Shown here: positions 1 through 64,000 of the stretch, one piece after another
Numbering within the stretch: position 1 is the first letter of the stretch
How the letters are laid out: each line of letters starts with the position of its first letter
Source of the DNA: Candidatus Poribacteria bacterium
Lineage (GTDB): Bacteria; Poribacteria; WGA-4E; PCPOR2b
Assembly (NCBI GenBank): GCA_965247655.1
Contig: OZ252032.1
Span: forward strand, 5,339,843-5,403,842
Reading direction: 5' to 3'
Length of the DNA stretch: 64,000 bases
The notes under the pieces: generated by a model
What the model saw: the letters and a program-made list of their open reading frames with translations, nothing else
Database searches by the model: none
Told to the model about the DNA's origin: nothing
Made by a program: the position numbers and the translations under genes

Positions 1-182
1 GGAAAATAGGCAAAATCCAATCCCAATAACAAACATCGCGGTCATCGCAAACTTAAACCAGTCAAATCCCTTTTGTTGTTTCATCATTTTCTCCTGCACT
101 GTTCCAATACTAAATCTTCTGCACAGAAACCCCTTCGGAGTAACAATGGTTTTCACTATTCCCTTTAGCAGCGATTGTCTAT

Positions 183-1154
183 TCATTGCTTATCCGATTT
201 GAGATGCCCCCACAATGTGACATAGTTGCCTCGTGTATCAACAAGGAGCGAACGGTCGGGAATCACCCAAGTCGGATACATATCATTGCCCGGGTGAGTG
301 GTAACCTGCCTCGCCTCACCCCCATTGGCGTTAACGACGTGAATATCCCAGCCCGTTTGCCCTCGAAACGACATGAAGGCAATCCACCGCCCATCGGGGG
401 ACCACGCGGGTAAACGGGCTGATTTGGGGTGATTGGTCACTCTGACGATATTGGCACCATCGGCGTTCATCACGTAGATGTCCTGTTGGGCGATATTGTG
501 TAGGTTGGAATAGAAAGCAATCTTTCTCCCGTCGGGTGACCAATCGGGGTGTCGGCCCTTTGGACTCAGTTGTATCCGATTTCTTCCATTTCGGTCCATC
601 ACAAAGATTCCGCCCCCATGAAATGCGATTTTTTCGCCATCGGGAGACCAAGAGGGACCGCCATACTGGTGTTTATCTGCCGCGTTTGTTAGCTGTTTCC
701 AACCATCTCCGTCTGCTTTTATAATACAAATATTTGAACGGATCTCGTCCCGTAGCCGACATGTCAATGTCAACCACTTGCCATCCCCAGACCAAGCAGG
801 AAAAGAAAAATTCATCCCCAATCCTCGCAACCGGGCGGTGATGTTTTTCTGTTTTCCGGTGCGAAGTTCTAATATAAAGAGATTACCTTCTTGTTTGGCG
901 TTGCGCTGACTAAAGGCGACCCATTTGCCATCAGGAGACCATGCCATGCCAGCAGCGTTAGGGGTATGAAGCCACTTTCGCTCGTTAGTACCATCGGCGT
1001 TAATTAGGTAAACCTCCCTTTTTCGACCCTCTCGCTTCGAGTTAAACGCGATGATTCCGGTCGGCTCGGCGGACGCATAATCATAGATCAGTAGAAGAGA
1101 TAGGGCTAGCAGGTGTATCATCAAAAGGGAGTTGATGACAGATTTGAGTTTCAT
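183..1154 (-). CDS. TolB-like WD40-type beta-propeller periplasmic protein (signal peptide)
   Basis: Repeated PxWSPDGKxIAF motifs (AWSPDGKWVAF, PSWSPDGEKIAF, PDWSPDGRKIAF, PAWSPDGRWIAF); hydrophobic N-terminal signal MKLKSVINSLLMIHLLALSLLLIYDYASA. Confidence 0.85.
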   Translation of the reverse strand: MKLKSVINSLLMIHLLALSLLLIYDYASAEPTGIIAFNSKREGRKREVYLINADGTNERKWLHTPNAAGMAWSPDGKWVAFSQRNAKQEGNLFILELRTGKQKNITARLRGLGMNFSFPAWSGDGKWLTLTCRLRDEIRSNICIIKADGDGWKQLTNAADKHQYGGPSWSPDGEKIAFHGGGIFVMDRNGRNRIQLSPKGRHPDWSPDGRKIAFYSNLHNIAQQDIYVMNADGANIVRVTNHPKSARLPAWSPDGRWIAFMSFRGQTGWDIHVVNANGGEARQVTTHPGNDMYPTWVIPDRSLLVDTRGNYVTLWGHLKSDKQ

Positions 1155-1476
1155 CTATTTTCTCATTGCTTGCGCAGAAATTTAGAACTGCTGAAGGTAT
1201 CGCTTTGATAGCAGAGGTGTTCACACAGCTGCTGCTCAGGTATCTACTACATAACCTCGATTGCTTCAAACAAGCTCAGTTGAGGGATTTGAATCGTCAG
1301 CAGGTCATCTAACCAACTATGCACACATGTCTCCCCTGAGACAAGGCTTCGCACGGACTTCGGCGACTGCGCTGACGACAACTCGATCTCCAAATCTGCC
1401 ATTTTGACTGGCTCGTAAAAACTCACTCCGAAATGCCCCGAACCGTTCACCAGATGCACCAAGTGCAAAACGCAAA

Positions 1477-1512
1477 GAGCAACCGAGTTTTCAAGAAAAA
1501 ACTCGGTTGCTG
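1477..1512 (-). terminator. Hairpin (12-bp stem agcaaccgagtt/aactcggttgct) just downstream of the sulfatase stop; U-rich tract follows on the minus strand
   Basis: Perfect inverted repeat seen in sequence, located 40-75 nt after the stop of 1554..3047(-). Confidence 0.5.
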
Positions 1513-1553
1513 TTGCACGATTTCTTCACATGAACCTCTAGCTTTAGCACGCT

Positions 1554-3047
1554 TTATTTGTCTTTTCCCTCAGAGTGCCACTGTATTTGAGACATATTCG
1601 TGCGAGGCGGCGGGGGCCAATGCGAACCGCGTTGGCTGGTGAGCCCTCTGTTGGGACCGGGGATAAAGTCTCGGTCAGGCACACCGATGAGTTGCCCATT
1701 TTCAGCCCAAGCTTCGTCGCCACCATAGAGTTGACTGACGAGCAGATCAGTCAGATTGGTGAGGATGTCGGCATGTTCAGTGGAAGCGGAGAGATCTATC
1801 AATTCATCTGGATCGTTTTGTAAATCGAAAAGCTGCCGACAGTTGCCAACCGGATAATAGATGAGTTTGTAGCGTCCATCGCGGATCATGCGCGTGGCAT
1901 GGTTATCCTCGCCAACCTCACCATAGAACCAATCTCGTCTCTGCTCACCGACCATTGAAATCCCTTCAACCGTCTCAGGGATATCAATGCCCGCCAAGTC
2001 GAGCAGCGTTGGCATCACATCCGCCCAACCGACCAATCGGTCATCAACACGGTTGTAACCCACCCGCTCATCCCCAGCGACGCCGAGCAGAATCATCGGG
2101 ATGTTGGCGGAGTATTCGTAGAAGAGCCGCTTCGCCCACATACTATGGTTGCCGAGCATATCGCCGTGATCGGACGTGAAGCAGATAATGGTATTGTCGA
2201 GGATGCCTTCCTCACGCAATGTCCCGATAAGGACGCGCAGCTGATGGTCAATATGGGTGCAGAGGGCATAGAAGGCGCGACGGGCGGCAATGATCTGGTG
2301 CGGTGTGAACTTAGCCCCTCGAGCGGTGTTGGCTTTCAGGCTGAAAGGTAGGTCTTCTGAGGAGGTTGACCAGTCGCCGGAATACGGTTCATCAATCGGA
2401 ATATCGCGGTAAAGATCGAGATATGTTTGTAGGGGGACGATCGGAGGGTGGGGGTGACGGTAGGAGATAAACCAGAAAGCGGGACGATTCGGATCACGGC
2501 GTTTAACGAACCGTGCCATCTGATTCGTCGCCCAGTTGGTCGCATGGGTCTCCTCTGGAAGGTGCCATGGACGGTTGACGTATTCGTTGTTACCCATGCC
2601 GTGGTCGAAGTGTCGTCCGGCATATCCCTGATCGCCGAGAAAAAGTTCGTAATCATCTAACACCCCGTACTGGACGCGCCCTTCCTCATCCAATATCACA
2701 TCGTCGAAGCCGATGCGGTTACGCTGCGGGTAGACGTGCAGCTTTCCAACGGCATAGGCTTGATAGCCTGCGTCCCGAAAGGTTTGTGCCATAGTCGGGA
2801 CTGCGGGCATGGTCAGTTTATCTTTGAAAACCCGATCCCCGTGGGTGCGGGGTGTAGTCCCCGTCATAAGGGTCCGACGGGCGGGAATGCAGACCGGACA
2901 TTCGGTATAGGTGTTAGTAAAACGAACCCCGCTGCGGCAGAGTTCATCAAGGGTCGGGGTTTGGATGGTTGGATGTCCTGCAGCTCCGAATAGGGCAGCG
3001 GGCCAATGGTCGGTACTTATTAAAAGCACATTTGGTTGGGTAGACAT
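1554..3047 (-). CDS. Cys-type sulfatase (formylglycine-dependent arylsulfatase family)
   Basis: N-terminal LLISTDHW and sulfatase signature C-x-P-x-R (CPVCIPARRTLMTG); length 497 aa; AAGGAA RBS 8 nt upstream of ATG. Confidence 0.9.
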   Translation of the reverse strand: MSTQPNVLLISTDHWPAALFGAAGHPTIQTPTLDELCRSGVRFTNTYTECPVCIPARRTLMTGTTPRTHGDRVFKDKLTMPAVPTMAQTFRDAGYQAYAVGKLHVYPQRNRIGFDDVILDEEGRVQYGVLDDYELFLGDQGYAGRHFDHGMGNNEYVNRPWHLPEETHATNWATNQMARFVKRRDPNRPAFWFISYRHPHPPIVPLQTYLDLYRDIPIDEPYSGDWSTSSEDLPFSLKANTARGAKFTPHQIIAARRAFYALCTHIDHQLRVLIGTLREEGILDNTIICFTSDHGDMLGNHSMWAKRLFYEYSANIPMILLGVAGDERVGYNRVDDRLVGWADVMPTLLDLAGIDIPETVEGISMVGEQRRDWFYGEVGEDNHATRMIRDGRYKLIYYPVGNCRQLFDLQNDPDELIDLSASTEHADILTNLTDLLVSQLYGGDEAWAENGQLIGVPDRDFIPGPNRGLTSQRGSHWPPPPRTNMSQIQWHSEGKDK

Positions 3048-3354
3048 AAACTATTCCTTTTTTTGGTGCAAGTTTTCTATCACAGCGATAGATTTACTAT
3101 ATCCCGCCCCGGACCGCCCGTCGGAGGATTCTCTCCCGTGCGAAAGTTGCGGCTCCTTCGGCAAACTCAAGGTAGGCTTCTGGTCGGAACATAGACAACA
3201 CTGATTTGTAGGAGGGCGGGGCAAGGATCAAGGGGCTCGGAAATGCGTCACAGTCGAAACACAAGTGTGCCAAATCTTAGATGCTCTAGAGTTTGTGTCT
3301 CCGCTTTTATCTGCGTGAATCTGCGCCCCACAAAGACCAGTCGCCAGAAAAGGT

Positions 3355-4113
3355 TCAACAATCATAATCAAATAGGCATCGCGCCGCTTCACTGAGACGG
3401 GAAAAGGTTTTTGTATTGAGAACACCCCAATCCGACGCTGATCTGTCCACATGCGGATCGTGGCGGCGACACCAAAAACTGGTAACATTTGGGCGGTCGT
3501 TTTGGCTGCGATTCAACGTCGCCCCGTGCCACAGATGGCTATTGAAAACCACAACCGTACCAGCAGCGCCGATCAATTTTATCTCATCCGGGTGTGCTTC
3601 CTGCGGTGCTTCCATCATATCCTGTGGGTGTTTGCCGCTACGATGGGACCCGGGAACGGCACGAGTGGGACCATTCTCCTTGGTGAAGTCGGTCAGCATC
3701 CACATTGAGTTGCAGACATAATACGTGCCCGGTTTGGCTGGCGGTCCGCCGTAGTCAACATGAAGCGGTTGGTGACCACCCCCTGGCCGATTGGGGCGCG
3801 AATGGATTCCTAGAGATCTAAAATCTTCCCTCAACACATGAGCAACTGCCGCAAGTAAACGTGGGTGCGTGAAGCAGGCATCAAAAGCAAAGGATTTATT
3901 TTGCATGTTTGTGCACTCCTTCGGCATACCCGGTTCGGCGGTGCTTTCGAGGGTGAACAACGCCTCCATTTCCGACCGCATCCGAGCGACCGACTCGGCA
4001 GGGATGAGGTTTGGAAAGGGGAGAAAGCCATCTTGATCCAGCCTGAACTTTTCCTCGTCAGAAAGGGTGTTTTCCCGGACGCCGAGGGCATAAAGTGCCT
4101 CTTGAAATGTCAT
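3355..4113 (-). CDS. Phytanoyl-CoA dioxygenase (PhyH) family Fe(II)/2-oxoglutarate-type oxygenase
   Basis: HxD motif (LHVDYGG) plus distal His (HLWHGATLNRSQNDR) typical of PhyH-family dioxygenases. Confidence 0.6.
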   Translation of the reverse strand: MTFQEALYALGVRENTLSDEEKFRLDQDGFLPFPNLIPAESVARMRSEMEALFTLESTAEPGMPKECTNMQNKSFAFDACFTHPRLLAAVAHVLREDFRSLGIHSRPNRPGGGHQPLHVDYGGPPAKPGTYYVCNSMWMLTDFTKENGPTRAVPGSHRSGKHPQDMMEAPQEAHPDEIKLIGAAGTVVVFNSHLWHGATLNRSQNDRPNVTSFWCRRHDPHVDRSASDWGVLNTKTFSRLSEAARCLFDYDC

Positions 4114-4213
4114 AATGTTGCTTTCTGCCCGTTTACGTGAACCGACAATTTGTGTATTGACTCAATTACCTTTTTTAATCGCACCCCAAGTGGTTGCCAA
4201 TTTTTCTCGTGGG

Positions 4214-5095
4214 TCAACGGCAAAGCGCACTGGTCCCTCTGCCCACGCGGGCCCCCCCCCCTGGTCCCGGAAGACGCAGGGTCGGTTTGCCACCTTCGGC
4301 ATCAACAACATAAATCCCAACAGATTCGAGGTCGTTACCTTCCAGCCCCCCAAAGGCAATTTGATCTCCCGCCGGCGACCAAGCGGGACCTTGGCCCGAA
4401 AAAGGTAAGTCTGTTAATTGCCGAATCTTTTTACGTCCTATCATATCCATGATGTAAATTTGCGACTTTCCATTTCGATCTGAACTAAATGCTAACTCGG
4501 TGCCATCGGAGGACCAAGCGGGGTAGTGATCATCCCCCGGATCGACGGTGAGCCGCCTTGGATTCAGTGGATTTATATCAATATTTATATCCATGAGGTA
4601 GATATCCCAATTCCCTTCGGCAAAGAGGTCAGAACGGAAGGCAATCTGAAGACCGTCTGGAGACCAAGTAGGTGACATACTAACCTGTGTTCCATGGATT
4701 TCTTTGCCCTCGCGCGTCTCTACATCAAAGATCCAGAGAGATAGCCCCTTCATTACGGCAATTTGACGTCCATCTGGAGACCAAGCCGGCCGAAAGAACG
4801 TACCGGCAGCAATATTTCTTCGATTTTTCTCGGCATCCATTACAACGAGTCTTCCATCGGATATAAAGGCGAGAAGCGTCCCATCTGGGGACCAGGCGGG
4901 CCAGCTGTCCCGTGCCAAATCGTCAGTCAACTGTATTGGTTCGCCGCCTTTTCCATCAACGACATAAATGTCCATGTTTCCATTTGGGGGGCGACGGGTA
5001 TATGCGAACTTATCTTCAGCCGCTTGTATCTTCATCAATTCAACACCCGGGGCAGTAAAAATCAGTGCCCAGAACAGCAAAGTCAACCCTCTCAT
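4214..5095 (-). CDS. TolB-like beta-propeller periplasmic protein
   Basis: PAWSPDGxxxAF repeats x5; start placed at internal ATG (MRGLTLLFWALIFTAPG signal peptide) preceded by AGGAG RBS, not at the longer ORF start 5239. Confidence 0.8.
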   Translation of the reverse strand: MRGLTLLFWALIFTAPGVELMKIQAAEDKFAYTRRPPNGNMDIYVVDGKGGEPIQLTDDLARDSWPAWSPDGTLLAFISDGRLVVMDAEKNRRNIAAGTFFRPAWSPDGRQIAVMKGLSLWIFDVETREGKEIHGTQVSMSPTWSPDGLQIAFRSDLFAEGNWDIYLMDINIDINPLNPRRLTVDPGDDHYPAWSSDGTELAFSSDRNGKSQIYIMDMIGRKKIRQLTDLPFSGQGPAWSPAGDQIAFGGLEGNDLESVGIYVVDAEGGKPTLRLPGPGGGARVGRGTSALCR

Positions 5096-5222
5096 TTGAG
5101 ATCTCCTTTGATAAACATTCTTGCAACTAAGGGCGCATGAAAATAGGAGTGCGAGAACGTTGGGCCCCCGACGGAATCGGATGCAGGGTATCAATCTGTT
5201 TGTGAATCCTCCTGAACACCGT

Positions 5223-6173
5223 TCACAGATCAATGTCATCGGCTTCCAAATTCAACCATCGCATCTCGTCGGAGGACAGTTGAATCGCCAACGCCGCAAG
5301 ACATGAAGCGAGCTCCTCTTGAGTCAGGGGACCAACGAGCGGAAACGTCGGAAACGACTGGCGCAAAACGTATGCCAACGAAATCTGTATTGCCGTACAT
5401 CCTTTCTTCTCTCCAAGTGTTTGTGCCCGTCTGAGTCGCTCAAAATTGTCATCGGTATAGTACACCCGCACCATGTCCTGATTTTCCCGCTTTTCAGGGG
5501 CAAAACGCTCGCTGAAGAACCCTCGTGCCTGTGAGGACCAAGGTAGCAGCGGAAATTGTGTTTCGTGATGCCACTTCCACGCCGCTTCCGACACAGACAC
5601 AACACCCTTCCACATCGGTTCCATGGGAATAGCCAAGCTGATATTATTGCTGCTGACCACAAATCCGTGCAACCCATGTTCTGCAGCGTATTCATTCGCT
5701 TCTTGGAGGCGTTCAAGCTCCCAATTCGATGCGCCGATCGCTCGCAGGTTGCCCGCACGAATTTCTTGATTTAGGTGCTCGATGATTGTACCGGCGGGGA
5801 TGCTTGGGTCATCTCGATGCAGCAGAAATAGGTCGATATAATCGGTTTGTAGACGGAGGAGGCTTTCATGGATGTCATGCGCCAGTTCCTCTGGACTCAG
5901 GCGCGGACGTGGCACCGCAGCATGTGGATGTCCGCCCTTGTCAACCAAAAACACTTTAGATCGATTTTTCCGATTTTTCATCCACATACCGAGCAGCCGT
6001 TCGCTATCGCCACCGCCGTAGCTATGTGCGGTATCAAGTGCGTTGCCACCGGCTGCAAAAAATTCGTCTAGCATCGAATAGCTGTGTTCCATCGTATCGG
6101 GCGTAAAGAGCATACACCCAAGCACAAGCTGAGAAATCTCTTTCTCTATTCCTGGGATTGTTCCGTAATTCAT
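5223..6173 (-). CDS. Aldo/keto reductase
   Basis: AKR motifs (LDTAHSYGGGDSERLLG, IGASNW); start moved to ATG 6173 (MNYGTIP) behind GAGGAG RBS; track start 6188 is TTG. Confidence 0.85.
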   Translation of the reverse strand: MNYGTIPGIEKEISQLVLGCMLFTPDTMEHSYSMLDEFFAAGGNALDTAHSYGGGDSERLLGMWMKNRKNRSKVFLVDKGGHPHAAVPRPRLSPEELAHDIHESLLRLQTDYIDLFLLHRDDPSIPAGTIIEHLNQEIRAGNLRAIGASNWELERLQEANEYAAEHGLHGFVVSSNNISLAIPMEPMWKGVVSVSEAAWKWHHETQFPLLPWSSQARGFFSERFAPEKRENQDMVRVYYTDDNFERLRRAQTLGEKKGCTAIQISLAYVLRQSFPTFPLVGPLTQEELASCLAALAIQLSSDEMRWLNLEADDIDL

Positions 6174-6557
6174 TGCGTCTCCTCTCAATAAGTGTGTTGG
6201 ATATATGATAGCAAAAAAAGAGCAAAAGGTCTATGCTAACCACAATTTTTGCCCCGTAAACGAAAACTATGCTACAATGACGCAAGTTGCTAGATAGCCC
6301 GTAGGTCGAGTTTCCATACTCGACATCTAAGACGACACACATGTCGGCCCGCCGGGGCTTTAGGAGGCAGGCTTTGGGGTTCTATACACATACCGCCCCG
6401 CTGGGGCTATGGGTCGGGCAAGATGCCCGACCTACGGGTGTGGTCAGTTTTGATACACATATTGCCCCGCTGGAGATGTAAGTGGCAACTTGCGCTAACA
6501 CTAGCAACTTAGGTTACAATACACACTGGATTTTTAACCTTTGGGAGGATTTCAGCG

Positions 6558-7748
6558 ATGAAGATTAAAACCCTTGAAATGCTTACGCTACACATCCCTT
6601 TTTACACCGATTATGTCACCCGACACATGCAACGCGCTTTGACGCACTCGGAGCAGATAGAAATATATCGCGTTGAGTTAGATAACGGCGTTATCGGCTA
6701 TGGCGAAAATATGGGGGATGAGTCCGGCAACTTCGATCGGGTCATCGGACAAAACCCGTTTGCAATCATGCAGGACGACAGCATCGGTTTCGGTATTCAG
6801 ATGTCCCTGTTTGATGCCGTCGGCAAATCGGTTGGCGTCCCTGTTTACCAATTGTTAGGTGCAAAGGTTCGGGACCGCTGCCCGATTTCGTGGTGGGATA
6901 TTGATATGCCGCCGGAGGATTGGGTGAAAGAGGCGGAGGAGTCCGTGAAGCGTGGCTATACGTCGATTAAGCTGAAAGCCCGTCCGTGGCGAGACATCTT
7001 CGAGCAGGTGGAGGCTGTCGGAAAGGTTGTCCCAGAAGGTTACAAATTGGACATCGATTTCAACGGTTTTCTCCGAACAGCGGAAGGCGCACAACCCGTT
7101 TTGCAAGAGTTGGATAGGCATCCCAACGTCGCATACTACGAAAGCCCATACTATCTCGGCACAGATATCGAAGGTGCCGGACGTCTACAGGAAGTGGTAG
7201 AAAAACGGATTGTCGAACACTTCAATGAACCGTGCCTACACGCCCGCTGCTCTGGCGGGTTTGTCGTCGGAGGTGGGGCAACGGGGACGCGAAGAACCAA
7301 TGCGTTGTGCGCTTCGTTTGATAAACCGTTCTGGCTGCAGATGGTCGGAACGGGCATTACGACCGCGTACGCCATGCACATCGGCGCGGTCCTGTCCCAT
7401 GCACAACTGCCCGCAATTACCTGCTTCGAGTTGTGGGAGCATAATCTCTTAACGCAACAGTTGGAGGTAGTGGATGGAACAATTGCCACACCGGAAGCAC
7501 CGGGGCTGGGCATTGAGGTTGACGAGTACGCGCTAGAACGCTACCGTGTTGAGCCGGGAACACCTTCGCCTACGGCACTCTATAAGCAGAGGGAACGAAC
7601 TTGCCGTGTACATATTCCCGACAGCAGAGGCGGTGAGGTTGTCCACGATTTTACAGGCGAGGGTGTCTATTATCCCGCCTTTAGTGAAGGGGAATATCCG
7701 GGATTTGTTCGTGGTGTTCGGATGGAAGTAATCGAAGGGGAAGGGTAA
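6558..7748 (+). CDS. Enolase-superfamily enzyme (mandelate racemase / muconate lactonizing enzyme-like)
   Basis: KxK (IKLKA) and metal-ligand DIDFNG motifs; GGGAGGA RBS. Confidence 0.8.
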   Translation: MKIKTLEMLTLHIPFYTDYVTRHMQRALTHSEQIEIYRVELDNGVIGYGENMGDESGNFDRVIGQNPFAIMQDDSIGFGIQMSLFDAVGKSVGVPVYQLLGAKVRDRCPISWWDIDMPPEDWVKEAEESVKRGYTSIKLKARPWRDIFEQVEAVGKVVPEGYKLDIDFNGFLRTAEGAQPVLQELDRHPNVAYYESPYYLGTDIEGAGRLQEVVEKRIVEHFNEPCLHARCSGGFVVGGGATGTRRTNALCASFDKPFWLQMVGTGITTAYAMHIGAVLSHAQLPAITCFELWEHNLLTQQLEVVDGTIATPEAPGLGIEVDEYALERYRVEPGTPSPTALYKQRERTCRVHIPDSRGGEVVHDFTGEGVYYPAFSEGEYPGFVRGVRMEVIEGEG

Positions 7749-7819
7749 ATCTGAATGTTCAGATGACAGGTGCTAGGGGCAACGATCGCCGCTGCTCCTA
7801 GTACCTCGTCACTACAAAT

Positions 7820-8239
7820 CTAAGGCATATCGAGTTGAGCAGCAATCTCGGTCAACCTGCTTTCCATTTGACTTGCAACCACTTCAAGTTTTTCCCCATC
7901 AATTTTCAACTGTCGAATCCTATCATCTTGGTGTGACAGAATGCAAAACATGTAGTTTTTCCGCAAATCAAAACCCGATTGTTTGATGTTCTCTTTCACA
8001 GTGCCTTCCGGGTAATACCACCGTTGTCCTCGGGTCTGTTTCAGGTTCACATGACAATGACCCTCGTCACCACCAAAACAGTCGAACCGCAAAACCTCGT
8101 CATCATAGAAATATAAAGAGGCTGCCGGCCCATGGCCCCCTCGGTCAGACCTCCAATACACTTCTAATCTAACGTTATCCTGTACCGGGTACTCAACCCA
8201 ATCAAATCTCTCCTGATTATTTACTATCTTAGACGCCAT
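7820..8239 (-). CDS. Hypothetical protein (139 aa, CFGGDEGHCH motif)
   Basis: Clean ORF with GGAGGAA RBS; no family recognised. Confidence 0.5.
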   Translation of the reverse strand: MASKIVNNQERFDWVEYPVQDNVRLEVYWRSDRGGHGPAASLYFYDDEVLRFDCFGGDEGHCHVNLKQTRGQRWYYPEGTVKENIKQSGFDLRKNYMFCILSHQDDRIRQLKIDGEKLEVVASQMESRLTEIAAQLDMP

Positions 8240-8472
8240 CTGTTCCTCCAGTTATGAGCAAGTTCGCAGCCCTTCAAACAGAAGTAGGCTTCCTAATAAT
8301 GGACATGGGCTTAAAGCCCAGACCTATCAGGGAAATCTCCAATCCTTTAGCCGAATCTCCCCCGACTTTGTTATACAGTCTAGCACTACCGGAAAATAAT
8401 GTCAAGATTAAGATTCTGTTCATCGATTCTCAGGAATATCTAAAACCCCTTTTCCCATTTTTCACAGGTTCC

Positions 8473-9543
8473 TTAAGGGAGTTCAACCTCTACCCGGCGA
8501 CCCGTCTGACTGGATTCCAAAGCTGCATCAATTATGCGGGCGACTTGGAGTGCGTCCCGTCCCGAGGCAGGCGGGGTGCCTTCGCCTTGTCCTGAACGAA
8601 TAAAGTCACGGATGAACTCCTCTCCAGCAATGCCACCATACGCCGGAGATTGACCCAAGGTATAGTCAAATTCGCGCTGAGGCGCAGACGCCCAAGAACC
8701 TTGAGCTGTTTCAACACTCATATGTTCTGCAACGCCTGGGGAAGCCCAGTAAATCCGACCGTTCTGACCATTGACGCCAACATAGGTATCGTAACTGGGT
8801 TGGTTGGGATATTTTGATCCACTCAACGCAAGGGTATAGCCCGCATGTAGAGAACCAACCGCTCCCGAACGCAAACGAAAAGAGAGCGTAGCAATATCCT
8901 CCACATCAATATCCTCACCGCTGCGTGTTGCGACCTCGGCAGACACCGACACAATTTCGTCGTGGGTGATGTAGCGTAACATGTCAATATAGTGACAGCC
9001 CAACCACGCCAAGATTCCACTCCCCGCGTATTCGTGGCGAAATAGCCATCCTTGGGGGTTGCGGTATTGTACCTGTGTCGTCAGCATACGCATCTCAATC
9101 GACATCAGCGGTCCCAACAAGCCCTGTCCTATAAGATCCCGTGCTTCACGAATCATCGGATTGTACCGATTTTGATAGCAGACGCCCAACTGCATACCTG
9201 CGCGCTCCGCCGCATCAACAACTCGCTGTACATCTGGGGCGGTTCTGCCGACCGGCTTTTCTGCCATTAGGTGCTTGCCAGACTCCAATATCCGTATAAA
9301 AACATCTGGCTTCAAGTCCGTTCTCATGGTGGCAATGGCAAAGAAGACATCGTCCCGCGCTAGAATTTCATCCAAATCGGTGGTGATGCTTTCCACCTTA
9401 TGTTCCTCCGATTGTTGGATGGACTCTAGAGCAGCTTGGTCTTCTCCCCAAATAAAAATGCCTTCAACCTCCGGCAATTCCTGTAATGTGCCGAGATGTC
9501 CTTCAAAATGAGCATTTCCTGGGCTTAGCAGCAACACTTTCAT
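8473..9543 (-). CDS. Gfo/Idh/MocA family NAD(P)-dependent oxidoreductase
   Basis: N-terminal Rossmann fold MKVLLLSPGNAHF, family-typical EKP motif (LMAEKPVG); start at ATG 9543 behind GGAAAG. Confidence 0.8.
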   Translation of the reverse strand: MKVLLLSPGNAHFEGHLGTLQELPEVEGIFIWGEDQAALESIQQSEEHKVESITTDLDEILARDDVFFAIATMRTDLKPDVFIRILESGKHLMAEKPVGRTAPDVQRVVDAAERAGMQLGVCYQNRYNPMIREARDLIGQGLLGPLMSIEMRMLTTQVQYRNPQGWLFRHEYAGSGILAWLGCHYIDMLRYITHDEIVSVSAEVATRSGEDIDVEDIATLSFRLRSGAVGSLHAGYTLALSGSKYPNQPSYDTYVGVNGQNGRIYWASPGVAEHMSVETAQGSWASAPQREFDYTLGQSPAYGGIAGEEFIRDFIRSGQGEGTPPASGRDALQVARIIDAALESSQTGRRVEVELP

Positions 9544-9957
9544 TTTTTCTTTCCTTTCATTTAATAGAGTTGTTCGCAAAAATATTATCCCATAGAATAT
9601 GGCAAAGAGAATCGGTATAAGATCTGGTGGTTTCCTTATAACGCAATATTATAAATGGAATTGTAACATAATAACATCTTTTCACAAAATTGGGCAGATC
9701 AATTATTGATAAATCTTCGAGAAGCAGCATCGTACCTCCATCGAAGTTGAAAATGCGAAAAGCCGACCTCTCAACAGGTTAGGGTTATTTAGTGAGGTGT
9801 CGGGATTCGGAGATCCCTCCTACAGGAAAACTAAATGTCCCTACCAACAGGGATCCATCGTTTGACAGCCTAACGGCATTATGATATTCTTTTGTGGCAT
9901 TGAAGATGATTGGCTACAATTCGCCAAAAACAGGAAACGTCTGCTAAGAGGTGAAAC

Positions 9958-10425
9958 ATGCTTAAATTCTATATCGGCCTTGTACTTGCCCTGTTGGTAT
10001 TCGCCATATTTTTCGGCTTTGTGACATCGGCACAAAAGACGGAGGATGGAACTAAGAAGGAAGGGGTGACGTTAGAAGCACTTGGGGTGACAGCGGAACA
10101 AAAAGCACAAATCAAAGCTTTGTGGGAACTTAAACGTCAAAGGCATCGTCAAGCAATCAAAAATCTGAAGCCCCTGAATCGGCTTGCCAAAGATAAGATG
10201 GCATCAGATGACCAAGTCCGAGAGGTTTTGAAAAAATTTCGCCAGCAACACTTAGCGCGAGAACAGAAGGTTGAGATCGCTGAAGAAGATCTCATCAAAT
10301 CTCTGCCGCCACGTGCACAGCTGCATCTGACCATCTTAGGTGTGTTAGACAACGGTTTAGCTCCCCGGCGCTTCAGCACTGCTCCGAAGAGAGAAGACAA
10401 CATACCAAAACCGAGCGACAGGTAG
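9958..10425 (+). CDS. Secreted LTxxQ-motif protein (Spy/CpxP-like periplasmic protein)
   Basis: Signal peptide MLKFYIGLVLALLVFAIFFG; LGVTAEQKAQIKAL and charged helical repeats. Confidence 0.4.
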   Translation: MLKFYIGLVLALLVFAIFFGFVTSAQKTEDGTKKEGVTLEALGVTAEQKAQIKALWELKRQRHRQAIKNLKPLNRLAKDKMASDDQVREVLKKFRQQHLAREQKVEIAEEDLIKSLPPRAQLHLTILGVLDNGLAPRRFSTAPKREDNIPKPSDR

Positions 10426-10451
10426 GATAGATCTGTGGGCACAAAAGAAGG

Positions 10452-10524
10452 TGGAGCATATCGGACTTGAACCGATGACTTCTTGCATGCCATGCAAGCG
10501 CTCTCCCAACTGAGCTAATGCCCC
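10452..10524 (-). tRNA. tRNA-Ala (anticodon GGC)
   Basis: Minus-strand read GGGGCATTAGCTCAGTTGGGAGAGCGCTTGCATGGCATGCAAGAAGTCATCGGTTCAAGTCCGATATGCTCCA; G3:U70 Ala identity pair, anticodon loop ATGGCAT, T-loop GGTTCAAGTCC; CCA not encoded. Confidence 0.9.
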
Positions 10525-10594
10525 ACTTGAATATTTTTATTTTACCATATCAACCCGCGAAGCGCAAGGAAAAATCAGCCTTCTCTGAAAACCA

Positions 10595-11413
10595 TCATGA
10601 ACCTGTACTGTGATAGCACCGCAGCCCACTACACCAGAGCAGATAGCTAACACAGAGCATCACTAGTGCAACAACCGGTGCTCCAAATTGAAAGAGTTCA
10701 GGCATACCGAGAAACTCGTCTTTCTGAAGAAGCTGCTGGGCGGGATAATACGTCACAAAAGCGACGGGGAGAACAAACGTCAAAAGCAGCCGCACGGCGA
10801 GTGGATAGATGGAAATGGGAAACATTGCCGCTTCTTTGGTGGCGGTAATGAGCAGATCCGTCAATTTACCCGATTTTGTCGTCCATAGCGCGACGGTCGC
10901 ACTGATGAGCATGAGTGCGAACATAATCAGTGTGCCACTCAGAATCGTTGTGAGGGTGAACAGCGCGACGTTCAACGTCCAACGAATCTCGGTCAAGTGG
11001 AACGCAACAACGAAGATAACAACACTTGTCAATGCCCGCGAAACATGAATTAATTCTATACGGCTTGCAAGAATGTAGAATAGTGGTGGCACAGGTCTAA
11101 TCAGTACACCGTCCAACTCGCCGCGGATGATATATCGGTCAAAATCGTCCAACTGGCTCCCCAATATCCGCATGAATGAGTACGCCAAGTTCCCTAAGCC
11201 GTACAGGAATACCACTTCTGCCCACGTCCAGCCATTAACGGTGCGAAACTTGGCGAGCAGCGCGCCCAATAAACCGAGCAAGCAGACTTCGCTGATAACA
11301 ATGCCGAAGCACATAAAACCAAACGAGAGCCGGTATTGAAGCCGGGAACGCATATACGCGCCAGCGAGAAGAAAGTAGAGTTTGAAGTAGCGTCGCACAA
11401 TCGATCCTTCCAT
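10595..11413 (-). CDS. ABC-2 family transporter permease
   Basis: Six predicted TM helices; operon with ABC ATPase; AAGGAAG RBS. Confidence 0.65.
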   Translation of the reverse strand: MEGSIVRRYFKLYFLLAGAYMRSRLQYRLSFGFMCFGIVISEVCLLGLLGALLAKFRTVNGWTWAEVVFLYGLGNLAYSFMRILGSQLDDFDRYIIRGELDGVLIRPVPPLFYILASRIELIHVSRALTSVVIFVVAFHLTEIRWTLNVALFTLTTILSGTLIMFALMLISATVALWTTKSGKLTDLLITATKEAAMFPISIYPLAVRLLLTFVLPVAFVTYYPAQQLLQKDEFLGMPELFQFGAPVVALVMLCVSYLLWCSGLRCYHSTGS

Positions 11414-11472
11414 ACTTCCTTAAGATGTAGGGAACGCAGATCTGCGTTCCCTACGATTCCAATGTGCTCGCT

Positions 11473-12270
11473 CTATCCGCCCTGAATCACCAATTTACGG
11501 AAAGCCGCTCGGTATGCCAACCGTCCAACCCCGACCAACATAACCACCCAAGTCAATTGTATCAACAGTGCCGTAACGAGGTTCTCTCCTATTAATTGAC
11601 CGGTGTAAATGGCAGTTGGAAAATAGATAATAGCACGAAACGGCAAGACCGCCGCAACTTTGGCTAAAAAAGCAGGATAAAACTCCAAAGGCAAAAAGTA
11701 GCCGGAAAACAACATAGCCAGCCCCCATATAACAAAGGCGTAAATACCGCGGATCTCGACAAGCCAGAAGGCAAAGATACCGATTATAAATTCTATACTG
11801 AACAGAATGACATACCCTAAAACCACGCTAATGAGAAAGAGAAAAACAGTCAAAAGCGATGGCGGTAGCGATAGCCCAAACACACCGTAAAACAGCAAGA
11901 ATTTTGGGAGCATATTGAATAGCACCGTATGGCTTGAAGTTCCCGCAGCTGTCGCAAACGTCATCAATTGGAAATCAATTGGTTTCATTAAATCGGTGAC
12001 TACCTCGCCCGTGCGTACCTTCTCTTCGATAATACGCGCCACCCGGAGTGTGAATGTGAAGGTCAACAAGGTTTGTGAGACGACGATGTACGTCAGAATC
12101 CTGTTCAGGTCGTATCCTTCTACCGATGTCCGCCCTGTGTATAACGCCTTCCACAGATAGACATAGATCAGCATGAACAGCACGTTGATAAACAGTTCCA
12201 TCCACAACTCGAACCGATATGTCAGCGTCCGTTGAAAGGCTTTCGTCGTAAAAGTGAGATATTTTTTCAT
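11473..12270 (-). CDS. ABC-2 family transporter permease
   Basis: Polytopic membrane protein immediately downstream of the ABC ATPase. Confidence 0.65.
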   Translation of the reverse strand: MKKYLTFTTKAFQRTLTYRFELWMELFINVLFMLIYVYLWKALYTGRTSVEGYDLNRILTYIVVSQTLLTFTFTLRVARIIEEKVRTGEVVTDLMKPIDFQLMTFATAAGTSSHTVLFNMLPKFLLFYGVFGLSLPPSLLTVFLFLISVVLGYVILFSIEFIIGIFAFWLVEIRGIYAFVIWGLAMLFSGYFLPLEFYPAFLAKVAAVLPFRAIIYFPTAIYTGQLIGENLVTALLIQLTWVVMLVGVGRLAYRAAFRKLVIQGG

Positions 12271-12290
12271 TATGATACGATCGCCGGGTA

Positions 12291-13274
12291 TTAGTGCATG
12301 CCTAACTCATAGATGCGTCGGACAATCTCCTCAATCTCCGGTTCCGATATCGTTAAATCCTGAATCTCATAGCGCGCCGTCAACTGCGCGATGACTTCGG
12401 AGGCTGAAATGGTATCGCGGTCAAATGCGAGCCAGATACGATTTCCGTCGTGCCGGGTCAGATCTACCTCCTCAAGTTGAATATCGGAATACGCTTGTGC
12501 GAGGTCAACGACGAGCATCCGGGTTTTGCCGTAACGCTTTTTCAAGGCATCAATCCCACCGTCATAGATGATTTTGCCGCTGTCAATGATAACCAATCGC
12601 TGGCAAACCTTCTCGACATCGTTGAGGTCATGCGTCGTCAGAATAACCGTGACTTGGCGTTCCGCGTTGACTTGCCTCAGAAACTGACGCACCTGCTCTT
12701 TGGCAACCACATCCAAGCCGATCGTCGGCTCATCTAAGTATAAGATCTCCGGATTATGTAGCAGTGCTGCCGTCAGATCGCACCGCATCCGTTGTCCGAG
12801 ACTTAATCTTCGCACCGGCGTGGACAGAAATGGCTGCAATCGCAACAGTTCGCTGAAAAATTCGAGGTTCTGTTTGTACAGATTCTGCGGGATTTCGTAG
12901 ATATGCTTGAGCAGTTCAAAGGAGTCGATAACGGGTAGATCCCACCAGAGTTGGGTTCGTTGTCCAAACACCACGCCGATCCGGCGAGTATTTTCCTTCC
13001 GGTGGCGATATGGCGTCAATCCCATCACGTCAATATGTCCCGACGTTGGCACAAGGATCCCTGTCAGCATCTTGATGGTTGTCGATTTTCCCGCTCCGTT
13101 GGCTCCGATATATCCGACCAATTCCCCACGATCAAGGGTGAAATTCACATCATCAACCGCTTTGATAATATCGTGCTGGCGTGAGACCGTGCTACTAAGA
13201 TTTCCCCAGAACCCGGTGCGGCGTTTATGGACTTTGAAATGTTTGCTGAGGTGTTCGACTGTGATAATTGGCAT
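12291..13274 (-). CDS. ABC transporter ATP-binding protein
   Basis: Walker A GANGAGKST, signature LSLGQRMR, Walker B ILYLDEPT. Confidence 0.9.
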   Translation of the reverse strand: MPIITVEHLSKHFKVHKRRTGFWGNLSSTVSRQHDIIKAVDDVNFTLDRGELVGYIGANGAGKSTTIKMLTGILVPTSGHIDVMGLTPYRHRKENTRRIGVVFGQRTQLWWDLPVIDSFELLKHIYEIPQNLYKQNLEFFSELLRLQPFLSTPVRRLSLGQRMRCDLTAALLHNPEILYLDEPTIGLDVVAKEQVRQFLRQVNAERQVTVILTTHDLNDVEKVCQRLVIIDSGKIIYDGGIDALKKRYGKTRMLVVDLAQAYSDIQLEEVDLTRHDGNRIWLAFDRDTISASEVIAQLTARYEIQDLTISEPEIEEIVRRIYELGMH

Positions 13275-13400
13275 TTTTTTTAGCGTCAGGTTATCAGGAG
13301 GTTGATTTGAAAAAAAACAGAATTATTTGCATCAAGAGGGGGTTACATTATACCATATTTAATCTATGCCTTCTTCTTAGATGAGTTAGGAAGTAGAACT

Positions 13401-13719
13401 ATGACTATTATCAACCCCAAAATGACTGAAACGTTCATAAAAGTTGGTGGACTCCGGCTATGGACAATCGTGCAAGGGAGAGGTGTTCCAGTGGTTCTGT
13501 GCAGCGGCGGTCCCGGTTGCTGCGACTATCTCAGTCCGATTGCTGGAATGCTCGATGATCTGTGCCAAGTGATGCGATTCGATCACCGCGGTTGCGGTCG
13601 CTCCGACGAAACTGAATCCTATACGGTGGAAACGTGCATTGAGGATTTGGAGGGGATTCGTCAACACTACGGCATCGAGCGTTGGCTTATATTTGGGCAT
13701 TCATTCGGAGCAGACTTAG
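13401..13719 (+). pseudogene. Alpha/beta hydrolase (proline iminopeptidase-like), 5' part, interrupted by IS insertion
   Basis: Nucleophile elbow GHSFGAD at the break; reading frame continues in 14606..15040 after the IS. Confidence 0.8.
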
Positions 13720-14605
13720 AACCTGTTTTAAAAGTCATTTGATGCGGTTCCGCATCAAGTAAATGGAAGCAATATACACCATAGCCTCAGCGGTCTCAGC
13801 CGAGCGTTCATAGTCCAAAGTCAATCGGCGAAACCAACCGAACCAAGAAAAGGTGCGCTCCACAATCCAACGTAATGGGACGACCACAAATCCCGATTGC
13901 CCAAGAGATGGAGCAATGTCCAATTGACACTGATGCGTTAAATATAGCCAGTCGCCTAATTCTCCGCGATAGCCAGCATCAGCACAGACTAACTGAATCG
14001 TTATCTGCCAACTAAAGACCTCGTTTAGTAACTCTATTGCGACTCGATTATCACTGACATTGGCATCAGTGACTTTGACTCCCAATGGAATGCCAATTGT
14101 ATCGGTGACTATATGGCGTTTACGACCTTTGACTTTCTTGTGCCCATTAAACCCTCTACTATCTGCCAGTTCGGTCGTCTTGACCGATTGGCTGTCAATG
14201 ATAGCTACGGTCGGTGACGGGGATTTGCCAATATCACTACGGGTTTGCTCGTGAAGTGCTTGATGAATCATAACCCATGTCCCTAAAGTTTTCCACTTTC
14301 TGAAGTGGGAATAGACCGTTTGCCACGGTGGCATGTGACGCGGCAACATTCGCCACTGACACCCTGATTTGACTATATAGAAAATAGCGTTGATAATTGA
14401 GCGCATCTCCCACTTGAGAGGTCTACCTATGGGTGAAGGTTCTGGCAAATAGGGTAACAGTTTGTCCCACTGGGCATCGGTCAAATCTGTAGGATACTTT
14501 GGTGTAGTCATGTTTAGGCCTTTCATTAGGTCAGTAGTTTACTGCTCTAATGGTTTAACATAAACATTAACTTTTGAATAGCCTTTTTCTTTTTAAAACA
14601 GGTTC
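13720..14605 (-). mobile_element. IS5-family insertion sequence (IS427-like group, about 886 bp)
   Basis: Perfect 16-bp terminal inverted repeats (GAACCTGTTTTAAAAG at 13719-13734, CTTTTAAAACAGGTTC at 14589-14605), 4-bp target duplication TTAG (13716-13719 and 14606-14609; fits IS5 YTAR target), single DDE transposase ORF. Confidence 0.85.
13735..14526 (-). CDS. IS5-family DDE transposase
   Basis: N-terminal LPxxPPWQTVYSHFRKW motif (DUF4096-like) and DDE_Tnp_1-like C-terminus. Confidence 0.85.
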   Translation of the reverse strand: MKGLNMTTPKYPTDLTDAQWDKLLPYLPEPSPIGRPLKWEMRSIINAIFYIVKSGCQWRMLPRHMPPWQTVYSHFRKWKTLGTWVMIHQALHEQTRSDIGKSPSPTVAIIDSQSVKTTELADSRGFNGHKKVKGRKRHIVTDTIGIPLGVKVTDANVSDNRVAIELLNEVFSWQITIQLVCADAGYRGELGDWLYLTHQCQLDIAPSLGQSGFVVVPLRWIVERTFSWFGWFRRLTLDYERSAETAEAMVYIASIYLMRNRIK

Positions 14606-15040
14606 TTAGCGTTAGCTTATTCCCTGCGTTATGGTAAGCATGTACAAGGATTTGTTTGTCTATCGGGGGGCAGGATTCACAATGACCGTGACTGGCACCG
14701 GGTCTATAGCCAGCGACGCGATCAGGGGCTTGAAACACCACCAGAGCAAGACTATCCAGCAAATATGGAAGTCAACAGGCAAGTCAATAAATCATGGAAA
14801 CAGTTTATCAAGCGTCCATCACTACTTGCGGAATTGTCAAAATTGAAGATACCGGGTATTTTCATATATGGCGCACAAGATATCAGACCGAGTTGGCCCG
14901 TGGAACAAGTTGCTCAATTGATACCCAATGCAGAAATGGAAATCTTCGAGAGTGCGAATCACCAGATTTGGCTTGGGCATGAGGAATTGTTGCGAAGCTG
15001 TTTGAGAGAATTTGTACTCAAGCATATCCAAAGTAGATGA
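14606..15040 (+). pseudogene. Alpha/beta hydrolase, 3' part (continues 13401..13719)
   Basis: In-frame continuation LALAYSLRYGKHVQGFVCLSGG...ANHQIWLGHEELL (catalytic His region). Confidence 0.8.
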
Positions 15041-15138
15041 CAGTAGCATTTGCAGGCAGATCTTCCATTTTTACCAACCGAAACCTTGGCAAAGTACGTA
15101 ATCCTTTTCACCCTTCTGTTAAGAACTTGAGGTAACCA

Positions 15139-15543
15139 ATGCAAGATTACGACTATAGTCTTACATGGTATCACGGCTCTCAGCAAGAGCTGACCACACT
15201 TGGGGTCGGAAGTTCAATTACACAGAACAGAAATGTAGCAAAAGCGTTCTCTCACAGACCGTCCCTGCTCACCCTGTCTAAGGGCGGTACGGTGAAGCAC
15301 GATGGCGTGACACCCGGTTATCTCTATACCGTTGCCGATGAGATTGGTCCCAATGATGTGTATCCACATCCCCATCCGGCGAATGTCACTCGCTGGGAGT
15401 GGCTGACCAACCGAGAATTGAAACTGGAATTAATCGAACAGACTATCGTGACGGACAAGGAACGTCTGACAGACCAAGAAATTGCAGAGATAAAGCGGAA
15501 ACAGGAGGAAAGGGGCGAGCAGACTTTCACGGAGTGTGTTTGA
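15139..15543 (+). CDS. Hypothetical protein
   Basis: ORF with TGAGGT RBS; no family recognised. Confidence 0.45.
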   Translation: MQDYDYSLTWYHGSQQELTTLGVGSSITQNRNVAKAFSHRPSLLTLSKGGTVKHDGVTPGYLYTVADEIGPNDVYPHPHPANVTRWEWLTNRELKLELIEQTIVTDKERLTDQEIAEIKRKQEERGEQTFTECV

Positions 15544-15657
15544 TCTGAGTTGCTACCTATTCCAGAGAAACCAATTTTTGCAGATATTAAACAAGTCGGG
15601 TGTGTTTGCGCTCAAGCATAAATGCTTGGGATTCCATACCTAAAGGTTAATCATTGA

Positions 15658-16563
15658 ATGACTAACGCCGAAAACCACCCTATTATTGTGCTTGGTGTAG
15701 AGCGCAGTGGAACCTCTGTCGTTGCTGAGATGGTGCACAGATGGGGTGCGTATGCCGGAGTGCCTGAAATGTTGCATGAAGCGGATGCACATGCGCCCAG
15801 AGGGTATTGGGAATTTCTACCGTTATGGGATTTGTTGGCAGAGTTAGGCGATTTCGCTTCCGGGGCAACTTGGTGGGATCATGACTTCCAACAGCGAATC
15901 GAAGACAAAGCCGCTGACCCCGTGTATAGGACCAAAGCCACCAAATTGATGTCTCAAATGCACAAAGGTGGTCCTTGGTTTTGGAAGGATCCGGCACTCA
16001 GCCATTTTTTGCCGTTTTGGAAACAGATATGGGGCGATGCGATTTATATAATTACAGTTCGCAACCCCCTCGACACCGCAGTGTCGTGGCAGAAGTTCAT
16101 TATGCCATCCAATGTGAAAGTCTGTATTTCGTTTGTCGCAATGAATTTGCTGCGTTGGCAGCACATGATGACGCTGATACTACAGCACACGGAAGATGCA
16201 CAGCACCGACTCTTCCTTGGCTACGAAGATATTATACGTAAACCTCGTGTGCAGGCTGAGAGGCTAGCTGGGTTCCTGAATTTGAAGTTTGAGAACCGAA
16301 TCCCACCGATTCAGGCGATGGTTGAGGCGGTTGATCCCCAGCTATGGCGAAACGATTGCCGGATGCCGTTTGACCAAGTGCCGGAGGCAACAGAGAGCCA
16401 GAAGGCACTCTATTCCTTTGCAAGACAGAAGATCAAAAATCCATTGGAACCGTTCGACATTACAAAGTATCCACTGCCACCCGGATACCTTGAGTTCCTA
16501 AACATTCAAGAGGCTTTACTGAAAGCCTGTCGAGAACTTGAAACACCTCTGATAGAAAGTTGA
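15658..16563 (+). CDS. Sulfotransferase-family protein
   Basis: 5'-PSB-like IIVLGVERSGTS and 3'-PB-like RNPLDTAVS motifs. Confidence 0.55.
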   Translation: MTNAENHPIIVLGVERSGTSVVAEMVHRWGAYAGVPEMLHEADAHAPRGYWEFLPLWDLLAELGDFASGATWWDHDFQQRIEDKAADPVYRTKATKLMSQMHKGGPWFWKDPALSHFLPFWKQIWGDAIYIITVRNPLDTAVSWQKFIMPSNVKVCISFVAMNLLRWQHMMTLILQHTEDAQHRLFLGYEDIIRKPRVQAERLAGFLNLKFENRIPPIQAMVEAVDPQLWRNDCRMPFDQVPEATESQKALYSFARQKIKNPLEPFDITKYPLPPGYLEFLNIQEALLKACRELETPLIES

Positions 16564-17534
16564 TGAAAACACCGGTTGAGGTGCTATTCACGAGCAATAG
16601 CCCTCTATGGGATCGGATAGATAAAAATCTAACAGGAGTAGAGATGGAAATTGTCCAGTATACACCCAAGCTGCAAAGCGTTTTGACGGCATTCTATAAC
16701 CGTCAGACCGTCAATGTTCCACATTGCTACCCGGTCACGGAAGAGGAGTTCGCCCTTGCGATGTGCGGAGTTAATGGTAAACCGGATATACAGGAGACTG
16801 GACTCGATTTTGAGACAGCCTTCGTTGGGATAGAGAACCGTGCTGTACAGGCGTTTATTCACATAGGTATCGGTCAGGTTGGAGATAACAGGGGCGTTAT
16901 TCGGTTTTTGGGGTACGAGCGCGGTGCCCGGCGTGCCGGGCAAGCCGTGCTTGAAAAAGCGGAAGCCTATCTGGAAGCGTGTAACGTCGCCCACATTGAT
17001 GCCTTTTCACAAGACTCTCGATATCGTTTCTATCATTTTGAAAACGCTGGCTTATCGGACGGATTTGACCATGTTCAAGCACTCCTTGGATTCAACGGCT
17101 ATCAATGCTGTTCAGGGGAGGTTTTTTTAGATTGGGAGAACTATTCTGTCACACCAATACCTTCAAGTGCGCCGGTAACGTTTTCTATCGACTGGGAACA
17201 GGGGAGGGGGCAACGTCCCAATTGTACTGTACGTGCCTACCTAGATGGTGAAGAAGTTGGAGAATGTGAGTCTGTCTCCGGCGGCGAGTTTTCAAGCCAC
17301 CCCGATGCACAAGACTGGCTTCATACTATTGGGCTCGATATCGAAGACCCGTATCAAGGGCAAGGTATTGGGCGTTACCTGCTCCAACGCTCGCTTCAAG
17401 AGATGCGTAAAGTCGGGTATCGCCACGCAACGATTAGCACTGACTGGGAGAACTACCGTGCATTTCTGTTTTACAGCAACTGTGGCTATCGCGTCGTGGA
17501 TTGGACTTACGAATTAGAGAAACATTTCGATTAG
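16560..17534 (+). CDS. GNAT-family N-acetyltransferase (C-terminal GNAT, N-terminal uncharacterised domain)
   Basis: C-terminal QGQGIGRYLLQRSLQEMRKVGYRHATIST GNAT core. Confidence 0.6.
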   Translation: MMKTPVEVLFTSNSPLWDRIDKNLTGVEMEIVQYTPKLQSVLTAFYNRQTVNVPHCYPVTEEEFALAMCGVNGKPDIQETGLDFETAFVGIENRAVQAFIHIGIGQVGDNRGVIRFLGYERGARRAGQAVLEKAEAYLEACNVAHIDAFSQDSRYRFYHFENAGLSDGFDHVQALLGFNGYQCCSGEVFLDWENYSVTPIPSSAPVTFSIDWEQGRGQRPNCTVRAYLDGEEVGECESVSGGEFSSHPDAQDWLHTIGLDIEDPYQGQGIGRYLLQRSLQEMRKVGYRHATISTDWENYRAFLFYSNCGYRVVDWTYELEKHFD

Positions 17535-17648
17535 ACAGTCAGAGTAGAAACGCTAGTTGTAACAGGGATGTCCTCGCAAAGCCTGAAGTAATGTTCTTGA
17601 ACAAACTACTATAAGCAAGGCGGAATCCTAAAGGTGAAAGGTATTACC

Positions 17649-18533
17649 ATGGATGAAACAACTGAGATTGGAGCAGAGAACGTATACGATTTTCTTAAAC
17701 AGTTCGCTACAGATATCTCCCTAGCAGATCTGAAACCTGTATCCCATCGTCACCGGGGCGGTGATAGCCTGACCTTCTACTACCGTGACGACAGTATCCT
17801 CAAGGTTCCCCGCCTTAATGATTACCGCCCAGGACTCCTCAAAGAAATTAAACTCACAGAATACCTGCACACACAGTCACTACCCTTCGTTGTGGCAAAA
17901 CCGATCCTAGCGCATGAAGAGGGATTCTATGCGATGTTTTCAAGGATTGATGGTGCTTCGCTTCCGATAGAAGCACTTGAAGAACTTACCCCCGAAGAGT
18001 TGGAATCCTTTGGCAGATCTATCGGCACTTCCCTCTCTTTCTTGCACAATCACAAATTTCCGATCGAGGTCTTGGACTACATCCCACGCGCGGATGATCC
18101 CTTTGAAGTGGCACTTCGTGAGGCAAGGGGGCAGCTCGCTTTTATTGAGAAACACACTGTAGAAGTAGATACAACTCAATGGACTGAAAAGCTAGAAAGC
18201 CTGCGGGAATCCTTAAATCAGCGGTGGGCTGTGGTTCACTGCGATCTCCAAATAAACCACCTACTTTTTGTCCAAGGAAATCTGGAACAACTCGCCGTTA
18301 TCGATTTCGCGGATACGCTGATGCACGATCCCGCCGTAGATCTATCCGAGTTTGCCATAGAAATGTATTCAGATTTATCCCCTGACGGTATTGCAGCCAA
18401 AAAGATTATCAATGCGGTTCTAAAGCATTATCAAACAGACGATTCTGAGATTGAAGCGAAAATCGAGTTTGGACTTCTCCTTTTTGCAATTAGGTGCGCC
18501 TACCAAGAGGCAGTGAAACTTATCCGCTCATGA
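17649..18533 (+). CDS. Aminoglycoside/choline-kinase-type phosphotransferase (APH family)
   Basis: Catalytic loop VVHCDLQINHLLF and IDFADT motif; start at ATG 17649 behind AAAGGTGAAAGG (track start 17634 is GTG). Confidence 0.75.
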   Translation: MDETTEIGAENVYDFLKQFATDISLADLKPVSHRHRGGDSLTFYYRDDSILKVPRLNDYRPGLLKEIKLTEYLHTQSLPFVVAKPILAHEEGFYAMFSRIDGASLPIEALEELTPEELESFGRSIGTSLSFLHNHKFPIEVLDYIPRADDPFEVALREARGQLAFIEKHTVEVDTTQWTEKLESLRESLNQRWAVVHCDLQINHLLFVQGNLEQLAVIDFADTLMHDPAVDLSEFAIEMYSDLSPDGIAAKKIINAVLKHYQTDDSEIEAKIEFGLLLFAIRCAYQEAVKLIRS

Positions 18534-18675
18534 ACTTTCCCGTTGCCATTTCTCCGAAGATGGTATAATTAGACTTGGATGTTTTCAGGGTTATGGTCCT
18601 TTTGAGGTTGTCAAGTCACCATAGTCAATGAAGCTGCTATATTTATACTTTTCTCTGATACAGAAAGGAAATTCT

Positions 18676-19839
18676 ATGAAGATTAAAGAAATTCGCGTTG
18701 TAGAAATTGAGTTAAATCCGAAACCGACAACACCCCCACGGACACCGAGTCGGTCCGGAACGTATCAAATGAATCGACCCATTTCCCGTTACCCAACGTT
18801 CGACAAAAAAGAGGGAGATGTCTCCTTAGAATGGAAAAGGCCCGCATGTATTGTGACAGCGGAAGATGGCACTTGGGGATTTGGTATATCGCTTCATGGC
18901 GGTCCTGTGACCCGAATCATCACAGATTACTTTGCCCCGCGTCTCGTTGGCGAAAATTGCATGGCGACTGAGAAATTGTGGGACATGATGGTACGGTCAT
19001 CAGCCGCCTTTGGTACGACAGGTTTGACCAGTTACGCGATCAGCGCGATCGACTGTGCCCTGTGGGATCTCAAAGGCAAAATTCTGAAGAGACCTGTTTA
19101 TGAATTGCTGGGTGGACCACAGAAGGAGAAAATCTTCTGCTACGCTTCTGGCTTTGATCAGGAATGGTATATGGAGCTTGGATTCAAAGCGACAAAATTA
19201 TTCACACCTTACGGTCCGGAGCAGGGGAAAGAGGGCTTAATCAAGCTCGAAGAATTGGTGGCGAGCACGCGAGAAGTGATCGGCGATAAAGTTGAATTGA
19301 TGTTGGATGCTTGGACCGGTTTTGACGTTGAACATACCGTGCGCGTCTGCGAGATCATGAAACCTTACGGCTTGAAGTGGATGGAAGATTATATTCCCCC
19401 TGATGATTTTGTGGGGTACGAAACAGTCCGTCAACGCATTCCTTGGCAAACGCTCGCTACGGGAGAACACTGGTATCTACCAACTGTCTTTGCTGCTGCC
19501 GCGGGTCGGCGGTTAGTCGACATCTTCCAGCCAGACGTTTTGTGGTGTGGCGGTATCACTGCCGCAGCCAAAATCTGTCACATTGCTGAAGCGAACGGTA
19601 TCTCTGTGATTACGCACGGCGGAATGAATTATCCCTACGGTCAACATCTGTCATTTGCCATGCCTGCCATCACGTGGGGCGAGCGGTCCGAAGGTATTTC
19701 TCCTCCCGGTGTGCCGCTTGAAGAGATGGCCAAGTTGCCCGGTACTTCAGTCATCAAAGATGGTTACCTCGTACCATCGGAGGCCCCCGGTTTCGGTCTT
19801 GAAATTGATGAAGCTTGGATAGAGAGTGTCAGTAAATAG
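18676..19839 (+). CDS. Enolase-superfamily enzyme (mandelate racemase / sugar-acid dehydratase-like)
   Basis: AISAIDCALWDLKGK, LMLDAWTGFD, ATGEH motifs; start at ATG 18676 behind AAAGGAA. Confidence 0.8.
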   Translation: MKIKEIRVVEIELNPKPTTPPRTPSRSGTYQMNRPISRYPTFDKKEGDVSLEWKRPACIVTAEDGTWGFGISLHGGPVTRIITDYFAPRLVGENCMATEKLWDMMVRSSAAFGTTGLTSYAISAIDCALWDLKGKILKRPVYELLGGPQKEKIFCYASGFDQEWYMELGFKATKLFTPYGPEQGKEGLIKLEELVASTREVIGDKVELMLDAWTGFDVEHTVRVCEIMKPYGLKWMEDYIPPDDFVGYETVRQRIPWQTLATGEHWYLPTVFAAAAGRRLVDIFQPDVLWCGGITAAAKICHIAEANGISVITHGGMNYPYGQHLSFAMPAITWGERSEGISPPGVPLEEMAKLPGTSVIKDGYLVPSEAPGFGLEIDEAWIESVSK

Positions 19840-20080
19840 AATAACGCAAATTGCTAGGTATTCTAGTTGGTCAAGTTTCTTATTTCGCCCCGATACTTGG
19901 CAGGGCGGGTCTTCTAGACCGCTCTAACCTTTTCCATAATTTGTAGGTTGGGCTTCCTAGCCCAACCCTCAAAGTCTCAGCGGAGCGACAGGTAGCAACT
20001 TGCGTTAGAATATACAAAGAGGGGAAACATCCTCGGCTATGAATTAGAACAGGTAGATTCATAGAGGAGTATAATTTGAC

Positions 20081-21031
20081 ATGATGTATATTGATTTTGT
20101 CGAAGCCCTATCCGCGGACGATCTGGCGGCTATAAGGAAAGCCGCCAAAACTGACGTTCACTGTCATGCGTACTTTGGCACACGATTAGAGAATGTGGAA
20201 CACTGGTTGGGGCACTCACTGATGAAGGCACCTTCCAAAATGAGTGGACTCGATGCGATGATGGAGTACGCAGATGCGGTCCTAACCCCTCACATAAAAC
20301 ATCGCGAAGGTTTTGAGTTCGTCGCAGCGTCAGCGGTAAGCGATGCAATACAGGATGGCGTGGTTGTGTTTGAGATGAGCTTTGACATTCGGATGGCTGC
20401 CTACTATCCAGATGGCTTAGCTGGGGTTCGGACGTTTATTGAGGCGTTAGTTGACCGGTATCGGACGCAGATTAATCTACGGCCAGAACTTGGCTTTCCC
20501 CGGACGAGTGCCGACAATCCAAGCCTGATGAAGTTAGTGCACCAAGCGATAGAATTCGGTCTGTTTCAGTCAATTGATCTGTATGACCGTCAAGAGGCGT
20601 GCGCTCCTGAGGCTGTGAAGCCCTTGTATGCAAAGGCACAAGCTGCGGGAATGAAACTGAAAGCACATGTTGGAGAGTTTAGGGGTGCGGCGGAGATAAA
20701 GCGGACTGTCGAAGTCCTCGAATTGGACGAAGTCCAACACGGCATTGGCGCATCGGAATCGATTGAAGCCATGCGCTGGCTCTCCGAGAATCAGATTCAG
20801 TTGAATGTGTGCCCAACGAGCAACGTGATGTTGGATGCCGTGTCGGATCTCGCGTCTCATCCCATCCGCGTTTTGTTTGACAACGGTGTGCCGGTGACTA
20901 TTAATACAGATGATCCGATGATATTCGGTCAAAGCGTCTCAGACGAGTATCGAAATCTCTACCAAGCGGGTATCTTCACCGCTCAAGAGTTGGACGATAT
21001 TCGGTGTGCGTCACTTGAAGTGCTTGTTTGA
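20081..21031 (+). CDS. Adenosine/AMP deaminase-family metal-dependent hydrolase
   Basis: TDVHCHAY metal-binding start, HVGEF, and ADA signature-like TINTDDPMIFG. Confidence 0.7.
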   Translation: MMYIDFVEALSADDLAAIRKAAKTDVHCHAYFGTRLENVEHWLGHSLMKAPSKMSGLDAMMEYADAVLTPHIKHREGFEFVAASAVSDAIQDGVVVFEMSFDIRMAAYYPDGLAGVRTFIEALVDRYRTQINLRPELGFPRTSADNPSLMKLVHQAIEFGLFQSIDLYDRQEACAPEAVKPLYAKAQAAGMKLKAHVGEFRGAAEIKRTVEVLELDEVQHGIGASESIEAMRWLSENQIQLNVCPTSNVMLDAVSDLASHPIRVLFDNGVPVTINTDDPMIFGQSVSDEYRNLYQAGIFTAQELDDIRCASLEVLV

Positions 21032-21227
21032 TTTACTGTGACTTTTGATAGAAACCGAGACAACGTGTTTACGTTGTGGGCGACGAGGCACTTGGCTCCT
21101 TGGGCAACTTGAACTGGAATCTATATGGCGTTTTGTCCTGCTTGAAGAACAGGCAAAATTAGGATCACGGCAGTTGACACATAGTTGTCGCTGCGGCAGC
21201 TCTATTCTCATGACGTGGAGGAACACG

Positions 21228-22097
21228 GTGATTAATACCAAGTTAAAAGGCAAAGTCGCCCTGATCACAGGCACCAATCATGGCATTGGTGCTGCAACTG
21301 CTCTGGCTCTGGGCACCCAAGGCGTAAAGGTGTTTGCATCATTCTTTCGCCCACCGTGTCAATACAGCGAAACAGAATTGAAGAAAGCCGAGAAGACCGG
21401 ATTAGGTGGTGATGTTTTCTACCGAGCAATGCAACAAAAGTCTATTGAGCACCTCGTAAATCAGTTTGAAGAAAGGGGCATGAAGATATCTGTCTTAGAA
21501 GCCGACCTTGCTGATGCAACAAACATCTCGAAACTTTTCGATGCTTGTGAGAAGGAGCTAGGACCCGTTGATATCTTGATTAACAATCACACCTATTGCG
21601 TTCTGGAAACATTTGATCCTGAGCAAAGTTCAAAAGACGGGAGAGGCATTTTTCTACCCACCGCTTCAAGCATCGACGCACACTTTGTTATTAATTCCCG
21701 ATCGTATATATTGATGATGCAAGCGTATTTGAAGCGATACCTTAAAAACGGACTGAACTGGGGACGCATTGTAAACACCAGTACAGATGCCGCACATTGC
21801 CACCCGCTGAACATCAGCTATGCCGCAAGCAAACACGCAATCGAATCTTATAGCCGCTCTGCTGCATGTGAGATGGGAAAATACGGGATAACTGTCAACG
21901 TAATCGCTCCCGGACCGATTCAGACGGGCTACATCACACCTGAAGCTGAAAAAGGAATTGCAGAATCTACACCGTTAGGTAGGATTGGCAAACCTGAAGA
22001 TGTGGCGGAGGTTACTGTTTTCCTCTGTTCTGAGCAAGCCCGTTGGCTCACAGGGCAACTACTCTATGTTGGAGGCGGCTATCGAATGCCTCAATAG
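21228..22097 (+). CDS. SDR-family short-chain dehydrogenase/reductase
   Basis: TGTNHGIG cofactor motif, YAASK catalytic YxxxK; GTG start 6 nt after GGAGG (ATG 21210 is an alternative). Confidence 0.8.
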   Translation: MINTKLKGKVALITGTNHGIGAATALALGTQGVKVFASFFRPPCQYSETELKKAEKTGLGGDVFYRAMQQKSIEHLVNQFEERGMKISVLEADLADATNISKLFDACEKELGPVDILINNHTYCVLETFDPEQSSKDGRGIFLPTASSIDAHFVINSRSYILMMQAYLKRYLKNGLNWGRIVNTSTDAAHCHPLNISYAASKHAIESYSRSAACEMGKYGITVNVIAPGPIQTGYITPEAEKGIAESTPLGRIGKPEDVAEVTVFLCSEQARWLTGQLLYVGGGYRMPQ

Positions 22098-22160
22098 GTA
22101 GGCGTTCAGCGACTTGAAAATCTTAAGCGATATTTTGACACTTGAGAGGTTGAATCATCT

Positions 22161-22955
22161 ATGATTAAAATTCATGAAGCCAATCGTCGGCACTGGAATA
22201 ATCAGGCGGCAAGATGGGAGGAACGCTTGAATCGTGATGGACGTTGGCGCAAGTGCCATAAAGAGCCTGAATTGGCATTTGAGGGTGAGACACTTGCCAC
22301 AATCCGAGAGATGGTGGGTGATCTTCACAACAAGCAAGTGTGCGTAATTGGTAGCGGGGATAACATGGCAGCCTATGCACTTTCAGGATTAGGGGCAGCC
22401 GTGACTTCCACAGATATTTCGGAGGAACGATTGAAATTGGCAGCCGATCGTGCAAAAACCCTCGGCGTGTCAATTGATTTTGTTCATTCCGATGCCGCTG
22501 CTCTCGGATTTGCAGACGATTCGACCTTTGATCTTGTCTGCTCCACAAATGGCTTTTTCGTGTGGATTGCCGATCTTGGTGCGGTATTTCGTGAGGTTTC
22601 GAGAGTCCTGAAGCCAGGAGGCGCATACATTTTCTACGACATTCATCCATTCATGCGTCCATGGAAAGAGCAGGTAACGCCTATTGAAATGGCAAAGCCT
22701 TATTGGGACACCGGACCATTTCAAGAGTCCGCGGACGAATCGTACGAGTTTAACTGGACCTTAGCGGATTTGCTTAATCCACTAGTACAAGCAGGGTTGA
22801 CATTGAAAAAAGTTGTCGAAAGCTCAACACAAGATCCCGGATTTTGGCAGGGAAGCAGTGATGCGTCTGACATCGATGAATCATTACTTGATTGGAAAAG
22901 GAATCCCCGTGCTGGATTGCCGGTCTGGCTAACAGTCGCCTGCATCCAAAATTGA
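22161..22955 (+). CDS. Class I SAM-dependent methyltransferase (paralog of 27127..27923)
   Basis: Motif I VCVIGSGDNMAAYALSGLG and motif post-I TSTDISE. Confidence 0.8.
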   Translation: MIKIHEANRRHWNNQAARWEERLNRDGRWRKCHKEPELAFEGETLATIREMVGDLHNKQVCVIGSGDNMAAYALSGLGAAVTSTDISEERLKLAADRAKTLGVSIDFVHSDAAALGFADDSTFDLVCSTNGFFVWIADLGAVFREVSRVLKPGGAYIFYDIHPFMRPWKEQVTPIEMAKPYWDTGPFQESADESYEFNWTLADLLNPLVQAGLTLKKVVESSTQDPGFWQGSSDASDIDESLLDWKRNPRAGLPVWLTVACIQN

Positions 22956-23018
22956 TTAAGGTACGGTTAGCACACAATAGCAAATTACCCGGGTTACTTT
23001 GCGCAAGGAATCCACACA

Positions 23019-23540
23019 ATGATAGAAATACGGGAAGAGCAGCGAGGGGAGTATCAGGAAATCCGTCAGGTTATCGTCGCTGCATTCGGTGGTGACTCCG
23101 AAGAACCCGCAGCCAATGTCGTTGAATTGCTTAGAGACAGAAATAAGGCACCGGTTGCGCTCGTGGCAGTCAGTGACAATAAGATTGTTGGCCATATCAT
23201 GTTTTCGCCGGTTACGATAACACTCGCGCCCAAAGCGTTCTGTGCTGTTGGACTGGCACCCCTATCCGTCCTGCCAGAGTTTCAACGGCAGGGTATTGGC
23301 TCTATGTTGGCACGTGAAGGGTTAAAAAAATGTGCGGCGGCCGGATTTGAGGTCGTAGTCGTGTTGGGAAGTCGCTATTACTACCCACGATTCGGTTTCT
23401 CCCGTGCTAGCCTTTACGGCTTGGGCAATGAATATGACACTGACGAGCATTTCATGGCAATAGAACTGAAGAATGGCGTTCTTGATAAAGTCGGCGGCAC
23501 TGTGCAGTATTCACCAGAATTCAAAGAGTGTGGTTGCTGA
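23019..23540 (+). CDS. GNAT-family acetyltransferase (paralog of 27983..28504)
   Basis: QRQGIGSMLAREGLKKCAAAGFEVVVVLG acetyl-CoA binding core. Confidence 0.8.
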   Translation: MIEIREEQRGEYQEIRQVIVAAFGGDSEEPAANVVELLRDRNKAPVALVAVSDNKIVGHIMFSPVTITLAPKAFCAVGLAPLSVLPEFQRQGIGSMLAREGLKKCAAAGFEVVVVLGSRYYYPRFGFSRASLYGLGNEYDTDEHFMAIELKNGVLDKVGGTVQYSPEFKECGC

Positions 23541-23607
23541 GAAATCCATCTACAGGATAATCGGTCAATAAAACTGACAAACCAATCTGATGATTTCACA
23601 AACAAAG

Positions 23608-23636
23608 TTGACTTGCTCACCTAAATACAGTATATT
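23608..23636 (+). promoter_or_regulatory. Near-consensus sigma70-type promoter TTGACT-N17-TATATT
   Basis: Hexamers and 17-nt spacer read directly; about 210 nt upstream of the 23845 start. Confidence 0.45.
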
Positions 23637-23844
23637 GCCTCTGAAAACGACCCAAACAACTCAAGCGGTCGGGCTGGCGTTATCTCGTAGAGACTACATT
23701 GGTGCAGGTCTCAGCCGTTACTGATAATTGTTGTATCAGAACCCAGACCAGCAGTTGTCCTTAATAGCACTGAACAGTAGTAAACACTAAATGGTTCTCT
23801 CGCTCAGTTCGTATCGAGTAGCGTCGTTGTAAGTTTACCACATC

Positions 23845-24432
23845 GTGAGAATGAACAAGCCGTTTGTTATATCAGTCAATTCAGTATCGGGCGGTGGAAA
23901 GACGGCACTGTCAGCTCTGCTCCACAAGTCATTGCCGGATTCGTCTCTTTTCTGCTTCGACGATTTCGATGATTCAAATATTTATCCTGTTGATTTCTAC
24001 GATTGGAGCCAACGTGGCGGTGACATCGAAGAATTCGACTGTCCTGGAATGCAAGCGGCGGTCGCAGCTGAAGTTCACCGGGGAACAGCAAAGCAGATTA
24101 TTTTGGATTTCCCATTCGGTCGTCGCCACTCGCGCTTTTGTGATACCATTGATTTTGCTATTTTTGTTGACACTCCGCTTGATGTCGCCATGGCGCGACG
24201 AATTTTGAGAGACTATACAATCAACCACGATGAATCCCCAGAAGGAACTCTGAATCGCCTCCATAACGATATGTCGAACTATTTGGTAAGGGCACGCTAT
24301 CCATATTTGGATACTTACAAGGACAGGGACCATAGTGATCTCGTTTTGGATGGGTGGCGCAGTCTGGATGATTTGAAGAACGACGTGATAGCGGTGCTAA
24401 AATCGAGGAATCTGGTAACCCACGTCACTTAA
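23845..24432 (+). CDS. P-loop NTPase / small-molecule kinase-like protein
   Basis: Walker A SVSGGGKTAL at the N-terminus; uridine-kinase/chloramphenicol-phosphotransferase-like architecture. Confidence 0.5.
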   Translation: MRMNKPFVISVNSVSGGGKTALSALLHKSLPDSSLFCFDDFDDSNIYPVDFYDWSQRGGDIEEFDCPGMQAAVAAEVHRGTAKQIILDFPFGRRHSRFCDTIDFAIFVDTPLDVAMARRILRDYTINHDESPEGTLNRLHNDMSNYLVRARYPYLDTYKDRDHSDLVLDGWRSLDDLKNDVIAVLKSRNLVTHVT

Positions 24433-24546
24433 AAACACAGTTTGCGCTGCGCCCCTTGGCCTTCGGCAACTCCTCGACAAGCCTGGGGCTCACAAACCGG
24501 CAAAGCGTTTCCGGAAATGGGGATTAAATCTGTGAAAAACCTAGAG

Positions 24547-25338
24547 ATGAACTCTGAGAGCAGAAGCACTGCACTCTACGACTATCCAGATTACTACGAG
24601 CTGGCATTCTCATTTCGTGACATCTCTCACGAAGTAACGTGTTTCGAGCAGTTGTTCGAGAGGTTCGCTAAGGTGCCGGTGAGGCGAGTGCTGGAGTTAG
24701 CCTGTGGTCCGAGTCCGCACATTCGGGAATTGTGCCGACGGGGTTACGAGTATCACGGGCTAGATACGAATGAAAATATGCTCGCCGCCGGCCAAAGGAA
24801 GGTTACTGAAAGTACATGGACAGCAGAATTTCACAAAGCCTCTATGATAGATTTCAACGTGGACACAACATACCAGTTTGCTTTCGTCGCGCTCGGCTCG
24901 CTGTATGCACGGAACACAGAGGAACTGTCTATCCACTTCAGGTCGGTGGCAAGCGTCCTTGAACCTGGTGGGCTTTACATGCTGGACTGGTGCGTACAAT
25001 TCGGTCAATCCCTCACTTTTTCAGAGACAGGTCAGTCCTGGACAGTGGAGGAGGAAGGGATCGCAGTCGAAGTGAACGTCACATTGAGGGACGTTGATCC
25101 CATCGAGCAGATTGTCCAAGAAGTGGCCACTCTAAATGTGACAGACTACGGCCGATCCCTGACGATATCTAGTTCAGACCTACGAAGGGTGATGTATCCA
25201 CAGGAGTTTCTCTTGCTAACCGACGCTATGGAGGAGTTCAAGTTTCTGGGTTGGTGGAACGATTGGGACTTGAACCAGCCATTATCACAGGTAACAGGTG
25301 AGATTAATCGGCCAATCGTACTGCTTCGTCGGGTCTGA
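24547..25338 (+). CDS. Class I SAM-dependent methyltransferase
   Basis: Motif I VLELACGPSPH; start uncertain (24517 or 24547) because a repeat element overlaps the upstream region. Confidence 0.65.
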   Translation: MNSESRSTALYDYPDYYELAFSFRDISHEVTCFEQLFERFAKVPVRRVLELACGPSPHIRELCRRGYEYHGLDTNENMLAAGQRKVTESTWTAEFHKASMIDFNVDTTYQFAFVALGSLYARNTEELSIHFRSVASVLEPGGLYMLDWCVQFGQSLTFSETGQSWTVEEEGIAVEVNVTLRDVDPIEQIVQEVATLNVTDYGRSLTISSSDLRRVMYPQEFLLLTDAMEEFKFLGWWNDWDLNQPLSQVTGEINRPIVLLRRV

Positions 25339-25532
25339 GAGGTCTGAACTACTCAGTAGCTAGGAAACCGAACGTCCACATCCGGTAACACCCGGCTGCC
25401 ACTGCACCGTCCTGCAGCAGCTTGATCTTCGGCAACCCCTACACAAACCGCCTTTTCATAGGCACTGTTGTAGGGCCCAATGTCGAGTATAATAATGCTA
25501 GATAATCATTTGTAACATCTTGGGGTGGTATA

Positions 25533-26339
25533 TTGACTGATCACGACAATCTTGAGGAGTTTTCTGATCCAGCCAACTATGATTTGGAGGATGCTAGCGA
25601 TACAGGTATCGCTTTTTACACTGCCTTAGCACAGGAAACTGGCGATCCTGTACTCGAAATCGCCTGTGGTACGGGTCGTGTCAGCATCCCGATTGCACGA
25701 TTGGGTTTTTCTGTAACTGGTTTAGATATCGTACCGGGAATGATAGAGCGGGCGCGTAGCAAATCTGTTGGCTTACCTACACGCTGGATCGTGGGCGACG
25801 CCCGTACATTTGACCTCGGCGAACAATTTCGACTCATCTTCTTGACTGGCAATGCTTTTCAGGCTTTTTTAACAAACGCCGATCAAGAAGCACTGTTGCA
25901 ACGTGTGTATGCACATTTACACGACGAGGGATTGTTTGCCTTTGAAACGCGCAACCCGATTTTCCCCCACTCCCAGACTCCAGAGGGGCTATTTGTGCCC
26001 CTTGAAACGAATGTGGAAGAACAAGATTGGTCATCCTTTATTGATACAAGTGGGCACGAAGTGCGTGTGTCGAGAACTTACGTATATGACCATGTGGCTC
26101 AGATCCATCACTGGACGACCTACAAACGCTGGCACGAAGGTGGGGAGGAACACACCAAGATCACGCGTACTGCGTTGCGCTACATCTTCCCGCAGGAACT
26201 TGCAGCACTACTATACTACAATGGCTTCAGCATCGCACAGCAGTATGGTGATTGGAGTCTAGCACCGCTGACCGCTGATAACCCTAGCATCATCTCAGTC
26301 TGCCGCAAGCGCGGAGGATTTCAATCGCTTAATCAATGA
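25533..26339 (+). CDS. Class I SAM-dependent methyltransferase
   Basis: Motif I VLEIACGTGRVS, motif II GLDIVPGM; TTG start behind GGGGTGG. Confidence 0.7.
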   Translation: MTDHDNLEEFSDPANYDLEDASDTGIAFYTALAQETGDPVLEIACGTGRVSIPIARLGFSVTGLDIVPGMIERARSKSVGLPTRWIVGDARTFDLGEQFRLIFLTGNAFQAFLTNADQEALLQRVYAHLHDEGLFAFETRNPIFPHSQTPEGLFVPLETNVEEQDWSSFIDTSGHEVRVSRTYVYDHVAQIHHWTTYKRWHEGGEEHTKITRTALRYIFPQELAALLYYNGFSIAQQYGDWSLAPLTADNPSIISVCRKRGGFQSLNQ

Positions 26340-26408
26340 AACTGACAAATCCAAACGCACCAATCATAAACGGAACTGGTGCCTATACCAACGGATTGGA
26401 GGATCGAC

Positions 26409-26992
26409 ATGGATAAATACTTGCGTCCCACGGACGTGATGGATTATAACCACCCTGAAGTTCAAGATCTAGCGCGTACTTTAGGAAACGGGATCTCAGA
26501 GCAAACGATAATCTCAAAACGCTGCTTTGAGTGGGTACGAGATGAAATCAAGCATAGTGGGGACTTCAAGATGAATCCGACGACCTGCGCTGCGTCCGAG
26601 GTATTGCGTTATAAGACAGGATGGTTTTTGCCAAGAGTCATCTGCTGGCTGCGCTCTTAAGGGCAAACCATATACCCGCTGGATTGTGCTACCAACGGCT
26701 CACACGAAACGAGAAGACGGCCCCCCTCACACTACACGGTTTGAATGCAGTTCTGCTGCCTGAATTTGGGTGGTACAGAATTGATCCAAGAGGCAACAGA
26801 AACGGGGTAAACGCTCAATTCGATCCGCCCAACGAGAAATTAGCCTGGCCGATAGCCGTTGAGGGAGAAAGGAATCTCCGAGACGTGTGGGCAGATCCTC
26901 TGCCGACGGTGGTTGCTGTCTTGAGGAGCTACGACACTTGGGAAGGGATTCGTAATCACCTTCCAGACCTGCCCTTCCAGCAAGGAGACTGA
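26409..26992 (+). pseudogene. Transglutaminase-like cysteine protease superfamily gene, frameshifted at the catalytic Cys codon
   Basis: N-part ends ...SEVLRYKTGWF and continues in another frame as (V)FAKSHLLAALLRANHIPAG...H...D; two overlapping ORFs 26379..26660 and 26621..26992; break lies in a T5 run. Confidence 0.55.
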
Positions 26993-27126
26993 ACTTTCGT
27001 CTCTATATAACACCCAATCGCTGCTGCCGCGCTCACACACCTTTGGCTTTGGGCAAACCGCTTTGCGGGTTCAGCCACTTGAAAACCTTAAGCGATATTT
27101 TGATACTTGCGAGGTCGAATCGTCTA

Positions 27127-27923
27127 TGATTAAAATTCATGAAGCCAATCGTCGGCATTGGAATAGTCAAGCACCAACATGGGAGGAACGCTTGAACCGT
27201 GATGGTCGTTGGCGCAGATGTCATAAAGAGCCTGAATTGGCATTTGAGGGCGAAACACTTGCCACAATCCGAGAGATGGTAGGCGATCTTCGCAACAAAC
27301 AGGTGTGTGTAATTGGTAGTGGAGATAACATGGCAGCCTATGCACTTTCAGGATTAGGGGCAGTCGTGACTTCCACAGATATTTCGGAGGAACGATTGAA
27401 ATTGGCAGCAGATCGTGCAGAAATCCTCGGTGTGTCAATCGATTTTGTTCGTTCCGATGCCGCAGATCTCGGATTCGCAGACGATTCGACCTTTGATCTT
27501 GTCTGCTCCACAAATGGCTTTTTCGTGTGGATTGCCGATCCCGGTGCGGTATTTCGTGAGGTTTCAAGAATCCTGAAACCAGGAGGCGCATACGTTTTCT
27601 ACGACATCCATCCATTCATGCGCCCATGGAAAGAGCAGGTGACGCCCATTGAAATGGCGAAGCCTTATTGGGACACTGGACCGTTTCGAGAGTCAGCGGA
27701 CGGATCGTACGAGTTTAACTGGACCTTGGCCGATTTGCTTAATCCGCTGGCACAAACTGGATTGACATTGAAAAAAGTTGTCGAAAGTCCAGCGCAAGAT
27801 CCCGGATTTTGGCAGGGAAGCAGTGATATGTCTAGCACCGATGAATCTTTACTTGATTGGAAAAGGAATCCCCGCGCTGGATTGCCTGTTTGGCTAACAG
27901 TCGCTGCCTCCAGAATTGATTGA
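27127..27923 (+). CDS. Class I SAM-dependent methyltransferase (second copy, about 93 percent identical to 22161..22955)
   Basis: Same motifs as 22161; conserved 50-nt upstream leader. Confidence 0.8.
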
Positions 27924-27982
27924 GGTACGGTCAGAACACAGTGGCAAGTTACCCGGGTTACTTTGCGAAAGGAATCCACACA

Positions 27983-28504
27983 ATGATAGAGATACGGGAA
28001 GAACAGCAAGAGGAGTGTCAGGAAATCCATCAGGTTATCGTCGCTGCATTCGGTGGTGACCCCGAAGAACCCGTAGCCGACGTCGTTGAATTGCTTCGAG
28101 ATAGAAACAAGGCACCGGTTGCGCTTGTGGCAGTCAGGGACAACAAGATTGTCGGTCATATCATGTTTTCACCGGTTACGATAACACTCGCGCCCAAAGC
28201 GTTCCGTGCTGTTGGACTGGCACCCCTATCCGTCCTGCCAGAGTTCCAAAGGCAGGGCATTGGCTCTATGTTGGCACGCGAAGGGTTAAAAAAATGTGCG
28301 GCGGCAGGATTTGAGATAGCAGTCGTGTTGGGAAGTCGCTACTACTACCCACGATTCGGTTTCTCTCGTGCCAGTTTTTACGGCTTGGGCAATGAATATG
28401 ACACTGACGAGCATTTCATGGCAATAGAACTGAAGAATGGCGTTCTTGATAAAGTCAGCGGCACCGTGCAGTATTCGCCAGAATTCAAGGAGTGTGGTTG
28501 CTGA
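27983..28504 (+). CDS. GNAT-family acetyltransferase (second copy, about 93 percent identical to 23019..23540)
   Basis: Near-identical protein sequence to 23019 copy. Confidence 0.8.
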   Translation: MIEIREEQQEECQEIHQVIVAAFGGDPEEPVADVVELLRDRNKAPVALVAVRDNKIVGHIMFSPVTITLAPKAFRAVGLAPLSVLPEFQRQGIGSMLAREGLKKCAAAGFEIAVVLGSRYYYPRFGFSRASFYGLGNEYDTDEHFMAIELKNGVLDKVSGTVQYSPEFKECGC

Positions 28505-28559
28505 GAAATCCAGCCACAGGATAATCCGTGAAAACTTATACAAAACGGTAAGATTAGAA

Positions 28560-29627
28560 ATGACCTCGAGCACTAAAACCAACAATACACCCAACGATGG
28601 AACCGATTTCGTAAGTGGCATTGATTTAGCCCGGATGTTCTATGTTGAAATCGTTCGCCCACTCATAGAAGGGCGAGCCCACAGTGCAGCGAGGCTAGGG
28701 TCAGGGTCGGATGTTCTCGGTTTCGATACCCCTCGATCAACAGACCACGGCTGGGGACCACAATTACACCTTTTTGTGGCAGCCTCTGAGGTAGATGCCA
28801 TCCGCACGATTATCGATTCAAACCTACCGGAGGAGTTTCACGGGTGGCCCGTGCGCTTCGGCTGGGATGAGGTCGCCATTCAGCACCATGTGAGCGTTGT
28901 ATCTCTTGGGGAGTGGCTTGAATTGCATCTGGGATTCGATCCGCAAGTGGATATTACCGTCCAAAACTGGCTTACGACGCCACAACAACTACTGCTAGAA
29001 GTAACAGCAGGTGCGGTCTTTCATGATCCGGATGGAGATTTGAAACGGGTTCGCAGTAAACTGGAGTGGTTTCCAAACGATATTTGGCTATGGCTCTTGG
29101 CTTGTCAGTGGCGTCGAATTGCTCAAGAAGAGGCGTTCGTTGGTCGCACGGCTGAAATCGGCGATGAACTCGGTTCACGAATCCTGACAGCCCGAATTGT
29201 ACGCGATCTCATGAGGCTTTGCTTCCTTATAGAGCGGCAATATGCTCCATATAGCAAGTGGCTGGGCAGCGCATTCCGAAATCTCCGCATTGCCTTCAAA
29301 CTCACCCCGTATCTGGATGCAGCACTCAAGGCTACGGACTACCTTGCTAGAGAAACGGGGCTCTGTTCTGCCTACGAATATGTCGCACGTTGCTACAATC
29401 AACTGAACCTCACCCCTCCCGTTGATCCTGAAACCCGCTTGTTTTATAAACGTCCTTTTCGGGTGCTTGGAGGAGATCGATTTGCAGAGGCGTGCTTGGC
29501 AGCCATTCAAGATGAGTGGCTGAAAGGACAACCGCTTGTAGGGAGTGTCGATCAGTTTGTGGACAGTACGGATGTCTTGAGCAGCGCACACCGATCTCGG
29601 TGTCTTACCAATATCTATGACGACTGA
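28560..29627 (+). CDS. Nucleotidyltransferase-like / DUF4037-like protein (paralog 1 of 3)
   Basis: Degenerate pol-beta NTase motif LGSGSDVLGFDTPRSTDHGWGP; shared C-terminal region with 29727 and 32047 proteins (W..L..W... APY.KWL). Confidence 0.5.
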   Translation: MTSSTKTNNTPNDGTDFVSGIDLARMFYVEIVRPLIEGRAHSAARLGSGSDVLGFDTPRSTDHGWGPQLHLFVAASEVDAIRTIIDSNLPEEFHGWPVRFGWDEVAIQHHVSVVSLGEWLELHLGFDPQVDITVQNWLTTPQQLLLEVTAGAVFHDPDGDLKRVRSKLEWFPNDIWLWLLACQWRRIAQEEAFVGRTAEIGDELGSRILTARIVRDLMRLCFLIERQYAPYSKWLGSAFRNLRIAFKLTPYLDAALKATDYLARETGLCSAYEYVARCYNQLNLTPPVDPETRLFYKRPFRVLGGDRFAEACLAAIQDEWLKGQPLVGSVDQFVDSTDVLSSAHRSRCLTNIYDD

Positions 29628-29726
29628 ATTCTATTTGTCTAACAAGCTCGTCGCCCAATCGCTTCGTGGTTCGGGTACATTGGAAGTGTGGATTCAGGGT
29701 GTACAAACGGGCAAGCTAAGGAGACC

Positions 29727-30710
29727 GTGAAATTGACAACACCTATTAAGGCCCTTGAACTTTCACGCCGGTTGTTTGAGCAACGCGGACACCCCTTACT
29801 CCAGCAACTTGATCTGCTCGATGTATGTGCGGTGGGTTGTTTTGGAGGCACTTCACAGAACGCCAATCTTGATGACGATTGGTCTCGCGATCACATGTGG
29901 GGTCCGTACCTCACCTTCGTCTTGAAGGGCGAAGCCTACAATGAACATGAGTCCGCACTAGAAAAAGCTATCGCAAAGATGCCTGATGAAATTGATGGTG
30001 TGCACTGGATTGGCTACGATGGGCCCGAGCCACGCAGAACCGGTGTCCAAGAAGCGCATTCACTTCTGCGTTTGATAACAGGTCTTGAGGGTCCCGTAGA
30101 TAGCGAAGAGGATTGGATTTCGCTCATCGAGCGTAACGGTTTTCTGGGGTGTCGCTGGACCGAACAGCTTTTTGACGCAGGTCAAGGAGCAGTTTTTCAT
30201 GGGGCATGGTTTGAGGGGATGTGGCGGGACTGGACAAAATTCGTTCCGATAAACGTCAAGTTGGCGTTAATCAGTCGCTCCGTATTTCGAATCTGGAATG
30301 CGGGTCCGACCTATAATCTCAAGCGATTAATCGCTCGCAAGGATGCGATAGGAACGCTCCTCTGTACGAGTCGGTTCGTCGATGAGGTAATGGAGTTGGG
30401 GTTCACTCTGAGTGACCAGTTCACACCTTCCTTCAAGTGGCGATCTGCCCATTTCCAACGCCTCTCGGTCTTCTCAAAAGAAACCCAGACTGCGATTGCG
30501 AGATTAGTTGAAGTAAAAGACGTGGAAGAGATTCTATCCATTGCAAAATCTATCGAGTCTGAAATTAAAAGTGTATTGCGGTCTATGTTCTCTGTCAGAT
30601 GCGGACAGAGAACCGACTTGTCCATGTATGCACACGCAATCAAAAGAAAGATACGTCACAAGCGAGTGAAAGATATGACGAATCTAGATTGGTGGGTTCA
30701 TCTCGGATGA
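29727..30710 (+). CDS. Nucleotidyltransferase-like / DUF4037-like protein (paralog 2 of 3)
   Basis: GCFGGTSQNANLDDDWSRDHMWGP motif; start uncertain (GTG 29688, GTG 29727 or TTG 29733). Confidence 0.5.
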   Translation: MKLTTPIKALELSRRLFEQRGHPLLQQLDLLDVCAVGCFGGTSQNANLDDDWSRDHMWGPYLTFVLKGEAYNEHESALEKAIAKMPDEIDGVHWIGYDGPEPRRTGVQEAHSLLRLITGLEGPVDSEEDWISLIERNGFLGCRWTEQLFDAGQGAVFHGAWFEGMWRDWTKFVPINVKLALISRSVFRIWNAGPTYNLKRLIARKDAIGTLLCTSRFVDEVMELGFTLSDQFTPSFKWRSAHFQRLSVFSKETQTAIARLVEVKDVEEILSIAKSIESEIKSVLRSMFSVRCGQRTDLSMYAHAIKRKIRHKRVKDMTNLDWWVHLG

Positions 30711-30919
30711 ACAATAGGAGAATCTGAGAGGGTATAGGAGCAAGATAGAAGAAATAACCCGCGTCACTTAACAACACGGTTTGCGCTGCGGTGCTTAGCA
30801 CCTTGGCCTTCGGCAACCTAGTTGCACAGGTTTGCAAACCGGCAAACGTTAGCGGCCATGCATCCACACTTGAGCAATAGCCTTTGTTCAACAACCATTA
30901 CCAACATGAGATTCCCGCC

Positions 30920-31918
30920 ATGATGAATGTTGAAAACATGCGACTAGTAGTCGACGTTCTGGAGTCAACGAAAGCGTGTCCGGCTTTGACGGAGATCGCT
31001 GCTCGAAGGTGGTCTCCTGAACCTCATCTCTTTTCCTATGTGAGGAGCAGTGCCACTTTCATCTTCACGTTCTATCAGGGCGAGCAAAAGAGGATTCTCA
31101 GACTTCAACACTCGGCGGACACCACTCTCGAACGAATCACCTCTGAACTTGAATTTATCCATCACGTTTTCGAGACTGGAGTCCAAGCTGCCAAAGCGAT
31201 CCCGTCACGAAATGACCAAATCGTGGAGGTGGTGGACTGGGAGGGGCACACCTTCTACGCAACCGCGTTTGAGTACATGGTCGGGAGACACTGCGAGACT
31301 CAAGATCTCACATCTGAAATGTTGTTTCAGTGGGGCAAGACACTTGCGCTCATTCATCTGGCCTCACGCAGTTTTGTGGAACCGGAGGGTTTTGCCATCC
31401 CATCTTGGGAAAACGAACTGAATCAATTGGTTAAATACATTCCAGAAGATGAAAGCCGGACGCAAGACGAGCTAAAATGCGTTCGGGAGTGGCTCGGACA
31501 GCGGGAGAAGACCTCAAAAAATTATGGCTTGATCCATCGTGACTTGGAATTGGACAACATGAAATGGGATGGTGAGCACTTCCTGGTGTTTGATTTCAAC
31601 GACCTGATGTACCATTACTTCGCAGCAGATGTCGCATCCTCTCTTGAGGAAATTCTTGGGACCGAAGATGCTGAGAAGAACTCGACGCGGTTCCTTGAGG
31701 GATATGAGCGGTCCCTAGACGACCTCGAAATCAACGTAGACGAATTCCCAATGTTCTCCCGAGCCGCCAGACTTCGCAAGTACCTCAAGCTCCTTGCATC
31801 GTACTCGGGAACGCGTCCGGAATCTGATTCGGAATGGCTGTCGGGGATGCGCAAGCGACACGAAAGCGTAATGGATTATCTCCGTGAGTCGGTCGCGACT
31901 CCATTTAGCTGGCAATGA
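30920..31918 (+). CDS. APH-family phosphotransferase (aminoglycoside/choline kinase-like)
   Basis: Catalytic loop LIHRDLELDNMKW and FDFNDL motif; ATG 30920 preferred over TTG 30884. Confidence 0.7.
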   Translation: MMNVENMRLVVDVLESTKACPALTEIAARRWSPEPHLFSYVRSSATFIFTFYQGEQKRILRLQHSADTTLERITSELEFIHHVFETGVQAAKAIPSRNDQIVEVVDWEGHTFYATAFEYMVGRHCETQDLTSEMLFQWGKTLALIHLASRSFVEPEGFAIPSWENELNQLVKYIPEDESRTQDELKCVREWLGQREKTSKNYGLIHRDLELDNMKWDGEHFLVFDFNDLMYHYFAADVASSLEEILGTEDAEKNSTRFLEGYERSLDDLEINVDEFPMFSRAARLRKYLKLLASYSGTRPESDSEWLSGMRKRHESVMDYLRESVATPFSWQ

Positions 31919-32046
31919 GCCGCTGTGCACACCTGCTAATCTGTGCATCCACGGCTTCGCCAAGTTAGTTTTCAAAAAGGTTAGTCGTCTTTAGATCTGG
32001 AACTGGTATTAGGTGCCATCTAAGAAATGTCATCGTGGAGGACTCT

Positions 32047-33030
32047 ATGAAAGGATTTGAACTATCAGAGCGATTCTTCCGAGAGATTGGGCTTCCTACC
32101 ATTGAGCAGCAATTGCCTAGGTGTATCCCGAGACTGGCAGTAGGAGTTAGTGAAGGCTCGCAAGCGCACAAGAACGACGACGAGGTGTCTCGTGATCATG
32201 GTTGGGGACCGGGATTCACGGTGTGGTTTGCCAAAAACGATTTCGATGATTACGGCGAGCATCTACGGGAAGTACTCGATACGCTGCCCAATGCGTATAA
32301 CGGATTTCGATGGAAGAATCCACCGGCTAGGACCTGTGGTGTAATCGAAATCGGTAGCTATATAGAATCTGTAGTCGGATTTCCAGAGCCCCCCGAGTCA
32401 TCTATGGACTGGTTGCGAATACCAGAGTCGTATCTGTTTGAACTAACCCCGAGCAGGCTTTATCACGATGGGCCTGGCATTGTCAGTGCGCACTTCAGAG
32501 CGTTCTCCAAATACCCCGATGATGTATGGAAGCAGCGAATGGGGGCTTGTCTTTCCTGGCTCTGGGAGTGGGGACGAAAGCATCTCTTCAGGGCAGAAAC
32601 TCGAGAAGACTACGTGAGTGCGTCTTGCTATTGGGCGCGATTCGCTGAATACGCAATGAAGGTTGGTTTTCTGATGAGTCAGCGTCATGCACCCTACCAC
32701 AAATGGTTGTGGACAGAATTTAGAAAGTTGGGTGCTATTGCCGACGAAGTTTCTCCTTTGCTCGAGGAGGGGTTCGAGAAGGTAAATAGTAGACGAGAAC
32801 TGGTTGACCGCATAGAGATGCTCTATATGGAGAGGCTTCAGAAGTTGGGCTTTTCATTAGAACTCACGGTCCAAGTAGCCGCTAGAAGATTGGCCTATCC
32901 GGACAACGAACTACTTCAATATGCTCAGGGTATTCGGGGCACAATTGAAGATCCAGAAATCAAGAAACTACACTTGAGAGAAGAACTTGTCTATCCAGCA
33001 ACTAAGGCCGCGTGGACGTGGCTACGATAG
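32047..33030 (+). CDS. Nucleotidyltransferase-like / DUF4037-like protein (paralog 3 of 3)
   Basis: GVSEGSQAHKNDDEVSRDHGWGP motif; ATG 32047 behind GGAGG. Confidence 0.5.
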   Translation: MKGFELSERFFREIGLPTIEQQLPRCIPRLAVGVSEGSQAHKNDDEVSRDHGWGPGFTVWFAKNDFDDYGEHLREVLDTLPNAYNGFRWKNPPARTCGVIEIGSYIESVVGFPEPPESSMDWLRIPESYLFELTPSRLYHDGPGIVSAHFRAFSKYPDDVWKQRMGACLSWLWEWGRKHLFRAETREDYVSASCYWARFAEYAMKVGFLMSQRHAPYHKWLWTEFRKLGAIADEVSPLLEEGFEKVNSRRELVDRIEMLYMERLQKLGFSLELTVQVAARRLAYPDNELLQYAQGIRGTIEDPEIKKLHLREELVYPATKAAWTWLR

Positions 33031-33451
33031 GGACCCCCTAGTAGTCGGCACCTAAAATCATGCCCCCGGTCCTGGGCCCCTTCGCCCAACCGCTTCGCAG
33101 GTTCGGCAATTGGGACAACGCTATGGGAACAGCAAATCAGATTACTAACACCGTAGTTATGGTCGCATTACACAGAGACAGATGAACCCTATATGACACA
33201 ACTAACCCATGGTCTGAGTCTGCCAAGAAGCTTCTTCGGACAGGCTAGGGCTTCACCCAACCTGTACTTTGGATATGCTATCTGAAAGGTGTCTTTCGAT
33301 ATCAAGTAATAGTTCCATATCCTTGTGTTGCTACCGCTCCTTGGTTTGTAGGGCAACAGTTAATCACTATTTGTGTACGGATAAAACGTTACAAGAAAAT
33401 GCGACCTACAAAAGTGGTCACCTCTGGCCACTGTCTAAGACGAGGGTAAAA

Positions 33452-34366
33452 ATGAAAAAACTCACACACGCTGCATCTCAGAGCGCGAAGAACTTCATAA
33501 TGGATCAGGGGAGGGCGTTGGACCAAAAGCGTTTTAAATTTCACTTTGAAGCCGGATCTGCTAATGCCGTCCTTACCGAGCTGGCATCTTATCAAAACGA
33601 CGATGGGGGTTTTGGCAACAGTCTGGAACCTGACATCAGGACATCGGCTTCATCTGCGATTGCGACCACGGTAGGTTTTCAGGTTCTCAGGGAAATTCGG
33701 GCACCTGTGGGGCACGCGCTGGTACGGAAAGGAATCGAGTATTTTGTCGCTACCTACGATGAGTCCCGGCAGGTATGGCCAATCATTCCACCTGAAGTGG
33801 CTGAGGCACCTCACGCCCCCTGGTGGAATTACGAGAACAGTGCCGAAAGTTTCGGTCAGTTTCTGGTCAACCCACGTGCTGAGATTGTCGGATATTTGCA
33901 CGAATTTAGCGATGAAGTGCCGACGAAATTGCTGAAGCCATTAGCCGCGGCCGTTCTGGAGCATCTGGATTCCCTGACCGACGAAATGGAGATGCACAAC
34001 ATCCTCTGTTTCGCAAGGCTCGCGGAAACGGAGGCTCTACCGAATAGGGACAAGGTTTGGGAAAAACTGGCCCAGGCGGCGGCACTTCGTGTCGCCCGGA
34101 ATGCAGAGCAGCTGACTGGCTATGTTCTCAAGCCCCTGTGGTTGGTTTCCTCTCCGGAATCACCTCTCGCCGCTGGGCTTAAGGACGAAGTGGCGATGAA
34201 CTTGGACTTTGAGATCGAACAGCAGGGTGAGGACGGCTCTTGGTCTCCGAATTTCTCTTGGGGAGATCAATATCCAGAAACGTGGCGAACAGCCAAGAAA
34301 GAATGGCAATCTAGATTCACAGTTGATACCTTGAAAACGTTGAGAGATTTCGGGCGCATCGAATAA
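33452..34366 (+). CDS. Alpha/alpha-toroid repeat protein (prenyltransferase / terpene-cyclase-like QxxDGG(F/W) repeats)
   Basis: QNDDGGFGNS and QQGEDGSWSP motifs; GAGGG RBS before ATG 33452. Confidence 0.35.
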   Translation: MKKLTHAASQSAKNFIMDQGRALDQKRFKFHFEAGSANAVLTELASYQNDDGGFGNSLEPDIRTSASSAIATTVGFQVLREIRAPVGHALVRKGIEYFVATYDESRQVWPIIPPEVAEAPHAPWWNYENSAESFGQFLVNPRAEIVGYLHEFSDEVPTKLLKPLAAAVLEHLDSLTDEMEMHNILCFARLAETEALPNRDKVWEKLAQAAALRVARNAEQLTGYVLKPLWLVSSPESPLAAGLKDEVAMNLDFEIEQQGEDGSWSPNFSWGDQYPETWRTAKKEWQSRFTVDTLKTLRDFGRIE

Positions 34367-34385
34367 GTAGGGCCTTATGCTAGTT

Positions 34386-34425
34386 AGCTTCCCTTTTTTT
34401 ATGGGAACTAAAAAAAAGGGAAGCT
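34386..34425 (+). other. Strong hairpin (15-bp stem AGCTTCCCTTTTTTT / AAAAAAAGGGAAGCT) inside the IS982 left end, upstream of the transposase start
   Basis: Perfect inverted repeat read directly; may sequester read-through transcription into the transposase. Confidence 0.6.
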
Positions 34426-34491
34426 AAAAAGTCCTCCAGTCTGTTACTATAGATGAACTTGACAATCCATCTAAAACTGGAGGATAACCTT

Positions 34492-35400
34492 ATGATAACC
34501 GATTTTGATGACCTCTGTCTATGGACTTATGTCATTGTTGATGACATTCTGATAAAACTCGAACCATTACTCCGACGCCCAGGCCCCCCTCCCCCATGTA
34601 GCGATAGTGAGTTAATCACTATGATATTGGTTGCCGAATGTAAGGGGTGGGACATCGAAACACAACTGCTATCCGACTTTAGCCAGCACCCCCATCTGTT
34701 CCCTATACTGCCTTGTCAGACCCGACTCAACCGGCGAAGACGCAATTTGGGGACAATCATCAATCGGATTCGACAGATGCTCTTGTCAGACATTGAAGCG
34801 GCATCGGAGAAACTGTGTATTATTGATAGTTTGCCGATTCCAGTCATTCAGTTTCATCTGGCACCTTCGTCATCAAATAATTGGTCATGCTATGGTGCCG
34901 ATTATGGGCGGGTGGAATCGAGGAAACAGACCATTTTCGGCTATAAACTTCATCTGTTAGTCACCGCAAGTGGGGTGATTGTTGATTTTGAACTTGCCCC
35001 GGCTTCTGCAACCGATTTATCGGTTGGTTACGAATTGCTCTCTGGACACCAAGATAAGCAAGTGATAGGGGATAAAGCCTATATTAGCAACCAAGTCAAA
35101 GACCAATTAGCTCAACTCAACCGTATCGATCTGATAACGGTCCCCCGACGCAACCAGAAACAGCAGATTTCCAGACAAACCAAGCGGTGGATTAACGAAA
35201 TTAGGCAGAGGGTTGAAACGGTTAATGGTCAATTGAGTGAACAATTTCATATACAAAAGAATCATGCGCATAGTTTCTGGGGGGTATGCACTCGGTTATA
35301 CTCCAAACTCACCGCTCATACGCTATGCGTTTATCTCAATCAGCTATGCAAAAAAGAGGCGTTTTTACAGATTAAAGAGTTGGCGTTTCCAGTTCATTAG
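34492..35400 (+). CDS. IS982-family DDE transposase
   Basis: CSDSELITMILVAE, IDSLPIPV, GYKLHLLV, IGDKAY motifs; start at ATG 34492 behind GGAGGA. Confidence 0.8.
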   Translation: MITDFDDLCLWTYVIVDDILIKLEPLLRRPGPPPPCSDSELITMILVAECKGWDIETQLLSDFSQHPHLFPILPCQTRLNRRRRNLGTIINRIRQMLLSDIEAASEKLCIIDSLPIPVIQFHLAPSSSNNWSCYGADYGRVESRKQTIFGYKLHLLVTASGVIVDFELAPASATDLSVGYELLSGHQDKQVIGDKAYISNQVKDQLAQLNRIDLITVPRRNQKQQISRQTKRWINEIRQRVETVNGQLSEQFHIQKNHAHSFWGVCTRLYSKLTAHTLCVYLNQLCKKEAFLQIKELAFPVH

Positions 35401-35735
35401 TAACTAGCATAAGGCCCAAGTAGATAAATAGAATGCAGATACGGGTATGATGTTCTTGACACCGCGTGTTCATTCCGCTAAGGCAGCAATTTACGTTGCG
35501 TCGCCTGTGCTCTTTTGCCTTCGGTAATCCGCTAAGCGGGTACGGCAATTTGAAAACGCTAGGCCAAACTGTAAAACCCGAAATGTAAACACACTAGTCG
35601 ATGCTTGGAAATCTCGCCAATCCCCTAGCGCATTCGAGCGGATGGCTGCGCGAAAATGAACGCTCTTACTCGCTATCCCAATTAGACGTTCAGCATTATA
35701 TCGTATACCGGAGAGGTATATACTACAGCAGATTT

Positions 35736-37529
35736 CTACCCATCATCGCCATACATCTGCTCAATCGCCGCTTTATGGTTCTCCATAACGACCGATCGTT
35801 TGAGTTTGAGCGTCGGCGTCATCTCTCCCGATTTCTCTGAGAATTCCTCCGCCATTAAAGTGAACATCCGAACCCGCTCAAAGTCAGCAAGATCGCTCGA
35901 ATATTGGTTAATCTCACCCCGAATCAGTCGCTGAATCTCTTGCGTCTGAAGGAGTGCAGCCATGTCCCCTGTCTCAAGCTGCTGTTCTGTTGCGTACTCT
36001 TTAATCTCATCAAAATTTGGCACGATAAGCGCAGCAACACTTTTGTGTTGATCGCCGAGAAGCATAATTTCGCTGATGTAGGGACTCTGCTTGAGTTGGT
36101 TCTCAATGGGTTGCGGCGCGACGTTTTTCCCGTTGGAGAGAACGAGGATGTTTTTCTTACGGTCTGTTATTGTCAGGAATCCTTCCTCATCAATCTCCCC
36201 GATGTCGCCCGTGTGAAACCATCCATCCGTGTCAATAGCTTCCGCTGTATCTGACGGTTTGTTGAAATAGCCCTGCATGATGTGCGGTCCTCGCGACAAA
36301 ATCTCGCCATCCTCAGCAATTTTCACCTCTACGCCCGGAACGATGGGCCCCACAGTGCCAAACTTCCACCGGTCGGGCTGATTCACGCTGATGACAGGTG
36401 AGGTTTCCGTCAGACCATATCCTTCAAGGATGAGGATGCCCGCCGCATGGAAAAACTCCGCAATCGCCTTCGATAAGGGAGCACCGCCGGAGACAAAGAA
36501 GCGTAGCCGCCCACCGGTTACCGCCTTAAGTTTTTGGAAAACCAGTTTGTTGGCAATATTCGCTTTCAGCGATAAGATGGGAGATGGCTTCTTCTTCTGT
36601 TGGATGGCTTGACTCACCTTAGCGCCGACGCCGACACTCCAGTGGAAAATCTTCTGTTTGACAGCAGAACCTTCTTTGACAGAGCGGATAATTCTTTCGT
36701 GCATCCCCTCGTAGAGTCGGGGCACGCTCATCATAATTGTCGGGCGAACCTCCTGCATGTCCTGGCGAATAGTAAACAGGCTTTCAGCATACGCAATCTT
36801 CGCGCCACCGCTAAGTGGCAGATAGTGTCCCCCCATCCGTTCAAACACATGCGATAACGGAAGGAAAGAAAGGAAAACGTCATCAGGGTTGATTGTTACA
36901 ATCCCCGTGGCCGCTTGTACATTCGACATAAAATTGCTGTGGGTCAGCATTGCACCCTTCGGATCGCCTGTCGTCCCGGAGGTATAAATAATCGAGGCGA
37001 GGTCATCAGGTTCAATAGCCTCACTGGTTTGCTGGTAAATCTGATCCCCGTTTTCAACCTGCTGCCCAAGCTCGCATACCTGATCGAATGTGCGTACCGA
37101 GTCGTCTTGTAGGTCATCAAAAATAATAATATGCTGAAGACTCGTTGGGACATTTGCATCAAAGGCTTTAATTTTCTCCAACTGTCTTTCGCTGGATAGG
37201 CAGAGGATCTTTGCTCCCGAATCCCTGACGATATACTCCACCTGTGCGGACGTCAGCGTTGAAAACATTGGCACAGTAACCCCACCGTCGGCAAGTGTCG
37301 CTAGGTCTGTTATTGCCCACTCCGGACGGTTTTCTGATAGCAGTGCAACCCGATCTCCTTTCTGCAAGCCGAGTTCGGTCAGCCCTAAGCAGAAGTGTTT
37401 GATCTGGTCTGCAAGTGCTGCATAAGAGATGTCCTGATACCCCTTGTCAACTTTGTAAGATAACGCAGGCTTCGAGCCATGTTGCCGGATGGTATTTTGT
37501 AGCATTTGGTTGATTGTTATTTTGTCCAT
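35736..37529 (-). CDS. Long-chain fatty-acid--CoA ligase (AMP-dependent synthetase/ligase)
   Basis: AMP-binding motif IYTSGTTGDPKG; start at ATG 37529 behind AAGGAGG. Confidence 0.85.
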   Translation of the reverse strand: MDKITINQMLQNTIRQHGSKPALSYKVDKGYQDISYAALADQIKHFCLGLTELGLQKGDRVALLSENRPEWAITDLATLADGGVTVPMFSTLTSAQVEYIVRDSGAKILCLSSERQLEKIKAFDANVPTSLQHIIIFDDLQDDSVRTFDQVCELGQQVENGDQIYQQTSEAIEPDDLASIIYTSGTTGDPKGAMLTHSNFMSNVQAATGIVTINPDDVFLSFLPLSHVFERMGGHYLPLSGGAKIAYAESLFTIRQDMQEVRPTIMMSVPRLYEGMHERIIRSVKEGSAVKQKIFHWSVGVGAKVSQAIQQKKKPSPILSLKANIANKLVFQKLKAVTGGRLRFFVSGGAPLSKAIAEFFHAAGILILEGYGLTETSPVISVNQPDRWKFGTVGPIVPGVEVKIAEDGEILSRGPHIMQGYFNKPSDTAEAIDTDGWFHTGDIGEIDEEGFLTITDRKKNILVLSNGKNVAPQPIENQLKQSPYISEIMLLGDQHKSVAALIVPNFDEIKEYATEQQLETGDMAALLQTQEIQRLIRGEINQYSSDLADFERVRMFTLMAEEFSEKSGEMTPTLKLKRSVVMENHKAAIEQMYGDDG

Positions 37530-37749
37530 GACCAGCCTCCTTATATTCGGATTATCGGAAATATGGGAAAGGTTTTCGTAATTATCCTTCGTCTGTTTCG
37601 GTCGCCAAACGAATTTCAACGCTCACGGCACTTGTCAGTCACCTTTTGCGACGATGTGCATTATACCCCCACTTACGAAAAAGGGTCAACTGAAAAACAA
37701 AAAATAAGAGCACGTTGGAACGCAGTTGTCATGGGCTCCCCCTCCCATC

Positions 37750-39747
37750 CTACTCATCACCTTCCACATCATGGGTCACGTACTTGTTGTACCACGCCAA
37801 CTGACGCTTGAGCATATCCAGCTGATGCCGCGGCTCTCCAATGCTATGACCTTCGCGCGGATATTTGACGAATACCGTCTCAACACCGCCAGCTTTGAGC
37901 CCGGCGTAGAATTCCTCCGATTGTGGCAAAGGCACCCGGATATCTTCCTCGCCATGCAGGATGAGGGTTGGGGTTTGAACGCGATCGACATGGCTGATCG
38001 GTGATCGCTCACGGTACAATTCTAAACTCTGTGATGGAGAACCGGCGAAGTAGAGCGACATAAAGTTCGGAATATCGGTTTGTGCATAAAAGCTGACCAG
38101 ATTGATAACGCCACAAACATTACAAGCGGCTTTGAAGCGATCGGTGTGAGTGATAATCCAGCCTGTCATGTAGCCGCCATAGCTTGAACCACCGACGATT
38201 AGACGGTCGGGATCGGCAATCCCCCCCTCAATCAGAAAATCGACACCCGTCATGATGTCCTGATAGTCACCGCCACCCCAGTCATTATAGTTCGCCGTGG
38301 CGAAGCCGTTTCCGTATCCATCCCCACCGCGGAAGTTAGGAGCAAAGTAAGCAAACCCTTCGCCGCTGAAATAGTGCCATGTCGGTTTGAAACCCAAATC
38401 GCGTGAACTACGGGGTCCACCGTGTGGCTCCACAATGAGTGGATAGCTTCTACCCGCTTCATAGCCAACAGGTAAACAGAGCAAACCTTCGATCTCAAGT
38501 CCATCCCTGCTTTGCCATTGAATCACCCGCACTTCGCCGAGTGCGAAGTTTTCTAGTTGTGGATTGAGTTTCGTAAGCTGCTTCATCTCCCCTGTGCGGA
38601 TAGACCCGACCCAAACATCCGTTGGAGCGTAGGGCTCGCTGCGAGTACACAGGAATGTGTCGGCATCATTGGCGATGGAAATCCCGCCAATGACGCAATC
38701 ATCACGGGTGATTTGACGAATTTCGTCCCCTGCTTTGGAAACGGAATAAAGCGGCCAACGCACCCGATCCATTGCGATGAAGTAGATGGTTTCTCCATCT
38801 GGGGACCAGACTGGTGCATCGGCGTTCCGATCGAGCTGGGTGGCGGTCAGGTTTGTTGATGCGCCGCCTGCCGCTGAAATGATGTGAAGATCTTTCTGTC
38901 CATACCGTTCTGGGCTGTGTAAGTATGCGATTTGCCCCCCATCCGGCGACCAACGCGGCGAACTTTCACCGCCGGTGTGCGCTGTCAATTTCCGTACGCT
39001 CTTGGTTTCGATGTCAACGAGGTGAACAATCCCGTTGAACATCATATCATCTGCATTTGGGGAAGGTGCGGAGACAAAGGCAATCTGCTTCCCATCCGCC
39101 GACCACCGCGGCTCGCTGACGTGAAAGTCTCCCGCTGTTAGTCTCTGAGATTTGTCCACATTGACATTCTCATCTGATCCCTCCTCCGGTAAATTAAAGA
39201 GCAATTCAGGTTCATCGTCTAGCGTTTCGACCTCAATAACCCACAGGTGCTGCTGCTTGAAGTCATCTACCCCCATGACTATTCGGTCATCCTTGGCTTT
39301 CTTCCGCTTCTCATCAGCCTCGCTATCCTGCTCTGTCTTGAGAAATGCGATTTGCTTCCCATCAAATGACCATTGCGGATTTGATGCGCCGTTTTTTGTA
39401 TGGGTGAGTTGCTTGGCCTCGCCACCTGTGATCGGAATAATCCAGATCTGCGTTTTGTCGCCGCGCCTTGAGACAAAGGCGAGTTGCGTGCTGTCAGGTG
39501 CCCATTGCGGATTGCTGTCCCCATTGGGACCGTTCGTCAACTGGAACGGTTCACCACCATCGGTTGAAACCAGCCAGATATGACCTCGGTATTCGCTTTT
39601 TTCAGTTTCAAGGACGGGAACAGCGCGGACAAACGCCGCCCATTTACCGTCAGGCGAGATTACTGATCCACTGAGTCCTTTCATCCCGACAATATCCTCC
39701 GGTTGAAGTGTCCTCAGTTCTCGACGTTCTTGCGTGTTGTCAGTCAT
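37750..39747 (-). CDS. S9-family serine peptidase with N-terminal TolB-like beta-propeller (acylaminoacyl/dipeptidyl peptidase-like)
   Basis: Propeller repeats (WSPDG), nucleophile GGSSYGG, Asp in LHGEEDIRVP, His in EGHS. Confidence 0.85.
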   Translation of the reverse strand: MTDNTQERRELRTLQPEDIVGMKGLSGSVISPDGKWAAFVRAVPVLETEKSEYRGHIWLVSTDGGEPFQLTNGPNGDSNPQWAPDSTQLAFVSRRGDKTQIWIIPITGGEAKQLTHTKNGASNPQWSFDGKQIAFLKTEQDSEADEKRKKAKDDRIVMGVDDFKQQHLWVIEVETLDDEPELLFNLPEEGSDENVNVDKSQRLTAGDFHVSEPRWSADGKQIAFVSAPSPNADDMMFNGIVHLVDIETKSVRKLTAHTGGESSPRWSPDGGQIAYLHSPERYGQKDLHIISAAGGASTNLTATQLDRNADAPVWSPDGETIYFIAMDRVRWPLYSVSKAGDEIRQITRDDCVIGGISIANDADTFLCTRSEPYAPTDVWVGSIRTGEMKQLTKLNPQLENFALGEVRVIQWQSRDGLEIEGLLCLPVGYEAGRSYPLIVEPHGGPRSSRDLGFKPTWHYFSGEGFAYFAPNFRGGDGYGNGFATANYNDWGGGDYQDIMTGVDFLIEGGIADPDRLIVGGSSYGGYMTGWIITHTDRFKAACNVCGVINLVSFYAQTDIPNFMSLYFAGSPSQSLELYRERSPISHVDRVQTPTLILHGEEDIRVPLPQSEEFYAGLKAGGVETVFVKYPREGHSIGEPRHQLDMLKRQLAWYNKYVTHDVEGDE

Positions 39748-40028
39748 GATATTCTTTGCTCCTACTGCCGGCGGCTTTTAGAGAATAGATGTAGGCAAGT
39801 CGGGTCAATTGTGGTAAAATATCTTCTGACCCAGTAATGTGAGTTTCAGCAGGGCGGTATTATCAAACGAAAAGATCGCCCAATACGGGTGAATCCGATG
39901 CCCATGATACCCCATTTTTCAGAGATTTTCAAGCCTGTTTCAAAAAGCCTGAGACTCACACCGATAAAGATCTCATCTGAGAATATCAAAAAAGGGGAAG
40001 GTGGAGGACACAAACTCCGCCAACAGTT

Positions 40029-40859
40029 ATGAAAAACGCAACTGGAGACGCTCTTTTTGAGCTTGCACAACTAGAAAATGACCAGATTGATCTGGCTAAG
40101 GGTGCCCTCCTGATTGCCAAAGATGCCTATGCTGATTTGGACATTGAGATGTATCTACAGCGGTTAAATCAGATGGCTGAAGAACTTCAATCGCAGATTG
40201 GTAACGCAGCGGATACGAGTGACCAAATTAACCATCTAAATCGCTACCTATTTGAAGAACAGGGGTTCGCGGGCAGCAGCCAAGAACATTATTACGATGC
40301 ACGGAACAGCTATCTCAACGAAGTGCTTGAGCGCAAAACTGGCATTCCGATTACACTTTCAATTGTGTATATGGAAATTGGCAAGCGGATTGGGTTGCCG
40401 TTGGTGGGAGTCGGTTTCCCCGGACATTTTATCGTCAAGCATCGGGATTTAGAGGCCGTGATCGATCCCTTTGAGAGAGGGCAAATTTTATCGGATGAGG
40501 ATCTCTCCGAAAGGTTGACGCGGATTTTCCGTGAGTCCATGCCGATGCATCCGCGTTTTTTGCAAGCGGTTACGAATAAGGAGATCCTCGCACGGATGCT
40601 GCGGAACCTGAGACAGATCCATTTCAGGAAAGAAGAGCACGAGAAAGCGGTCAATGTCGGCGAGCAGATCACATGGCTTGCCCCTCAATCCGCGCAGGAC
40701 TATCGAGATCTCGGTTATCTATACTACCAAGTCAACGCCTACGGTAAGTCTCTGGCTGCCTTCAATACTTATCTCCGCTTATCGGATGATCCACCAGATC
40801 GGGAGGAAATTTCTAGGAATATCCGTGTCCTGACCCAACAGATTGCTAAACTGAATTAA
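40029..40859 (+). CDS. Transglutaminase-like / TPR-repeat protein (SirB1-like family)
   Basis: SIVYMEIGKRIGLPLVGVGFPGHFIVKH core followed by TPR-like C-terminus. Confidence 0.5.
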   Translation: MKNATGDALFELAQLENDQIDLAKGALLIAKDAYADLDIEMYLQRLNQMAEELQSQIGNAADTSDQINHLNRYLFEEQGFAGSSQEHYYDARNSYLNEVLERKTGIPITLSIVYMEIGKRIGLPLVGVGFPGHFIVKHRDLEAVIDPFERGQILSDEDLSERLTRIFRESMPMHPRFLQAVTNKEILARMLRNLRQIHFRKEEHEKAVNVGEQITWLAPQSAQDYRDLGYLYYQVNAYGKSLAAFNTYLRLSDDPPDREEISRNIRVLTQQIAKLN

Positions 40860-40951
40860 CCCGGCTAAACTTATCCGTTTGAATCTTCACGCGATTTAAC
40901 CCCTACGCTCCCTCACGAAAGACAAGTAAGGTAGGAACAAGGAGAAACTGC

Positions 40952-42029
40952 ATGGACCGCAAACTCCGTTTTGCCGTGATTGGTGCCGGTGGATTTGCAG
41001 AGGTATGTCAGATTCCCGGCTTGCAGCGTCACCCCAACGCTGAGGTTGTCGCACTGTGCCGACGTAACCGCGATCTGTGCGAGCAAACTGCGCTTAAATT
41101 TGGTGTTCCAACAGTCTACACAGACTATGCAGATGTGATCGCCGATGACACAATCGATGCAGTAACAATCGTAACACCAAACGTCTTCCACCATCCCATT
41201 GCGGTACAGGCACTCCAAGCGGGAAAGCACGTTTTCTGCGAGAAACCCTTAGCAATGAATGCCTCCGAGGCGCGTGAGATGTACGACATTGCCGAAGCCA
41301 AGGGTAAGATTCATCATGTCGCGTTCACGTTCCGTTACACGCATTGCCTCTATAAATTGCGTAAAATGCTTAAGAACGGCAAGATTGGCGAACCGCTCTA
41401 TGTTCGTATTCAAGCTGACGGTTGGAGTGCGCTCCAATCATCGGCAACGGCAGCATGGCGTAACCAAAGAAGCCTTTCTGGCACCGGCATTCTTGGCGAT
41501 ATGGGATCGCACTTTTTTGATGCGATTCGGTGGGTATGTGGCGATATTACACAGGTGTGCGGCGTGTTGCATAACGTGCCGCGCGTTCGTCCGCATAGCA
41601 GCACAGGTGAACCGACCCAGATCGATACCGATGATCTTGCTGCCGCTTGGTTCGAGACCAAATCCGGCTTGAAAGGTCAATTTTTCGTCAGTAGTATTAC
41701 GCCGTCACGTCCGGAAAACAAATATATTGAGGTCGTCGGTGAGGAGGGGGCACTGTTCGCTTACTTAAGCCGTGGCCAAGAGGAGGGCTTACGGTTTCGC
41801 CACCGATTGGGAGACAGTCGATCTGCCACCCGAAGCTGCCGAAGGCAAACCGCACGCTTTGGGTCGAATGATGGGGTGTTTCGTTGACGGAATTCTGAAT
41901 GGACAACTTAATCCGGATCGAGATGCCTCTTTCTTCGATGGCTGGAAGGCACAGTTGGCGATTGATGCTGTCGTCGAATCTGCAGAGCAGAAGAGATGGA
42001 TTGAGATTGGAAACGGGAAAAATGATTAA
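40952..42029 (+). CDS. Gfo/Idh/MocA family oxidoreductase, apparent frameshift near 41790
   Basis: Rossmann N-terminus RFAVIGAGGFAE, EKP motif; C-terminus continues in a second frame (ORFs 40952..41887 and 41772..42029). Confidence 0.65.
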
Positions 42030-42061
42030 TGATGTGTGATAGAAGTAGGCTCATTTTTTTC

Positions 42062-42090
42062 TTGACCGAATGGTGATTTTAGCATACAAT
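42062..42090 (+). promoter_or_regulatory. Near-consensus sigma70-type promoter TTGACC-N17-TACAAT, giving an about 310-nt leader to 42399
   Basis: Hexamers and spacer read directly. Confidence 0.4.
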
Positions 42091-42398
42091 TAATAAGGTG
42101 ACTGATAATATCAAGAAATCTCTAAGTTGTTCGGGTGATTTCTGCGTTTTAACAGTGAGTGCAAGGTTAGGGTATGAGAATTTCACTTTTTCGCGAGGCT
42201 TTCTGCGTGAATAGCCGGTGGAGGACAGCTCGACGCTGACTCTGTACATCCTCCTAGTCAGGGACCTATCGCGTGAGTGTCTCTCTATCAACTGGTAAAT
42301 CGTCTACCACAAAAAAAACAAGCCCGCTTTAGCATCCCATGTAAGATGATACAAAGGGTTACCCAACTGTTGACGCAAACTATTTCTGGAGGTAACAA

Positions 42399-43877
42399 AT
42401 GAGTGCCAAAAAAACCTCAGGGGCTTTGATGACCTCGTTGATTGTTCACGGAGTCGCCTTCTTTATCACGGGTATCTACCTCGTTACCCAAACCCAGCAG
42501 TTCAAAGATTTAGTCGGTGCCGAAGTTTTAAAGGCAAAGGAACCCCCTAAACCACAAGTTCGTAAACCGGTAATTAAGCCGGTAATTAAGCCAACTGTTC
42601 CAACCACAAACACAGTGGTAGTTGAGCAAGTTCAAGTCCAACCCAGAGTGACGACAGCAGCAGTTGTGCGACCAACCTCGGTGCAGCCACAAACCGTTTT
42701 GGAATTTGCTAATAAAGTAGTGAAGTTGGATGCTCCCCTTAATCCCAACATTCCGAAAGTGACACGCCCGAATCAGCCTGTGCCGCAAGTCGTGACACAT
42801 GCTAACCTACCGGTCTCTGATGCGCCAGGGGCGTTGGCATTTTCCGCACCCGTTGCAACGGCTCCAAGTGCCGTACCCGCCAACATCGGTCGTGGGATTG
42901 GCGGCATTGTGCAGGTGAAGGTTGCCTTTGCGCGTCCGAAGGGACTCGCTATGGTCGAACATGTCGGTGCCGTTCGCGATGCTTTGAGCGATGTCGTTGA
43001 GAACATTAACCTCGGTAACGTTGAGGTGCCTCCATTGCCACGTGGCGAACCCGGTGGGAGTGTTGTTGGTCGTGGTGCTGATATCCGCGGCGTCTTCCGT
43101 TTTACGCGTCTCCGTCACAGTCTCGCTGACTGGTGGGCAGATGCCTCCTCGCTGAACGCTTTTACCAAGTGGCTCAATGAACGTACCAAGATCAAGACCG
43201 ACATGAACGTTGAAGGCGGCGCGTTGAAGCTAAACGACGCTAACCTGATGAAATGTCCATTAGTCTTCATGACGGGACATGACCCGGCACACGTCCGTTC
43301 CAAGAACCTGATGGGTCGTCAATATGGCGGTGGCAAGATGGATAGCCGATTTTCCGAGGCAGAAATGACTGCATTGCGGCGATATCTCGTTGAAAAAGGC
43401 GGCCTCCTCGTCTTTGACGACTGCGGTATTGACGCGGCGACGCAAGCGATGCCTCGCCTATTCTTGGCACAGATGCGATATGTGATGCCAGAATATCAGG
43501 TCCAACGCATCCCAAACGAACATGAAATCTACGATAACTTCTATGAGATGGGTGGTCCACCGACCGGATTCGACATTTTCTGGTGGGGGTCTCGCCCGGG
43601 TAGGCGAAACTTCCTTGAAGGCATTTCCGTTGGCGACAAGATTTCGGTCATTTTAGTTCGCCGTGACTACATGTGCGCGATGGAGTCGGTCAGCTTACCA
43701 ACCCGCTCCGTCAAATACTCTCCCGGCGTCTATCGTTTCATGACCAACGTCGCAATTTATGCCCTGACGCATGGCTCAATTTCGGACTACTCTGGCTATG
43801 TGCCAGAAGATAGAATGGCAGCGCGGAAGCTGCCGACCGAAATACCAGAGGCAGCAAAAATTGGGGTACTTGAATAG
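42399..43877 (+). CDS. Membrane-anchored DUF4159-like protein (N-terminal TM helix, Pro/Val-rich linker, C-terminal class-I-GATase-like domain)
   Basis: TM segment LMTSLIVHGVAFFITGIYLV; CPLVFMTGHD and LLVFDDCG motifs; GGAGGT RBS. Confidence 0.45.
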   Translation: MSAKKTSGALMTSLIVHGVAFFITGIYLVTQTQQFKDLVGAEVLKAKEPPKPQVRKPVIKPVIKPTVPTTNTVVVEQVQVQPRVTTAAVVRPTSVQPQTVLEFANKVVKLDAPLNPNIPKVTRPNQPVPQVVTHANLPVSDAPGALAFSAPVATAPSAVPANIGRGIGGIVQVKVAFARPKGLAMVEHVGAVRDALSDVVENINLGNVEVPPLPRGEPGGSVVGRGADIRGVFRFTRLRHSLADWWADASSLNAFTKWLNERTKIKTDMNVEGGALKLNDANLMKCPLVFMTGHDPAHVRSKNLMGRQYGGGKMDSRFSEAEMTALRRYLVEKGGLLVFDDCGIDAATQAMPRLFLAQMRYVMPEYQVQRIPNEHEIYDNFYEMGGPPTGFDIFWWGSRPGRRNFLEGISVGDKISVILVRRDYMCAMESVSLPTRSVKYSPGVYRFMTNVAIYALTHGSISDYSGYVPEDRMAARKLPTEIPEAAKIGVLE

Positions 43878-43913
43878 AATCTTTTGATTCGGACACCTCT
43901 CGAATCAAGCAAT

Positions 43914-43947
43914 AAAAAAAGCAGCCATTCATTTGGCTGCTTTTTTT
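43914..43947. terminator. Bidirectional rho-independent terminator (A7-GCAGCCA-loop-TGGCTGC-T7)
   Basis: 7-bp GC-rich stem flanked by A-run and T-run, 37 nt after stop of 42399..43877; second small hairpin at 43886..43906. Confidence 0.75.
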
Positions 43948-43977
43948 ATTGCCTTTCCAGCCAAGAAGGAGATTTGT

Positions 43978-45363
43978 ATGGAAGTATATAAGGCACAGTT
44001 AGCCTTTTCAGAAGTACAGTTGCGCCCACTTTATATCGAAGGGTACACCGACCAACTCAGTTACGCACCGGGCGAAGAGATCGGGTTTCATATTTCCACC
44101 AGCGCATCGGAGTATTCATTGGAGATTGTGCGCGTCGGTGCAACCCGTGAGTTGGTCTGGAGCGAGAACGAACTCCCCGGATCTGCACATTCAATACCAG
44201 AGGATGCATCGTCGCACGGCTGCCGCTGGCCCACGAGTTTCAAGCTGCGTGTACCAGATACATGGCGGAGCGGATACTACGAAGTGTCAATGCGAGCGGA
44301 GGATAACGGTGGGGATTTCACGTACAGAAACCGCCGAACCGCTGAAGGAACGATGCACTTCGTTGTGCGGTCTGCACAGCCGGGACGTGACACGAAGATT
44401 CTGCTTCAACTGGCGACGAACACTTATAACGCCTACAACAACTGGGGCGGATATAGCGTCTACAGTTATCATGGCCACAGCAACTTACAGGGGCATCGTA
44501 TTTCTTTCGACCGACCGATGGCGGGACTTTTTAGCAGATGGGAGTCATTCTTTGTGGAATGGGCGGAACAGAATGGCTACACACTCGATTATGCTGCTAA
44601 CAGCGACCTTGAGTTTCACCCGGAAATTTTGCAGGGATATCGGTTAGTGTTGAGCATCGGTCACGATGAATACTGGTCTGGAGGGATGCGAAACAACCTA
44701 GAGGCATTCATCGCTGACGGTGGAAATGCGGCGTTCTTTAGCGGAAATTCGGTCTGTTGGCAAGTCCGCAACGAAGACGAAGGACGCGCCTTGACCTGCT
44801 GGAAACAGTGGTACAATACGGATCCTATTTACAAGACAGGCGACTATCGAACCTTGAGTACCCTGTGGAGTCATTACCTCGTCGGTCGGCCTGAAAACGA
44901 ATTGACTGGCGTCGGTTTTCTCCACGGCGGCTACCACCTCAGCCACGGTCAGTTCATGGATGGTTCAGGTGAATACACAGTGCATCGCCCGGATCATTGG
45001 ATTTTTGAAGGGACAGATCTCAAACAGGAAGATACCTTCGGCGGTAAGCACACCATCGTGGGCTACGAGTGCGACGGCTGCGAGCTGAAAATTGTGGATG
45101 GGCTTCCCGTCCCAACACATCGGGATGGCACTCCCGATAGCTTCCTCATTCTTTGCACTGCCCCGGTACGTTGGCATCCAGACGACTGTGAGTGGTACGA
45201 ACGTTGGGATAGAGGTCACACCGGCACCGCGACGATGGGGATTTATACCCGTGGGGGAACCGTTTTCACCGCTGCTACAACCGATTGGGCACATGGACTG
45301 CAAGGCGGTGATCCGGTTGTGGAGCGCATCACACAAAATGTGCTTGATCGGTTGTCCCGTTAA
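43978..45363 (+). CDS. N,N-dimethylformamidase large-subunit-like family protein
   Basis: Overall similarity pattern to DmfA2-like proteins; AAGGAG RBS before ATG 43978. Confidence 0.4.
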   Translation: MEVYKAQLAFSEVQLRPLYIEGYTDQLSYAPGEEIGFHISTSASEYSLEIVRVGATRELVWSENELPGSAHSIPEDASSHGCRWPTSFKLRVPDTWRSGYYEVSMRAEDNGGDFTYRNRRTAEGTMHFVVRSAQPGRDTKILLQLATNTYNAYNNWGGYSVYSYHGHSNLQGHRISFDRPMAGLFSRWESFFVEWAEQNGYTLDYAANSDLEFHPEILQGYRLVLSIGHDEYWSGGMRNNLEAFIADGGNAAFFSGNSVCWQVRNEDEGRALTCWKQWYNTDPIYKTGDYRTLSTLWSHYLVGRPENELTGVGFLHGGYHLSHGQFMDGSGEYTVHRPDHWIFEGTDLKQEDTFGGKHTIVGYECDGCELKIVDGLPVPTHRDGTPDSFLILCTAPVRWHPDDCEWYERWDRGHTGTATMGIYTRGGTVFTAATTDWAHGLQGGDPVVERITQNVLDRLSR

Positions 45364-45375
45364 ACCGAATCAGGA

Positions 45376-46350
45376 TTAAAGTCTCCCCCGATGCCCTCGC
45401 TCAACGGCTTCGCACAGTTCCATCGTCTTCACCGCCTCCTCCAGCGGACTCCAAGGAGTGGTGTCGTTCAGGATGCAGTCGGCGAAATGGCGAGTTTCAT
45501 TGAAGTCGGGTCCACCAACAGCATCGAGGTCGAGCGGTTCCTCACATAGCACCCCGTCTAAGTAAAGAGTGATTTCCGGTGTGCGTGTCAAGTCGAGGTA
45601 CGCCGACATATCTTCGGTGTGGACCTCCGCTGACTGAATTCGGTAGCCGACCCCGTAGTGGCTCATCATTGTTCCGTGACAACCGTTGTCAAAGGCGATG
45701 ACAGCGTTGTAGCGAGGTGTGCCTTCCCGCTTGCCGTGCCACGAATGACCGTATACCTCTACAGCGGTTGCTGCTTCAGTTGGTGTGCGTCCTGCCATCC
45801 AACGCAGCAGATCGACATGGTGAATTGCATCGCAGATAATCTCCGGTGGTGCAACCTCCCGGAGGCCCGGACGTTGCAACCCCGATGGCGGTTTATGATA
45901 ATTTGCCGCGACCTGCACCGCTCCGCCACGCTCTTGCAGTAATTTGCGTACCGCCAACACCTCTGGCTTGTAACGGCGATTGACGGACAGAATCGCTTTG
46001 CCCTTACTCTTGCGGGCAGCGTCAAGCATCTGCTGTGTTTCTCCGACGTTCATTCCGGGTGATTTTTCGACCGACGTATGCAGATCACGCCCCAAACATT
46101 CTACCACAATCGGCAGCAGATGGCCGGGCATGGTAACGACGTAGACAATATCTAGGTCGACCTGATCCAGCATCTCGCGGTAATCGCTGAACGCCAATTC
46201 GGGTTTATGGGTGAGCTTTGCCTGCTCCAACCGTTGGTCATCAAGCTCCGCGACTGAGATGAGTGCCATCCGGGGTTCATCTTTAATCATCGCAAAGTGC
46301 CCCTGCGCGTGCCCACCACAGCCAATAACACCCACTTTCAGATCCGCCAT
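45376..46350 (-). CDS. Gfo/Idh/MocA family oxidoreductase
   Basis: LKVGVIGCGGHAQGH Rossmann N-terminus; GAGGAGGG RBS. Confidence 0.8.
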   Translation of the reverse strand: MADLKVGVIGCGGHAQGHFAMIKDEPRMALISVAELDDQRLEQAKLTHKPELAFSDYREMLDQVDLDIVYVVTMPGHLLPIVVECLGRDLHTSVEKSPGMNVGETQQMLDAARKSKGKAILSVNRRYKPEVLAVRKLLQERGGAVQVAANYHKPPSGLQRPGLREVAPPEIICDAIHHVDLLRWMAGRTPTEAATAVEVYGHSWHGKREGTPRYNAVIAFDNGCHGTMMSHYGVGYRIQSAEVHTEDMSAYLDLTRTPEITLYLDGVLCEEPLDLDAVGGPDFNETRHFADCILNDTTPWSPLEEAVKTMELCEAVERGHRGRL

Positions 46351-46648
46351 TGTACAAATCCCTCCTCTGTTGCTAAATTTTATCCAACGTGAATTTCCAT
46401 AGGGCTGCTAATCATAGCTTTGAGCCCCTGATCACCGGTCTGTTCCGCGAGTGCCAACGCAGTTTGGAAATCCTGCGCCGCTTCCGAGACACGACCTAGA
46501 TTGGTCGTCGCACAGAAACCTCTCTTCATCAAGCGTCTCCATCCATTCGTGTCGATCCACGGAATAATCGCCTTTGCCATCTTTGTACTGAAAAATTCTC
46601 TCCAAAAGCGCGTGAACCTCTGGATTCAGACGACGGAGTTTATTCATC

Positions 46649-47140
46649 TCAGCTTCTAGCAGATCTCGTATGTTCATCTTCAGCGATCTCCTCTAACCAT
46701 GCGTAAGGGTTTTCAACACGAACGCGAAGTTGCGAATGGAAGCGTTTCGCCCTTCTAAGCATCCGATCGTCTGTAGTTAGAAGGATATCCGTTCCACTGT
46801 TTTCGGCACAGGCAATATGCAAAGCATCCAACCACTTAAATCCCAACGATTTAAGTTGTGTGCATCGCATTTATTCCGACGCACCAACCGAGACATTTTG
46901 ATGTGCAAGACTTAGTAAGGCTTCCATATCATCGCGTAGTGTTGCATCAGGGGTTTTGCTGATTTCATTCACTAGAACCGTGCTAGTAGCCCACTGCCAG
47001 TCACTTGTGAAAAACCGAGCGAGAATTGTCTGAACGGCTTCAGTGTCACGGCGAATCCGCGCTTGCGTCTGATCATTAAAAAGACGATTCAAACAACAAG
47101 TATCAAGATATATTTTCCAGATTTGAAGAAGAGTTTGCAC
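46649..47140 (-). pseudogene. PIN-domain (VapC-like) toxin gene interrupted by in-frame TAA (plus-strand TTA at 46868..46870)
   Basis: N-part KIYLDTCCL...VNEISK and C-part LDALHIACAE...LLTTDDRM together give the four acidic PIN residues; split into ORFs 46871..47140 and 46649..46870 that are in the same frame. Confidence 0.65.
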
Positions 47141-47430
47141 ATGCTTTACTCTATTGGACAGACCTGTTTTTGTGGATTTGGTATCCCTCCGTACCTACCT
47201 GTCCATCTGTAGGCACCGCTGAGAGTTTAGAGACCCCCATTATTAATTCTACTCCTTAAGAAGCGCATGACAACTGCCCCCACCTCCGTTTTGGGAGCGA
47301 GAGGCAATCGCCGATACGCGTTAGACGTTACTCACCTTCAAAATAGAGGGGCGATGGTATTCACCACTCCTCCTAGTATTGATAGTGAGATTCTTTGGAC
47401 ATGCTCAAGCATGTCATTTATAGATTGAAC

Positions 47431-48324
47431 TTAAAAGAAAAACGGATTTGACCACGCTTTCTTGCCGGTCTCATCGGTAATCTCGACGCGGACGTACTTG
47501 ACGCTGTTCGGCACTTCATATGTTGCCTCGGTCAGGGCTTCCCCTTCGGGGGCGACAATGCGTTTTCCACGACTACGCTGGGCTTTGAACACGATGGATT
47601 GTGCCGGTGAACATTTGACGGAAACGCTCCGTTTCTCTTCACCTTCGTCCATCACGTCCAGATCAATTAGCTCCGGTCCGAGGGTTGAATAGAAAGCTCC
47701 GGTGCGAAACCCTGTCATAATAGCATCGGTGGTGAGTTCAGTAGCCTTCACCATGACCCATCCGTGAAAACAGTCGTGTTCCGTGCCGTGTGCGTCGTCG
47801 GAAGCGATGCCGAAGACGGGACGACCTGCCTTGTCCAATAAATCGTCCCAAGCCTGCTCAGAAAAGCCCTTGCCGATGCCCATGCAGGTGTCGTTGTAAA
47901 CTTCAACCGCGAAGTATCCATTCAGTGGCAGATAGTCCAAAAGCGTATGTCCACACCAGTAGGGGTGGCAGAGCACCGCCGCGCCCCCTTGCCGGTTTAT
48001 CTCTTCGATGACGGCGTTGGGATGCAATTCGGCGCAGTTGATGCGCTCATGGAGGTTTATACCGACGATATGATATGTGTCACCGCCATAGGGATTGCTG
48101 GGGTGGACCTCACTGCCAGAGATTGCCAAGAAGCCGTCCCTGCTGTGGGCGGAAACATCGTTGACCTTTCGATGATCGGTCAGCACTAAGAAATCGTAGC
48201 CTGCTTCACGATAAGCTGCGAAGCGGTCTGCCATCGGCAGCCTGCCGTCCGACTCGGTGCTATGGCTGTGGGTATTGCCGCGATACCACTGCCCGGACTG
48301 TTTGAAGGGGTTAACGTTTGACAT
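47431..48324 (-). CDS. PHP-domain metal-dependent phosphoesterase
   Basis: YRGNTHSHSTESDG PHP motif I; AAGGAGA RBS. Confidence 0.75.
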   Translation of the reverse strand: MSNVNPFKQSGQWYRGNTHSHSTESDGRLPMADRFAAYREAGYDFLVLTDHRKVNDVSAHSRDGFLAISGSEVHPSNPYGGDTYHIVGINLHERINCAELHPNAVIEEINRQGGAAVLCHPYWCGHTLLDYLPLNGYFAVEVYNDTCMGIGKGFSEQAWDDLLDKAGRPVFGIASDDAHGTEHDCFHGWVMVKATELTTDAIMTGFRTGAFYSTLGPELIDLDVMDEGEEKRSVSVKCSPAQSIVFKAQRSRGKRIVAPEGEALTEATYEVPNSVKYVRVEITDETGKKAWSNPFFF

Positions 48325-48706
48325 AAAAAATCTCCTTGTTGGTTTCGACAGTTTCGGTTGGGTACTTGTATTTTAACGCAAGTTGCTAGTTGAAAAACAC
48401 CGTTAAAAAATTCTCGGAATTTTCATAGTTTTCATAGTTTTCTCAAGTATTGGATAAAGATAAAAAAGCGGGGAACCCGCGCTACGACCCGTTTCTGTAC
48501 AATTTATACGGGAAGGCTACTCGGACATACTATGAAATCCACGTCGTTTCCTATTTCTGACGATTGGCTGATTAAAGTGGCAGCTTACGTTATTTTAACA
48601 CACTGCTTTCAAAACGAAAATGGAAAAACGATTCAAAACCGCCGAAAAAAAAGATTTACGATCGGGGTGCAGTCGTGTAAAATATAATTAAGGAGAATTG
48701 GTATAA

Positions 48707-49453
48707 ATGAAGACGATTATTATCGGTGCCGGACGTGGCAGACGACTTATGCCTTTAACAGAAGATACACCTAAGTGCTTTGCAGCGGTTAAAGGAAAAC
48801 GCATCCTCGATTGGATACTCGAAGCGTGGCGTGCAGCAGATGTGGGGGATATTGTCTTCGTCGGTGGGTATCAGATTCAACGCATCCAGCACGATTACCC
48901 TGCCTTCCGTTTTTACCACAACACAGATTGGCAGCAGAATAATATCTTAGCCTCGCTTTTTCGCGCCGCAGCCGAAATGAATGAGCCGTTTGCCTGCACC
49001 TATGCGGACATTATCTATCGCCCTTGGGTGACACAGACGTTGATGGATACCCCTTACGACATCACGCTCGTCGTCGATACCGCTTGGCGAGAGCGTTACG
49101 CTGCGCGTACACTTCACCCCGAAGATGATGGTGAAAAAATCCTCGCAGACGGAGCGCGCGTCACAAGAATCAGCCGTGATATAGCACCCGAAGACGCGCA
49201 CGGGGAGTATATCGGCGTTGCAAAATTTAGCGAGCGCGGGGCGGTTCTCCTACGGGACCATTTCCACCGGGTTTGTCATGAATATGACGGCACACCTTTT
49301 CAAGGGGCAGCCTCTGTGCAGAAAGCGTATCTAATTCAACTCTTTCAGGAGATGGTTGAGCAGGGCGTGGAAATCCACAAGGTGGATATTACAGGTGGGT
49401 ATTACGAGATTGATACCACGCAGGATTATGAGATTGCGAATGAAGTTTGGTAG
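48707..49453 (+). CDS. Sugar/alcohol-phosphate nucleotidyltransferase (MobA/LicC-like NTP transferase)
   Basis: IIIGAGRGRRLMPLTEDTPKCF N-terminal signature; AAGGAGA RBS. Confidence 0.7.
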   Translation: MKTIIIGAGRGRRLMPLTEDTPKCFAAVKGKRILDWILEAWRAADVGDIVFVGGYQIQRIQHDYPAFRFYHNTDWQQNNILASLFRAAAEMNEPFACTYADIIYRPWVTQTLMDTPYDITLVVDTAWRERYAARTLHPEDDGEKILADGARVTRISRDIAPEDAHGEYIGVAKFSERGAVLLRDHFHRVCHEYDGTPFQGAASVQKAYLIQLFQEMVEQGVEIHKVDITGGYYEIDTTQDYEIANEVW

Positions 49454-49462
49454 GGATAAAAA

Positions 49463-50626
49463 ATGGCTCAACGCAAAGCACCCCCGGATTCGGCAAGAAC
49501 CGTCCCTGTTCAAAAGCCCTTTGTTCGGTTAGATGATATCGGTAATACCGGTCTTATCTTAGGAATAATAATTGGGGTGCTCATCTTCGGCAGTATTATT
49601 GTCTTTATTGTGTTTTTTGAAGACGATGTTTCTCTTCCCAACGATGCTCTTCCCCTAGGTGTGTCCCTTTTTATTGCAGGGGTTCCATCTGTCGGATTTG
49701 GGGTGGCGAGTTACGCGCTCGTGCGGCGAAAATATGGACTGCAGTGGTCTGCAATCGGACTAACATTCGACAACTGGCGACGCGGTTTGCTCTGGGTACT
49801 AGCACTGCTCCCTATGGCATTGCTCGCCTGTTGGTTGGAAGATCAGGGATGGCGGTGGCTGCTTTATCGGCATTCGATTCCGATTTTGAGCCCGTGGCAT
49901 AGTCCATTAGAATCAATTTCTCTGTGGAGAGAGGATTACGGTATTCTCGGGCATTGTGCAGCAGTGATTGTCGCTATTTTCGTTGTGATTAGTCAAGGCG
50001 TCTTCTTTTGGGGACTCGGATATAACGCTATAGAGCGCGAACATTCATCAGTCTTATCCGGAATTTTTAACGTAGCGTTCGCGCTCCTATTAGCATACTT
50101 GGTGGGATTTCCCTTTCTCCTACCTCTCCCATTTGTATCTGCGTGCGTCATCACCTTTGCATTTACACGCACACGTACTCTACTCACGCCGTTAACAATG
50201 ACAATCGGGGTTTTCGTGTTTTTTCAATGCGTCGTTCAGCCAACATGGTATGCCGTTAATCGATTTACGATACACGGGAATTGTATATGTGCTGACGACG
50301 GCACCCCTTTAGATAACGGGATTGTCACGTATGGTGGCAACGATTACAAAAATGTAACGGTGGTTAAATGGGAGGGGGGGCAGCGAGAGGGTGAGACAAC
50401 GGCTACGTCGTCAGGTGCGTACACATTTCAAAATGTATTGCCACGCGGATATAATATTGCACTCACTGTAACGTCTACGCACTACCATTGGCATGGAACA
50501 GAATCGTTTCCCCCTCTTAAAAAATGTACCTATTCCCATACCGAATTACTCCGTGGGGTCAAAAATGCGCCAAAAAACGTGGAGAGGAATTTTGGCTTGG
50601 AGCCTGACACGGTTGAGACGCCTTGA
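49463..50626 (+). CDS. Polytopic membrane protein with C-terminal carboxypeptidase-regulatory-like beta-sandwich domain
   Basis: Multiple TM helices; C-terminal DDGTPLDNGIVTYGG...GAYTFQNVLPRGYNIALT pattern. Confidence 0.35.
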   Translation: MAQRKAPPDSARTVPVQKPFVRLDDIGNTGLILGIIIGVLIFGSIIVFIVFFEDDVSLPNDALPLGVSLFIAGVPSVGFGVASYALVRRKYGLQWSAIGLTFDNWRRGLLWVLALLPMALLACWLEDQGWRWLLYRHSIPILSPWHSPLESISLWREDYGILGHCAAVIVAIFVVISQGVFFWGLGYNAIEREHSSVLSGIFNVAFALLLAYLVGFPFLLPLPFVSACVITFAFTRTRTLLTPLTMTIGVFVFFQCVVQPTWYAVNRFTIHGNCICADDGTPLDNGIVTYGGNDYKNVTVVKWEGGQREGETTATSSGAYTFQNVLPRGYNIALTVTSTHYHWHGTESFPPLKKCTYSHTELLRGVKNAPKNVERNFGLEPDTVETP

Positions 50627-50698
50627 ATTCAAATTAGCTTTACCAAATCCGAATTGGATGTTGGCATTTGTGAGAAGAATTAGAACAGGAGGGTCCTT

Positions 50699-51424
50699 AT
50701 GCAAATTCTTAATCTCGAATCAGGAACGCCTTTCCAGATGGGCAAGGGAAAAAATTGGCGGGTCGTCCATCCCGATATGGGGGCGACACAGATAACCCTT
50801 AACCACGGACAACATGCGCCCGGTCAGGAGTTCACGCAACATCTTCACGACGAATCGGAGGATATGATTGTGGTGCTTGAGGGTGGCGGTCATATCCGGC
50901 AGGGAGCGGTTTACACGCCAATTATTGCGGGCGATGGAATCTTTGTCCCAGCGCGTGAGGTTCACGGCACTGTCAATACGACAGATCAACCGGCACGACT
51001 TATAAGTTTCCAATCCCCGCCGGATATGGCACTGTACCGTGGCGAACGGGATCACCCCAACGATTCACCGAAACCGGAACTGGGGCACCGAAGCGGTGTA
51101 CAAGTGATTTCGATGGCAAAAGCGGGGCCTGTGTTCGGTAAATCGGGAGATTGGCGTAGTGTTGTTTCACCCCAGAAGGGGAGTCAACATCTGTCGCTCG
51201 ATTACGTCCAACTCAATATCGGCGAAGCGTTCACGCATAAACCCATCGGCGCAGAATCAATTTATGTGCTGATTGGTGGAGGCGCAACGGTACAGACGAA
51301 TGGAGAAACATCAACGCTTGGCTTGAGAGATGTACTCTTTCTCAGTCCTGAAGATACCTTCTCGTTATCACAGGCTGGCAGTGAACCGACCACACTGCTT
51401 CATTGTTGGGCGTTAGCAAAATAG
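50699..51424 (+). CDS. Bicupin-domain protein
   Basis: Two cupin cores (HLHDESEDMIVVLEGGG...VHGTVN and a second C-terminal beta-barrel); GGAGGG RBS. Confidence 0.65.
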   Translation: MQILNLESGTPFQMGKGKNWRVVHPDMGATQITLNHGQHAPGQEFTQHLHDESEDMIVVLEGGGHIRQGAVYTPIIAGDGIFVPAREVHGTVNTTDQPARLISFQSPPDMALYRGERDHPNDSPKPELGHRSGVQVISMAKAGPVFGKSGDWRSVVSPQKGSQHLSLDYVQLNIGEAFTHKPIGAESIYVLIGGGATVQTNGETSTLGLRDVLFLSPEDTFSLSQAGSEPTTLLHCWALAK

Positions 51425-51539
51425 GCAATCAAAGAATGGAAATAGGGGAACAGATTCATAATTTTGAGATAAATTTGCCTCAACGTCTATCAAACTCATC
51501 CAATCACGTTTCATGTTTCACGTTTCATGTATGGAGGCA

Positions 51540-51880
51540 TATTACAGGTCAGCTACCCCGCCCTGAAGGACGGGGCTTGTTGCCCGTCCCGGGACTTACA
51601 GGGTTTTCGGTCTCGGCTCGTAACTTTACACACCCGCCACCGTCCCGAGCAGCTCGGGATTAGAAGCAGCCACAGCGTGTCGGGGACAGCACCGTTTCAA
51701 CTTCCGGGCGAAACCTCAGACAAACAACGTCCCGATCCTATCGGGAGGAGCGAAAAACGAGCGTTTTTCCTAAGTCATCGAGTTACGAGAGAATTATACC
51801 CTATCAACACTTTTTAATCAACAAAAAGGAGGCACAGTGGAGACCCCGCTCTAAAGAACGGGGTCTCCACTGCGAAGATT
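51540..51880 (-). mobile_element. tnpB-less remnant of an IS200/IS605-family element (MITE/PATE-like): RE/tnpB-3' segment plus LE-like hairpin segment
   Basis: 51552-51575 is identical (24/24) to the tnpB 3' end/stop region at 54365-54388 and still encodes ...APSFRAG*; 51826-51877 is homologous to 55741-55798 including TCTCCACTGCGAAGATTTTG and a 10-bp perfect hairpin (51838-51867). Confidence 0.55.
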
Positions 51881-54289
51881 TTGATGAAAGAAGAAACTGG
51901 TGATCTGGCGATTAGCCGACAAGGCAGTCAGGTTATCGCGAAAAACAATCTATTCCAAATCAATTTTGATCTTTCCGAGGGAACCTGGAACTACACCGAT
52001 AAAACGGGTTATAGCATCATCAGGAACGCGTATACGAAGATTATTTTGCAAGATGGGACAGTCCTAACAACACTGGATCCGGGAAGTTCAGAGTTTATTA
52101 CAAGTCCTGCCACCGAAGATGAATCTGGCGTTTACCAACCAATTACATTTGCGCACCAACCCGAAGGGCATGGGGTGCGGACCCATCTCTATCTGAAATG
52201 TTATCCCAGAAAGCCTTATGTTGTATTGACCGTCGGCGTAAAAAACACGCACGAGGCACCAATTACCTTAGAACAGATTTCCACCATTGACGTCTCCCCT
52301 CACAACGGTAAAGCCAAAGGCGGTGTTTATTTAGGAGGTGCACCATCGGGCTATCATACTTTTCTAGACATGAATACACCGATGACATCTGGACTTAAAG
52401 AGATCCACGACGGGTTTCGCATCAACGAAGAGGCTTCGACCACCTCCTGTTACAACGGAGTTCTCTATGACACGGAGAGCAAGCGATCTCTCGTCTTCGG
52501 CTTTTTGAGTTTTCAAAAATGGTGGTCTGCTGTCCAAATGGGATATGATGGAGGCACGCAACAGGGTAAGGAAGAAAACCACGGCGTGAATCACTGGGCT
52601 CTCTACCATAAGTGTGAAAACCATATCTGCCGTCAAGGTGAGGAGGTATACGCTGAGTCTGTTTACTTGAATTTCGCGCATCAGGGGCGGGCGGCATACC
52701 ATGATTACGCCGAGATGGTCGGACGCCGTGTGAAACCAAAATCGCTAAATCGTGTTTTCTCAGGTTGGTGTGCTCAGGATAGTGAGGACAGGACGATAAG
52801 TGCCGCGCAAATTTCCGAACAGATTGAACAGATTACCAAAGACCGATTATCTGACCCATCAATTCCCGGCGGATTTGAGTACATCCAGATTGGAAAGGGT
52901 TGGGAAGCATCAATCGGCAGCTATCAAGCGGATGTGCAGAAGTTTCCAAGTGGGATGAAATCGGTTGCTGACCAGATTCATGCCAAAGGACTAAAAGCCG
53001 GCATCCGATTTACGCCGTTTTGCGTGGAGGCTAGCTCCGAACTCTTGAGAACGCGCTCAGGGTATTTCCTCCAAGAGCGTGGCACAAAGAAGCCTGCCTC
53101 CATCGTTTTGCCGGAAGATGGGAGGGAGGTTGCCGTACTCGATGTATCGCAACCGGGGACGCAGGCGCATATTCGTGAAAATATCCGGAAATTGATTGAT
53201 GAGTGGGGATACGATCTGGTCAAAGCGGATTTACTCGCATACGCAATAGGACCGCTGACAGAACTGAACAACTTTGTGGCACACAACTCATCGCTTACTG
53301 CTGTTGAACTGTATCGCCTCGGGGTTCAGTTACTAAATCAGATTATTGATGACAATGAAAAAGAGGTTGTGCTTGCAGCGTGTAATACATGCCGGGGACC
53401 AAGTATCGGAGACTTTGTGCTGAACGAAACATCTTCAGGTTATGGCGGCTACATCGGCGAAGGGTCTTGGGAGAGTCCGCAAGGGTTAAAACCGATTGTC
53501 AATACCCACGCGGCACATCTTCCGATGTATGGCAACGCATGGACAAATGAGTTTGGCACCCTAAGCATCAACGAACCACTCCCTCTGAATGAAGCACTTA
53601 TTGCAATGACAATGGCAGGAATGAGTGGCGGGGTTGTCACTTGCGGTGATGATTTCACGACACTCAAGCCGGAGCGAGCGGAATTGCTCGCCAAGATTTT
53701 TCCGCTAACTGGTGATTCCGCAATACCTGTTGATCTTTATGAAAACAAATTCCCGCAAATCTGGAATCTACCGGTGATATCTCCCTACGAATCCTACAAT
53801 GTCGTTGGGGTTTTTAACTGGACGAATATAAAGGCAGATGTCGATTTGGCTTTGGATTCGCTCGGTTTAAATCGCTCTCAATATTATCTTGTGCACGATT
53901 TCTGGAACCGTGAATTCCTCGGCAATGTTCGAGAGCGGGTAGCTCTGTTCGATATTCCACCCCGCTCTGTCAAGCTACTGTGTCTACGCGCTGAACAGAA
54001 GGTCCCCCAACTACTCGCTACAGATACTCACCTTACGCAAGGTAGCGTGGATGTCTTGTCCGCCGGCTGGGATAAGCGAAGCCAGAGTTTTTTAGCGGTC
54101 TGCAAGCCCCCTAGGCGCAGCAAAGCAACATTGTTCCTTCATGTACCTGAAGGTTACGCCCCTGCCACAATCGCGTGTTACGGTGCCGACTACCGCTTTC
54201 GTTGGGACAGACAGATCTATGAATTTGAATTCAATTCAAGCACAGCACTCGTACAGGTCAGCGTTCAATTTTCCAAGACATCGGGGTAA
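51881..54289 (+). CDS. Glycoside hydrolase, alpha-galactosidase-like (clan GH-D, GH36/GH27-type)
   Basis: Catalytic-region motifs GIRFTPF and YDLVKADL (KxD); 802 aa. Confidence 0.55.
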   Translation: MMKEETGDLAISRQGSQVIAKNNLFQINFDLSEGTWNYTDKTGYSIIRNAYTKIILQDGTVLTTLDPGSSEFITSPATEDESGVYQPITFAHQPEGHGVRTHLYLKCYPRKPYVVLTVGVKNTHEAPITLEQISTIDVSPHNGKAKGGVYLGGAPSGYHTFLDMNTPMTSGLKEIHDGFRINEEASTTSCYNGVLYDTESKRSLVFGFLSFQKWWSAVQMGYDGGTQQGKEENHGVNHWALYHKCENHICRQGEEVYAESVYLNFAHQGRAAYHDYAEMVGRRVKPKSLNRVFSGWCAQDSEDRTISAAQISEQIEQITKDRLSDPSIPGGFEYIQIGKGWEASIGSYQADVQKFPSGMKSVADQIHAKGLKAGIRFTPFCVEASSELLRTRSGYFLQERGTKKPASIVLPEDGREVAVLDVSQPGTQAHIRENIRKLIDEWGYDLVKADLLAYAIGPLTELNNFVAHNSSLTAVELYRLGVQLLNQIIDDNEKEVVLAACNTCRGPSIGDFVLNETSSGYGGYIGEGSWESPQGLKPIVNTHAAHLPMYGNAWTNEFGTLSINEPLPLNEALIAMTMAGMSGGVVTCGDDFTTLKPERAELLAKIFPLTGDSAIPVDLYENKFPQIWNLPVISPYESYNVVGVFNWTNIKADVDLALDSLGLNRSQYYLVHDFWNREFLGNVRERVALFDIPPRSVKLLCLRAEQKVPQLLATDTHLTQGSVDVLSAGWDKRSQSFLAVCKPPRRSKATLFLHVPEGYAPATIACYGADYRFRWDRQIYEFEFNSSTALVQVSVQFSKTSG

Positions 54290-54480
54290 AACGACGCTGT
54301 ACACCCCGATAGAATCAGGAGATTTCGCTGCGCTCAACACGATACAAAAGGAGGGATTGTCAACTACCCCGCCCTGAAGGACGGGGCCCCCGACAAGTCG
54401 GGATACAAGCACTTGTGATACCGTCCACGGGGGCTTACAGGTTTCGCGCTTCCTTCTCTTTCGAGGGTTTCAGAGCCGTT
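54290..54480 (-). ncRNA. Candidate omega-RNA (reRNA) locus overlapping the tnpB 3' end and right end
   Basis: Position rule for IS200/IS605 TnpB guide RNAs; the segment is conserved in the tnpB-less copy at 51552 and begins next to an 8-bp hairpin (54284-54314). Confidence 0.25.
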
Positions 54481-55800
54481 AGTTACCGGCGTCCCTCCAC
54501 GCAGGGCAGCAGCTGCCCGATTACCAATGTTGATTGCTGCGTTGTGGTCACGGTCAATTATCAACCCACAATCGGGGCAGTAATGGACACGGACAGACAA
54601 CGACTTCTTTACAACCGAACCACACCCTGAGCATTCCTGAGACGTGCCTTGAGGCTTAACTTGCAACAGATGCTTACCAGCTTTTGCAGCTTTGCTTTGC
54701 AGTGTTAAGCGAAAATTACCCCATGCAGCATCAGATATGCTTTTAGAAAGATAGTGGTTTTGAACCATGTTAGTGATTTTCAAGACCTCAACAGCTACCG
54801 CGTCACACTGGGTAAAAAGTTGGTGTGCGGTCTTGTAGTGGAAGTCACGGCGTTGGTTGACAATATGCTCGTGTATCTTGGCAACCCGTTCCCGTTGGTT
54901 ACTATAGCGTCTGCTCCCCTTCTGCCTTTTGGATAACCGACCTTGTGCTTGGCTCAACTTGTGTTCTGATTGACGAAAGTGGCGAGGATTGGCAACCTTA
55001 TCCCCATTGGAAGTGGTTAGAAACGATGCCAAACCGACGTCAATCCCTGTAATCGTTTGGATAGATGCTTCGGGAATCTCAGGTACATCAGGGAGCTGGA
55101 CAGTAATATTTGCATACCAGCCACTGGCTTTCCGTTGTATGGTCAGATTCTTAATTTTGCCATTGGGAAGCGCGCGGTGATAACAAATGGCAACATGCCC
55201 AATCTTGGGCACAACTATCCGAGCCATCCGTTTACGGATATTGCGAATCAACCGTTTAGATAGGTGGCTAAAGGTCATTGAGCGGTATCGGCCTTCACCT
55301 TTGAAGCGTGGGAACCCGGGTGCTTCACCTTTTTCGACACGGACAAAGAACGCTTGATAGGCTTTGTCCAAACGGCGTAAAGTGTCCTGCAAAACATCAC
55401 AGTGCTTGGTTTGCCAGAATTGAGAGACATTGCGAAGTGTGGTCAAATAGGCAGCTTGCGTTCTGTAAGTGATATTTTCCTTGTGCTTGTCGTAGGCTTG
55501 CTTTTTCATATCAAGTGCTTGGTTATAAAGCGTACGACACGCATCAAGCCAAACTTCAAGTGCCTTGCGTTGTTTCATCGTCGGATAAATGCGATATTGA
55601 TATGTTGTTTTCATGGGATTCGGTTTTCTGGATTTCAATCCGGTACTAACGGAGGTGGGAAGCAGCCCGATGGGATCGGGACGTAGTACCTTCCCACGAA
55701 AGCCAACTATAGTATACCATAAAGCCTTTAACAATACATGGAAAAGGAGCGCAGTTTCCTCCCCTCCCTAAAGGGAAGGGATCTCCACTGCGAAGATTTG
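54306..55800 (-). mobile_element. IS200/IS605-family element carrying only tnpB (IS1341-like), about 1.5 kb
   Basis: TnpB ORF flanked by end segments that recur elsewhere in the window (54306-54339 = 56921-56955; 55741-55798 = 51826-51877); no tnpA. Confidence 0.65.
54364..55614 (-). CDS. tnpB: TnpB (OrfB) RNA-guided endonuclease-like transposon protein
   Basis: N-terminal MKTTYQYRIYPT, RuvC-like ITGIDVGL, AVAVEVLK and DRDHNAAINI, zinc finger CSGCG...CPDCG; start at ATG 55614. Confidence 0.85.
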   Translation of the reverse strand: MKTTYQYRIYPTMKQRKALEVWLDACRTLYNQALDMKKQAYDKHKENITYRTQAAYLTTLRNVSQFWQTKHCDVLQDTLRRLDKAYQAFFVRVEKGEAPGFPRFKGEGRYRSMTFSHLSKRLIRNIRKRMARIVVPKIGHVAICYHRALPNGKIKNLTIQRKASGWYANITVQLPDVPEIPEASIQTITGIDVGLASFLTTSNGDKVANPRHFRQSEHKLSQAQGRLSKRQKGSRRYSNQRERVAKIHEHIVNQRRDFHYKTAHQLFTQCDAVAVEVLKITNMVQNHYLSKSISDAAWGNFRLTLQSKAAKAGKHLLQVKPQGTSQECSGCGSVVKKSLSVRVHYCPDCGLIIDRDHNAAINIGNRAAAALRGGTPVTNGSETLEREGSAKPVSPRGRYHKCLYPDLSGAPSFRAG

Positions 55801-56817
55801 ATGAACTATTCTCAAGTATTAAAGGAACTTGAAGGTCTCGTCAATGAGACCTACGGTTTATGGGATCATAACCGTGTTGGATTCCAATGGCGGCACTACA
55901 CATGGAACCACACGATGCGGGTCCGCGCCATGAGCATGGAACTTGGCAGGCGCGAGGGTGGCGACGTCACCAAGCTCGAAGTCGCGGGAACCCTGCACGA
56001 TATCACCAAGCGGTATGATGGTGAAATTTTGTCGGATGAAAACGGCAAGCGGGTCGTTAATCATGACGGACTCTGGCTGAATGAACAACTCACGCCGAGT
56101 CGAGAGAATCTCGTCACCCGGCTTTATGACGAAAACAATCTTGGCGGCACGGTTCACCACGAGTCAGGAGCAGTTGTCACCGAGAAGATACTGGCGATGT
56201 ATGATTTCGATCAGGATTTTGTTGACGCGGTCCGTGCCATTGTGTTAGCACACCTGAAACCGATGAACCTCACCGAGGATCGGTATGATTTCCTCTACGG
56301 AAACGTCGAAAATCAGATTCTCTATGACGCTGACACAATGGATCCAAATGTCGGCTATACCGCATTTTTCCGCAACGTCCACATCCACAGCTATTCCGCT
56401 ATCCGGCGCAACGGCAAGTTCGATCTTGAGGAGTATGTCCAGAGTCTACCTCGCTGGGTCAATTCCAAGCAGGCTTTCGTCGAACATTTATTGACAGAAT
56501 CGGCGAAGGAGATCGGGCAGGCACGACAGGATCGAAACCGGGAGTTGGCGGATCAGATCGCAGCGGAAGCAGGAGATATGGAGACGAATCGAAAATACGG
56601 GCTGCTCGGCGTCATTGAATACTTCGTCAGCGACACCGAAGATCCGCACTTTATGAACCAATTGGCGTATCTCAAGGAGCATTGGATCCCGGAGCGGCAG
56701 AAACAACTCGCTGAGGAAGAAACCACGGAGGCGGCTCGGGATCGTGCGAGTGAGGCGTTGGATCGGGTGATTGATTTCACTAATACGCTTGAGCGGGAGT
56801 ATCAGGGGGAAATTTGA
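55801..56817 (+). CDS. HD-domain phosphohydrolase
   Basis: H...HD motif (HTMRV...VAGTLHDITK); ATG 55801 preferred because the upstream 60 nt is the IS end segment. Confidence 0.65.
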   Translation: MNYSQVLKELEGLVNETYGLWDHNRVGFQWRHYTWNHTMRVRAMSMELGRREGGDVTKLEVAGTLHDITKRYDGEILSDENGKRVVNHDGLWLNEQLTPSRENLVTRLYDENNLGGTVHHESGAVVTEKILAMYDFDQDFVDAVRAIVLAHLKPMNLTEDRYDFLYGNVENQILYDADTMDPNVGYTAFFRNVHIHSYSAIRRNGKFDLEEYVQSLPRWVNSKQAFVEHLLTESAKEIGQARQDRNRELADQIAAEAGDMETNRKYGLLGVIEYFVSDTEDPHFMNQLAYLKEHWIPERQKQLAEEETTEAARDRASEALDRVIDFTNTLEREYQGEI

Positions 56818-56955
56818 GGTAGACAGGCGAGAAGATATGTTTTGATAGGAACGACGATATTCTGTACAACTGAGGGATTGGGGCAACCTAATCCCTCAAT
56901 TTCTCAAACCCTATAGACGCCGCCCCGATAGATTGGGATTTCGCTGCGCTCAACT

Positions 56956-57342
56956 TCACTCTTCAACCAACTCTCTTCCGGCAAACCCGGCATCAATCTC
57001 GTGCCAGTATAAGATTGCTTCTTCCCCAGCCCTCCAGCAGAGGTAGACTTCCCTACCCTCGCGAAGGTGAGGGAAGTCAATTAACCCCGGATTTATATCT
57101 TTTATCGTGCATCCATAGGACTGAATTTCTTCAATAGCGTCCCGGAACTTTCCTGTTAATCCGAGAAACTGCGGTGTTTTTCGATGCCCACCGTTGTGAC
57201 GAATGACCTCAAAGAGCGGAGTCAATTCTGCCCCAAGTTGTTCTAACTCCACCCGAAATTCCCTCAATTCTGACAATCTCTGTTCTAGCGTAGGGATCAG
57301 CCGGTTCGCTTCTTCTACAGTAAAATATCTCTTTTGTCGCAT
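56956..57342 (-). CDS. DUF2203-family protein
   Basis: YFTVEEANRLIPTLE N-terminus and DINPGLIDFPHL motif characteristic of DUF2203. Confidence 0.55.
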   Translation of the reverse strand: MRQKRYFTVEEANRLIPTLEQRLSELREFRVELEQLGAELTPLFEVIRHNGGHRKTPQFLGLTGKFRDAIEEIQSYGCTIKDINPGLIDFPHLREGREVYLCWRAGEEAILYWHEIDAGFAGRELVEE

Positions 57343-57484
57343 TGTTCACCCAACCTTTATTCTATGATAAGTTTTGATGCTGTCCGCTAATAACGATTTA
57401 CAGAAGTGTAACCCATATCCGATAAAATGTCAAAAGAGTTAATTGGATGTAGAAATTCACAAAATAATTTGGAGGCTTTTACCA

Positions 57485-60400
57485 GTGCGTATTAGCAGTT
57501 ATCTGTTCCGCCCCCGATGGATCGGGAGGCAAACACCTGTCCGTTTTTGCACACTCGTTGGCTCTTTTTTTCTATTTGGAGTTAGCGTTATTCTGATGTT
57601 AGTTTTTTGCGGAGCAGCATCAGCCGACGAAGACTCGTCAGATGTGAAACCTTACGGAATCGATCGGCGGATCCCGTGGGAGACATCCCGCGTCGTGGGT
57701 GCACCTGATGCCACCGATGATCTCTCAATCTTAGGACGCGAACCGGGGCGGTTTGTGGAGGCAGGAAAAGTAATCTTCAACGGGAAGGGTTCCTGCTATT
57801 CATGCCACACACTAAATCCTTCGGCACTGCCGGGAAGGGGACCGGATCTCACCGATATTGGGGCGCACGCTGCAACCCGAAAACCGGGGATGGGGGCAAA
57901 GGCGTATCTGATCGAATCCCTCTATGACCCAGCCATATTCCTCGTCCATGGGTACGGTAGGATTATGACGCCGGCGTGGAAACCCCCAATCAGTCTGTCA
58001 AATTTAGAGATTGAAACAGTCATCGCATTCCTTCAGAGTCAGGGAGGAGAAGTGAATCTAGCACCGTTTGAACCACCGGTTGATATACAAACCGTTGCAA
58101 GGGAGATGGAGGCACGTCCACTTATCCATGTCGCAGACGCCGAACGAGGGGCGGATGTATTTGTCAATGTCGTAAAATGTATTGCATGTCACGATGTTGA
58201 TAGAGTTGAGAAGCCGGAGGATCAAATCCTCGACGATGGGGTTGAGGTCTTTCCGGGTCCTGACCTAACGGGCATTGCAGCATTAAATAGCATCGGTTAT
58301 ATCGAAGAATCAATTTTGAAACCGAACGCCGAGATTGTGCGCGGATACGGTGTGGCATCCGTTGCAACCGGCGGCGTGGTTCTTCAGGGGACGCTTATCT
58401 CACAGGATAATGAAAAAATCGTTCTGCATATCGAAGGATCGACGGAGCCAACGGAAAGGACGCTCCTTTTGAGCGAGACTGATCCTGAACCCATTGAAGT
58501 GTTGACGGATTTGGCAGAGAAAGGGTATTTTTGGATTCAGGTGACGCCCGCCAATTCGGAACCGATTCGCGGAGATTTCGTCCGAGAGGATGAAGAGACG
58601 GTTACGCTCAAGGTTGAAACTTCCCCCGAAGGGATGCAAACGGTATCAAAATCAAATTTGAAGACCTACGTAACTGTCACCTTATTTGACAGCGAGTCGG
58701 TTGTTGGTACGTCAGTCTCTGAAAACGAGAACCAAATTGTCTTAGAGGTTAGCGGTGTGGAACGAACCATAGATAAATTCGATATTGACGAGGGTCCAAC
58801 CTACAGCCGCGCTTTCGGGAAGCGAATCAATGTGAAATCCGCGATGCCGGATAACTATGCACAACTCCTATCGGTTGATGACCACTACAACCTGCTCGCA
58901 TTCCTATCAACGCTGACCGGCAAAACGTCAGGGTCAGAGTCCGGACCGACTTTATCACTCCGCCCCAAACAGACATTCACTAAATTTCCATTAGATCAAC
59001 CGGTGTATATTGAGCCTGAGCCGGGCACTGACCAACTGCTTGTCATCGAACTAGGGGGTAAGATTCGTCGTTTCAAAGACGATACGGAGGCAGAAAACGC
59101 CGAATTTCTGATTAATACTGGGCGCGAGACTTACGGCTTGACATTCCATCCAAATTACGAAGAAAACGGCTATCTCTATGTTGTCAGCAATGGACCGATA
59201 GGAGGGAAAGTTACTGAGACCAAAAACTATGTTTCGCGCTTTACGGTGGAGCGTCAGTCCCCGTATCGCTGTGATCCGAACTCCGAGCTGATTATCCTAG
59301 AGTGGCAATCGAACAATCACAACGGCGGCGATCTTGCGTTCGGTCCCGATGGATACCTCTACATCTCCGCCGGCGATGGCGCAATGGATTCCGATACCAA
59401 CCTTACCGGTCTTCCCGGAAGCTACGATAGAGATCCCAAGGGGCAAGATCTCAGCAACCTGCCTGCGACAATTATGCGCATTGATGTCGATCATCCGGAG
59501 ATGGAACGCCCCTATTCAATTCCAAGCGATAACCCTTTCGTCCATCTTGAGGGTGCGCGTCCCGAAATTTGGGTCTACGGGATTCGCAACCCTTGGCGAA
59601 TCACCTTCGACCACGAGACCGGGCATCTGTGGGCGGGAAACGTCGGGCAGGATCGGTGGGAGATGATTCATCTGGTACGTCGCGGGGCCAACTACGGCTG
59701 GAGCCTTTACGAAGGCAGCCATCCCTTCTTTCTCAACCGCAAACCGGGGCCCACGCCGGTTGTCAAACCAACGGTCGAACACCCCCACTCCGAAGCCCGT
59801 TCAATCACCGGGGGAGTCGTCTATTATGGCTCAAAGTTTCCCGAATTGCGGGGTGCCTACGTCTACGGCGACTACGCAACTGGAAAGATGTGGGCACTGC
59901 GGCACGACGGAGAGAAACTGATCTGGCATCGGGAAATTGCCGATACAACGCTACAGATCGTGAGTTTCGGCGTTGACCATAACGACGAAATATTAATCGC
60001 AGATCTAGCACGTGGTATCTATCAATTAGAGCGCGAGTCCGAATCTACAGAAAAGTTTCCGACCCGCTTGAGCGAAACGGGCTTATTTATATCAGTGAAA
60101 GACCTTCAGACCGACCCGGGACTGATTCCCTATTCAGTAAACGCACCGCTGTGGGTGGATGGGGCGCACGTAGAACGATTCATCGCCTTACCGGGTGATT
60201 CTCAGATTGAGATGTCGGCTGCCGATGGGGTTGGCTGGAGTTTCCTCGATGAAGCGGCACTGATTCAAACCTTCGCGCTCGATCTGGAAACGGGAAACCC
60301 CACCTCCAGACACCGGATTGAAACACGGCTGCTGACCCGACAACAGGGTGAGTGGGTGGGATATTCTTATATCTGGAACGACGAGCAAACCGACGCAACC

Positions 60401-61039
60401 CTTGTGGATGCCGCTGGAACAGATCGTGTCTTCACGGTTCAGGATTCAAGTGCCCCTGATGGCAACCGAGAACAGTCTTGGCACTATCCCAGCCGGAAGG
60501 AGTGTATGGAATGCCACAGTCGCGCTGTCAACTACGTCTTGGGAGTTACCACGCTCCAGATGAACAAAGTCCACAATTACGGCACCGTTTCGGACAATCA
60601 ACTGCGGACGTTGAACCATATCGGCGTTTTCAAGAAACCGCTGTCGAAGCCGCCGGAGGAGTACCCCAAACTAGCTGACCCATACAACTCCAAAGAACCT
60701 CTTGAGGCAAGGGCGCGGTCCTATTTACACGCTGCGTGTGCAAATTGCCATGTCCACACAGGCGGTGGCAATGCTCGTATCGTGTTAGACTTCACAACGG
60801 AACTAGATAAAACCTACAGCGTTGGTTTTCGTCCGCAGCACGATACCTATGGCATCCCTGATGCAATGCTCATTGCACCGGGTGATCCAGGACGTTCGAT
60901 CCTTTACCAGCGTGTTGCTCGGCACGGTGAGGGTCAAATGCCGCCTCTGGCAACCTCACAAAAAGACGAACAAGCGGCGCAACTGCTATACGATTGGATC
61001 TCACAGATGAAACCGACTCCTGAAAATGAGAGGCATTAG
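57485..61039 (+). CDS. Multidomain cytochrome c / PQQ-type soluble sugar (glucose/sorbosone) dehydrogenase fusion protein
   Basis: Heme CxxCH motifs CYSCH, CIACH, CMECH, CANCH; beta-propeller GSDH motifs LAFGPDGYLYISAGDG, WVYGIRNPW; signal peptide; GTG start 9 nt after GGAGG. Confidence 0.7.
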   Translation: MRISSYLFRPRWIGRQTPVRFCTLVGSFFLFGVSVILMLVFCGAASADEDSSDVKPYGIDRRIPWETSRVVGAPDATDDLSILGREPGRFVEAGKVIFNGKGSCYSCHTLNPSALPGRGPDLTDIGAHAATRKPGMGAKAYLIESLYDPAIFLVHGYGRIMTPAWKPPISLSNLEIETVIAFLQSQGGEVNLAPFEPPVDIQTVAREMEARPLIHVADAERGADVFVNVVKCIACHDVDRVEKPEDQILDDGVEVFPGPDLTGIAALNSIGYIEESILKPNAEIVRGYGVASVATGGVVLQGTLISQDNEKIVLHIEGSTEPTERTLLLSETDPEPIEVLTDLAEKGYFWIQVTPANSEPIRGDFVREDEETVTLKVETSPEGMQTVSKSNLKTYVTVTLFDSESVVGTSVSENENQIVLEVSGVERTIDKFDIDEGPTYSRAFGKRINVKSAMPDNYAQLLSVDDHYNLLAFLSTLTGKTSGSESGPTLSLRPKQTFTKFPLDQPVYIEPEPGTDQLLVIELGGKIRRFKDDTEAENAEFLINTGRETYGLTFHPNYEENGYLYVVSNGPIGGKVTETKNYVSRFTVERQSPYRCDPNSELIILEWQSNNHNGGDLAFGPDGYLYISAGDGAMDSDTNLTGLPGSYDRDPKGQDLSNLPATIMRIDVDHPEMERPYSIPSDNPFVHLEGARPEIWVYGIRNPWRITFDHETGHLWAGNVGQDRWEMIHLVRRGANYGWSLYEGSHPFFLNRKPGPTPVVKPTVEHPHSEARSITGGVVYYGSKFPELRGAYVYGDYATGKMWALRHDGEKLIWHREIADTTLQIVSFGVDHNDEILIADLARGIYQLERESESTEKFPTRLSETGLFISVKDLQTDPGLIPYSVNAPLWVDGAHVERFIALPGDSQIEMSAADGVGWSFLDEAALIQTFALDLETGNPTSRHRIETRLLTRQQGEWVGYSYIWNDEQTDATLVDAAGTDRVFTVQDSSAPDGNREQSWHYPSRKECMECHSRAVNYVLGVTTLQMNKVHNYGTVSDNQLRTLNHIGVFKKPLSKPPEEYPKLADPYNSKEPLEARARSYLHAACANCHVHTGGGNARIVLDFTTELDKTYSVGFRPQHDTYGIPDAMLIAPGDPGRSILYQRVARHGEGQMPPLATSQKDEQAAQLLYDWISQMKPTPENERH

Positions 61040-61050
61040 GAGGAATGGCG

Positions 61051-62040
61051 TCAATCTATCCTATATGACAAATCAATCTGCGCTGAACTGCCAATGTTGA
61101 ACTGATGGAAACCTCCGTATATCCTTGCATCGGTACCAATGACTGATTGGTGGATTAGGACATCTTGTACTTCCGCATTCGGGTGGATAATCGCATCTTT
61201 AATAATCGCATTGACAACCCGCGTTCCATTGCCAATCGAGGCATGGGGACCGATAATAGTGCCCTCAATAACAGTGCCCTCCCCGATAAAGACGGGCGGG
61301 ATAACCACACTGTTGGGAAAGCGATAAATTTGCGGTGCCCGTTTTTCTAAAATAGACTGATTGGCTGCCAAGAGTTGGTCTGTTGTGCCGCAATGTAGCG
61401 AGTTAATGAACTCGACCTTCATCTGCTCGCCATATTCTAACATCAACTGCAACCCATCTGTCAACTGATATTCGTTGTGGGTACGGATATCTCTTTCAAT
61501 AATCTCATCTAGACAGCGGAACAGCAGTTCGCTATTTTGGATGTAATACGCGCCTTCAATAACAAGGTTTGTCGGTGGATTTTCAGGCTTCTCGATCAGG
61601 CGCGTAATAAACTTGCCATCCGTCTCAACGATACCGACTCCTTGCGGATTCTCGACCATCTTAACGCCGATAACCGTGTAAGGATTCTGGACAATTTTTT
61701 GATAGCCACATTCAAAGATTTTATCACCGAGCAGAATCAGAAGGGGTTCTCCATTGTCGCACTCTTTAGCCAGTGAGATAGCATGTCCGAGTCCCTTTGG
61801 TTCATTTTGCCAAATATAGGTTGCGGGCAGATTGTAGTACCTGTCGACATATTCGCGGAGCTGCTCTCCCTTGTCACCGACGATGAGAATCAGTTCGGAG
61901 AGATCGGGAAGTTCAAGGAGCGATTCAAGGAGATAGTTGAGGATGGGACGTCCTGCGACATGTATGAGCGTTTTAGGGGAAGTGAAAGTGTGAGGTCTGA
62001 GTCGTGTGCCGCTGCCTGCGGTAGGGATAATGACTTTCAT
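61051..62040 (-). CDS. Sugar-1-phosphate nucleotidyltransferase with C-terminal left-handed beta-helix (hexapeptide) domain
   Basis: MKVIIPTAGSGTRLRP signature, hexapeptide repeats at the C-terminus; AAGGAAGGAA RBS before ATG 62040. Confidence 0.75.
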   Translation of the reverse strand: MKVIIPTAGSGTRLRPHTFTSPKTLIHVAGRPILNYLLESLLELPDLSELILIVGDKGEQLREYVDRYYNLPATYIWQNEPKGLGHAISLAKECDNGEPLLILLGDKIFECGYQKIVQNPYTVIGVKMVENPQGVGIVETDGKFITRLIEKPENPPTNLVIEGAYYIQNSELLFRCLDEIIERDIRTHNEYQLTDGLQLMLEYGEQMKVEFINSLHCGTTDQLLAANQSILEKRAPQIYRFPNSVVIPPVFIGEGTVIEGTIIGPHASIGNGTRVVNAIIKDAIIHPNAEVQDVLIHQSVIGTDARIYGGFHQFNIGSSAQIDLSYRID

Positions 62041-62127
62041 CAAGGTTCCTTCCTTCGATGATCTGGCTGCCTTTGGGTTCAAAGCGAAACTTCAACGGCA
62101 AGAGTCCCAAATCCGAAAGGGCCGCTA

Positions 62128-63087
62128 TTACCGCCCCCTGTTTCTTTTTGGGACATAAAACAGAAAGTATCCCCCGCCTCCTGCTCCTAGAATCTTGCCG
62201 CCCAGCGCACCCGCAGTGATAGCACGCTCATAGATGGTATCCAGCTTATGGTTTGAAATGCTATCACAGAGGGTGCGCTTCAGCTGCCAAGCACGATGTA
62301 ACAGATGTCCAACCTCATAGAGGCAATCCCCCGATAGATCGGCGTCTTCGTCCCGACGTGTCGGGGGATTAAGAAACTCGCGGTTGCCCTCGACGAGGAC
62401 ATCATAAAACGTAGGCACAAGTCCCTTGATTTCCAGAAGCGTCTGGGGACTCGCATCACGTTTCTGTTCGTGTAGGATGGTCTCGGCGCATCGTTGAATC
62501 CCTGTATAGAACAGGATGAAATTTTCTTCCAAATACGCTATCGTTTCGGGGATTACTGGGATGTCTTGTATGTGGACACTCTCATCTCTGTTAAACTGAA
62601 TCCGCCTCAACCCGCCGTAGGCGGCGATATACTGATCTTGCTTCCCGATAGGTTGGTTCAAGCGTTCTATCTCAATCTCGCACGCTTGATGCGCTAGGCT
62701 TTCCGGTGACATTTCAATTCCTTGATAGGCGTACAGCGCATTGAGTAATCCGACGGTTAATGCACTTGACGATCCCAATCCACAGCCGCGCGAGGGGACA
62801 TCAGATGTCACTGTGATGGATAGTCCACCCCCGCTAGCGGGGGGGAAGGTTTTCCGCACCGTTTCTCTAATCAGAGGATGCTGGATGTAGTCAGGGTCAG
62901 AAACCGTTTCATGGCGATCTGGAGTGTTGATAGCAATTTGAGAATTTTGCTCCCTTGTGATGTGGACGGTGATATATTTGTCAATAGCGGTGCTGATGAC
63001 CTCTCCACCATATTGCCGATAAAAGTTGGAGATATCGGTTCCGCCCCCAACAAAACTGATGCGTATCGGTGTGAGCGAAATAATCAT
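62128..63087 (-). CDS. GHMP-family sugar kinase
   Basis: GHMP motif PSRGCGLGSSSALTVG; operon with the nucleotidyltransferase. Confidence 0.75.
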   Translation of the reverse strand: MIISLTPIRISFVGGGTDISNFYRQYGGEVISTAIDKYITVHITREQNSQIAINTPDRHETVSDPDYIQHPLIRETVRKTFPPASGGGLSITVTSDVPSRGCGLGSSSALTVGLLNALYAYQGIEMSPESLAHQACEIEIERLNQPIGKQDQYIAAYGGLRRIQFNRDESVHIQDIPVIPETIAYLEENFILFYTGIQRCAETILHEQKRDASPQTLLEIKGLVPTFYDVLVEGNREFLNPPTRRDEDADLSGDCLYEVGHLLHRAWQLKRTLCDSISNHKLDTIYERAITAGALGGKILGAGGGGYFLFYVPKRNRGR

Positions 63088-63166
63088 GAGGTCTCCCTGA
63101 CGGATTTCGGAAAGATTGAGAATGGTTTCCCTGTGCGAAAATCGGACGATTGAAGTTTAATCAGAT

Positions 63167-64000
63167 TCATGATGACACCAGCGAATGGCAGTACGGAACG
63201 GTTTGTTCCAAACCGTCTCGGAGAGAGGTCTGGGGTGCCCACCCCAAATCCCGCCGAATTTTCTCAGGACTGAGTGCGATGCGATGGATTTCGCCAAGCC
63301 GTGGCTCGGCATACACCGGACACATTTCAACGATGTCTTTACGCTCCGTGATAGAACCAATAATCCCTTTCAATCGGCAAAACAGGTCGTTGAGACTGGT
63401 GTGTTGCCCGGTGCTCACATGATAGATCTCCCGGTCACCGCCTGTTAGTGCGAGCAAATTTGCCGCAATGGCATCCTCAACAAAGAGGTAGTCGCGTGTC
63501 GAACTGCCATCCCCAAAGATGGTTGGAGGGACCCCTTTTAGCATGGATGCTGCGAAAATGGCAACCACCCCTGCACCCCCATGTGGCTGTTGACGGGGGC
63601 CATAGATATTGGCGTAACGCAGGACGGTGTAGTTAAGTTCCGCGTTGACCGATGCCAGAAACAGGAATGCTCGACGGTGTGTTTGCTGATCCCGTAGGGA
63701 GAGATAGGGGCGATAGGATGCGCTTCATCAACGGGGAGGTAGCTTGGCTCGCCGTAGACGGTGCCGCCGCTGGAGGCGTAAATCACCTTTTTTACATCAT
63801 ATTCGATACAACACTGGATGAGACGGATTGAGCCGATGATATTGTGTTGTGCATCGAAAACCGGATCGACGTTGGATCGGCGCACGTCGTTTTGTGCCGC
63901 ATGGTGGTTGACAATATCCGGTTTCTCTCGCTGGAAGATTTCATCAAGCGACGAATCCAAGAGGGATGCGTGGTAAAATTTCGCACACGGGTTGAGGTTG
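63167..64000 (-). CDS. NAD-dependent nucleotide-sugar epimerase/dehydratase (GalE-like); 5' end beyond window edge; apparent frameshift near 63660
   Basis: ASSGGTVYGEP, PYGISKHTVEH (YxxxK) and, in a second frame, LRYANIYGPRQQPHGGAGVVAIF...; two overlapping ORFs 63538..63960 and 63167..63568. Confidence 0.7.

What the first reader, a model, noticed from the sequence alone, without database searches (positions are those of the whole stretch)
51540..51880. tnpB-less miniature derivative of the same IS
The region 51552-51615 repeats the tnpB 3'-end/right-end segment of the full element with an internal deletion. It is 24/24 identical at the start and still encodes the last residues APSFRAG plus stop in the minus frame. 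A left-end-like segment with a perfect 10-bp hairpin (GGAGACCCCG...CGGGGTCTCC, 51838-51867) lies 250 bp downstream. This architecture (RE + short spacer + LE, no tnpB) is that of a palindrome-associated/MITE-like derivative of IS200/IS605, or possibly a stand-alone omega-RNA locus. The remnant lies directly upstream of the alpha-galactosidase-like gene 51881..54289 and the full tnpB element lies directly downstream, so the two brackets could drive rearrangement of this glycoside hydrolase.
Basis: seen in the sequence. Interest (0 to 1): 0.7.

Follow-up and report, generated by a model that had tools for sequence, protein, structure and literature searches.

The report
Gene-less mini transposon carrying guide-RNA scaffold
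This 336-base insert is a gene-less miniature of an IS200/IS605-type transposon (a "PATE") that keeps both transposon ends, a promoter and a folded guide-RNA-like region, and it sits exactly between the ribosome-binding site and the start codon of a sugar-degrading enzyme gene; this kind of element is already known, so it is a well-documented example and not a new system.

Summary
Window 51548-51883 (minus strand) is a 336-nt, ORF-less insertion. It shares its left end (about 97 nt, 73%) and right end (28/29 nt plus a second block) with the neighbouring tnpB element (54359-55800).

Three close Poribacteria relatives have an intact "empty" site (GGAGG-N10-ATG), so this is a true insertion. It lies 3' of TTCAT and has no target duplication. 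Four end-to-end homologues without tnpB (428-466 nt) sit at unrelated loci in two other Poribacteria genomes.

The roughly 190-260-nt interior is not shared with the tnpB elements examined. It is conserved among the minis and folds, on the tnpB-sense strand only, into a multi-helix RNA with many compensatory changes. A promoter-like site (TTGATT-17-TATAAT) lies just upstream.

The 24-mer is the known 8-bp/UUCA right-end hairpin, found in more than 116 loci of bacteria and archaea. It therefore does not show derivation from "the same IS".

Best reading: a PATE-type non-autonomous IS200/IS605 element with its own omega-RNA-like gene. It would depend on TnpA and TnpB supplied in trans. I found no evidence that the two elements rearranged the glycosidase gene. 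This is a new member of a known kind, of modest interest.

The parts
51548..51883 (-). Whole miniature element (336 nt). Top strand reads 5'-CAAAATCTTCG...GGGCGGGGTAGCTGAC-3'.
   Evidence: The limits come from two sources: empty-site alignments with orthologous loci L117-L119, and the end-to-end alignment with four other minis. The mini profile matches at E = 1.4e-92.
51884..51888 (-). Target / transposon-adjacent motif TTCAT next to the left end. On the + strand it reads ATGAA, the start codon and first bases of codon 2 of the alpha-galactosidase gene.
   Evidence: Ten elements show NTCAT (9) or TTCAC (1) at this position. Relatives have ...ACAG|ATGAAAG uninterrupted. Orthologues are 801 aa long, which confirms this ATG as the start.
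51833..51874 (-). Left-end subterminal hairpin (19 pairs). It is followed by CCTCCTTTTT (51832-51823), which makes it terminator-like on the minus strand. On the + strand the same stretch reads GGAGG + hairpin + CGAAGATTTTG + ATG.
   Evidence: Inverted repeat I2. Terminator-like call. Compensatory changes in helices 1 and 2.
51793..51821 (-). Sigma-70-like promoter TTGATT-17 nt-TATAAT, pointing into the element.
   Evidence: It is the only promoter-like site in 51400-52000, matching 10 of 12 positions, against 0.4 expected. A -10-like box (TGGTAGAAT / TGGTATACT) lies at the same aligned place in the other minis and in the full elements.
51601..51723 (-). Conserved core of the mini-family RNA (helices 7-12). 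It includes the invariant GGTGGCGGGTGTGTAAAGTTACGAG.
   Evidence: Covariance model R1 scores 123.5 bits here and 145 bits in the four other minis. Covariation is shown.
51724..51790 (-). 5' part of the predicted RNA. It holds the 5' strand of the long-range closing helix (GUAACUCGAUGACUU), hairpin GGAAAAACGCUCGUUUUUC, and a variable hairpin UCCCGAUAGGAUCGGGA (51730-51746).
   Evidence: RNAalifold. Pair counts for helices 3-6.
51577..51606 (-). Right-end-proximal module (CCCUGUAAGUCCCGGGACGGGCAACAAG), shared with the 3' ends of tnpB elements.
   Evidence: blastn block 51584-51605 vs 54421-54444. nhmmer profile positions 409-500 match the full elements in the window, L101, L042, L120 and L121. 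See also alignment A7.
51556..51575 (-). Right-end subterminal hairpin: 8-bp stem CCCCGUCC/GGGCGGGG with a UUCA tetraloop.
   Evidence: A weak Rfam match to the last two hairpins of sot0042 lies at the equivalent place in the full element. The motif is described in PMC4615843.
51548..51555 (-). Right-end terminal octamer TAGCTGAC (family consensus TAGTTGAC). The presumed cleavage site is after GAC.
   Evidence: It is invariant across minis and fulls, and similarity stops abruptly after it.
51528..51547 (-). Flank that would be transcribed as the guide of an omega-RNA (CUGUAAUAUGCCUCCAUACA). On the + strand it contains the native Shine-Dalgarno GGAGG (51533-51537) of the alpha-galactosidase gene.
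   Evidence: This is an inference from the position next to the right end. The empty site reads TTCAT + this sequence on the minus strand.
54359..55800 (-). Neighbouring full tnpB-only (IS1341-type) element, inserted between GGAGG-GATT and the ATG of the HD-domain gene. The tnpB CDS is 54364-55614.
   Evidence: Pfam finds OrfB_IS605, Cas12f1-like_TNB and HTH_OrfB_IS605. It is homologous to ISDra2 TnpB 8bf8 at E = 1e-56. Relatives show the empty site.
51884..54289 (+). Alpha-galactosidase-like gene (801 aa) bracketed by the two elements.
   Evidence: Pfam Melibiase. 801-aa orthologues at 82-93% identity, in conserved gene order.

Best explanation
Window 51548-51883 is a non-autonomous IS200/IS605-family element of the PATE type (palindrome-associated transposable element). 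It belongs to a small family found so far only in Candidatus Poribacteria genomes.

Shown:
- It is an insertion relative to close relatives.
- It lies 3' of TTCAT, with no target duplication and no inverted terminal repeats.
- It has a hairpin near each end, and its termini are those of tnpB-only (IS1341-type) elements.
- It has no ORF.
- Homologous copies sit at unrelated loci in other genomes.
- Its interior carries a conserved, covarying RNA-type secondary structure on the tnpB-sense strand, preceded by a promoter-like site.
- Its last 60-90 nt are homologous to the 3' end of the omega-RNA region of tnpB elements.

Inferred:
- It was inserted, and could be moved again, by a Y1 TnpA transposase through single-strand 'peel-and-paste'. 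That transposase would be encoded elsewhere, since none lies in this window.
- From its own promoter it makes an RNA of about 240 nt that ends with the right-end scaffold, followed by about 16-20 nt of flank as guide.
- A TnpB made by another element, for example the intact one 2.5 kb away, could load this RNA. It would then cut the vacant allele (TTCAT + CTGTAATATGCCTCC...), which favours retention of the mini.

Side effect: the insertion separates the alpha-galactosidase start codon from its native GGAGG by 336 nt.
For: Empty sites. L117 and L119 read GGAGGCATAyTACAr|ATGAAAG, and L118 reads GGAG---TATTGCACA|ATGAAAG (diverged spacer). The window has 336 nt at the bar. The adjacent tnpB element is likewise absent from AAAAGGAGGnTnT|ATGAAC in relatives.

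Shared ends. The left end matches at 73% over 97 nt. The right end matches at 28/29 plus a second block. With the mini profile, nhmmer hits the full elements only at profile positions about 21-149 and 409-500.

Family.
- Four end-to-end homologues of 428-466 nt are 71-74% identical to the window copy.
- Three copies in one genome are 89-94% identical to each other.
- No reading frame is conserved.

Structure.
- 96.4% of 529 cells are paired.
- 24 pairs change on both sides, against 1-6 when the 3' partners are slid, and 0 of 500 shuffles reach the observed value.
- Alifold gives -97 kcal/mol for the tnpB-sense strand and -53 for the other strand.

Promoter-like site: TTGATT-17-TATAAT directly upstream of the first helix.

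Co-resident TnpB: intact and ISDra2-like, with GIDVG / AVEVL / DRDHNAA motifs.

Co-occurrence: minis occur together with tnpB elements that have the same ends in all three genomes where minis were seen.

Literature. PATEs derive from IS605-type transposons (PMC3119063). PATEs 'often encode omega-RNAs' that TnpB must act on in trans (PMC10055086). A PATE-derived RNA with the same 8-bp/UUCA hairpin is expressed in Halobacterium (PMC4615843).
Against: - No transcription, TnpB binding or transposition data exist for this element.
- The interior upstream of the last ~90 nt shows no significant sequence similarity to the omega-RNA region of the five tnpB elements examined. Only one weak, collinear covariance-model hit was found, in L120 at 11.9 bits. 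Compatibility with the neighbouring TnpB is therefore unproven.
- The window copy lacks 63 nt (helices 13-15) that the other minis have, so it may be a crippled copy.
- The window copy folded alone is not unusually stable (z = -1.3).
- The structure test rests on only five sequences from three lineages, and the structure was predicted from the same alignment.
- No tnpA lies in the 64-kb window.
- Copy number in the source genome is unknown. The source genome itself was not retrieved.
Confidence: 0.75

Rival explanations
1. An inert relic. It is a PATE-type insertion, but the interior has no RNA function. Its conservation among copies reflects recent common ancestry, and the promoter-like site is left over from the tnpB promoter.
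For: Only three independent lineages are available. Single-sequence folding is not significant. The window copy has lost 63 nt present in the others. Interior motifs gave no further copies in metagenome, viral or plasmid collections.
Against: Copies 71-81% identical keep 96% of the predicted pairs, and 24 pairs change on both sides. There is strong strand asymmetry, -97 vs -53 kcal/mol. Invariant 25-nt blocks sit next to freely varying stems.
Confidence: 0.15
2. The element works mainly in cis on the + strand, as a new 5' leader for the alpha-galactosidase gene. The left end supplies a replacement ribosome-binding site (GGAGG, then a hairpin that brings it close to the start, then 8-11 nt and ATG), so insertions at start codons stay tolerable.
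For: In all 10 elements seen, the + strand left end reads a purine-rich GGAGG/AGGAG/AGAGG tract, then the hairpin, then AAGATTT(T)G, then the flank, which is ATG in nine and GTG in L095. Both window elements, and at least one other (L034, a TonB_C protein), sit exactly at a gene's start codon.
Against: The same bases are explained as the U-tract of a terminator-like hairpin on the element's own strand. At least five of ten insertions are not at a gene start. The structure favours the other strand. No expression data exist.
Confidence: 0.07
3. A stand-alone IscB/IsrB-type guide RNA (HEARO family) read on the + strand. It would start at GTCAGCTACCCC..., with the guide taken from the upstream flank.
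For: The HEARO consensus begins GUCAACUACCCCcgcccUaAAggAgGGGGC. This is the reverse complement of the family's right end. A full-length but very weak HEARO match covers the L034 mini on that strand.
Against: The score is 14.9 bits against a gathering score of 83, and essentially all of it comes from the first ~35 nt. There was no HEARO hit in the window at E <= 1. Covariation and G-U pairs favour the opposite strand. No iscB/isrB gene was found in the loci examined.
Confidence: 0.02

Closest known systems
PATEs (palindrome-associated transposable elements) of haloarchaea, e.g. Haloquadratum HqIRS46/HqIRS71, and Halobacterium VNG_R0052 (PMC3119063; PMC4615843)
   Same: They are too short to encode a transposase. 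They have no terminal inverted repeats and no target duplication, and carry near-terminal palindromes like those of IS605/IS1341-type transposons. The right-end hairpin is the same 8-bp stem with a UUCA loop. Some are expressed as RNA.
   Different: This family is bacterial (Poribacteria). Its interior of about 190-260 nt is not a simple fusion of the ends of any full element found here. That interior shows conserved, covarying structure and sits behind its own promoter-like site.
PATE-like elements with omega-RNAs in Geobacillus stearothermophilus (Meers et al. 2023, PMC10055086)
   Same: They are gene-less IS200/IS605 derivatives that share left and right ends with tnpB/iscB elements. They are proposed to be mobilised by TnpA in trans and to supply omega-RNAs used by TnpB in trans.
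   Different: The lineage and target motif differ (TTCAT here). No experimental data exist for this family.
IS1341-type (tnpB-only) elements and their omega-RNA / sotRNA, e.g. ISDra2 and Halobacterium sot0042 (RF02656)
   Same: Same termini and same strand logic. The RNA ends at the right end with the UUCA hairpin. The neighbouring TnpB is an ISDra2-type protein (E = 1e-56 to 8bf8).
   Different: There is no tnpB. Only the last 60-90 nt of the RNA region are demonstrably homologous. The Rfam sot0042 match is far below threshold (16.4 vs 88 bits) and was obtained on the full element, not on the mini.
HEARO RNA (IscB/IsrB omega-RNA, RF02033)
   Same: The first ~30 nt of the HEARO consensus are the reverse complement of this family's right end. 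This suggests the same type of transposon end.
   Different: The functional strand is the opposite one. The rest of the model does not fit (14.9 vs 83 bits).
TIR-type MITEs
   Same: They are short, non-coding, non-autonomous and multi-copy.
   Different: MITEs have terminal inverted repeats and target duplications. This element has neither. A true TIR-type MITE does sit in the same intergenic region of relative L118.

Membership tests
PATE / non-autonomous IS200/IS605 element | Too short to encode a transposase; no conserved ORF | tested here: met
   The element is 336 nt. Stops occur in all frames and no frame is conserved among the five copies.
PATE / non-autonomous IS200/IS605 element | Palindromes close to both termini and no terminal inverted repeats | tested here: met
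   Left-end hairpin 51833-51874 and right-end hairpin 51556-51575. The two hairpins resemble each other in direct orientation (D1). The termini CAAAATC... and ...GCTGAC are not inverted repeats.
PATE / non-autonomous IS200/IS605 element | Insertion next to a short specific target, without target-site duplication | tested here: met
   Empty-site alignments A3 and A4. The target is NTCAT in 9 of 10 elements.
PATE / non-autonomous IS200/IS605 element | Ends related to those of IS605/IS1341-type transposons | tested here: met
   blastn and nhmmer matches to the left and right ends of five tnpB elements.
PATE / non-autonomous IS200/IS605 element | Mobility: copies at non-homologous sites and presence/absence polymorphism | tested here: met
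   Absent from the orthologous site in three relatives. Four homologous copies lie at other loci, three of them in one genome at 89-94% identity. Copy number in the source genome is unknown.
PATE / non-autonomous IS200/IS605 element | Mobilised by a Y1 (HUH) TnpA acting on single-stranded DNA | not testable with these tools
   tblastn with remembered TnpA sequences found no tnpA in the window. A partial tnpA-like stretch lies in Poribacteria locus L065 1384-1584.
TnpB omega-RNA (guide RNA) | Lies at the right end on the tnpB-sense strand, with its scaffold ending at the transposon boundary | tested here: met
   The 3' module is homologous to that of tnpB elements. Strand asymmetry of folding points to the tnpB-sense strand.
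TnpB omega-RNA (guide RNA) | Conserved secondary structure | tested here: met
   The caveat is that there are only five sequences and the structure was predicted from the same alignment.
TnpB omega-RNA (guide RNA) | Scaffold homologous to that of a cognate TnpB element over its whole length | tested here: inconclusive
   Only the last 60-90 nt are clearly shared. The supporting signs are one shared hairpin followed by a GCGGTGG/GCGTGGAGG motif in A7 and one weak collinear covariance-model hit. Local alignment against shuffles is not significant.
TnpB omega-RNA (guide RNA) | Transcribed, bound by TnpB, and directs TAM-dependent DNA cleavage | not testable with these tools
   Only a promoter-like site and an intact TnpB nearby.
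HEARO (IscB/IsrB omega-RNA, RF02033) | Match to the Rfam covariance model at gathering score | tested here: not met
   14.9 bits vs 83 on the L034 mini. Nothing in the window.
sotRNA sot0042 (RF02656) | Match to the Rfam covariance model at gathering score | tested here: not met
   16.4 bits vs 88, covering only model positions 133-174, on the full element. 12.8 bits on the L034 mini.
TIR-type MITE | Terminal inverted repeats and target-site duplication | tested here: not met
Self-splicing intron (IStron-like) on the host-gene strand | Match to group I or group II intron models | tested here: not met
   No intron family at E <= 1 on either strand. The + strand folds much less well.

The most novel reading that the evidence does not exclude
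The Poribacteria minis are a self-contained mobile 'guide-RNA gene': transposon ends plus a private promoter plus an omega-RNA-like scaffold whose 5' two-thirds have no counterpart in the tnpB elements examined here. Such an element would parasitise both TnpA (for movement) and TnpB (for homing). In addition, its left end (GGAGG + hairpin + 8-11 nt) would act as a portable ribosome-binding site. That would let elements with the target TTCAT (= ATGAA) land between the Shine-Dalgarno and the start codon without silencing the gene.
Probability: 0.15. Interest if true: 0.55.

Novelty: new member of a known kind. Interest (0 to 1): 0.3.

Why it matters
The element adds a well-delimited bacterial PATE family to a class best documented in haloarchaea and Geobacillus. 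It comes with an empty site, exact boundaries, a target motif and a testable RNA structure.

It supports the view that the transposon ends, the guide RNA and the nuclease of IS200/IS605 elements are separable modules. If the RNA does programme a TnpB in trans, such minis are natural examples of guide RNAs uncoupled from their nuclease gene.

The exact placement of two elements between Shine-Dalgarno and ATG of adjacent genes also gives a simple system for asking how these insertions affect host gene expression.

None of this changes the current picture of these elements.

Tried and rejected
1. Finding the source genome by exact protein look-up failed for both the alpha-galactosidase and TnpB.

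2. Searching for more copies with interior motifs found nothing:
- metagenome contigs, two scans
- viral contigs
- plasmids by blastn

3. I looked for a parent tnpB element for the interior.
- nhmmer and covariance-model searches of 121 loci, and two extra tnpB loci fetched for the purpose (L120, L121), gave only end matches plus one weak collinear hit.
- A shuffle-controlled local alignment was not significant.
- An apparent relic of the DRDxNAAxNI codons (ERSFNAALSL) is not conserved in the window or L095 copies. It coincides with a covarying helix, so I do not rely on it.

4. Protein-coding reading: no frame is conserved.

5. Riboswitch or leader, group I/II intron, and HEARO readings: no Rfam support, and the wrong strand.

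6. Single-sequence thermodynamic stability is not informative.

7. Gene rearrangement driven by the two elements: gene order is conserved in relatives.

Full report
**1. The observation**

The 24-mer CTACCCCGCCCTGAAGGACGGGGC occurs exactly twice in the 64-kb window, at 51553-51576 and 54364-54387, with none expected by chance. The match extends to 28/29 (51548-51576 vs 54359-54387). It resumes at 51584-51605 vs 54421-54444 (83%), after a stretch that is 33 nt in the full element and 7 nt in the mini. The minus frame reads APSFRAG* in both.

The left-end-like hairpin is longer than described: arms 51835-51852 and 51855-51872, 18 nt, 94% complementary. Positions 51795-51888 align with 55713-55805 at 73% over 97 nt (E = 7e-10), including an exact 18-mer.

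The neighbouring ORF, 54364-55614 on the minus strand, is a bona fide TnpB. Pfam finds OrfB_IS605, Cas12f1-like TNB and HTH_OrfB_IS605. It matches ISDra2 TnpB (PDB 8bf8) at E = 1e-56, and the GIDVG, AVEVL and DRDHNAA motifs are present.

**2. It is a real insertion with exact boundaries**

The alpha-galactosidase-like protein (801 aa from the ATG at 51884) has many 801-aa orthologues at 82-93% identity in Candidatus Poribacteria assemblies. Three orthologous loci (L117-L119) keep the order cupin / alpha-galactosidase / HD-domain protein.

- In L117 and L119 the sequence before the alpha-galactosidase start is GGAGGCATAyTACAr|ATGAAAG. L118 reads GGAG---TATTGCACA|ATGAAAG, with a diverged spacer. 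The window has 336 extra bases at the bar, 51548-51883.
- The tnpB element (54359-55800, 1442 nt) is likewise absent from AAAAGGAGGnTnT|ATGAAC before the HD gene in all three relatives.

Both elements are therefore insertions on the same strand. Neither has a target duplication. On the element's own (minus) strand each lies immediately 3' of TTCAT. Because TTCAT is the reverse complement of ATGAA, each insertion falls exactly between a GGAGG Shine-Dalgarno and the start codon of a gene.

**3. It belongs to a family of gene-less elements**

A genome-collection scan with 21 nt of the right-end hairpin returned more than 116 loci from many bacterial and archaeal phyla. The closest were from three Poribacteria genomes.

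Four of those loci are homologous to the window mini from end to end and contain no tnpB:
- L095 7547-7979
- L065 6827-7291
- L034 2028-2499
- L086 2413-2860

They are 428-466 nt long and 71-74% identical to the window copy. The three copies from one genome are 89-94% identical to each other. They lie in unrelated surroundings.

All copies start CAAA(A)TCTTCG after a flank ending NTCAT (once TTCAC), and all end GGGCGGGGTAG(T/C)TGAC. None has a conserved reading frame. The window copy lacks 63 nt (three helices) and an optional 24-nt hairpin that the others carry.

**4. Relation to the tnpB elements**

A profile of the minis matches five full tnpB elements (window, L101, L042, L120, L121) only at the left end (about 75-120 nt, reaching the -10 box) and at the right end (about 65-95 nt).

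The mini's left end is closer to tnpB elements of other Poribacteria genomes (80-83%) than to its neighbour (73%). So the mini is not a deletion derivative of the adjacent copy. It shares end modules with that lineage.

The interior of about 190-260 nt has no significant sequence similarity to the 3' part of the tnpB genes. A covariance model of the mini core gives one weak hit, at exactly the collinear place in L120: 11.9 bits, E = 0.25 over 165 kb and 0.002 over 1.4 kb. A joint alignment shows one shared hairpin with compensatory changes, followed by GCGGTGG/GCGTGGAGG. This suggests, but does not establish, that the core is a diverged omega-RNA scaffold.

**5. The interior looks like a structured RNA on the tnpB-sense strand**

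RNAalifold predicts a closed multi-helix fold. A long-range helix joins the first bases after the -10 box to the GUAAGUCCCG...GGAC block just before the terminal hairpin.

On the five copies:
- 96.4% of 529 cells are paired.
- 24 pairs show changes on both sides, against 1-6 when the 3' partners are slid by 1-3 columns. None of 500 shuffles reaches the observed values.
- The consensus energy is -97 kcal/mol on the tnpB-sense strand and -53 on the other strand. Many G-U pairs account for the difference.

The caveats are that there are only three independent lineages, that the structure was derived from the same alignment, and that the window copy folded alone is unremarkable (z = -1.3).

The only sigma-70-like site in 51400-52000 is TTGATT-17-TATAAT (51821-51793, minus strand), directly upstream of the first helix. 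The left-end hairpin followed by CCTCCTTTTT is flagged as terminator-like on the same strand. No Rfam family reaches threshold.

**6. The hairpin is a known, very widespread motif**

The right-end hairpin, an 8-bp stem with a UUCA loop, is the motif reported for sotRNAs at the 3' end of IS1341-type tnpB genes, for HgcC RNAs, and for an expressed PATE-derived RNA in Halobacterium (PMC4615843). The weak Rfam hits to sot0042 and HgcC fit this.

With the flanks CAAG...TAGTTGAC it occurs in methanogens, Thermoplasmata and Asgard archaea, and in several bacterial phyla. In Streptomyces and other loci the same hairpin lies next to IS200-type tnpA genes. The HEARO (IscB/IsrB guide RNA) consensus begins with the reverse complement of this right end.

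**7. Mechanism**

The anatomy matches what is known of IS200/IS605 'peel-and-paste' transposition: subterminal hairpins recognised by TnpA, insertion 3' of a short motif, and no duplication (established knowledge, summarised in PMC4615843 and PMC10055086).

It also matches the proposal that PATEs 'often encode omega-RNAs' that must be used in trans by TnpB from other elements (PMC10055086). PATEs themselves were defined in Haloquadratum (PMC3119063).

I therefore conclude that this is a PATE-type element with its own promoter and an omega-RNA-like gene.
- The insertion, the ends, the family and the structure are shown.
- Transcription, TnpA mobilisation and TnpB loading are inferred.

No tnpA lies in the window, so mobilisation would depend on a gene elsewhere in the genome.

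**8.

Gene order around the alpha-galactosidase gene is ancestral, so there is no sign of rearrangement.

In principle the outer pair of ends (left end at 55800, right end at 51548, same strand and in the right order) could be treated by TnpA as one 4.25-kb element carrying the gene. The short direct repeats could also mediate deletion, as described for Haloquadratum PATEs. Both are untested possibilities.

**9. Verdict**

This is a new member of a known kind, of modest interest (0.3).

The most novel reading that remains open is a self-contained mobile guide-RNA gene whose left end doubles as a portable ribosome-binding site (probability about 0.15).

Noticed in passing
window 51533-51547 + 51884 and 54350-54358 + 55801: Both IS elements sit exactly between a GGAGG Shine-Dalgarno and the ATG of two adjacent genes. 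The target TTCAT is the reverse complement of ATGAA. In all ten elements seen, the gene-sense strand of the left end reads a purine-rich GGAGG-like tract, then the hairpin, then AAGATTT(T)G, then the flank, which begins ATG in nine and GTG in L095. At least three of the ten insertions are at real gene starts (alpha-galactosidase, HD protein, and a TonB_C protein in L034).
   Followed up: partly
L118 4791-4960: In one relative the same cupin/alpha-galactosidase intergenic region carries a different ~167-nt insert with 30-nt imperfect terminal inverted repeats. This is a TIR-type MITE. L117 has a further ~47-nt insert there. The spacer appears to be an insertion hot spot.
   Followed up: partly
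L034 2028-2243 (+); window 51548-51576 (+): The Rfam HEARO (IscB/IsrB guide RNA) consensus starts GUCAACUACCCCcgcccUaAAggAgGGGGC, which is the reverse complement of this family's right end. This suggests that tnpB-type and iscB/isrB-type elements share one kind of transposon end, read on opposite strands.
   Followed up: partly
loci L001-L116 (e.g. L009, L026, L058, L074; L003, L011, L045): The identical 21-nt hairpin occurs in other repeated contexts. In Streptomyces it reads GGCGCAAG[hairpin]AAGCCGGAACGGTCCGCAGAGCGAAGCT, next to IS200-type tnpA genes. In Bacteroidales it reads CATTAG[hairpin]ATAGATTTAAGCAACACCCACCTCTGCGAA. The hairpin therefore marks several distinct IS200/IS605-like lineages across bacteria and archaea.
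   Followed up: partly
window 51507-51529: Tandem 7-nt units (ACGTTTC / ATGTTTC) lie just upstream of the alpha-galactosidase Shine-Dalgarno. The window has one unit more than relatives L117-L119.
   Followed up: no
window 49463-50626: There is a variable gene slot between the NTP-transferase and cupin genes. It holds a 387-aa ORF without a Pfam match here, a 382-aa ORF in L118, a 526-aa AAA-ATPase in L119, and nothing in L117.
   Followed up: no
L065 1384-1584: A partial IS200-type TnpA-like coding stretch (39-46% identity to remembered IS608/ISDra2 TnpA over ~60 aa) lies in a Poribacteria genome that carries three minis. It is a possible trace of the transposase source.
   Followed up: no
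window 54388-54420: The optional hairpin ATCCCGACTTGTCGGGG in the full element's omega-RNA region is also present in the L034 and L065 minis, but absent from other fulls and minis. The 3' modules appear to be exchanged between minis and fulls.
   Followed up: partly
window 10452-10524 (-): A tRNA gene is the only Rfam family at gathering score in the whole window.
   Followed up: no

What the first reader, a model, noticed from the sequence alone, without database searches (positions are those of the whole stretch)
51826..51889. IS left-end segment abuts the ATG of two unrelated genes
The sequence ...CTAAAG(N6)GGGNTCTCCACTGCGAAGATT(T)TG is followed directly by ATG at both 51881 (glycoside hydrolase, MMKEET...) and 55801 (HD-domain protein, MNYSQV...). 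Neither start has a conventional Shine-Dalgarno sequence. Both are instead preceded by the element hairpin. Either the element targets a TTGATGA-like site that overlaps start codons, or the IS end supplies promoter or translation-initiation signals to the neighbouring gene.
Basis: seen in the sequence. Interest (0 to 1): 0.6.

Follow-up and report, generated by a model that had tools for sequence, protein, structure and literature searches.

The report
Transposon ends docked on start codons
Two small TnpB-type transposons have landed exactly between the ribosome-binding site and the ATG of two genes, because their five-base target, TTCAT, is the reverse complement of the common gene start ATGAA; this follows from known transposon biology, but the same family does it often and the hit genes seem to stay functional.

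Summary
The shared ~46-nt segment is the left end (LE) of two non-autonomous IS200/IS605-type elements on the minus strand. One is a 336-bp gene-less mini element (51548-51883). The other is a 1442-bp tnpB-only element (54359-55800).

A syntenic relative (L001) has cupin-GH-HD with neither element. Deleting the two intervals restores gap-free colinearity, with no target duplication. Both elements therefore sit precisely between the native Shine-Dalgarno sequence and the ATG (GH ATG 51884, HD ATG 55801; both are true starts).

In 27 independent copies from Candidatus Poribacteria the LE always follows (T)TCAT. This is the usual "insert 3' of a pentanucleotide" rule, and TTCAT is the reverse complement of ATGAA.

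Twelve of the 27 copies abut a real start codon, and none interrupts a gene interior. One such insertion, at an ornithine carbamoyltransferase gene, is shared by diverged lineages, and that gene remains under purifying selection.

No outward promoter was found. On the gene strand the LE reads A-rich GGAG(G), then a hairpin, then 8-9 nt, then ATG. This could be a hairpin-bridged replacement ribosome-binding site, but that is untested. Overall it is a known kind of element with one interesting, unproven twist.

The parts
51548..51883 (-). Mini, gene-less IS200/IS605-type element (PATE-like), 336 bp: left end, promoter-like site, about 190 nt unique interior, right end
   Evidence: Shares a 29-nt right-end block (97%) and a ~46-nt left-end block with the full element. 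Removing it restores gap-free colinearity with the empty site in L001. LE (~90 nt) and RE (~60 nt) match family members at 80-97%.
51548..51576 (-). Right-end terminal block of the mini element: hairpin GCCCCGTCC-TTCA-GGGCGGGG followed by TAGCTGAC (element terminus)
   Evidence: Repeat family D9. The RE terminus ...GGGGTA(G/A)(T/C)TGAC is conserved in all family copies.
51793..51821 (-). Sigma-70-like promoter TTGATT-17-TATAAT reading into the mini element (inferred to drive its omega-RNA-like interior)
   Evidence: 10 of 12 matches. A homologous position in relatives carries TTGAAT/TTGATT ... TACAAT/TATAAT.
51833..51874 (.). Left-end subterminal hairpin of the mini element (presumed TnpA binding site)
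   Evidence: -35 kcal/mol, z = -6.0. Family-wide covariation is shown.
51828..51832 (+). GGAGG on the gene strand, 2-3 nt 5' of the LE hairpin: candidate replacement Shine-Dalgarno (inferred)
   Evidence: Sequence. GGAG or GAGG is present at this position in 21 of 27 aligned family left ends.
51875..51883 (-). Terminal linker of the left end (CAAAATCTT on the element strand); the element ends at G51883
51884..51888 (-). Target/TAM 5'-TTCAT-3' on the element strand, equal to the ATGAA start of the glycoside hydrolase gene
51884..54289 (+). Melibiase-family glycoside hydrolase gene, 801 aa, intact
   Evidence: Pfam hits to Melibiase. The orthologue in L001 is called at 801 aa from the same start.
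51533..51537 (+). Native Shine-Dalgarno (GGAGG) of the GH gene, now displaced 336 bp further from its ATG
   Evidence: The empty site in L001 reads GGAGGCATATTACCG|ATGAAAG.
54359..55800 (-). Full non-autonomous IS200/IS605 (IS1341-type, tnpB-only) element, 1442 bp
54364..55614 (-). tnpB, 416 aa (HTH_OrfB_IS605, OrfB_IS605/RuvC, Cas12f1-like_TNB). D/E/D and CxxC motifs are present. No Shine-Dalgarno precedes its ATG.
   Evidence: E = 1e-56 to ISDra2 TnpB 8bf8.
54359..54525 (-). Conserved structured block overlapping the tnpB 3' end and running to the RE terminus: omega-RNA scaffold (inferred)
   Evidence: Alignment A1. 13 base pairs show compensatory changes. There is a weak, sub-threshold Rfam hit to sot0042.
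54339..54358 (-). Predicted omega-RNA guide (AATCCCTCCTTTTGTATCGT), antisense to the displaced HD leader (inferred from the TnpB model)
   Evidence: Position immediately 3' of the RE terminus. Its function is inferred from Meers et al. 2023 (bioRxiv 10.1101/2023.03.14.532601).
54350..54354 (+). Native Shine-Dalgarno (GGAGG) of the HD gene, now displaced 1442 bp further from its ATG
   Evidence: The empty site in L001 reads AAAAGGAGGCTCT|ATGAACT.
55706..55734 (-). Sigma-70-like promoter TTGTTA-17-TATAGT for tnpB
55750..55792 (.). Left-end subterminal hairpin of the full element: outer stem CGCAGT/ACTGCG, internal loop, inner stem
55746..55749 (+). GGAG on the gene strand, directly 5' of the hairpin: candidate replacement Shine-Dalgarno (inferred)
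55793..55800 (-). Terminal linker of the left end (CAAATCTT on the element strand); the element ends at G55800
55801..55805 (-). Target/TAM 5'-TTCAT-3' on the element strand, equal to the ATGAA start of the HD-domain gene
55801..56817 (+). HD-domain protein gene, 338 aa, intact

Best explanation
The repeated segment is the left end (LE) of two related, non-autonomous IS200/IS605-family elements lying on the minus strand. One is a 336-bp gene-less mini element; the other is a 1442-bp element carrying tnpB and its 3' guide-RNA (omega-RNA) scaffold. Like all members of this family, they were inserted as single strands by a Y1 TnpA transposase supplied in trans. Insertion is immediately 3' of a fixed pentanucleotide, here 5'-TTCAT-3', and makes no target duplication. 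TTCAT is the reverse complement of ATGAA, so a copy that lands on the antisense strand of a gene beginning Met-Lys or Met-Asn ends up exactly between that gene's ribosome-binding site and its ATG. That happened twice in this window. The LE comprises an 8-9-nt linker, a covarying two-helix hairpin (the presumed TnpA binding site), a CTCC/T-rich tract and the promoter for tnpB.

Shown: the element limits, the empty sites, the TAM, the true start codons, the recurrence of this arrangement in the family, the absence of gene-interior insertions, and continued purifying selection on one abutted gene.

Inferred: selection removes gene-disrupting copies while start-codon copies are tolerated. I also infer that the abutted genes are still translated from read-through transcripts. 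The mechanism I think most likely, at roughly one chance in three, is that the GGAG(G) just 5' of the LE hairpin is brought next to the ATG when the hairpin folds.
For: - Element identity: Pfam finds HTH_OrfB_IS605, OrfB_IS605 and Cas12f1-like_TNB in the 416-aa ORF. It matches ISDra2 TnpB at E = 1e-56, with catalytic motifs present.
- Ends: the two elements share RE and LE blocks.
- Empty sites: the syntenic locus L001 (HD protein 94% identical) has cupin-GH-HD with no element. Removing 51548-51883 and 54359-55800 gives gap-free alignment across both junctions with no duplication, restoring GGAGG-N10-ATG and GGAGG-N4-ATG.
- TAM: all 27 independent TCAT-type copies have the LE preceded by NTCAT, mostly TTCAT. 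A sister subfamily uses TCAC.
- True starts: (Pfam profiles begin at protein residues 4-26).
- Recurrence: 12 of 27 independent copies abut a start codon, including TPP enzyme, UvrC, Fe-ADH, Zn-ADH, Antibiotic_NAT and OTCase genes. No copy splits a gene interior. Start codons make up about 7% of all ATGAA sites (p ~5e-7 for 9 of 17 TTCAT-type copies) but about 20-23% of the non-coding-or-start sites.
- Persistence: the OTCase insertion is found in at least 10 assemblies carrying three TnpB variants. OTCase is intact with pN/pS 0.10-0.42, and element pS (0.02-0.03) is similar to flank pS in three lineages.
- LE hairpin covariation: 91.7% of cells paired, 7 pairs with double changes, 0 of 500 shuffles as good.
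- Omega-RNA-like covariation.
- Literature: a TTCAT TAM and gene-less PATEs carrying omega-RNAs are described for Geobacillus IS200/IS605 elements (bioRxiv 10.1101/2023.03.14.532601).
Against: - No tnpA was found in either element, and none was searched for in the genome, so the transposase is assumed.
- The excess of start-codon copies over a 'tolerated sites' null is only about 2-fold. It is not robust once the two window copies (ascertainment) and two unannotated ORFs are excluded (p = 0.02-0.2). That null rests on a crude home-made gene finder.
- There are no expression data. No outward promoter is predicted, and read-through must cross 1.4 kb of antisense tnpB against the tnpB promoter.
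- GC skew suggests that the element's active strand lies on the leading-strand template here, opposite to the IS608 rule (weak).
- The OTCase argument assumes that the insertion predates the lineage split. L177 and L178 carry identical elements in flanks that differ by 8% locally, which shows that recombination has moved the element or its flanks.
Confidence: 0.85

Rival explanations
1. The left end is an adapted, portable ribosome-binding site. The family has evolved an outward-facing GGAG(G) placed so that the folded LE hairpin brings it about 8-9 nt from whatever ATG follows the TAM. This would make start codons safe harbours for the element.
For: - Gene-strand architecture: an A-run, GGAG/GAGG, the stem, AAGATTTG, then ATG, conserved across 27 diverged left ends (21 of 27 have GGAG or GAGG).
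- The motif lies upstream of the tnpB promoter, so it is not part of the tnpB mRNA.
- The hairpin-deleted copy L031 reads GGAG-CGAAGATTTG-ATG, which is an ordinary SD spacing.
- Start-codon copies are not depleted, and they include uvrC- and argF-like genes.
- OTCase is still under constraint.
- Two distant TnpB families with other apparent targets (Okeania and Crinalium groups) lack the motif. Their ends were not verified.
Against: - The complement, CTCC plus a T run, has plausible element-strand roles: a terminator tail after the hairpin, an UP-like tract before the -35, or a TnpA contact.
- Relatedness of the copies inflates the apparent conservation.
- The TCAC subfamily keeps the motif although 0 of about 7 distinct sites abut a GTG start.
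- In the mini element the predicted fold pairs the AUG region.
- There are no expression data.
Confidence: 0.3
2. The insertions are simply knock-downs. Splitting the RBS from the ATG silences or cripples the genes, and the copies survive because the genes are dispensable or the insertions are recent. The SD-like motif is incidental.
For: - Both window insertions are absent from a relative at 94% protein identity, so they are recent.
- No outward promoter is predicted.
- OTCase pN/pS (0.19-0.42) is higher than that of the neighbouring PALP gene (0.02-0.04) in three lineage pairs, which is compatible with relaxed constraint.
Against: - All 12 abutted ORFs are intact.
- OTCase has fewer non-synonymous changes than neutrality predicts (12 of about 23 against an expected 77%, p = 0.008).
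- The same junction is kept in at least 10 assemblies.
- Gene-interior insertions are absent, which shows effective purifying selection, yet start-codon copies make up 44% of the sample.
Confidence: 0.3
3. Target choice goes beyond the pentanucleotide. The transposase, or the availability of single-stranded DNA, favours RBS-to-start-codon regions, so the enrichment at start codons is mechanistic rather than selective.
For: - There is a roughly 2-fold excess over the intergenic-plus-start null.
- There is a mild T preference at position -6 of the flank.
- The OTCase upstream region hosts two different elements in different genomes (L019 against L172).
Against: - The flanks share nothing beyond (T)TCAT.
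- Fifteen of the 27 copies lie at sites that are not start codons.
- The excess is not statistically robust.
Confidence: 0.1
4. The shared segment is an ordinary conserved leader or regulatory hairpin of the two genes, unrelated to any mobile element.
For: None beyond its position upstream of two ATGs.
Against: - Orthologous GH and HD genes in L001 and L002 have different, SD-containing leaders and lack the segment.
- The segment always co-occurs with a matching right end, and usually with tnpB.
Confidence: 0.01

Closest known systems
IS200/IS605 family, tnpB-only (IS1341-type) elements such as ISDra2 and the Geobacillus stearothermophilus ISGst elements (Karvelis 2021, own knowledge; Meers 2023, bioRxiv 10.1101/2023.03.14.532601)
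   Same: Subterminal hairpins instead of inverted repeats. Insertion 3' of a fixed pentanucleotide without duplication. TnpB carrying HTH, RuvC and zinc-ribbon domains. A structured RNA overlapping the tnpB 3' end and finishing at the RE. TTCAT itself is a known TAM (the ISGst5 IscB element).
   Different: This is a new lineage in Candidatus Poribacteria (TnpB matches ISDra2 TnpB 8bf8 at E = 1e-56 over residues 5-373). No tnpA was seen. About 44% of the sampled copies sit exactly on start codons, a pattern I did not find described in my paper searches. A purine-rich GGAG tract flanks the LE hairpin on the outward strand.
PATEs (palindrome-associated transposable elements): gene-less IS200/IS605 derivatives
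   Same: The 336-bp mini element has family LE and RE and no gene. Its 3' ~100 nt resemble the omega-RNA scaffold. Meers 2023 notes PATEs that encode omega-RNAs.
   Different: It keeps a strong internal promoter (TTGATT-17-TATAAT). About 190 nt of its interior match none of the full elements sampled.
IStrons (IS200/IS605 elements fused to a group I intron; bioRxiv 10.1101/2023.11.20.567912)
   Same: A family member that lowers the cost of landing in or next to a gene. This is a comparison of concept only.
   Different: IStrons splice themselves out of the mRNA. No intron is present here. The cost reduction, if any, would come from landing outside the reading frame and perhaps from supplying an RBS.
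Hairpin-bridged ('split') ribosome-binding sites of phage T4 genes 38 and 25 (own knowledge, not checked here)
   Same: A stable hairpin between the Shine-Dalgarno sequence and the AUG brings the two to functional spacing. Here the arrangement is GGAG(G), then a 42-43-nt hairpin, then 8-9 nt, then AUG.
   Different: The T4 cases are native, experimentally proven leaders. Here the arrangement is created by a transposon end and is untested.
IS elements that activate neighbouring genes through outward promoters (for example IS10 pOUT and ISAba1; own knowledge)
   Same: A transposon end that influences expression of the adjacent gene.
   Different: No outward promoter-like site was found in this LE.

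Membership tests
IS200/IS605 family insertion sequence | No terminal inverted repeats; subterminal imperfect hairpins at both ends | tested here: met
   The LE hairpin is supported by covariation. The RE hairpin GCCCCGTCC/GGGCGGGG is conserved, with compensatory changes. The two ends are not inverted repeats of each other.
IS200/IS605 family insertion sequence | Insertion 3' of a conserved tetra- or pentanucleotide at the left end, with no target-site duplication | tested here: met
   Empty-site comparison for both window copies. (T)TCAT precedes the LE in 27 independent copies.
IS200/IS605 family insertion sequence | Y1 (HUH) TnpA transposase | not tested
   There is no room for tnpA in either element: about 190 nt separate the LE from tnpB, and the mini element has no gene. 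The rest of the window and the source genome were not searched for a Y1 transposase, so mobilisation in trans is assumed.
IS200/IS605 family insertion sequence | TnpB accessory nuclease with HTH, RuvC and zinc-ribbon domains | tested here: met
   Pfam PF12323, PF01385 and PF07282. E = 1e-56 to ISDra2 TnpB. The motifs GIDVG, AVEVL, DRDHNAA and CxxC...CxxC are aligned.
IS200/IS605 family insertion sequence | Omega (right-end) guide RNA overlapping the tnpB 3' end, with the guide continuing past the RE | tested here: inconclusive
   A conserved ~165-nt block has 13 covarying pairs. No Rfam family reaches threshold. There are no transcript data, so the guide is inferred from its position.
PATE (gene-less IS200/IS605 derivative) | Family LE and RE flanking a short interior without a transposase or tnpB gene | tested here: met
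   The 336-bp element has LE and RE matches to many family members and was inserted in the same manner. The only ORFs of at least 80 aa overlapping it (86 and 96 aa, + strand) start outside the element.
Hairpin-bridged Shine-Dalgarno leader | An SD-like motif and the AUG brought to functional spacing by an intervening stable hairpin | tested here: inconclusive
   The geometry is present and conserved. The SD-like tract is unpaired in most of the predicted folds. There is no functional test.
IS with outward-facing promoter | A promoter in the terminal segment that reads out of the element | tested here: not met
   No + strand sigma-70-like site occurs in 51793-51883 or 55615-55800. Only inward (minus-strand) promoters are found. 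This is a consensus scan only.

The most novel reading that the evidence does not exclude
This IS200/IS605 lineage uses start codons as safe harbours. Its TAM (TTCAT, or TCAC in a sister group) is the complement of a start codon plus the next bases. Its left end carries an outward GGAG(G) that the TnpA-binding hairpin folds to within 8-9 nt of the captured ATG. The element would then replace the ribosome-binding site it displaces, and the host gene would keep working. This would be a cost-mitigation strategy comparable in spirit to IStron self-splicing.
Probability: 0.3. Interest if true: 0.7.

Novelty: new member of a known kind. Interest (0 to 1): 0.45.

Why it matters
TnpB elements are the ancestors of Cas12 and are being developed as genome editors, so their natural target rules and their fitness costs to the host are of current interest. 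This case gives a clean natural example, with empty sites, of a TTCAT-TAM TnpB lineage in an uncultured phylum. It also shows that a TAM complementary to ATGAA places a large share of surviving copies exactly between RBS and ATG. If the left end really supplies a replacement, hairpin-bridged RBS, that would be a new way for a transposon to neutralise its own insertion cost. It would also provide a compact, portable translation-initiation module. For annotation, genes whose ATG is preceded by this 60-nt end should not be re-called at downstream starts or flagged as lacking an RBS.

Tried and rejected
1. A conserved native leader: rejected, because the orthologous loci L001 and L002 lack the segment.
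2. A TTGATGA target: rejected, because TTTG is the element terminus.
3. True starts further downstream: rejected by homologue lengths and Pfam coordinates.
4. An outward promoter in the LE: none found by consensus scan.
5. A translated N-terminal extension from ATG 55738 (21 extra codons in frame): unlikely, since it has no SD, is not conserved, and all homologues are 337-338 aa.
6. Rfam: only a tRNA at gathering threshold. The relaxed search gives sub-threshold hits (HgcC at E = 0.011, sot0042 at E = 0.45), which I treat as noise or at most a hint.
7. Exact look-up of the window's TnpB protein: not on record.
8. Metagenome scan for the LE 20-mer: 0 hits. The metagenome scan with TnpB gave only three usable close relatives.
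9. Comparing left ends of distant TnpB families (Okeania, Crinalium, Chloroflexia, Bacilli) to ask whether the GGAG tract is specific to TCAT-type elements: their boundaries could not be fixed without empty sites, so this is only a weak indication.
10. An apparent pairing between TAM plus linker (TTCATCAAA) and the -35 region (TTTGTTGAA): it is seen in some copies but not in the full window element, so I dropped it.
11. Replication-strand bias from GC skew: too weak in a 64-kb window to use.
Full report
**1. The observation**

The 18-mer TCTCCACTGCGAAGATTT occurs exactly twice in the 64-kb window, at 51864-51881 and 55782-55799. Dinucleotide shuffles give a mean of 0.07 matches, and none of 100 shuffles reaches two. 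A gapped alignment extends the similarity to about 46 nt (85%) and runs through GATGAA in both copies. Each copy is directly followed by ATGAA.

The glycoside hydrolase ATG is at 51884. Position 51881 is an in-frame TTG that lies inside the repeated segment.

**2. What the segment belongs to**

The ORF at 54364-55614 on the minus strand (416 aa from the first Met) carries the three TnpB domains: HTH_OrfB_IS605, OrfB_IS605 and Cas12f1-like_TNB. It matches the solved ISDra2 TnpB at E = 1e-56, and the D/E/D and CxxC motifs are in place.

Besides the 46-nt block, the two loci share a second block. Positions 51548-51576 and 54359-54387 are 97% identical, and in the second locus this block lies at the tnpB stop codon.

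There are therefore two elements, both on the minus strand, each bounded by the same right end (RE) and left end (LE):
- a 1442-bp tnpB element at 54359-55800;
- a 336-bp element without a gene at 51548-51883.

The mini element keeps about 90 nt of LE, including a strong inward promoter (TTGATT-17-TATAAT). It also keeps about 60-100 nt of RE that align with the 3' structured block of full elements. This matches what the literature calls a PATE.

**3. Empty sites**

HD homologues identify the organism as Candidatus Poribacteria. The contig encoding the closest homologue (94% identity, L001) is syntenic: cupin, then an 801-aa GH, then a 338-aa HD, with intergenic gaps of 116 and 96 bp and no element.

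Deleting 51548-51883 and 54359-55800 from the window gives alignments to L001 with no gap at either junction and no duplicated bases. The restored sites read:
- GGAGGCATATTACAG|ATGAAAG
- AAAAGGAGGGATT|ATGAACT

L001 has GGAGGCATATTACCG|ATGAAAG and AAAAGGAGGCTCT|ATGAACT. Both elements therefore sit exactly between a canonical Shine-Dalgarno sequence and the start codon. The TTTG/TTTTG before the ATG is the element's own terminus. A more distant syntenic relative (L002, 79% identity) also has ordinary leaders.

**4. True start codons**

120 HD homologues are mostly 335-340 aa and cover about 100% of the 338-aa query. The GH orthologue is called at 801 aa from the same ATGAAAGAAGAA.

**5. The target rule**

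A scan of one genome per species with the TnpB protein returned 30 Poribacteria loci. Exact-protein look-ups added 20 more places.

On the element strand the LE reads: TAM|CAAATCTTCGCAG, hairpin, CTGCG(C)CTCC, a T run, then the -35. The RE ends ...GGGCGGGGTA(G/A)(T/C)TGAC|.

In 27 independent copies whose TnpB is at least about 57% identical to the window's, the base string before the LE is NTCAT, mostly TTCAT. A sister group at 59-67% identity uses TCAC. This is the family's standard behaviour of inserting 3' of a pentanucleotide. TTCAT has already been reported as the TAM of a Geobacillus IscB element. Its reverse complement is ATGAA.

**6. How often the family lands on start codons**

I took the complement of each LE flank and measured the ORF that begins at the junction ATG. 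Twelve of the 27 independent TCAT-type copies abut a long ORF:

| Source | Abutted gene | Length (aa) |
|---|---|---|
| window, mini element | GH | 801 |
| window, full element | HD | 338 |
| L005 | TPP enzyme | 583 |
| L006 | ABC-2 permease | 238 |
| L007 | UvrC | 613 |
| L021 | Fe-ADH | 400 |
| L022 | beta-helix protein | 397 |
| L030 | Zn-ADH | 355 |
| L168-171 | Antibiotic_NAT | 246 |
| L172-180 | ornithine carbamoyltransferase (OTCase) | 304 |
| L010 | unannotated ORF | 164 |
| L014 | unannotated ORF (lipoprotein-like signal peptide) | 122 |

Pfam profiles start within residues 4-26 of these proteins, and the database's own gene calls begin at the junction.

After reconstructing the empty sites, no copy splits a gene interior. 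The remaining copies lie in intergenic DNA or within a few codons of gene ends.

With a crude gene finder on 240 kb of Poribacteria sequence, start codons account for about 7% of all ATGAA sites, but for 20-23% of sites that are either intergenic or start codons. Against the first null the excess is very large (p ~5e-7 for 9 of 17 TTCAT-type copies). Against the second it is about 2-fold. It is not robust once the two window copies (which triggered the finding) and the two unannotated ORFs are set aside (p = 0.02-0.2). The safe conclusion is that start-codon insertions are tolerated at least as well as other intergenic insertions.

**7. Is the abutted gene still in use?**

The OTCase insertion gives some leverage. 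The same junction (AGATTCAT|CAAATC...) occurs in at least 10 assemblies from different samples, carrying three TnpB protein variants.

Among lineages L172, L178 and L180, synonymous divergence of the element (0.02-0.03) is similar to that of the flanking genes (0.02-0.055). This fits an insertion older than their split. OTCase is intact in all of them, with pN/pS of 0.19-0.42. On my rough tree estimate from the pairwise counts, about 12 of about 23 changes are non-synonymous against 77% expected under neutrality (p = 0.008).

Two cautions apply. The neighbouring PALP gene is more constrained (pN/pS 0.02-0.04). And L177 and L178 carry an identical element, plus 29 and 89 nt of flank, next to an OTCase 5' region that differs by about 8%. 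Recombination or homing has therefore moved the element or its flanks.

**8. What might replace the displaced RBS**

No sigma-70-like promoter faces outward from either LE. The only matches there are the inward tnpB and mini-element promoters, and on the element strand the hairpin plus T run looks terminator-like. Transcripts for the abutted genes would have to read through the element.

On the gene strand every LE has the same layout: an A run, GGAG/GAGG (21 of 27 aligned left ends), the hairpin (42-43 nt in the window copies), AAGATTT(T)G, then ATG.
- In the full element, GGAG (55746-55749) touches the stem and 8 nt separate the stem from the ATG.
- In the mini element, GGAGG (51828-51832) lies 2-3 nt before the stem and 9-11 nt follow it.
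- The hairpin covaries (7 pairs with double changes, 91.7% of cells paired, 0 of 500 shuffles as good), as expected for a TnpA binding site.
- In L031, where the hairpin is deleted, the sequence collapses to GGAG-CGAAGATTTG-ATG, an ordinary RBS spacing.

This resembles the hairpin-bridged ribosome-binding sites of phage T4 genes 38 and 25 (my own knowledge, not checked here). The complementary CTCC/T-run could equally serve the element strand, so I rate this reading at about 0.3.

**9. Other anatomy**

The ~165 nt from within the tnpB 3' end to the RE terminus are conserved and have 13 covarying pairs, consistent with an omega-RNA scaffold. The 20 nt beyond the RE (54339-54358, minus strand) would be its guide. 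Together with TTCAT they reconstitute the empty site, as the published homing model requires. No Rfam family reaches threshold. No tnpA was seen or searched for.

**10. Verdict**

The promoter idea is not supported. The translation-signal idea remains open. The elements are new members of a known kind. The recurrent, tolerated docking on start codons and the possible portable RBS are the parts worth an experiment.

Noticed in passing
L177 vs L178, locus coordinates 2268-3817 (OTCase locus, ENA ERZ25067264 / ERZ26167216): The element plus 29 nt (LE side) and 89 nt (RE side) of flank is 100% identical between two lineages. Their adjacent OTCase 5' region differs at 18 of about 220 positions. This looks like recombination or homing with tracts that hug the element.
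   Followed up: partly
window 54364-55614 (-), upstream of 55614; also L013, L030, L031: tnpB has no Shine-Dalgarno sequence. Its ATG is preceded by a conserved ...AGAAAGCCAAATCCC(A)ATG after a structured 5' leader (GGCTTTCGTGGGAG...CTCCCAC), although host genes nearby use strong GGAGG sites.
   Followed up: no
L019, L085, L087, L088, L035 (between LE and tnpB): More distant relatives carry a small ORF (about 45-50 aa, for example MKTTLNLRIDEDLHAFLKRYAKENHTTITGLI...) between the LE promoter and tnpB. The window elements lack it.
   Followed up: no
window 54388-54412 (-): The full window element has a 25-nt insertion (TGCTTGTATCCCGACTTGTCGGGGG, a small hairpin) just 5' of the RE hairpin. None of the 15 aligned relatives has it.
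   Followed up: no
L016, L028, L032 (OZ242315.1, OZ220744.1, OZ242335.1): A TCAC-type element sits at the same site in three different Poribacteria genomes, 13 nt upstream of the ATG of a co-oriented gene (RE flank AGAGGGAAAAGATG). This is either an old or a recurrent insertion.
   Followed up: no
L019 RE flank vs L172 LE flank: The OTCase gene's upstream region hosts two different family elements in different genomes, in opposite arrangements (RE-side against LE-side). It may be an insertion hot spot.
   Followed up: no
window 22104-23239 and 27069-28203: Two segments of at least 300 nt are repeated at 91% identity with a spacing of about 4965 nt (families D1 and D2). This looks like a duplicated gene or gene pair.
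   Followed up: no
window 316-1017, 4355-4785, 38920-39513: Short degenerate direct-repeat families (29-42 nt, 62-86% identity; D3-D5), probably repeated protein motifs within large genes.
   Followed up: no
window 48001-64000: GC skew is positive on the + strand (0.025-0.044). The elements' active (minus) strand would then lie on the leading-strand template, opposite to the lagging-strand preference described for IS608. The signal is too weak to interpret in 64 kb.
   Followed up: partly
window 10452-10524 (-): A tRNA gene, the only Rfam match at gathering threshold in the window.
   Followed up: no

What the first reader, a model, noticed from the sequence alone, without database searches (positions are those of the whole stretch)
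54290..55810. IS200/IS605-family tnpB-only element with conserved end segments and a candidate omega-RNA
Four features support this.
- A complete TnpB lies on the minus strand at 54364..55614. It has a RuvC-like catalytic triad and a CxxC...CxxC zinc finger, and there is no tnpA.
- Its flanks are element ends. On the tnpB-3' side, the 24-mer CTACCCCGCCCTGAAGGACGGGGC (54365-54388) and a 35-nt segment (54306-54339) recur elsewhere in the window. On the tnpB-5' side, a roughly 55-nt segment ending TCTCCACTGCGAAGATTTG (55741-55798) also recurs.
- In characterised TnpB systems the guide omega-RNA is transcribed from the tnpB 3' end through the right end. That corresponds here to the minus strand of about 54290-54480.
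- The TnpB C-terminus extends about 50 aa beyond the last RuvC motif (...CLYPDLSGAPSFRAG) into the conserved segment, as expected where protein-coding and RNA-scaffold sequences overlap.
Basis: partly seen in the sequence, partly recalled or inferred. Interest (0 to 1): 0.8.

Follow-up and report, generated by a model that had tools for sequence, protein, structure and literature searches.

The report
TnpB-only insertion sequence plus mini copy
This is an ordinary, intact TnpB-only IS200/IS605 insertion sequence in a Candidatus Poribacteria genome, with a guide-RNA scaffold at its 3' end and a 336-bp gene-less sister copy nearby; both sit exactly between a host gene's ribosome-binding site and its start codon.

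Summary
Window 54359..55800 (minus strand, 1442 bp) is a non-autonomous IS200/IS605 (IS1341-type) element. It carries an intact TnpB (54364..55614), hairpin ends and no tnpA.

- **Guide RNA:** a covariance model built only from 26 Poribacteria relatives hits 54359-54531 (104.7 bits, E=7.5e-25). 18 of 26 base pairs show compensatory changes.
- **Second copy:** 51548..51883 (336 bp) keeps the left end, a promoter-like site, a shortened guide-RNA scaffold (61.6 bits) and the right end. It has no gene, so it is a PATE-like mini element.
- **Exact ends:** a syntenic contig from a close relative (L081) lacks both insertions. There is no target duplication, and insertion is 3' of TTCAT, the complement of the host start ATGAA. 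The element ends in TTGAC (full copy) or CTGAC (mini copy).

Corrections:
- The right end is at 54359, not about 54290.
- The RNA spans about 54343-54531.
- This copy has a unique 25-nt insert in the scaffold.

Both copies lie between a Shine-Dalgarno sequence and the ATG. The TTCAT target plus selection against insertions inside genes probably explains this.

Verdict: new member of a known kind, modest interest.

The parts
54359..55800 (-). Full element, 1442 bp. It runs from the left end (5'-CAAATCTTCGCAG...) to the right end (...GGGGTAGTTGAC-3').
   Evidence: Empty-site comparison with L081. L081 reads 'aaaggaggctct|ATGAACTAT'; the window reads 'aaaggagggatt[element]ATGAACTAT'. There is no target-site duplication.
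55801..55805 (-). Target/TAM 5'-TTCAT-3'. This is host DNA and is the complement of ATGAA, the start codon plus two bases of the HD-domain gene (55801..56817).
   Evidence: TCAT precedes the left end in 20 relatives. Orthologues of the HD protein are 336-338 aa at 100% coverage, so this ATG is the true start.
55742..55800 (-). Left end. It comprises 8 nt (CAAATCTT), then an imperfect hairpin, then CTCCTTTT. Outer stem: 55787-55792 with 55750-55755. Inner stem: 55773-55781 with 55760-55768.
   Evidence: ssDNA fold -14.2 kcal/mol, z=-2.6. The hairpin keeps pairing through sequence changes between copies.
55706..55734 (-). Promoter-like site for tnpB: TTGTTA, 17 nt, TATAGT.
   Evidence: Consensus scan, 9 of 12 matches. 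The mini copy has one at the homologous position. This is a prediction only.
54364..55614 (-). tnpB coding sequence, 416 aa, intact.
   Evidence: It is 94-95% identical to Poribacteria homologues.
54359..54531 (-). Candidate omega-RNA scaffold, five helices. It overlaps the last 56 codons of tnpB and the right end.
   Evidence: Model R1, built from relatives only, scores 104.7 bits, E=7.5e-25. 98.8% of cells are paired and 18 of 26 pairs show compensatory change.
54387..54411 (-). 25-nt insert (UGCUUGUAUCCCGACUUGUCGGGGG) in the scaffold. It is unique to this copy and shifts the tnpB frame for the last codons.
   Evidence: Absent from all 28 relatives in alignment A3. Treated as an insertion by R1. 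The C-terminal tail differs from L001.
54367..54386 (-). Right-end hairpin CCCCGTCC-TTCA-GGGCGGGG.
   Evidence: Compensatory changes occur in helix 5.
54359..54363 (-). Last five bases of the element, TTGAC (transposon-encoded motif, TEM).
   Evidence: TGAC is invariant and YTGAC is present in all 28 relatives. Similarity stops exactly here.
54343..54358 (-). Predicted guide, AAUCCCUCCUUUUGUA. This is host DNA, and the 16-nt length is assumed by analogy. It is antisense to the displaced Shine-Dalgarno region of the HD gene.
   Evidence: The position follows from the right-end boundary and the known TnpB architecture (Meers et al. 2023). It is inferred, not shown.
51548..51883 (-). Mini element, 336 bp, with no gene on its own strand. 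It runs left end, promoter-like site, shortened omega-RNA-like scaffold, right end ending CTGAC.
   Evidence: Empty site in L081: 'ggaggcatattaccg|ATGAAAGAAG'. There is no ORF of 30 aa or more on the minus strand. No TnpB remnant is detectable beyond the right end.
51833..51874 (-). Left-end hairpin of the mini copy, a 19-bp stem.
   Evidence: ssDNA fold -22.2 kcal/mol, z=-7.3. It is also flagged as terminator-like with the tail CCTCCTTTTT.
51793..51821 (-). Promoter-like site of the mini copy: TTGATT, 17 nt, TATAAT.
   Evidence: 10 of 12 matches. This is a prediction only.
51548..51668 (-). Omega-RNA-like scaffold of the mini copy. Helices 1, 2 and 5 are kept; helices 3 and 4 are shortened.
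   Evidence: R1 scores 61.6 bits, E=5e-14.
51884..51888 (-). Target/TAM TTCAT of the mini copy. It is the complement of ATGAA at the start of the 801-aa melibiase-family gene (51884..54289).
   Evidence: The orthologue in L081 is also 801 aa.

Best explanation
Window 54359..55800 (minus strand) is a non-autonomous IS200/IS605-family insertion sequence of the tnpB-only (IS1341) type, in a Candidatus Poribacteria genome.

**Shown here**
- The TnpB is intact, with HTH, RuvC D-E-D and zinc-ribbon features.
- Both ends carry subterminal hairpins.
- Insertion is 3' of TTCAT without target duplication.
- The element ends in TTGAC.
- A conserved, covarying five-helix RNA scaffold covers the last 56 codons of tnpB and the right end.
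- A second, 336-bp copy (51548..51883) lacks tnpB but keeps both ends, a promoter-like site and a shortened scaffold.

**Inferred from characterised relatives (ISDra2, ISGst2)**
- A Y1 TnpA encoded elsewhere excises and inserts the single-stranded element by recognising the end hairpins.
- The tnpB transcript is processed into an omega RNA whose 3' guide (about 54343-54358) is the flanking host sequence.
- TnpB with this RNA cuts the TTCAT-plus-flank joint left by excision, and recombination then restores the element.
- The mini copy would borrow both TnpA and TnpB in trans.
For: - **Protein:** Pfam and NCBIfam matches. ISDra2 TnpB matches at E=1.1e-56 with the catalytic D/E/D and CxxC...CxxC aligned.
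- **Family:** 5244 homologues at E<=1e-30. The closest are 57-95% identical and come from Poribacteria genomes.
- **Ends:** the right end ...GGGTARYTGAC is in all 28 full relatives. The left end CAAATCTTCGCAGTGGAG plus hairpin, preceded by TCAT, is in most.
- **Exact boundaries and recent mobility:** the syntenic contig L081 (HD orthologue 94% identical) has the same cupin-melibiase-HD gene order with neither insertion.
- **RNA:** RNAalifold predicts 26 pairs. Model R1, built without window sequences, hits both window copies and only Poribacteria elements among 49 sources. 98.8% of cells are paired, 18 of 26 pairs are compensatory, and the covariation score is 0.339 against 0.132 for shuffles and at most 0.066 for slid controls.
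- **Link to Y1 TnpA:** TnpA lies beside tnpB in 11 more distant relatives.
- **Literature framework:** about 75% of tnpB genes lack a nearby tnpA, PATEs often encode omega RNAs, and TAM and TEM differ at positions 3 and 5 (Meers et al. 2023). Here TTCAT and TTGAC differ at those same positions.
Against: - No transcript data exist, so RNA expression, RNA ends and guide length are inferred.
- No TnpA was found in the window or in the 2.5-kb flanks of any Poribacteria relative, so current mobility is unproven.
- This copy has a unique 25-nt insert in the scaffold that might impair the RNA.
- Single-sequence folding is not exceptional (z=-1.8 and -1.0).
- No Rfam family reaches its threshold.
- The A5 alignment was fitted to the model, which favours pairing counts.
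- An alternative helix competes with the right-end hairpin, so the 3' fold is not settled.
- The narrow NCBIfam IS200_TnpB model scores 294 bits against a cutoff of 425.
Confidence: 0.9

Rival explanations
1. The identity is the same, but this copy is a stranded or decaying relic. The 25-nt insert disables the omega RNA and no TnpA is available, so the element neither moves nor homes.
For: - The insert is unique among 29 full copies and lowers the model score to 104.7 bits, against 132.5 for the closest relative L001.
- No TnpA was found in the window or in Poribacteria flanks.
- Several relatives are pseudogenes (L017, L024, L027, L019).
Against: - The tnpB frame is open, with all catalytic residues intact.
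- The insert folds as two small self-contained hairpins between conserved helices and leaves all five helices intact.
- The site is empty in a relative whose HD orthologue is 94% identical, so the insertion is evolutionarily recent.
- The 90%-identity protein cluster of the closest homologue holds 227 member sequences.
Confidence: 0.25
2. It is a domesticated TnpB (TldR-like RNA-guided regulator) or a miniature type V CRISPR effector, not a transposon passenger.
For: - The predicted guide is antisense to the 5' leader and Shine-Dalgarno sequence of a host gene.
- There are weak partial matches to the C2c8 and Cas12f2 NCBIfam models.
Against: - The RuvC triad is intact, whereas TldRs are nuclease-dead.
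- The gene sits inside complete left and right ends and is absent from the syntenic site of a close relative.
- The guide position is simply the flank of the insertion.
- The window has no CRISPR-like repeat array.
- The Cas model scores are far below their cutoffs: 136 against 350, and 52 against 450.
Confidence: 0.03
3. It is an IS607-type element moved by a serine recombinase.
For: The NCBIfam IS607_TnpB model gives a partial hit, E=2.4e-47.
Against: - That score is 161.9 bits against a cutoff of 350.
- The ends are subterminal hairpins, and insertion is 3' of a pentanucleotide without duplication.
- Distant relatives carry Y1 TnpA, not a serine recombinase.
Confidence: 0.02

Closest known systems
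ISDra2 TnpB and its omega RNA (Deinococcus radiodurans; PDB 8bf8, 8h1j, 8exa)
   Same: - Same domain order and catalytic residues, E=1.1e-56 over residues 5-373.
- The RNA scaffold overlaps the 3' end of tnpB and the right end, with the guide in the flank.
- A 5-nt TAM lies 5' of the left end.
   Different: - ISDra2 carries its own tnpA; this element does not.
- The TAM is TTCAT rather than TTGAT (the ISDra2 TAM is from my own knowledge).
- The RNA sequence is unrelated at the level of Rfam or R1 searches.
Geobacillus stearothermophilus ISGst elements and their PATEs (Meers et al. 2023, 10.1101/2023.03.14.532601)
   Same: - tnpB-only non-autonomous copies sit beside gene-less PATE-like copies that keep the ends and an omega RNA.
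- The TAM/TEM logic matches: TAM and TEM differ at positions 3 and 5.
- TnpB and IscB elements share ends.
- TTCAT is the TAM of ISGst5.
   Different: - The phylum differs, and the left-end and RNA sequences differ.
- In ISGst5 the TTCAT element carries IscB, not TnpB.
- TnpA activity is shown there and is only inferred here.
IS1341-type tnpB 3' sense-overlapping transcripts (sotRNAs; Rfam sot0042 RF02656; PMC4615843)
   Same: A non-coding RNA overlaps the 3' end of a tnpB-only element.
   Different: There is only a chance-level partial match: 16.4 bits against a gathering score of 88, E=0.47, limited to the terminal hairpin.
IS608 (Helicobacter pylori), the mechanistic model for Y1 TnpA transposition
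   Same: - Subterminal hairpins at both ends.
- Insertion 3' of a short conserved target without duplication.
- The left-end hairpin lies close to the target.
   Different: - IS608 encodes TnpA (2a6m); none is found here.
- I could not assign the DNA 'guide' bases that pair with TTCAT and TTGAC.

Membership tests
IS200/IS605 family, tnpB-only (IS1341) type | TnpB protein with HTH, RuvC-like and zinc-ribbon domains | tested here: met
   Pfam PF12323, PF01385 and PF07282 all score above their cutoffs. NCBIfam guided_TnpB scores 309.9 bits against a cutoff of 100.
IS200/IS605 family, tnpB-only (IS1341) type | RuvC catalytic D-E-D and CxxC...CxxC intact | tested here: met
   In the alignment to ISDra2 TnpB 8bf8, GIDVG aligns with GVDVG, AVEVL with GTEHL, and IDRDHNAA with HDRDENAA.
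IS200/IS605 family, tnpB-only (IS1341) type | Subterminal imperfect hairpins at both ends, no terminal inverted repeats | tested here: met
   Folds of the left and right ends. The hairpins are conserved through compensatory changes in relatives.
IS200/IS605 family, tnpB-only (IS1341) type | Insertion 3' of a conserved 4-5 nt target, no target-site duplication | tested here: met
   Empty against occupied sites for both copies. TCAT or TCAC sits 5' of the left end in relatives.
IS200/IS605 family, tnpB-only (IS1341) type | Y1 (HUH) TnpA transposase, in the element or in trans | tested here: not met
   No TnpA in the element, in the 64-kb window, or in the flanks of 29 Poribacteria loci. The positive control found it in 11 distant relatives. 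Absence from the element is what defines the non-autonomous type. Presence elsewhere in the genome cannot be tested from one window.
TnpB omega-RNA system | Conserved structured RNA overlapping the tnpB 3' end and running to the right-end boundary | tested here: met
   R1 hit at E=7.5e-25, built without window sequences. 18 of 26 pairs are compensatory.
TnpB omega-RNA system | The RNA is expressed and processed, with a flank-derived guide | not testable with these tools
   This needs small-RNA sequencing. The guide at 54343-54358 is inferred from the boundary.
TnpB omega-RNA system | TAM-dependent, RNA-guided DNA cleavage | not testable with these tools
   This needs an interference or TAM-depletion assay.
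PATE (palindrome-associated transposable element), for the copy at 51548..51883 | Both IS200/IS605 ends present with no protein-coding gene | tested here: met
   The copy is 336 bp and is bounded by the empty-site comparison. No ORF of 30 aa or more lies on its own strand. No TnpB remnant is detectable.
Rfam families (sot0042, HEARO) | Score at or above the gathering threshold | tested here: not met
   sot0042 scores 16.4 against 88, and HEARO scores 15.6 against 83. Nothing apart from a tRNA reaches gathering in the window.

The most novel reading that the evidence does not exclude
This element family may be adapted to live at gene starts.
- Its target TTCAT is the complement of ATGAA, so about half of the copies sit exactly between a host gene's Shine-Dalgarno sequence and its ATG.
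- On its outward strand, the left end carries a conserved A-rich AGGAG/AGAGG motif directly 5' of the left-end hairpin, and the hairpin is followed by 8 nt and then the host ATG.
- If the hairpin forms in the mRNA, it would bring this transposon-borne ribosome-binding site into register with the host start codon and replace the displaced one.
- That would keep the host gene translatable and make such insertions tolerable.
Probability: 0.12. Interest if true: 0.6.

Novelty: new member of a known kind. Interest (0 to 1): 0.3.

Why it matters
- It adds a well-delimited TnpB/omega-RNA pair from a little-studied phylum. Left end, right end, TAM (TTCAT), TEM (TTGAC) and an empty site are all defined, and no paper in the searched library mentions Poribacteria together with TnpB.
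- It comes with a natural gene-less RNA-only partner.
- It gives 28 related elements for scaffold engineering.
- It does not change how these systems are understood.
- The placement between ribosome-binding site and start codon is the only feature that could lead somewhere new. The insertion displaces the native ribosome-binding site of both flanking genes, a melibiase-family gene and an HD-domain gene.

Tried and rejected
- **Exact-protein look-ups:** TnpB, the HD protein and the melibiase protein are not on record, so the source genome could not be retrieved. The HD homologue search was used instead.
- **Rfam:** no family reaches threshold. The sot0042 and HEARO partial hits are chance-level.
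- **The 35-nt 'end segment':** rejected as part of the element, because it is present in the empty site.
- **Longer TTG-start ORF to 55734 (456 aa):** rejected. Homologues begin at the ATG (query residue 1 in 25 of the 29 Poribacteria loci), and the extension would run into the promoter-like region.
- **Start-codon targeting as a significant bias:** 10 of 21 sites compare with 23% of all ATGAA sites (p=0.012). Against a null without intragenic sites (34%), p=0.14. It is not established. The start-like criterion is rough.
- **Left-end 21-mer scan of JGI metagenomes:** no hits.
- **DNA 'guide' bases pairing with TAM and TEM:** I tried to assign them by analogy with IS608 and found no convincing register.
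- **Other copies of the mini element:** only its ends match in the fetched loci.
- **Single-sequence folding:** uninformative.
Full report
**1. What is in the sequence**

The minus-strand ORF 54364..55614 (416 aa) is present as described. It matches Pfam HTH_OrfB_IS605, OrfB_IS605 and Cas12f1-like_TNB. It passes the NCBIfam guided_TnpB model, 309.9 bits against a cutoff of 100. The narrower IS200_TnpB and IS607_TnpB models fall below their cutoffs.

Against solved structures the best natural match is ISDra2 TnpB (8bf8/8h1j, E about 1e-56). The RuvC D, E and D positions and the CxxC...CxxC motif are aligned and conserved.

The left-end 19-mer lies at 55782-55800 and recurs at 51864-51882 with one mismatch. 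So both ends recur together about 3 kb away, in the same orientation.

**2. Organism and relatives**

TnpB has thousands of homologues. The closest (57-95% identical) come from Candidatus Poribacteria genomes.

- All 28 full-length Poribacteria loci end in ...GGGTARYTGAC, and similarity stops there.
- Most begin with CAAATCTTCGCAGTGGAG plus a hairpin, preceded by TCAT. One subfamily has TCAC instead.
- In every locus where the left end was found, it lies only about 80-250 nt upstream of tnpB, which leaves no room for tnpA.
- tblastn with IS608 TnpA (sequence verified as 2a6m) finds no Y1 transposase in the window or in any Poribacteria locus. It does find one beside tnpB in 11 more distant relatives.

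The family therefore belongs with Y1-TnpA elements, but these copies are non-autonomous.

**3. Exact boundaries**

The exact proteins of the window are not in the gene index. The HD-domain protein downstream has a 94%-identical orthologue on contig L081. L081 shows the same cupin-melibiase-HD-DUF2203 gene order with short intergenic spacers.

| Site | L081 (empty) | Window (occupied) |
|---|---|---|
| HD gene start | aaaggaggctct\|ATGAACTAT | aaaggagggatt[54359..55800]ATGAACTAT |
| Melibiase gene start | ggaggcatattaccg\|ATGAAAGAAG | ggaggcatattacag[51548..51883]ATGAAAGAAG |

From this:
- The full element is 1442 bp and the second copy is 336 bp.
- There is no target duplication.
- Both copies inserted 3' of TTCAT on the element strand.
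- The full copy ends in TTGAC and the mini copy in CTGAC.

It is therefore host intergenic DNA and not an element end.

**4. The RNA**

An alignment of the last 150-220 nt of 28 relatives shows several stems with visible compensatory changes. RNAalifold predicts five helices.

I built covariance model R1 from 26 relatives, leaving out both window copies.

- It hits 54359-54531 (minus) at 104.7 bits, E=7.5e-25.
- It hits 51548-51668 (minus) at 61.6 bits, E=5e-14.
- There is nothing else in the window.
- Across 49 sources it hits only the Poribacteria elements. These include two loci that were not used for training.

On the resulting alignment:
- 98.8% of cells are paired.
- 18 of 26 pairs show changes on both sides.
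- The covariation score is 0.339, against 0.132 for shuffles and at most 0.066 when partners are slid.

Caveats:
- That alignment was fitted to the model.
- A competing helix between an upstream segment and the 5' arm of the right-end hairpin is also supported, 93% paired with two compensatory pairs. The fold of the last 60 nt is therefore unsettled.
- Single-sequence folding energies are unremarkable.
- No Rfam family reaches threshold.

The scaffold overlaps the last 56 codons of tnpB. In most relatives the ORF stops at the TGA inside the terminal TTGAC.

This copy carries a unique 25-nt insert (54387-54411) between conserved helices. It shifts the frame, so the ORF ends at TAG with a different 15-aa tail. 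Whether the insert harms the RNA is unknown.

**5. Other anatomy**

- The left end forms a long imperfect hairpin in single-stranded DNA. It is followed by CTCCTTTT. In the mini copy this is flagged as terminator-like for incoming transcription.
- Promoter-like sites lie at homologous positions in both copies: TTGTTA-17-TATAGT at 55734-55706 and TTGATT-17-TATAAT at 51821-51793.
- The mini copy has no ORF on its own strand and no TnpB remnant. Its left end and right-end-proximal 60 nt resemble the L001-L008 lineage at 78-91%. It is a PATE-like relative, not a deletion of the neighbouring full copy.

**6. How it most likely works**

The identity and anatomy are shown. The mechanism is inferred from ISDra2 and the Geobacillus elements (Meers et al. 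2023).

- A Y1 TnpA supplied in trans would recognise the end hairpins and move the single-stranded element to TTCAT sites.
- TnpB with its omega RNA, guided by the right-end flank (about 54343-54358, AAUCCCUCCUUUUGUA), would cut the TTCAT-plus-flank joint left by excision, so that recombination restores the element.
- The mini copy would depend on both proteins in trans.
- TAM TTCAT and TEM TTGAC differ at positions 3 and 5, the same positions as TTTAT and TTCAC in ISGst2.

**7. Insertion at gene starts**

Both window copies sit exactly between a Shine-Dalgarno sequence and the ATG of a host gene. Orthologues confirm these ATGs as the true starts.

Among 21 independent TTCAT-type insertions, 10 have the target's CAT as the ATG of an ORF of at least 100 codons pointing away from the element.

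- This exceeds the rate for all ATGAA sites (23%, p=0.012).
- It does not exceed a null in which intragenic sites are removed (34%, p=0.14).

The simplest reading is that a TTCAT target, plus selection against insertions inside genes, produces the pattern.

One loose end remains. The outward strand of the left end carries a conserved A-rich AGGAG/AGAGG motif directly before the hairpin, and the hairpin is followed by 8 nt and then the host ATG. This could act as a replacement ribosome-binding site. However, the motif is also conserved in the TTCAC subfamily, which does not sit at gene starts. I rate this idea at about 12%.

**8. Wider context**

The right-end 22-mer CCTTYAGGGYGGGGTARYTGAC occurs in at least 120 metagenome contigs.

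- It lies next to very divergent TnpBs on the same strand.
- It lies next to IscB (RRXRR plus HNH) on the opposite strand.

Sharing of ends between TnpB and IscB elements is already documented in Geobacillus.

**9. Verdict**

The kind of system is well known, and this is a new, cleanly delimited member from Poribacteria. No paper in the searched library mentions Poribacteria together with TnpB. Interest is modest.

Noticed in passing
window 54304-54338 and 56923-56954; L081 3918-3975: A short host intergenic repeat, CCCCGAT..ATCGGGATTTCGCTGCGCTCAAC, occurs downstream of two different genes in the window. It occurs twice in tandem in the empty site of the relative. Its nature is unknown. It is not part of the insertion sequence.
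   Followed up: partly
window 51731-51745, 54389-54402, 55666-55680, 57513-57526, 62352-62365; also L005/L007 helix 4 and the L029 left end: Small palindromes CCCGAY-N(1-6)-RTCGGG occur 5 times in the window, against 0.125 expected from Markov shuffles. Three lie inside the two element copies, including within the 25-nt insert in the RNA scaffold. This looks like a recurrent hairpin-forming insert.
   Followed up: partly
window 54340-54358 with 55801, and 51528-51547 with 51884: Both element copies split a host Shine-Dalgarno sequence from its ATG (AAGGAGGgatt|ATG and GGAGGcatattacag|ATG). 10 of 21 related insertions are at start codons. The outward strand of the left end has a conserved AGGAG-like motif next to the hairpin.
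   Followed up: partly
L084-L203 (metagenome contigs): The right-end 22-mer is shared by at least 120 contigs from diverse environments. It lies next to very divergent TnpBs and, on the opposite strand, next to IscB (RRXRR plus HNH) genes. This probably explains the weak HEARO hit on the plus strand at 51548-51629.
   Followed up: partly
alignment A4 columns 113-118 with 138-145 (window about 54379-54386 with 54418-54423): A helix between an upstream GGACGG-like segment and the 5' arm of the right-end hairpin is 93% paired, with two compensatory pairs. It is mutually exclusive with the hairpin. One possibility is an RNA fold that differs from the DNA fold.
   Followed up: partly
L012, L024, L028: Three different Poribacteria genomes carry the TTCAC-subfamily element at the same flanking sequence on both sides. 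This looks like an orthologous, vertically inherited insertion. L024 is a pseudogene.
   Followed up: no
window 22104-23239 and 27069-28203: Two segments at least 300 nt long are repeated at 91% identity with a spacing of about 4965 nt. This is probably a duplicated gene pair.
   Followed up: no
window 316-1017, 4355-4900, 38795-39513: There are families of short, diverged direct repeats (for example CCATCNGGNGACCA) spaced about 110-290 nt apart. They look like repeated protein motifs within genes.
   Followed up: no
window 10452-10524 (minus): The only Rfam gathering-level hit in the window is a tRNA, 64.7 bits.
   Followed up: no
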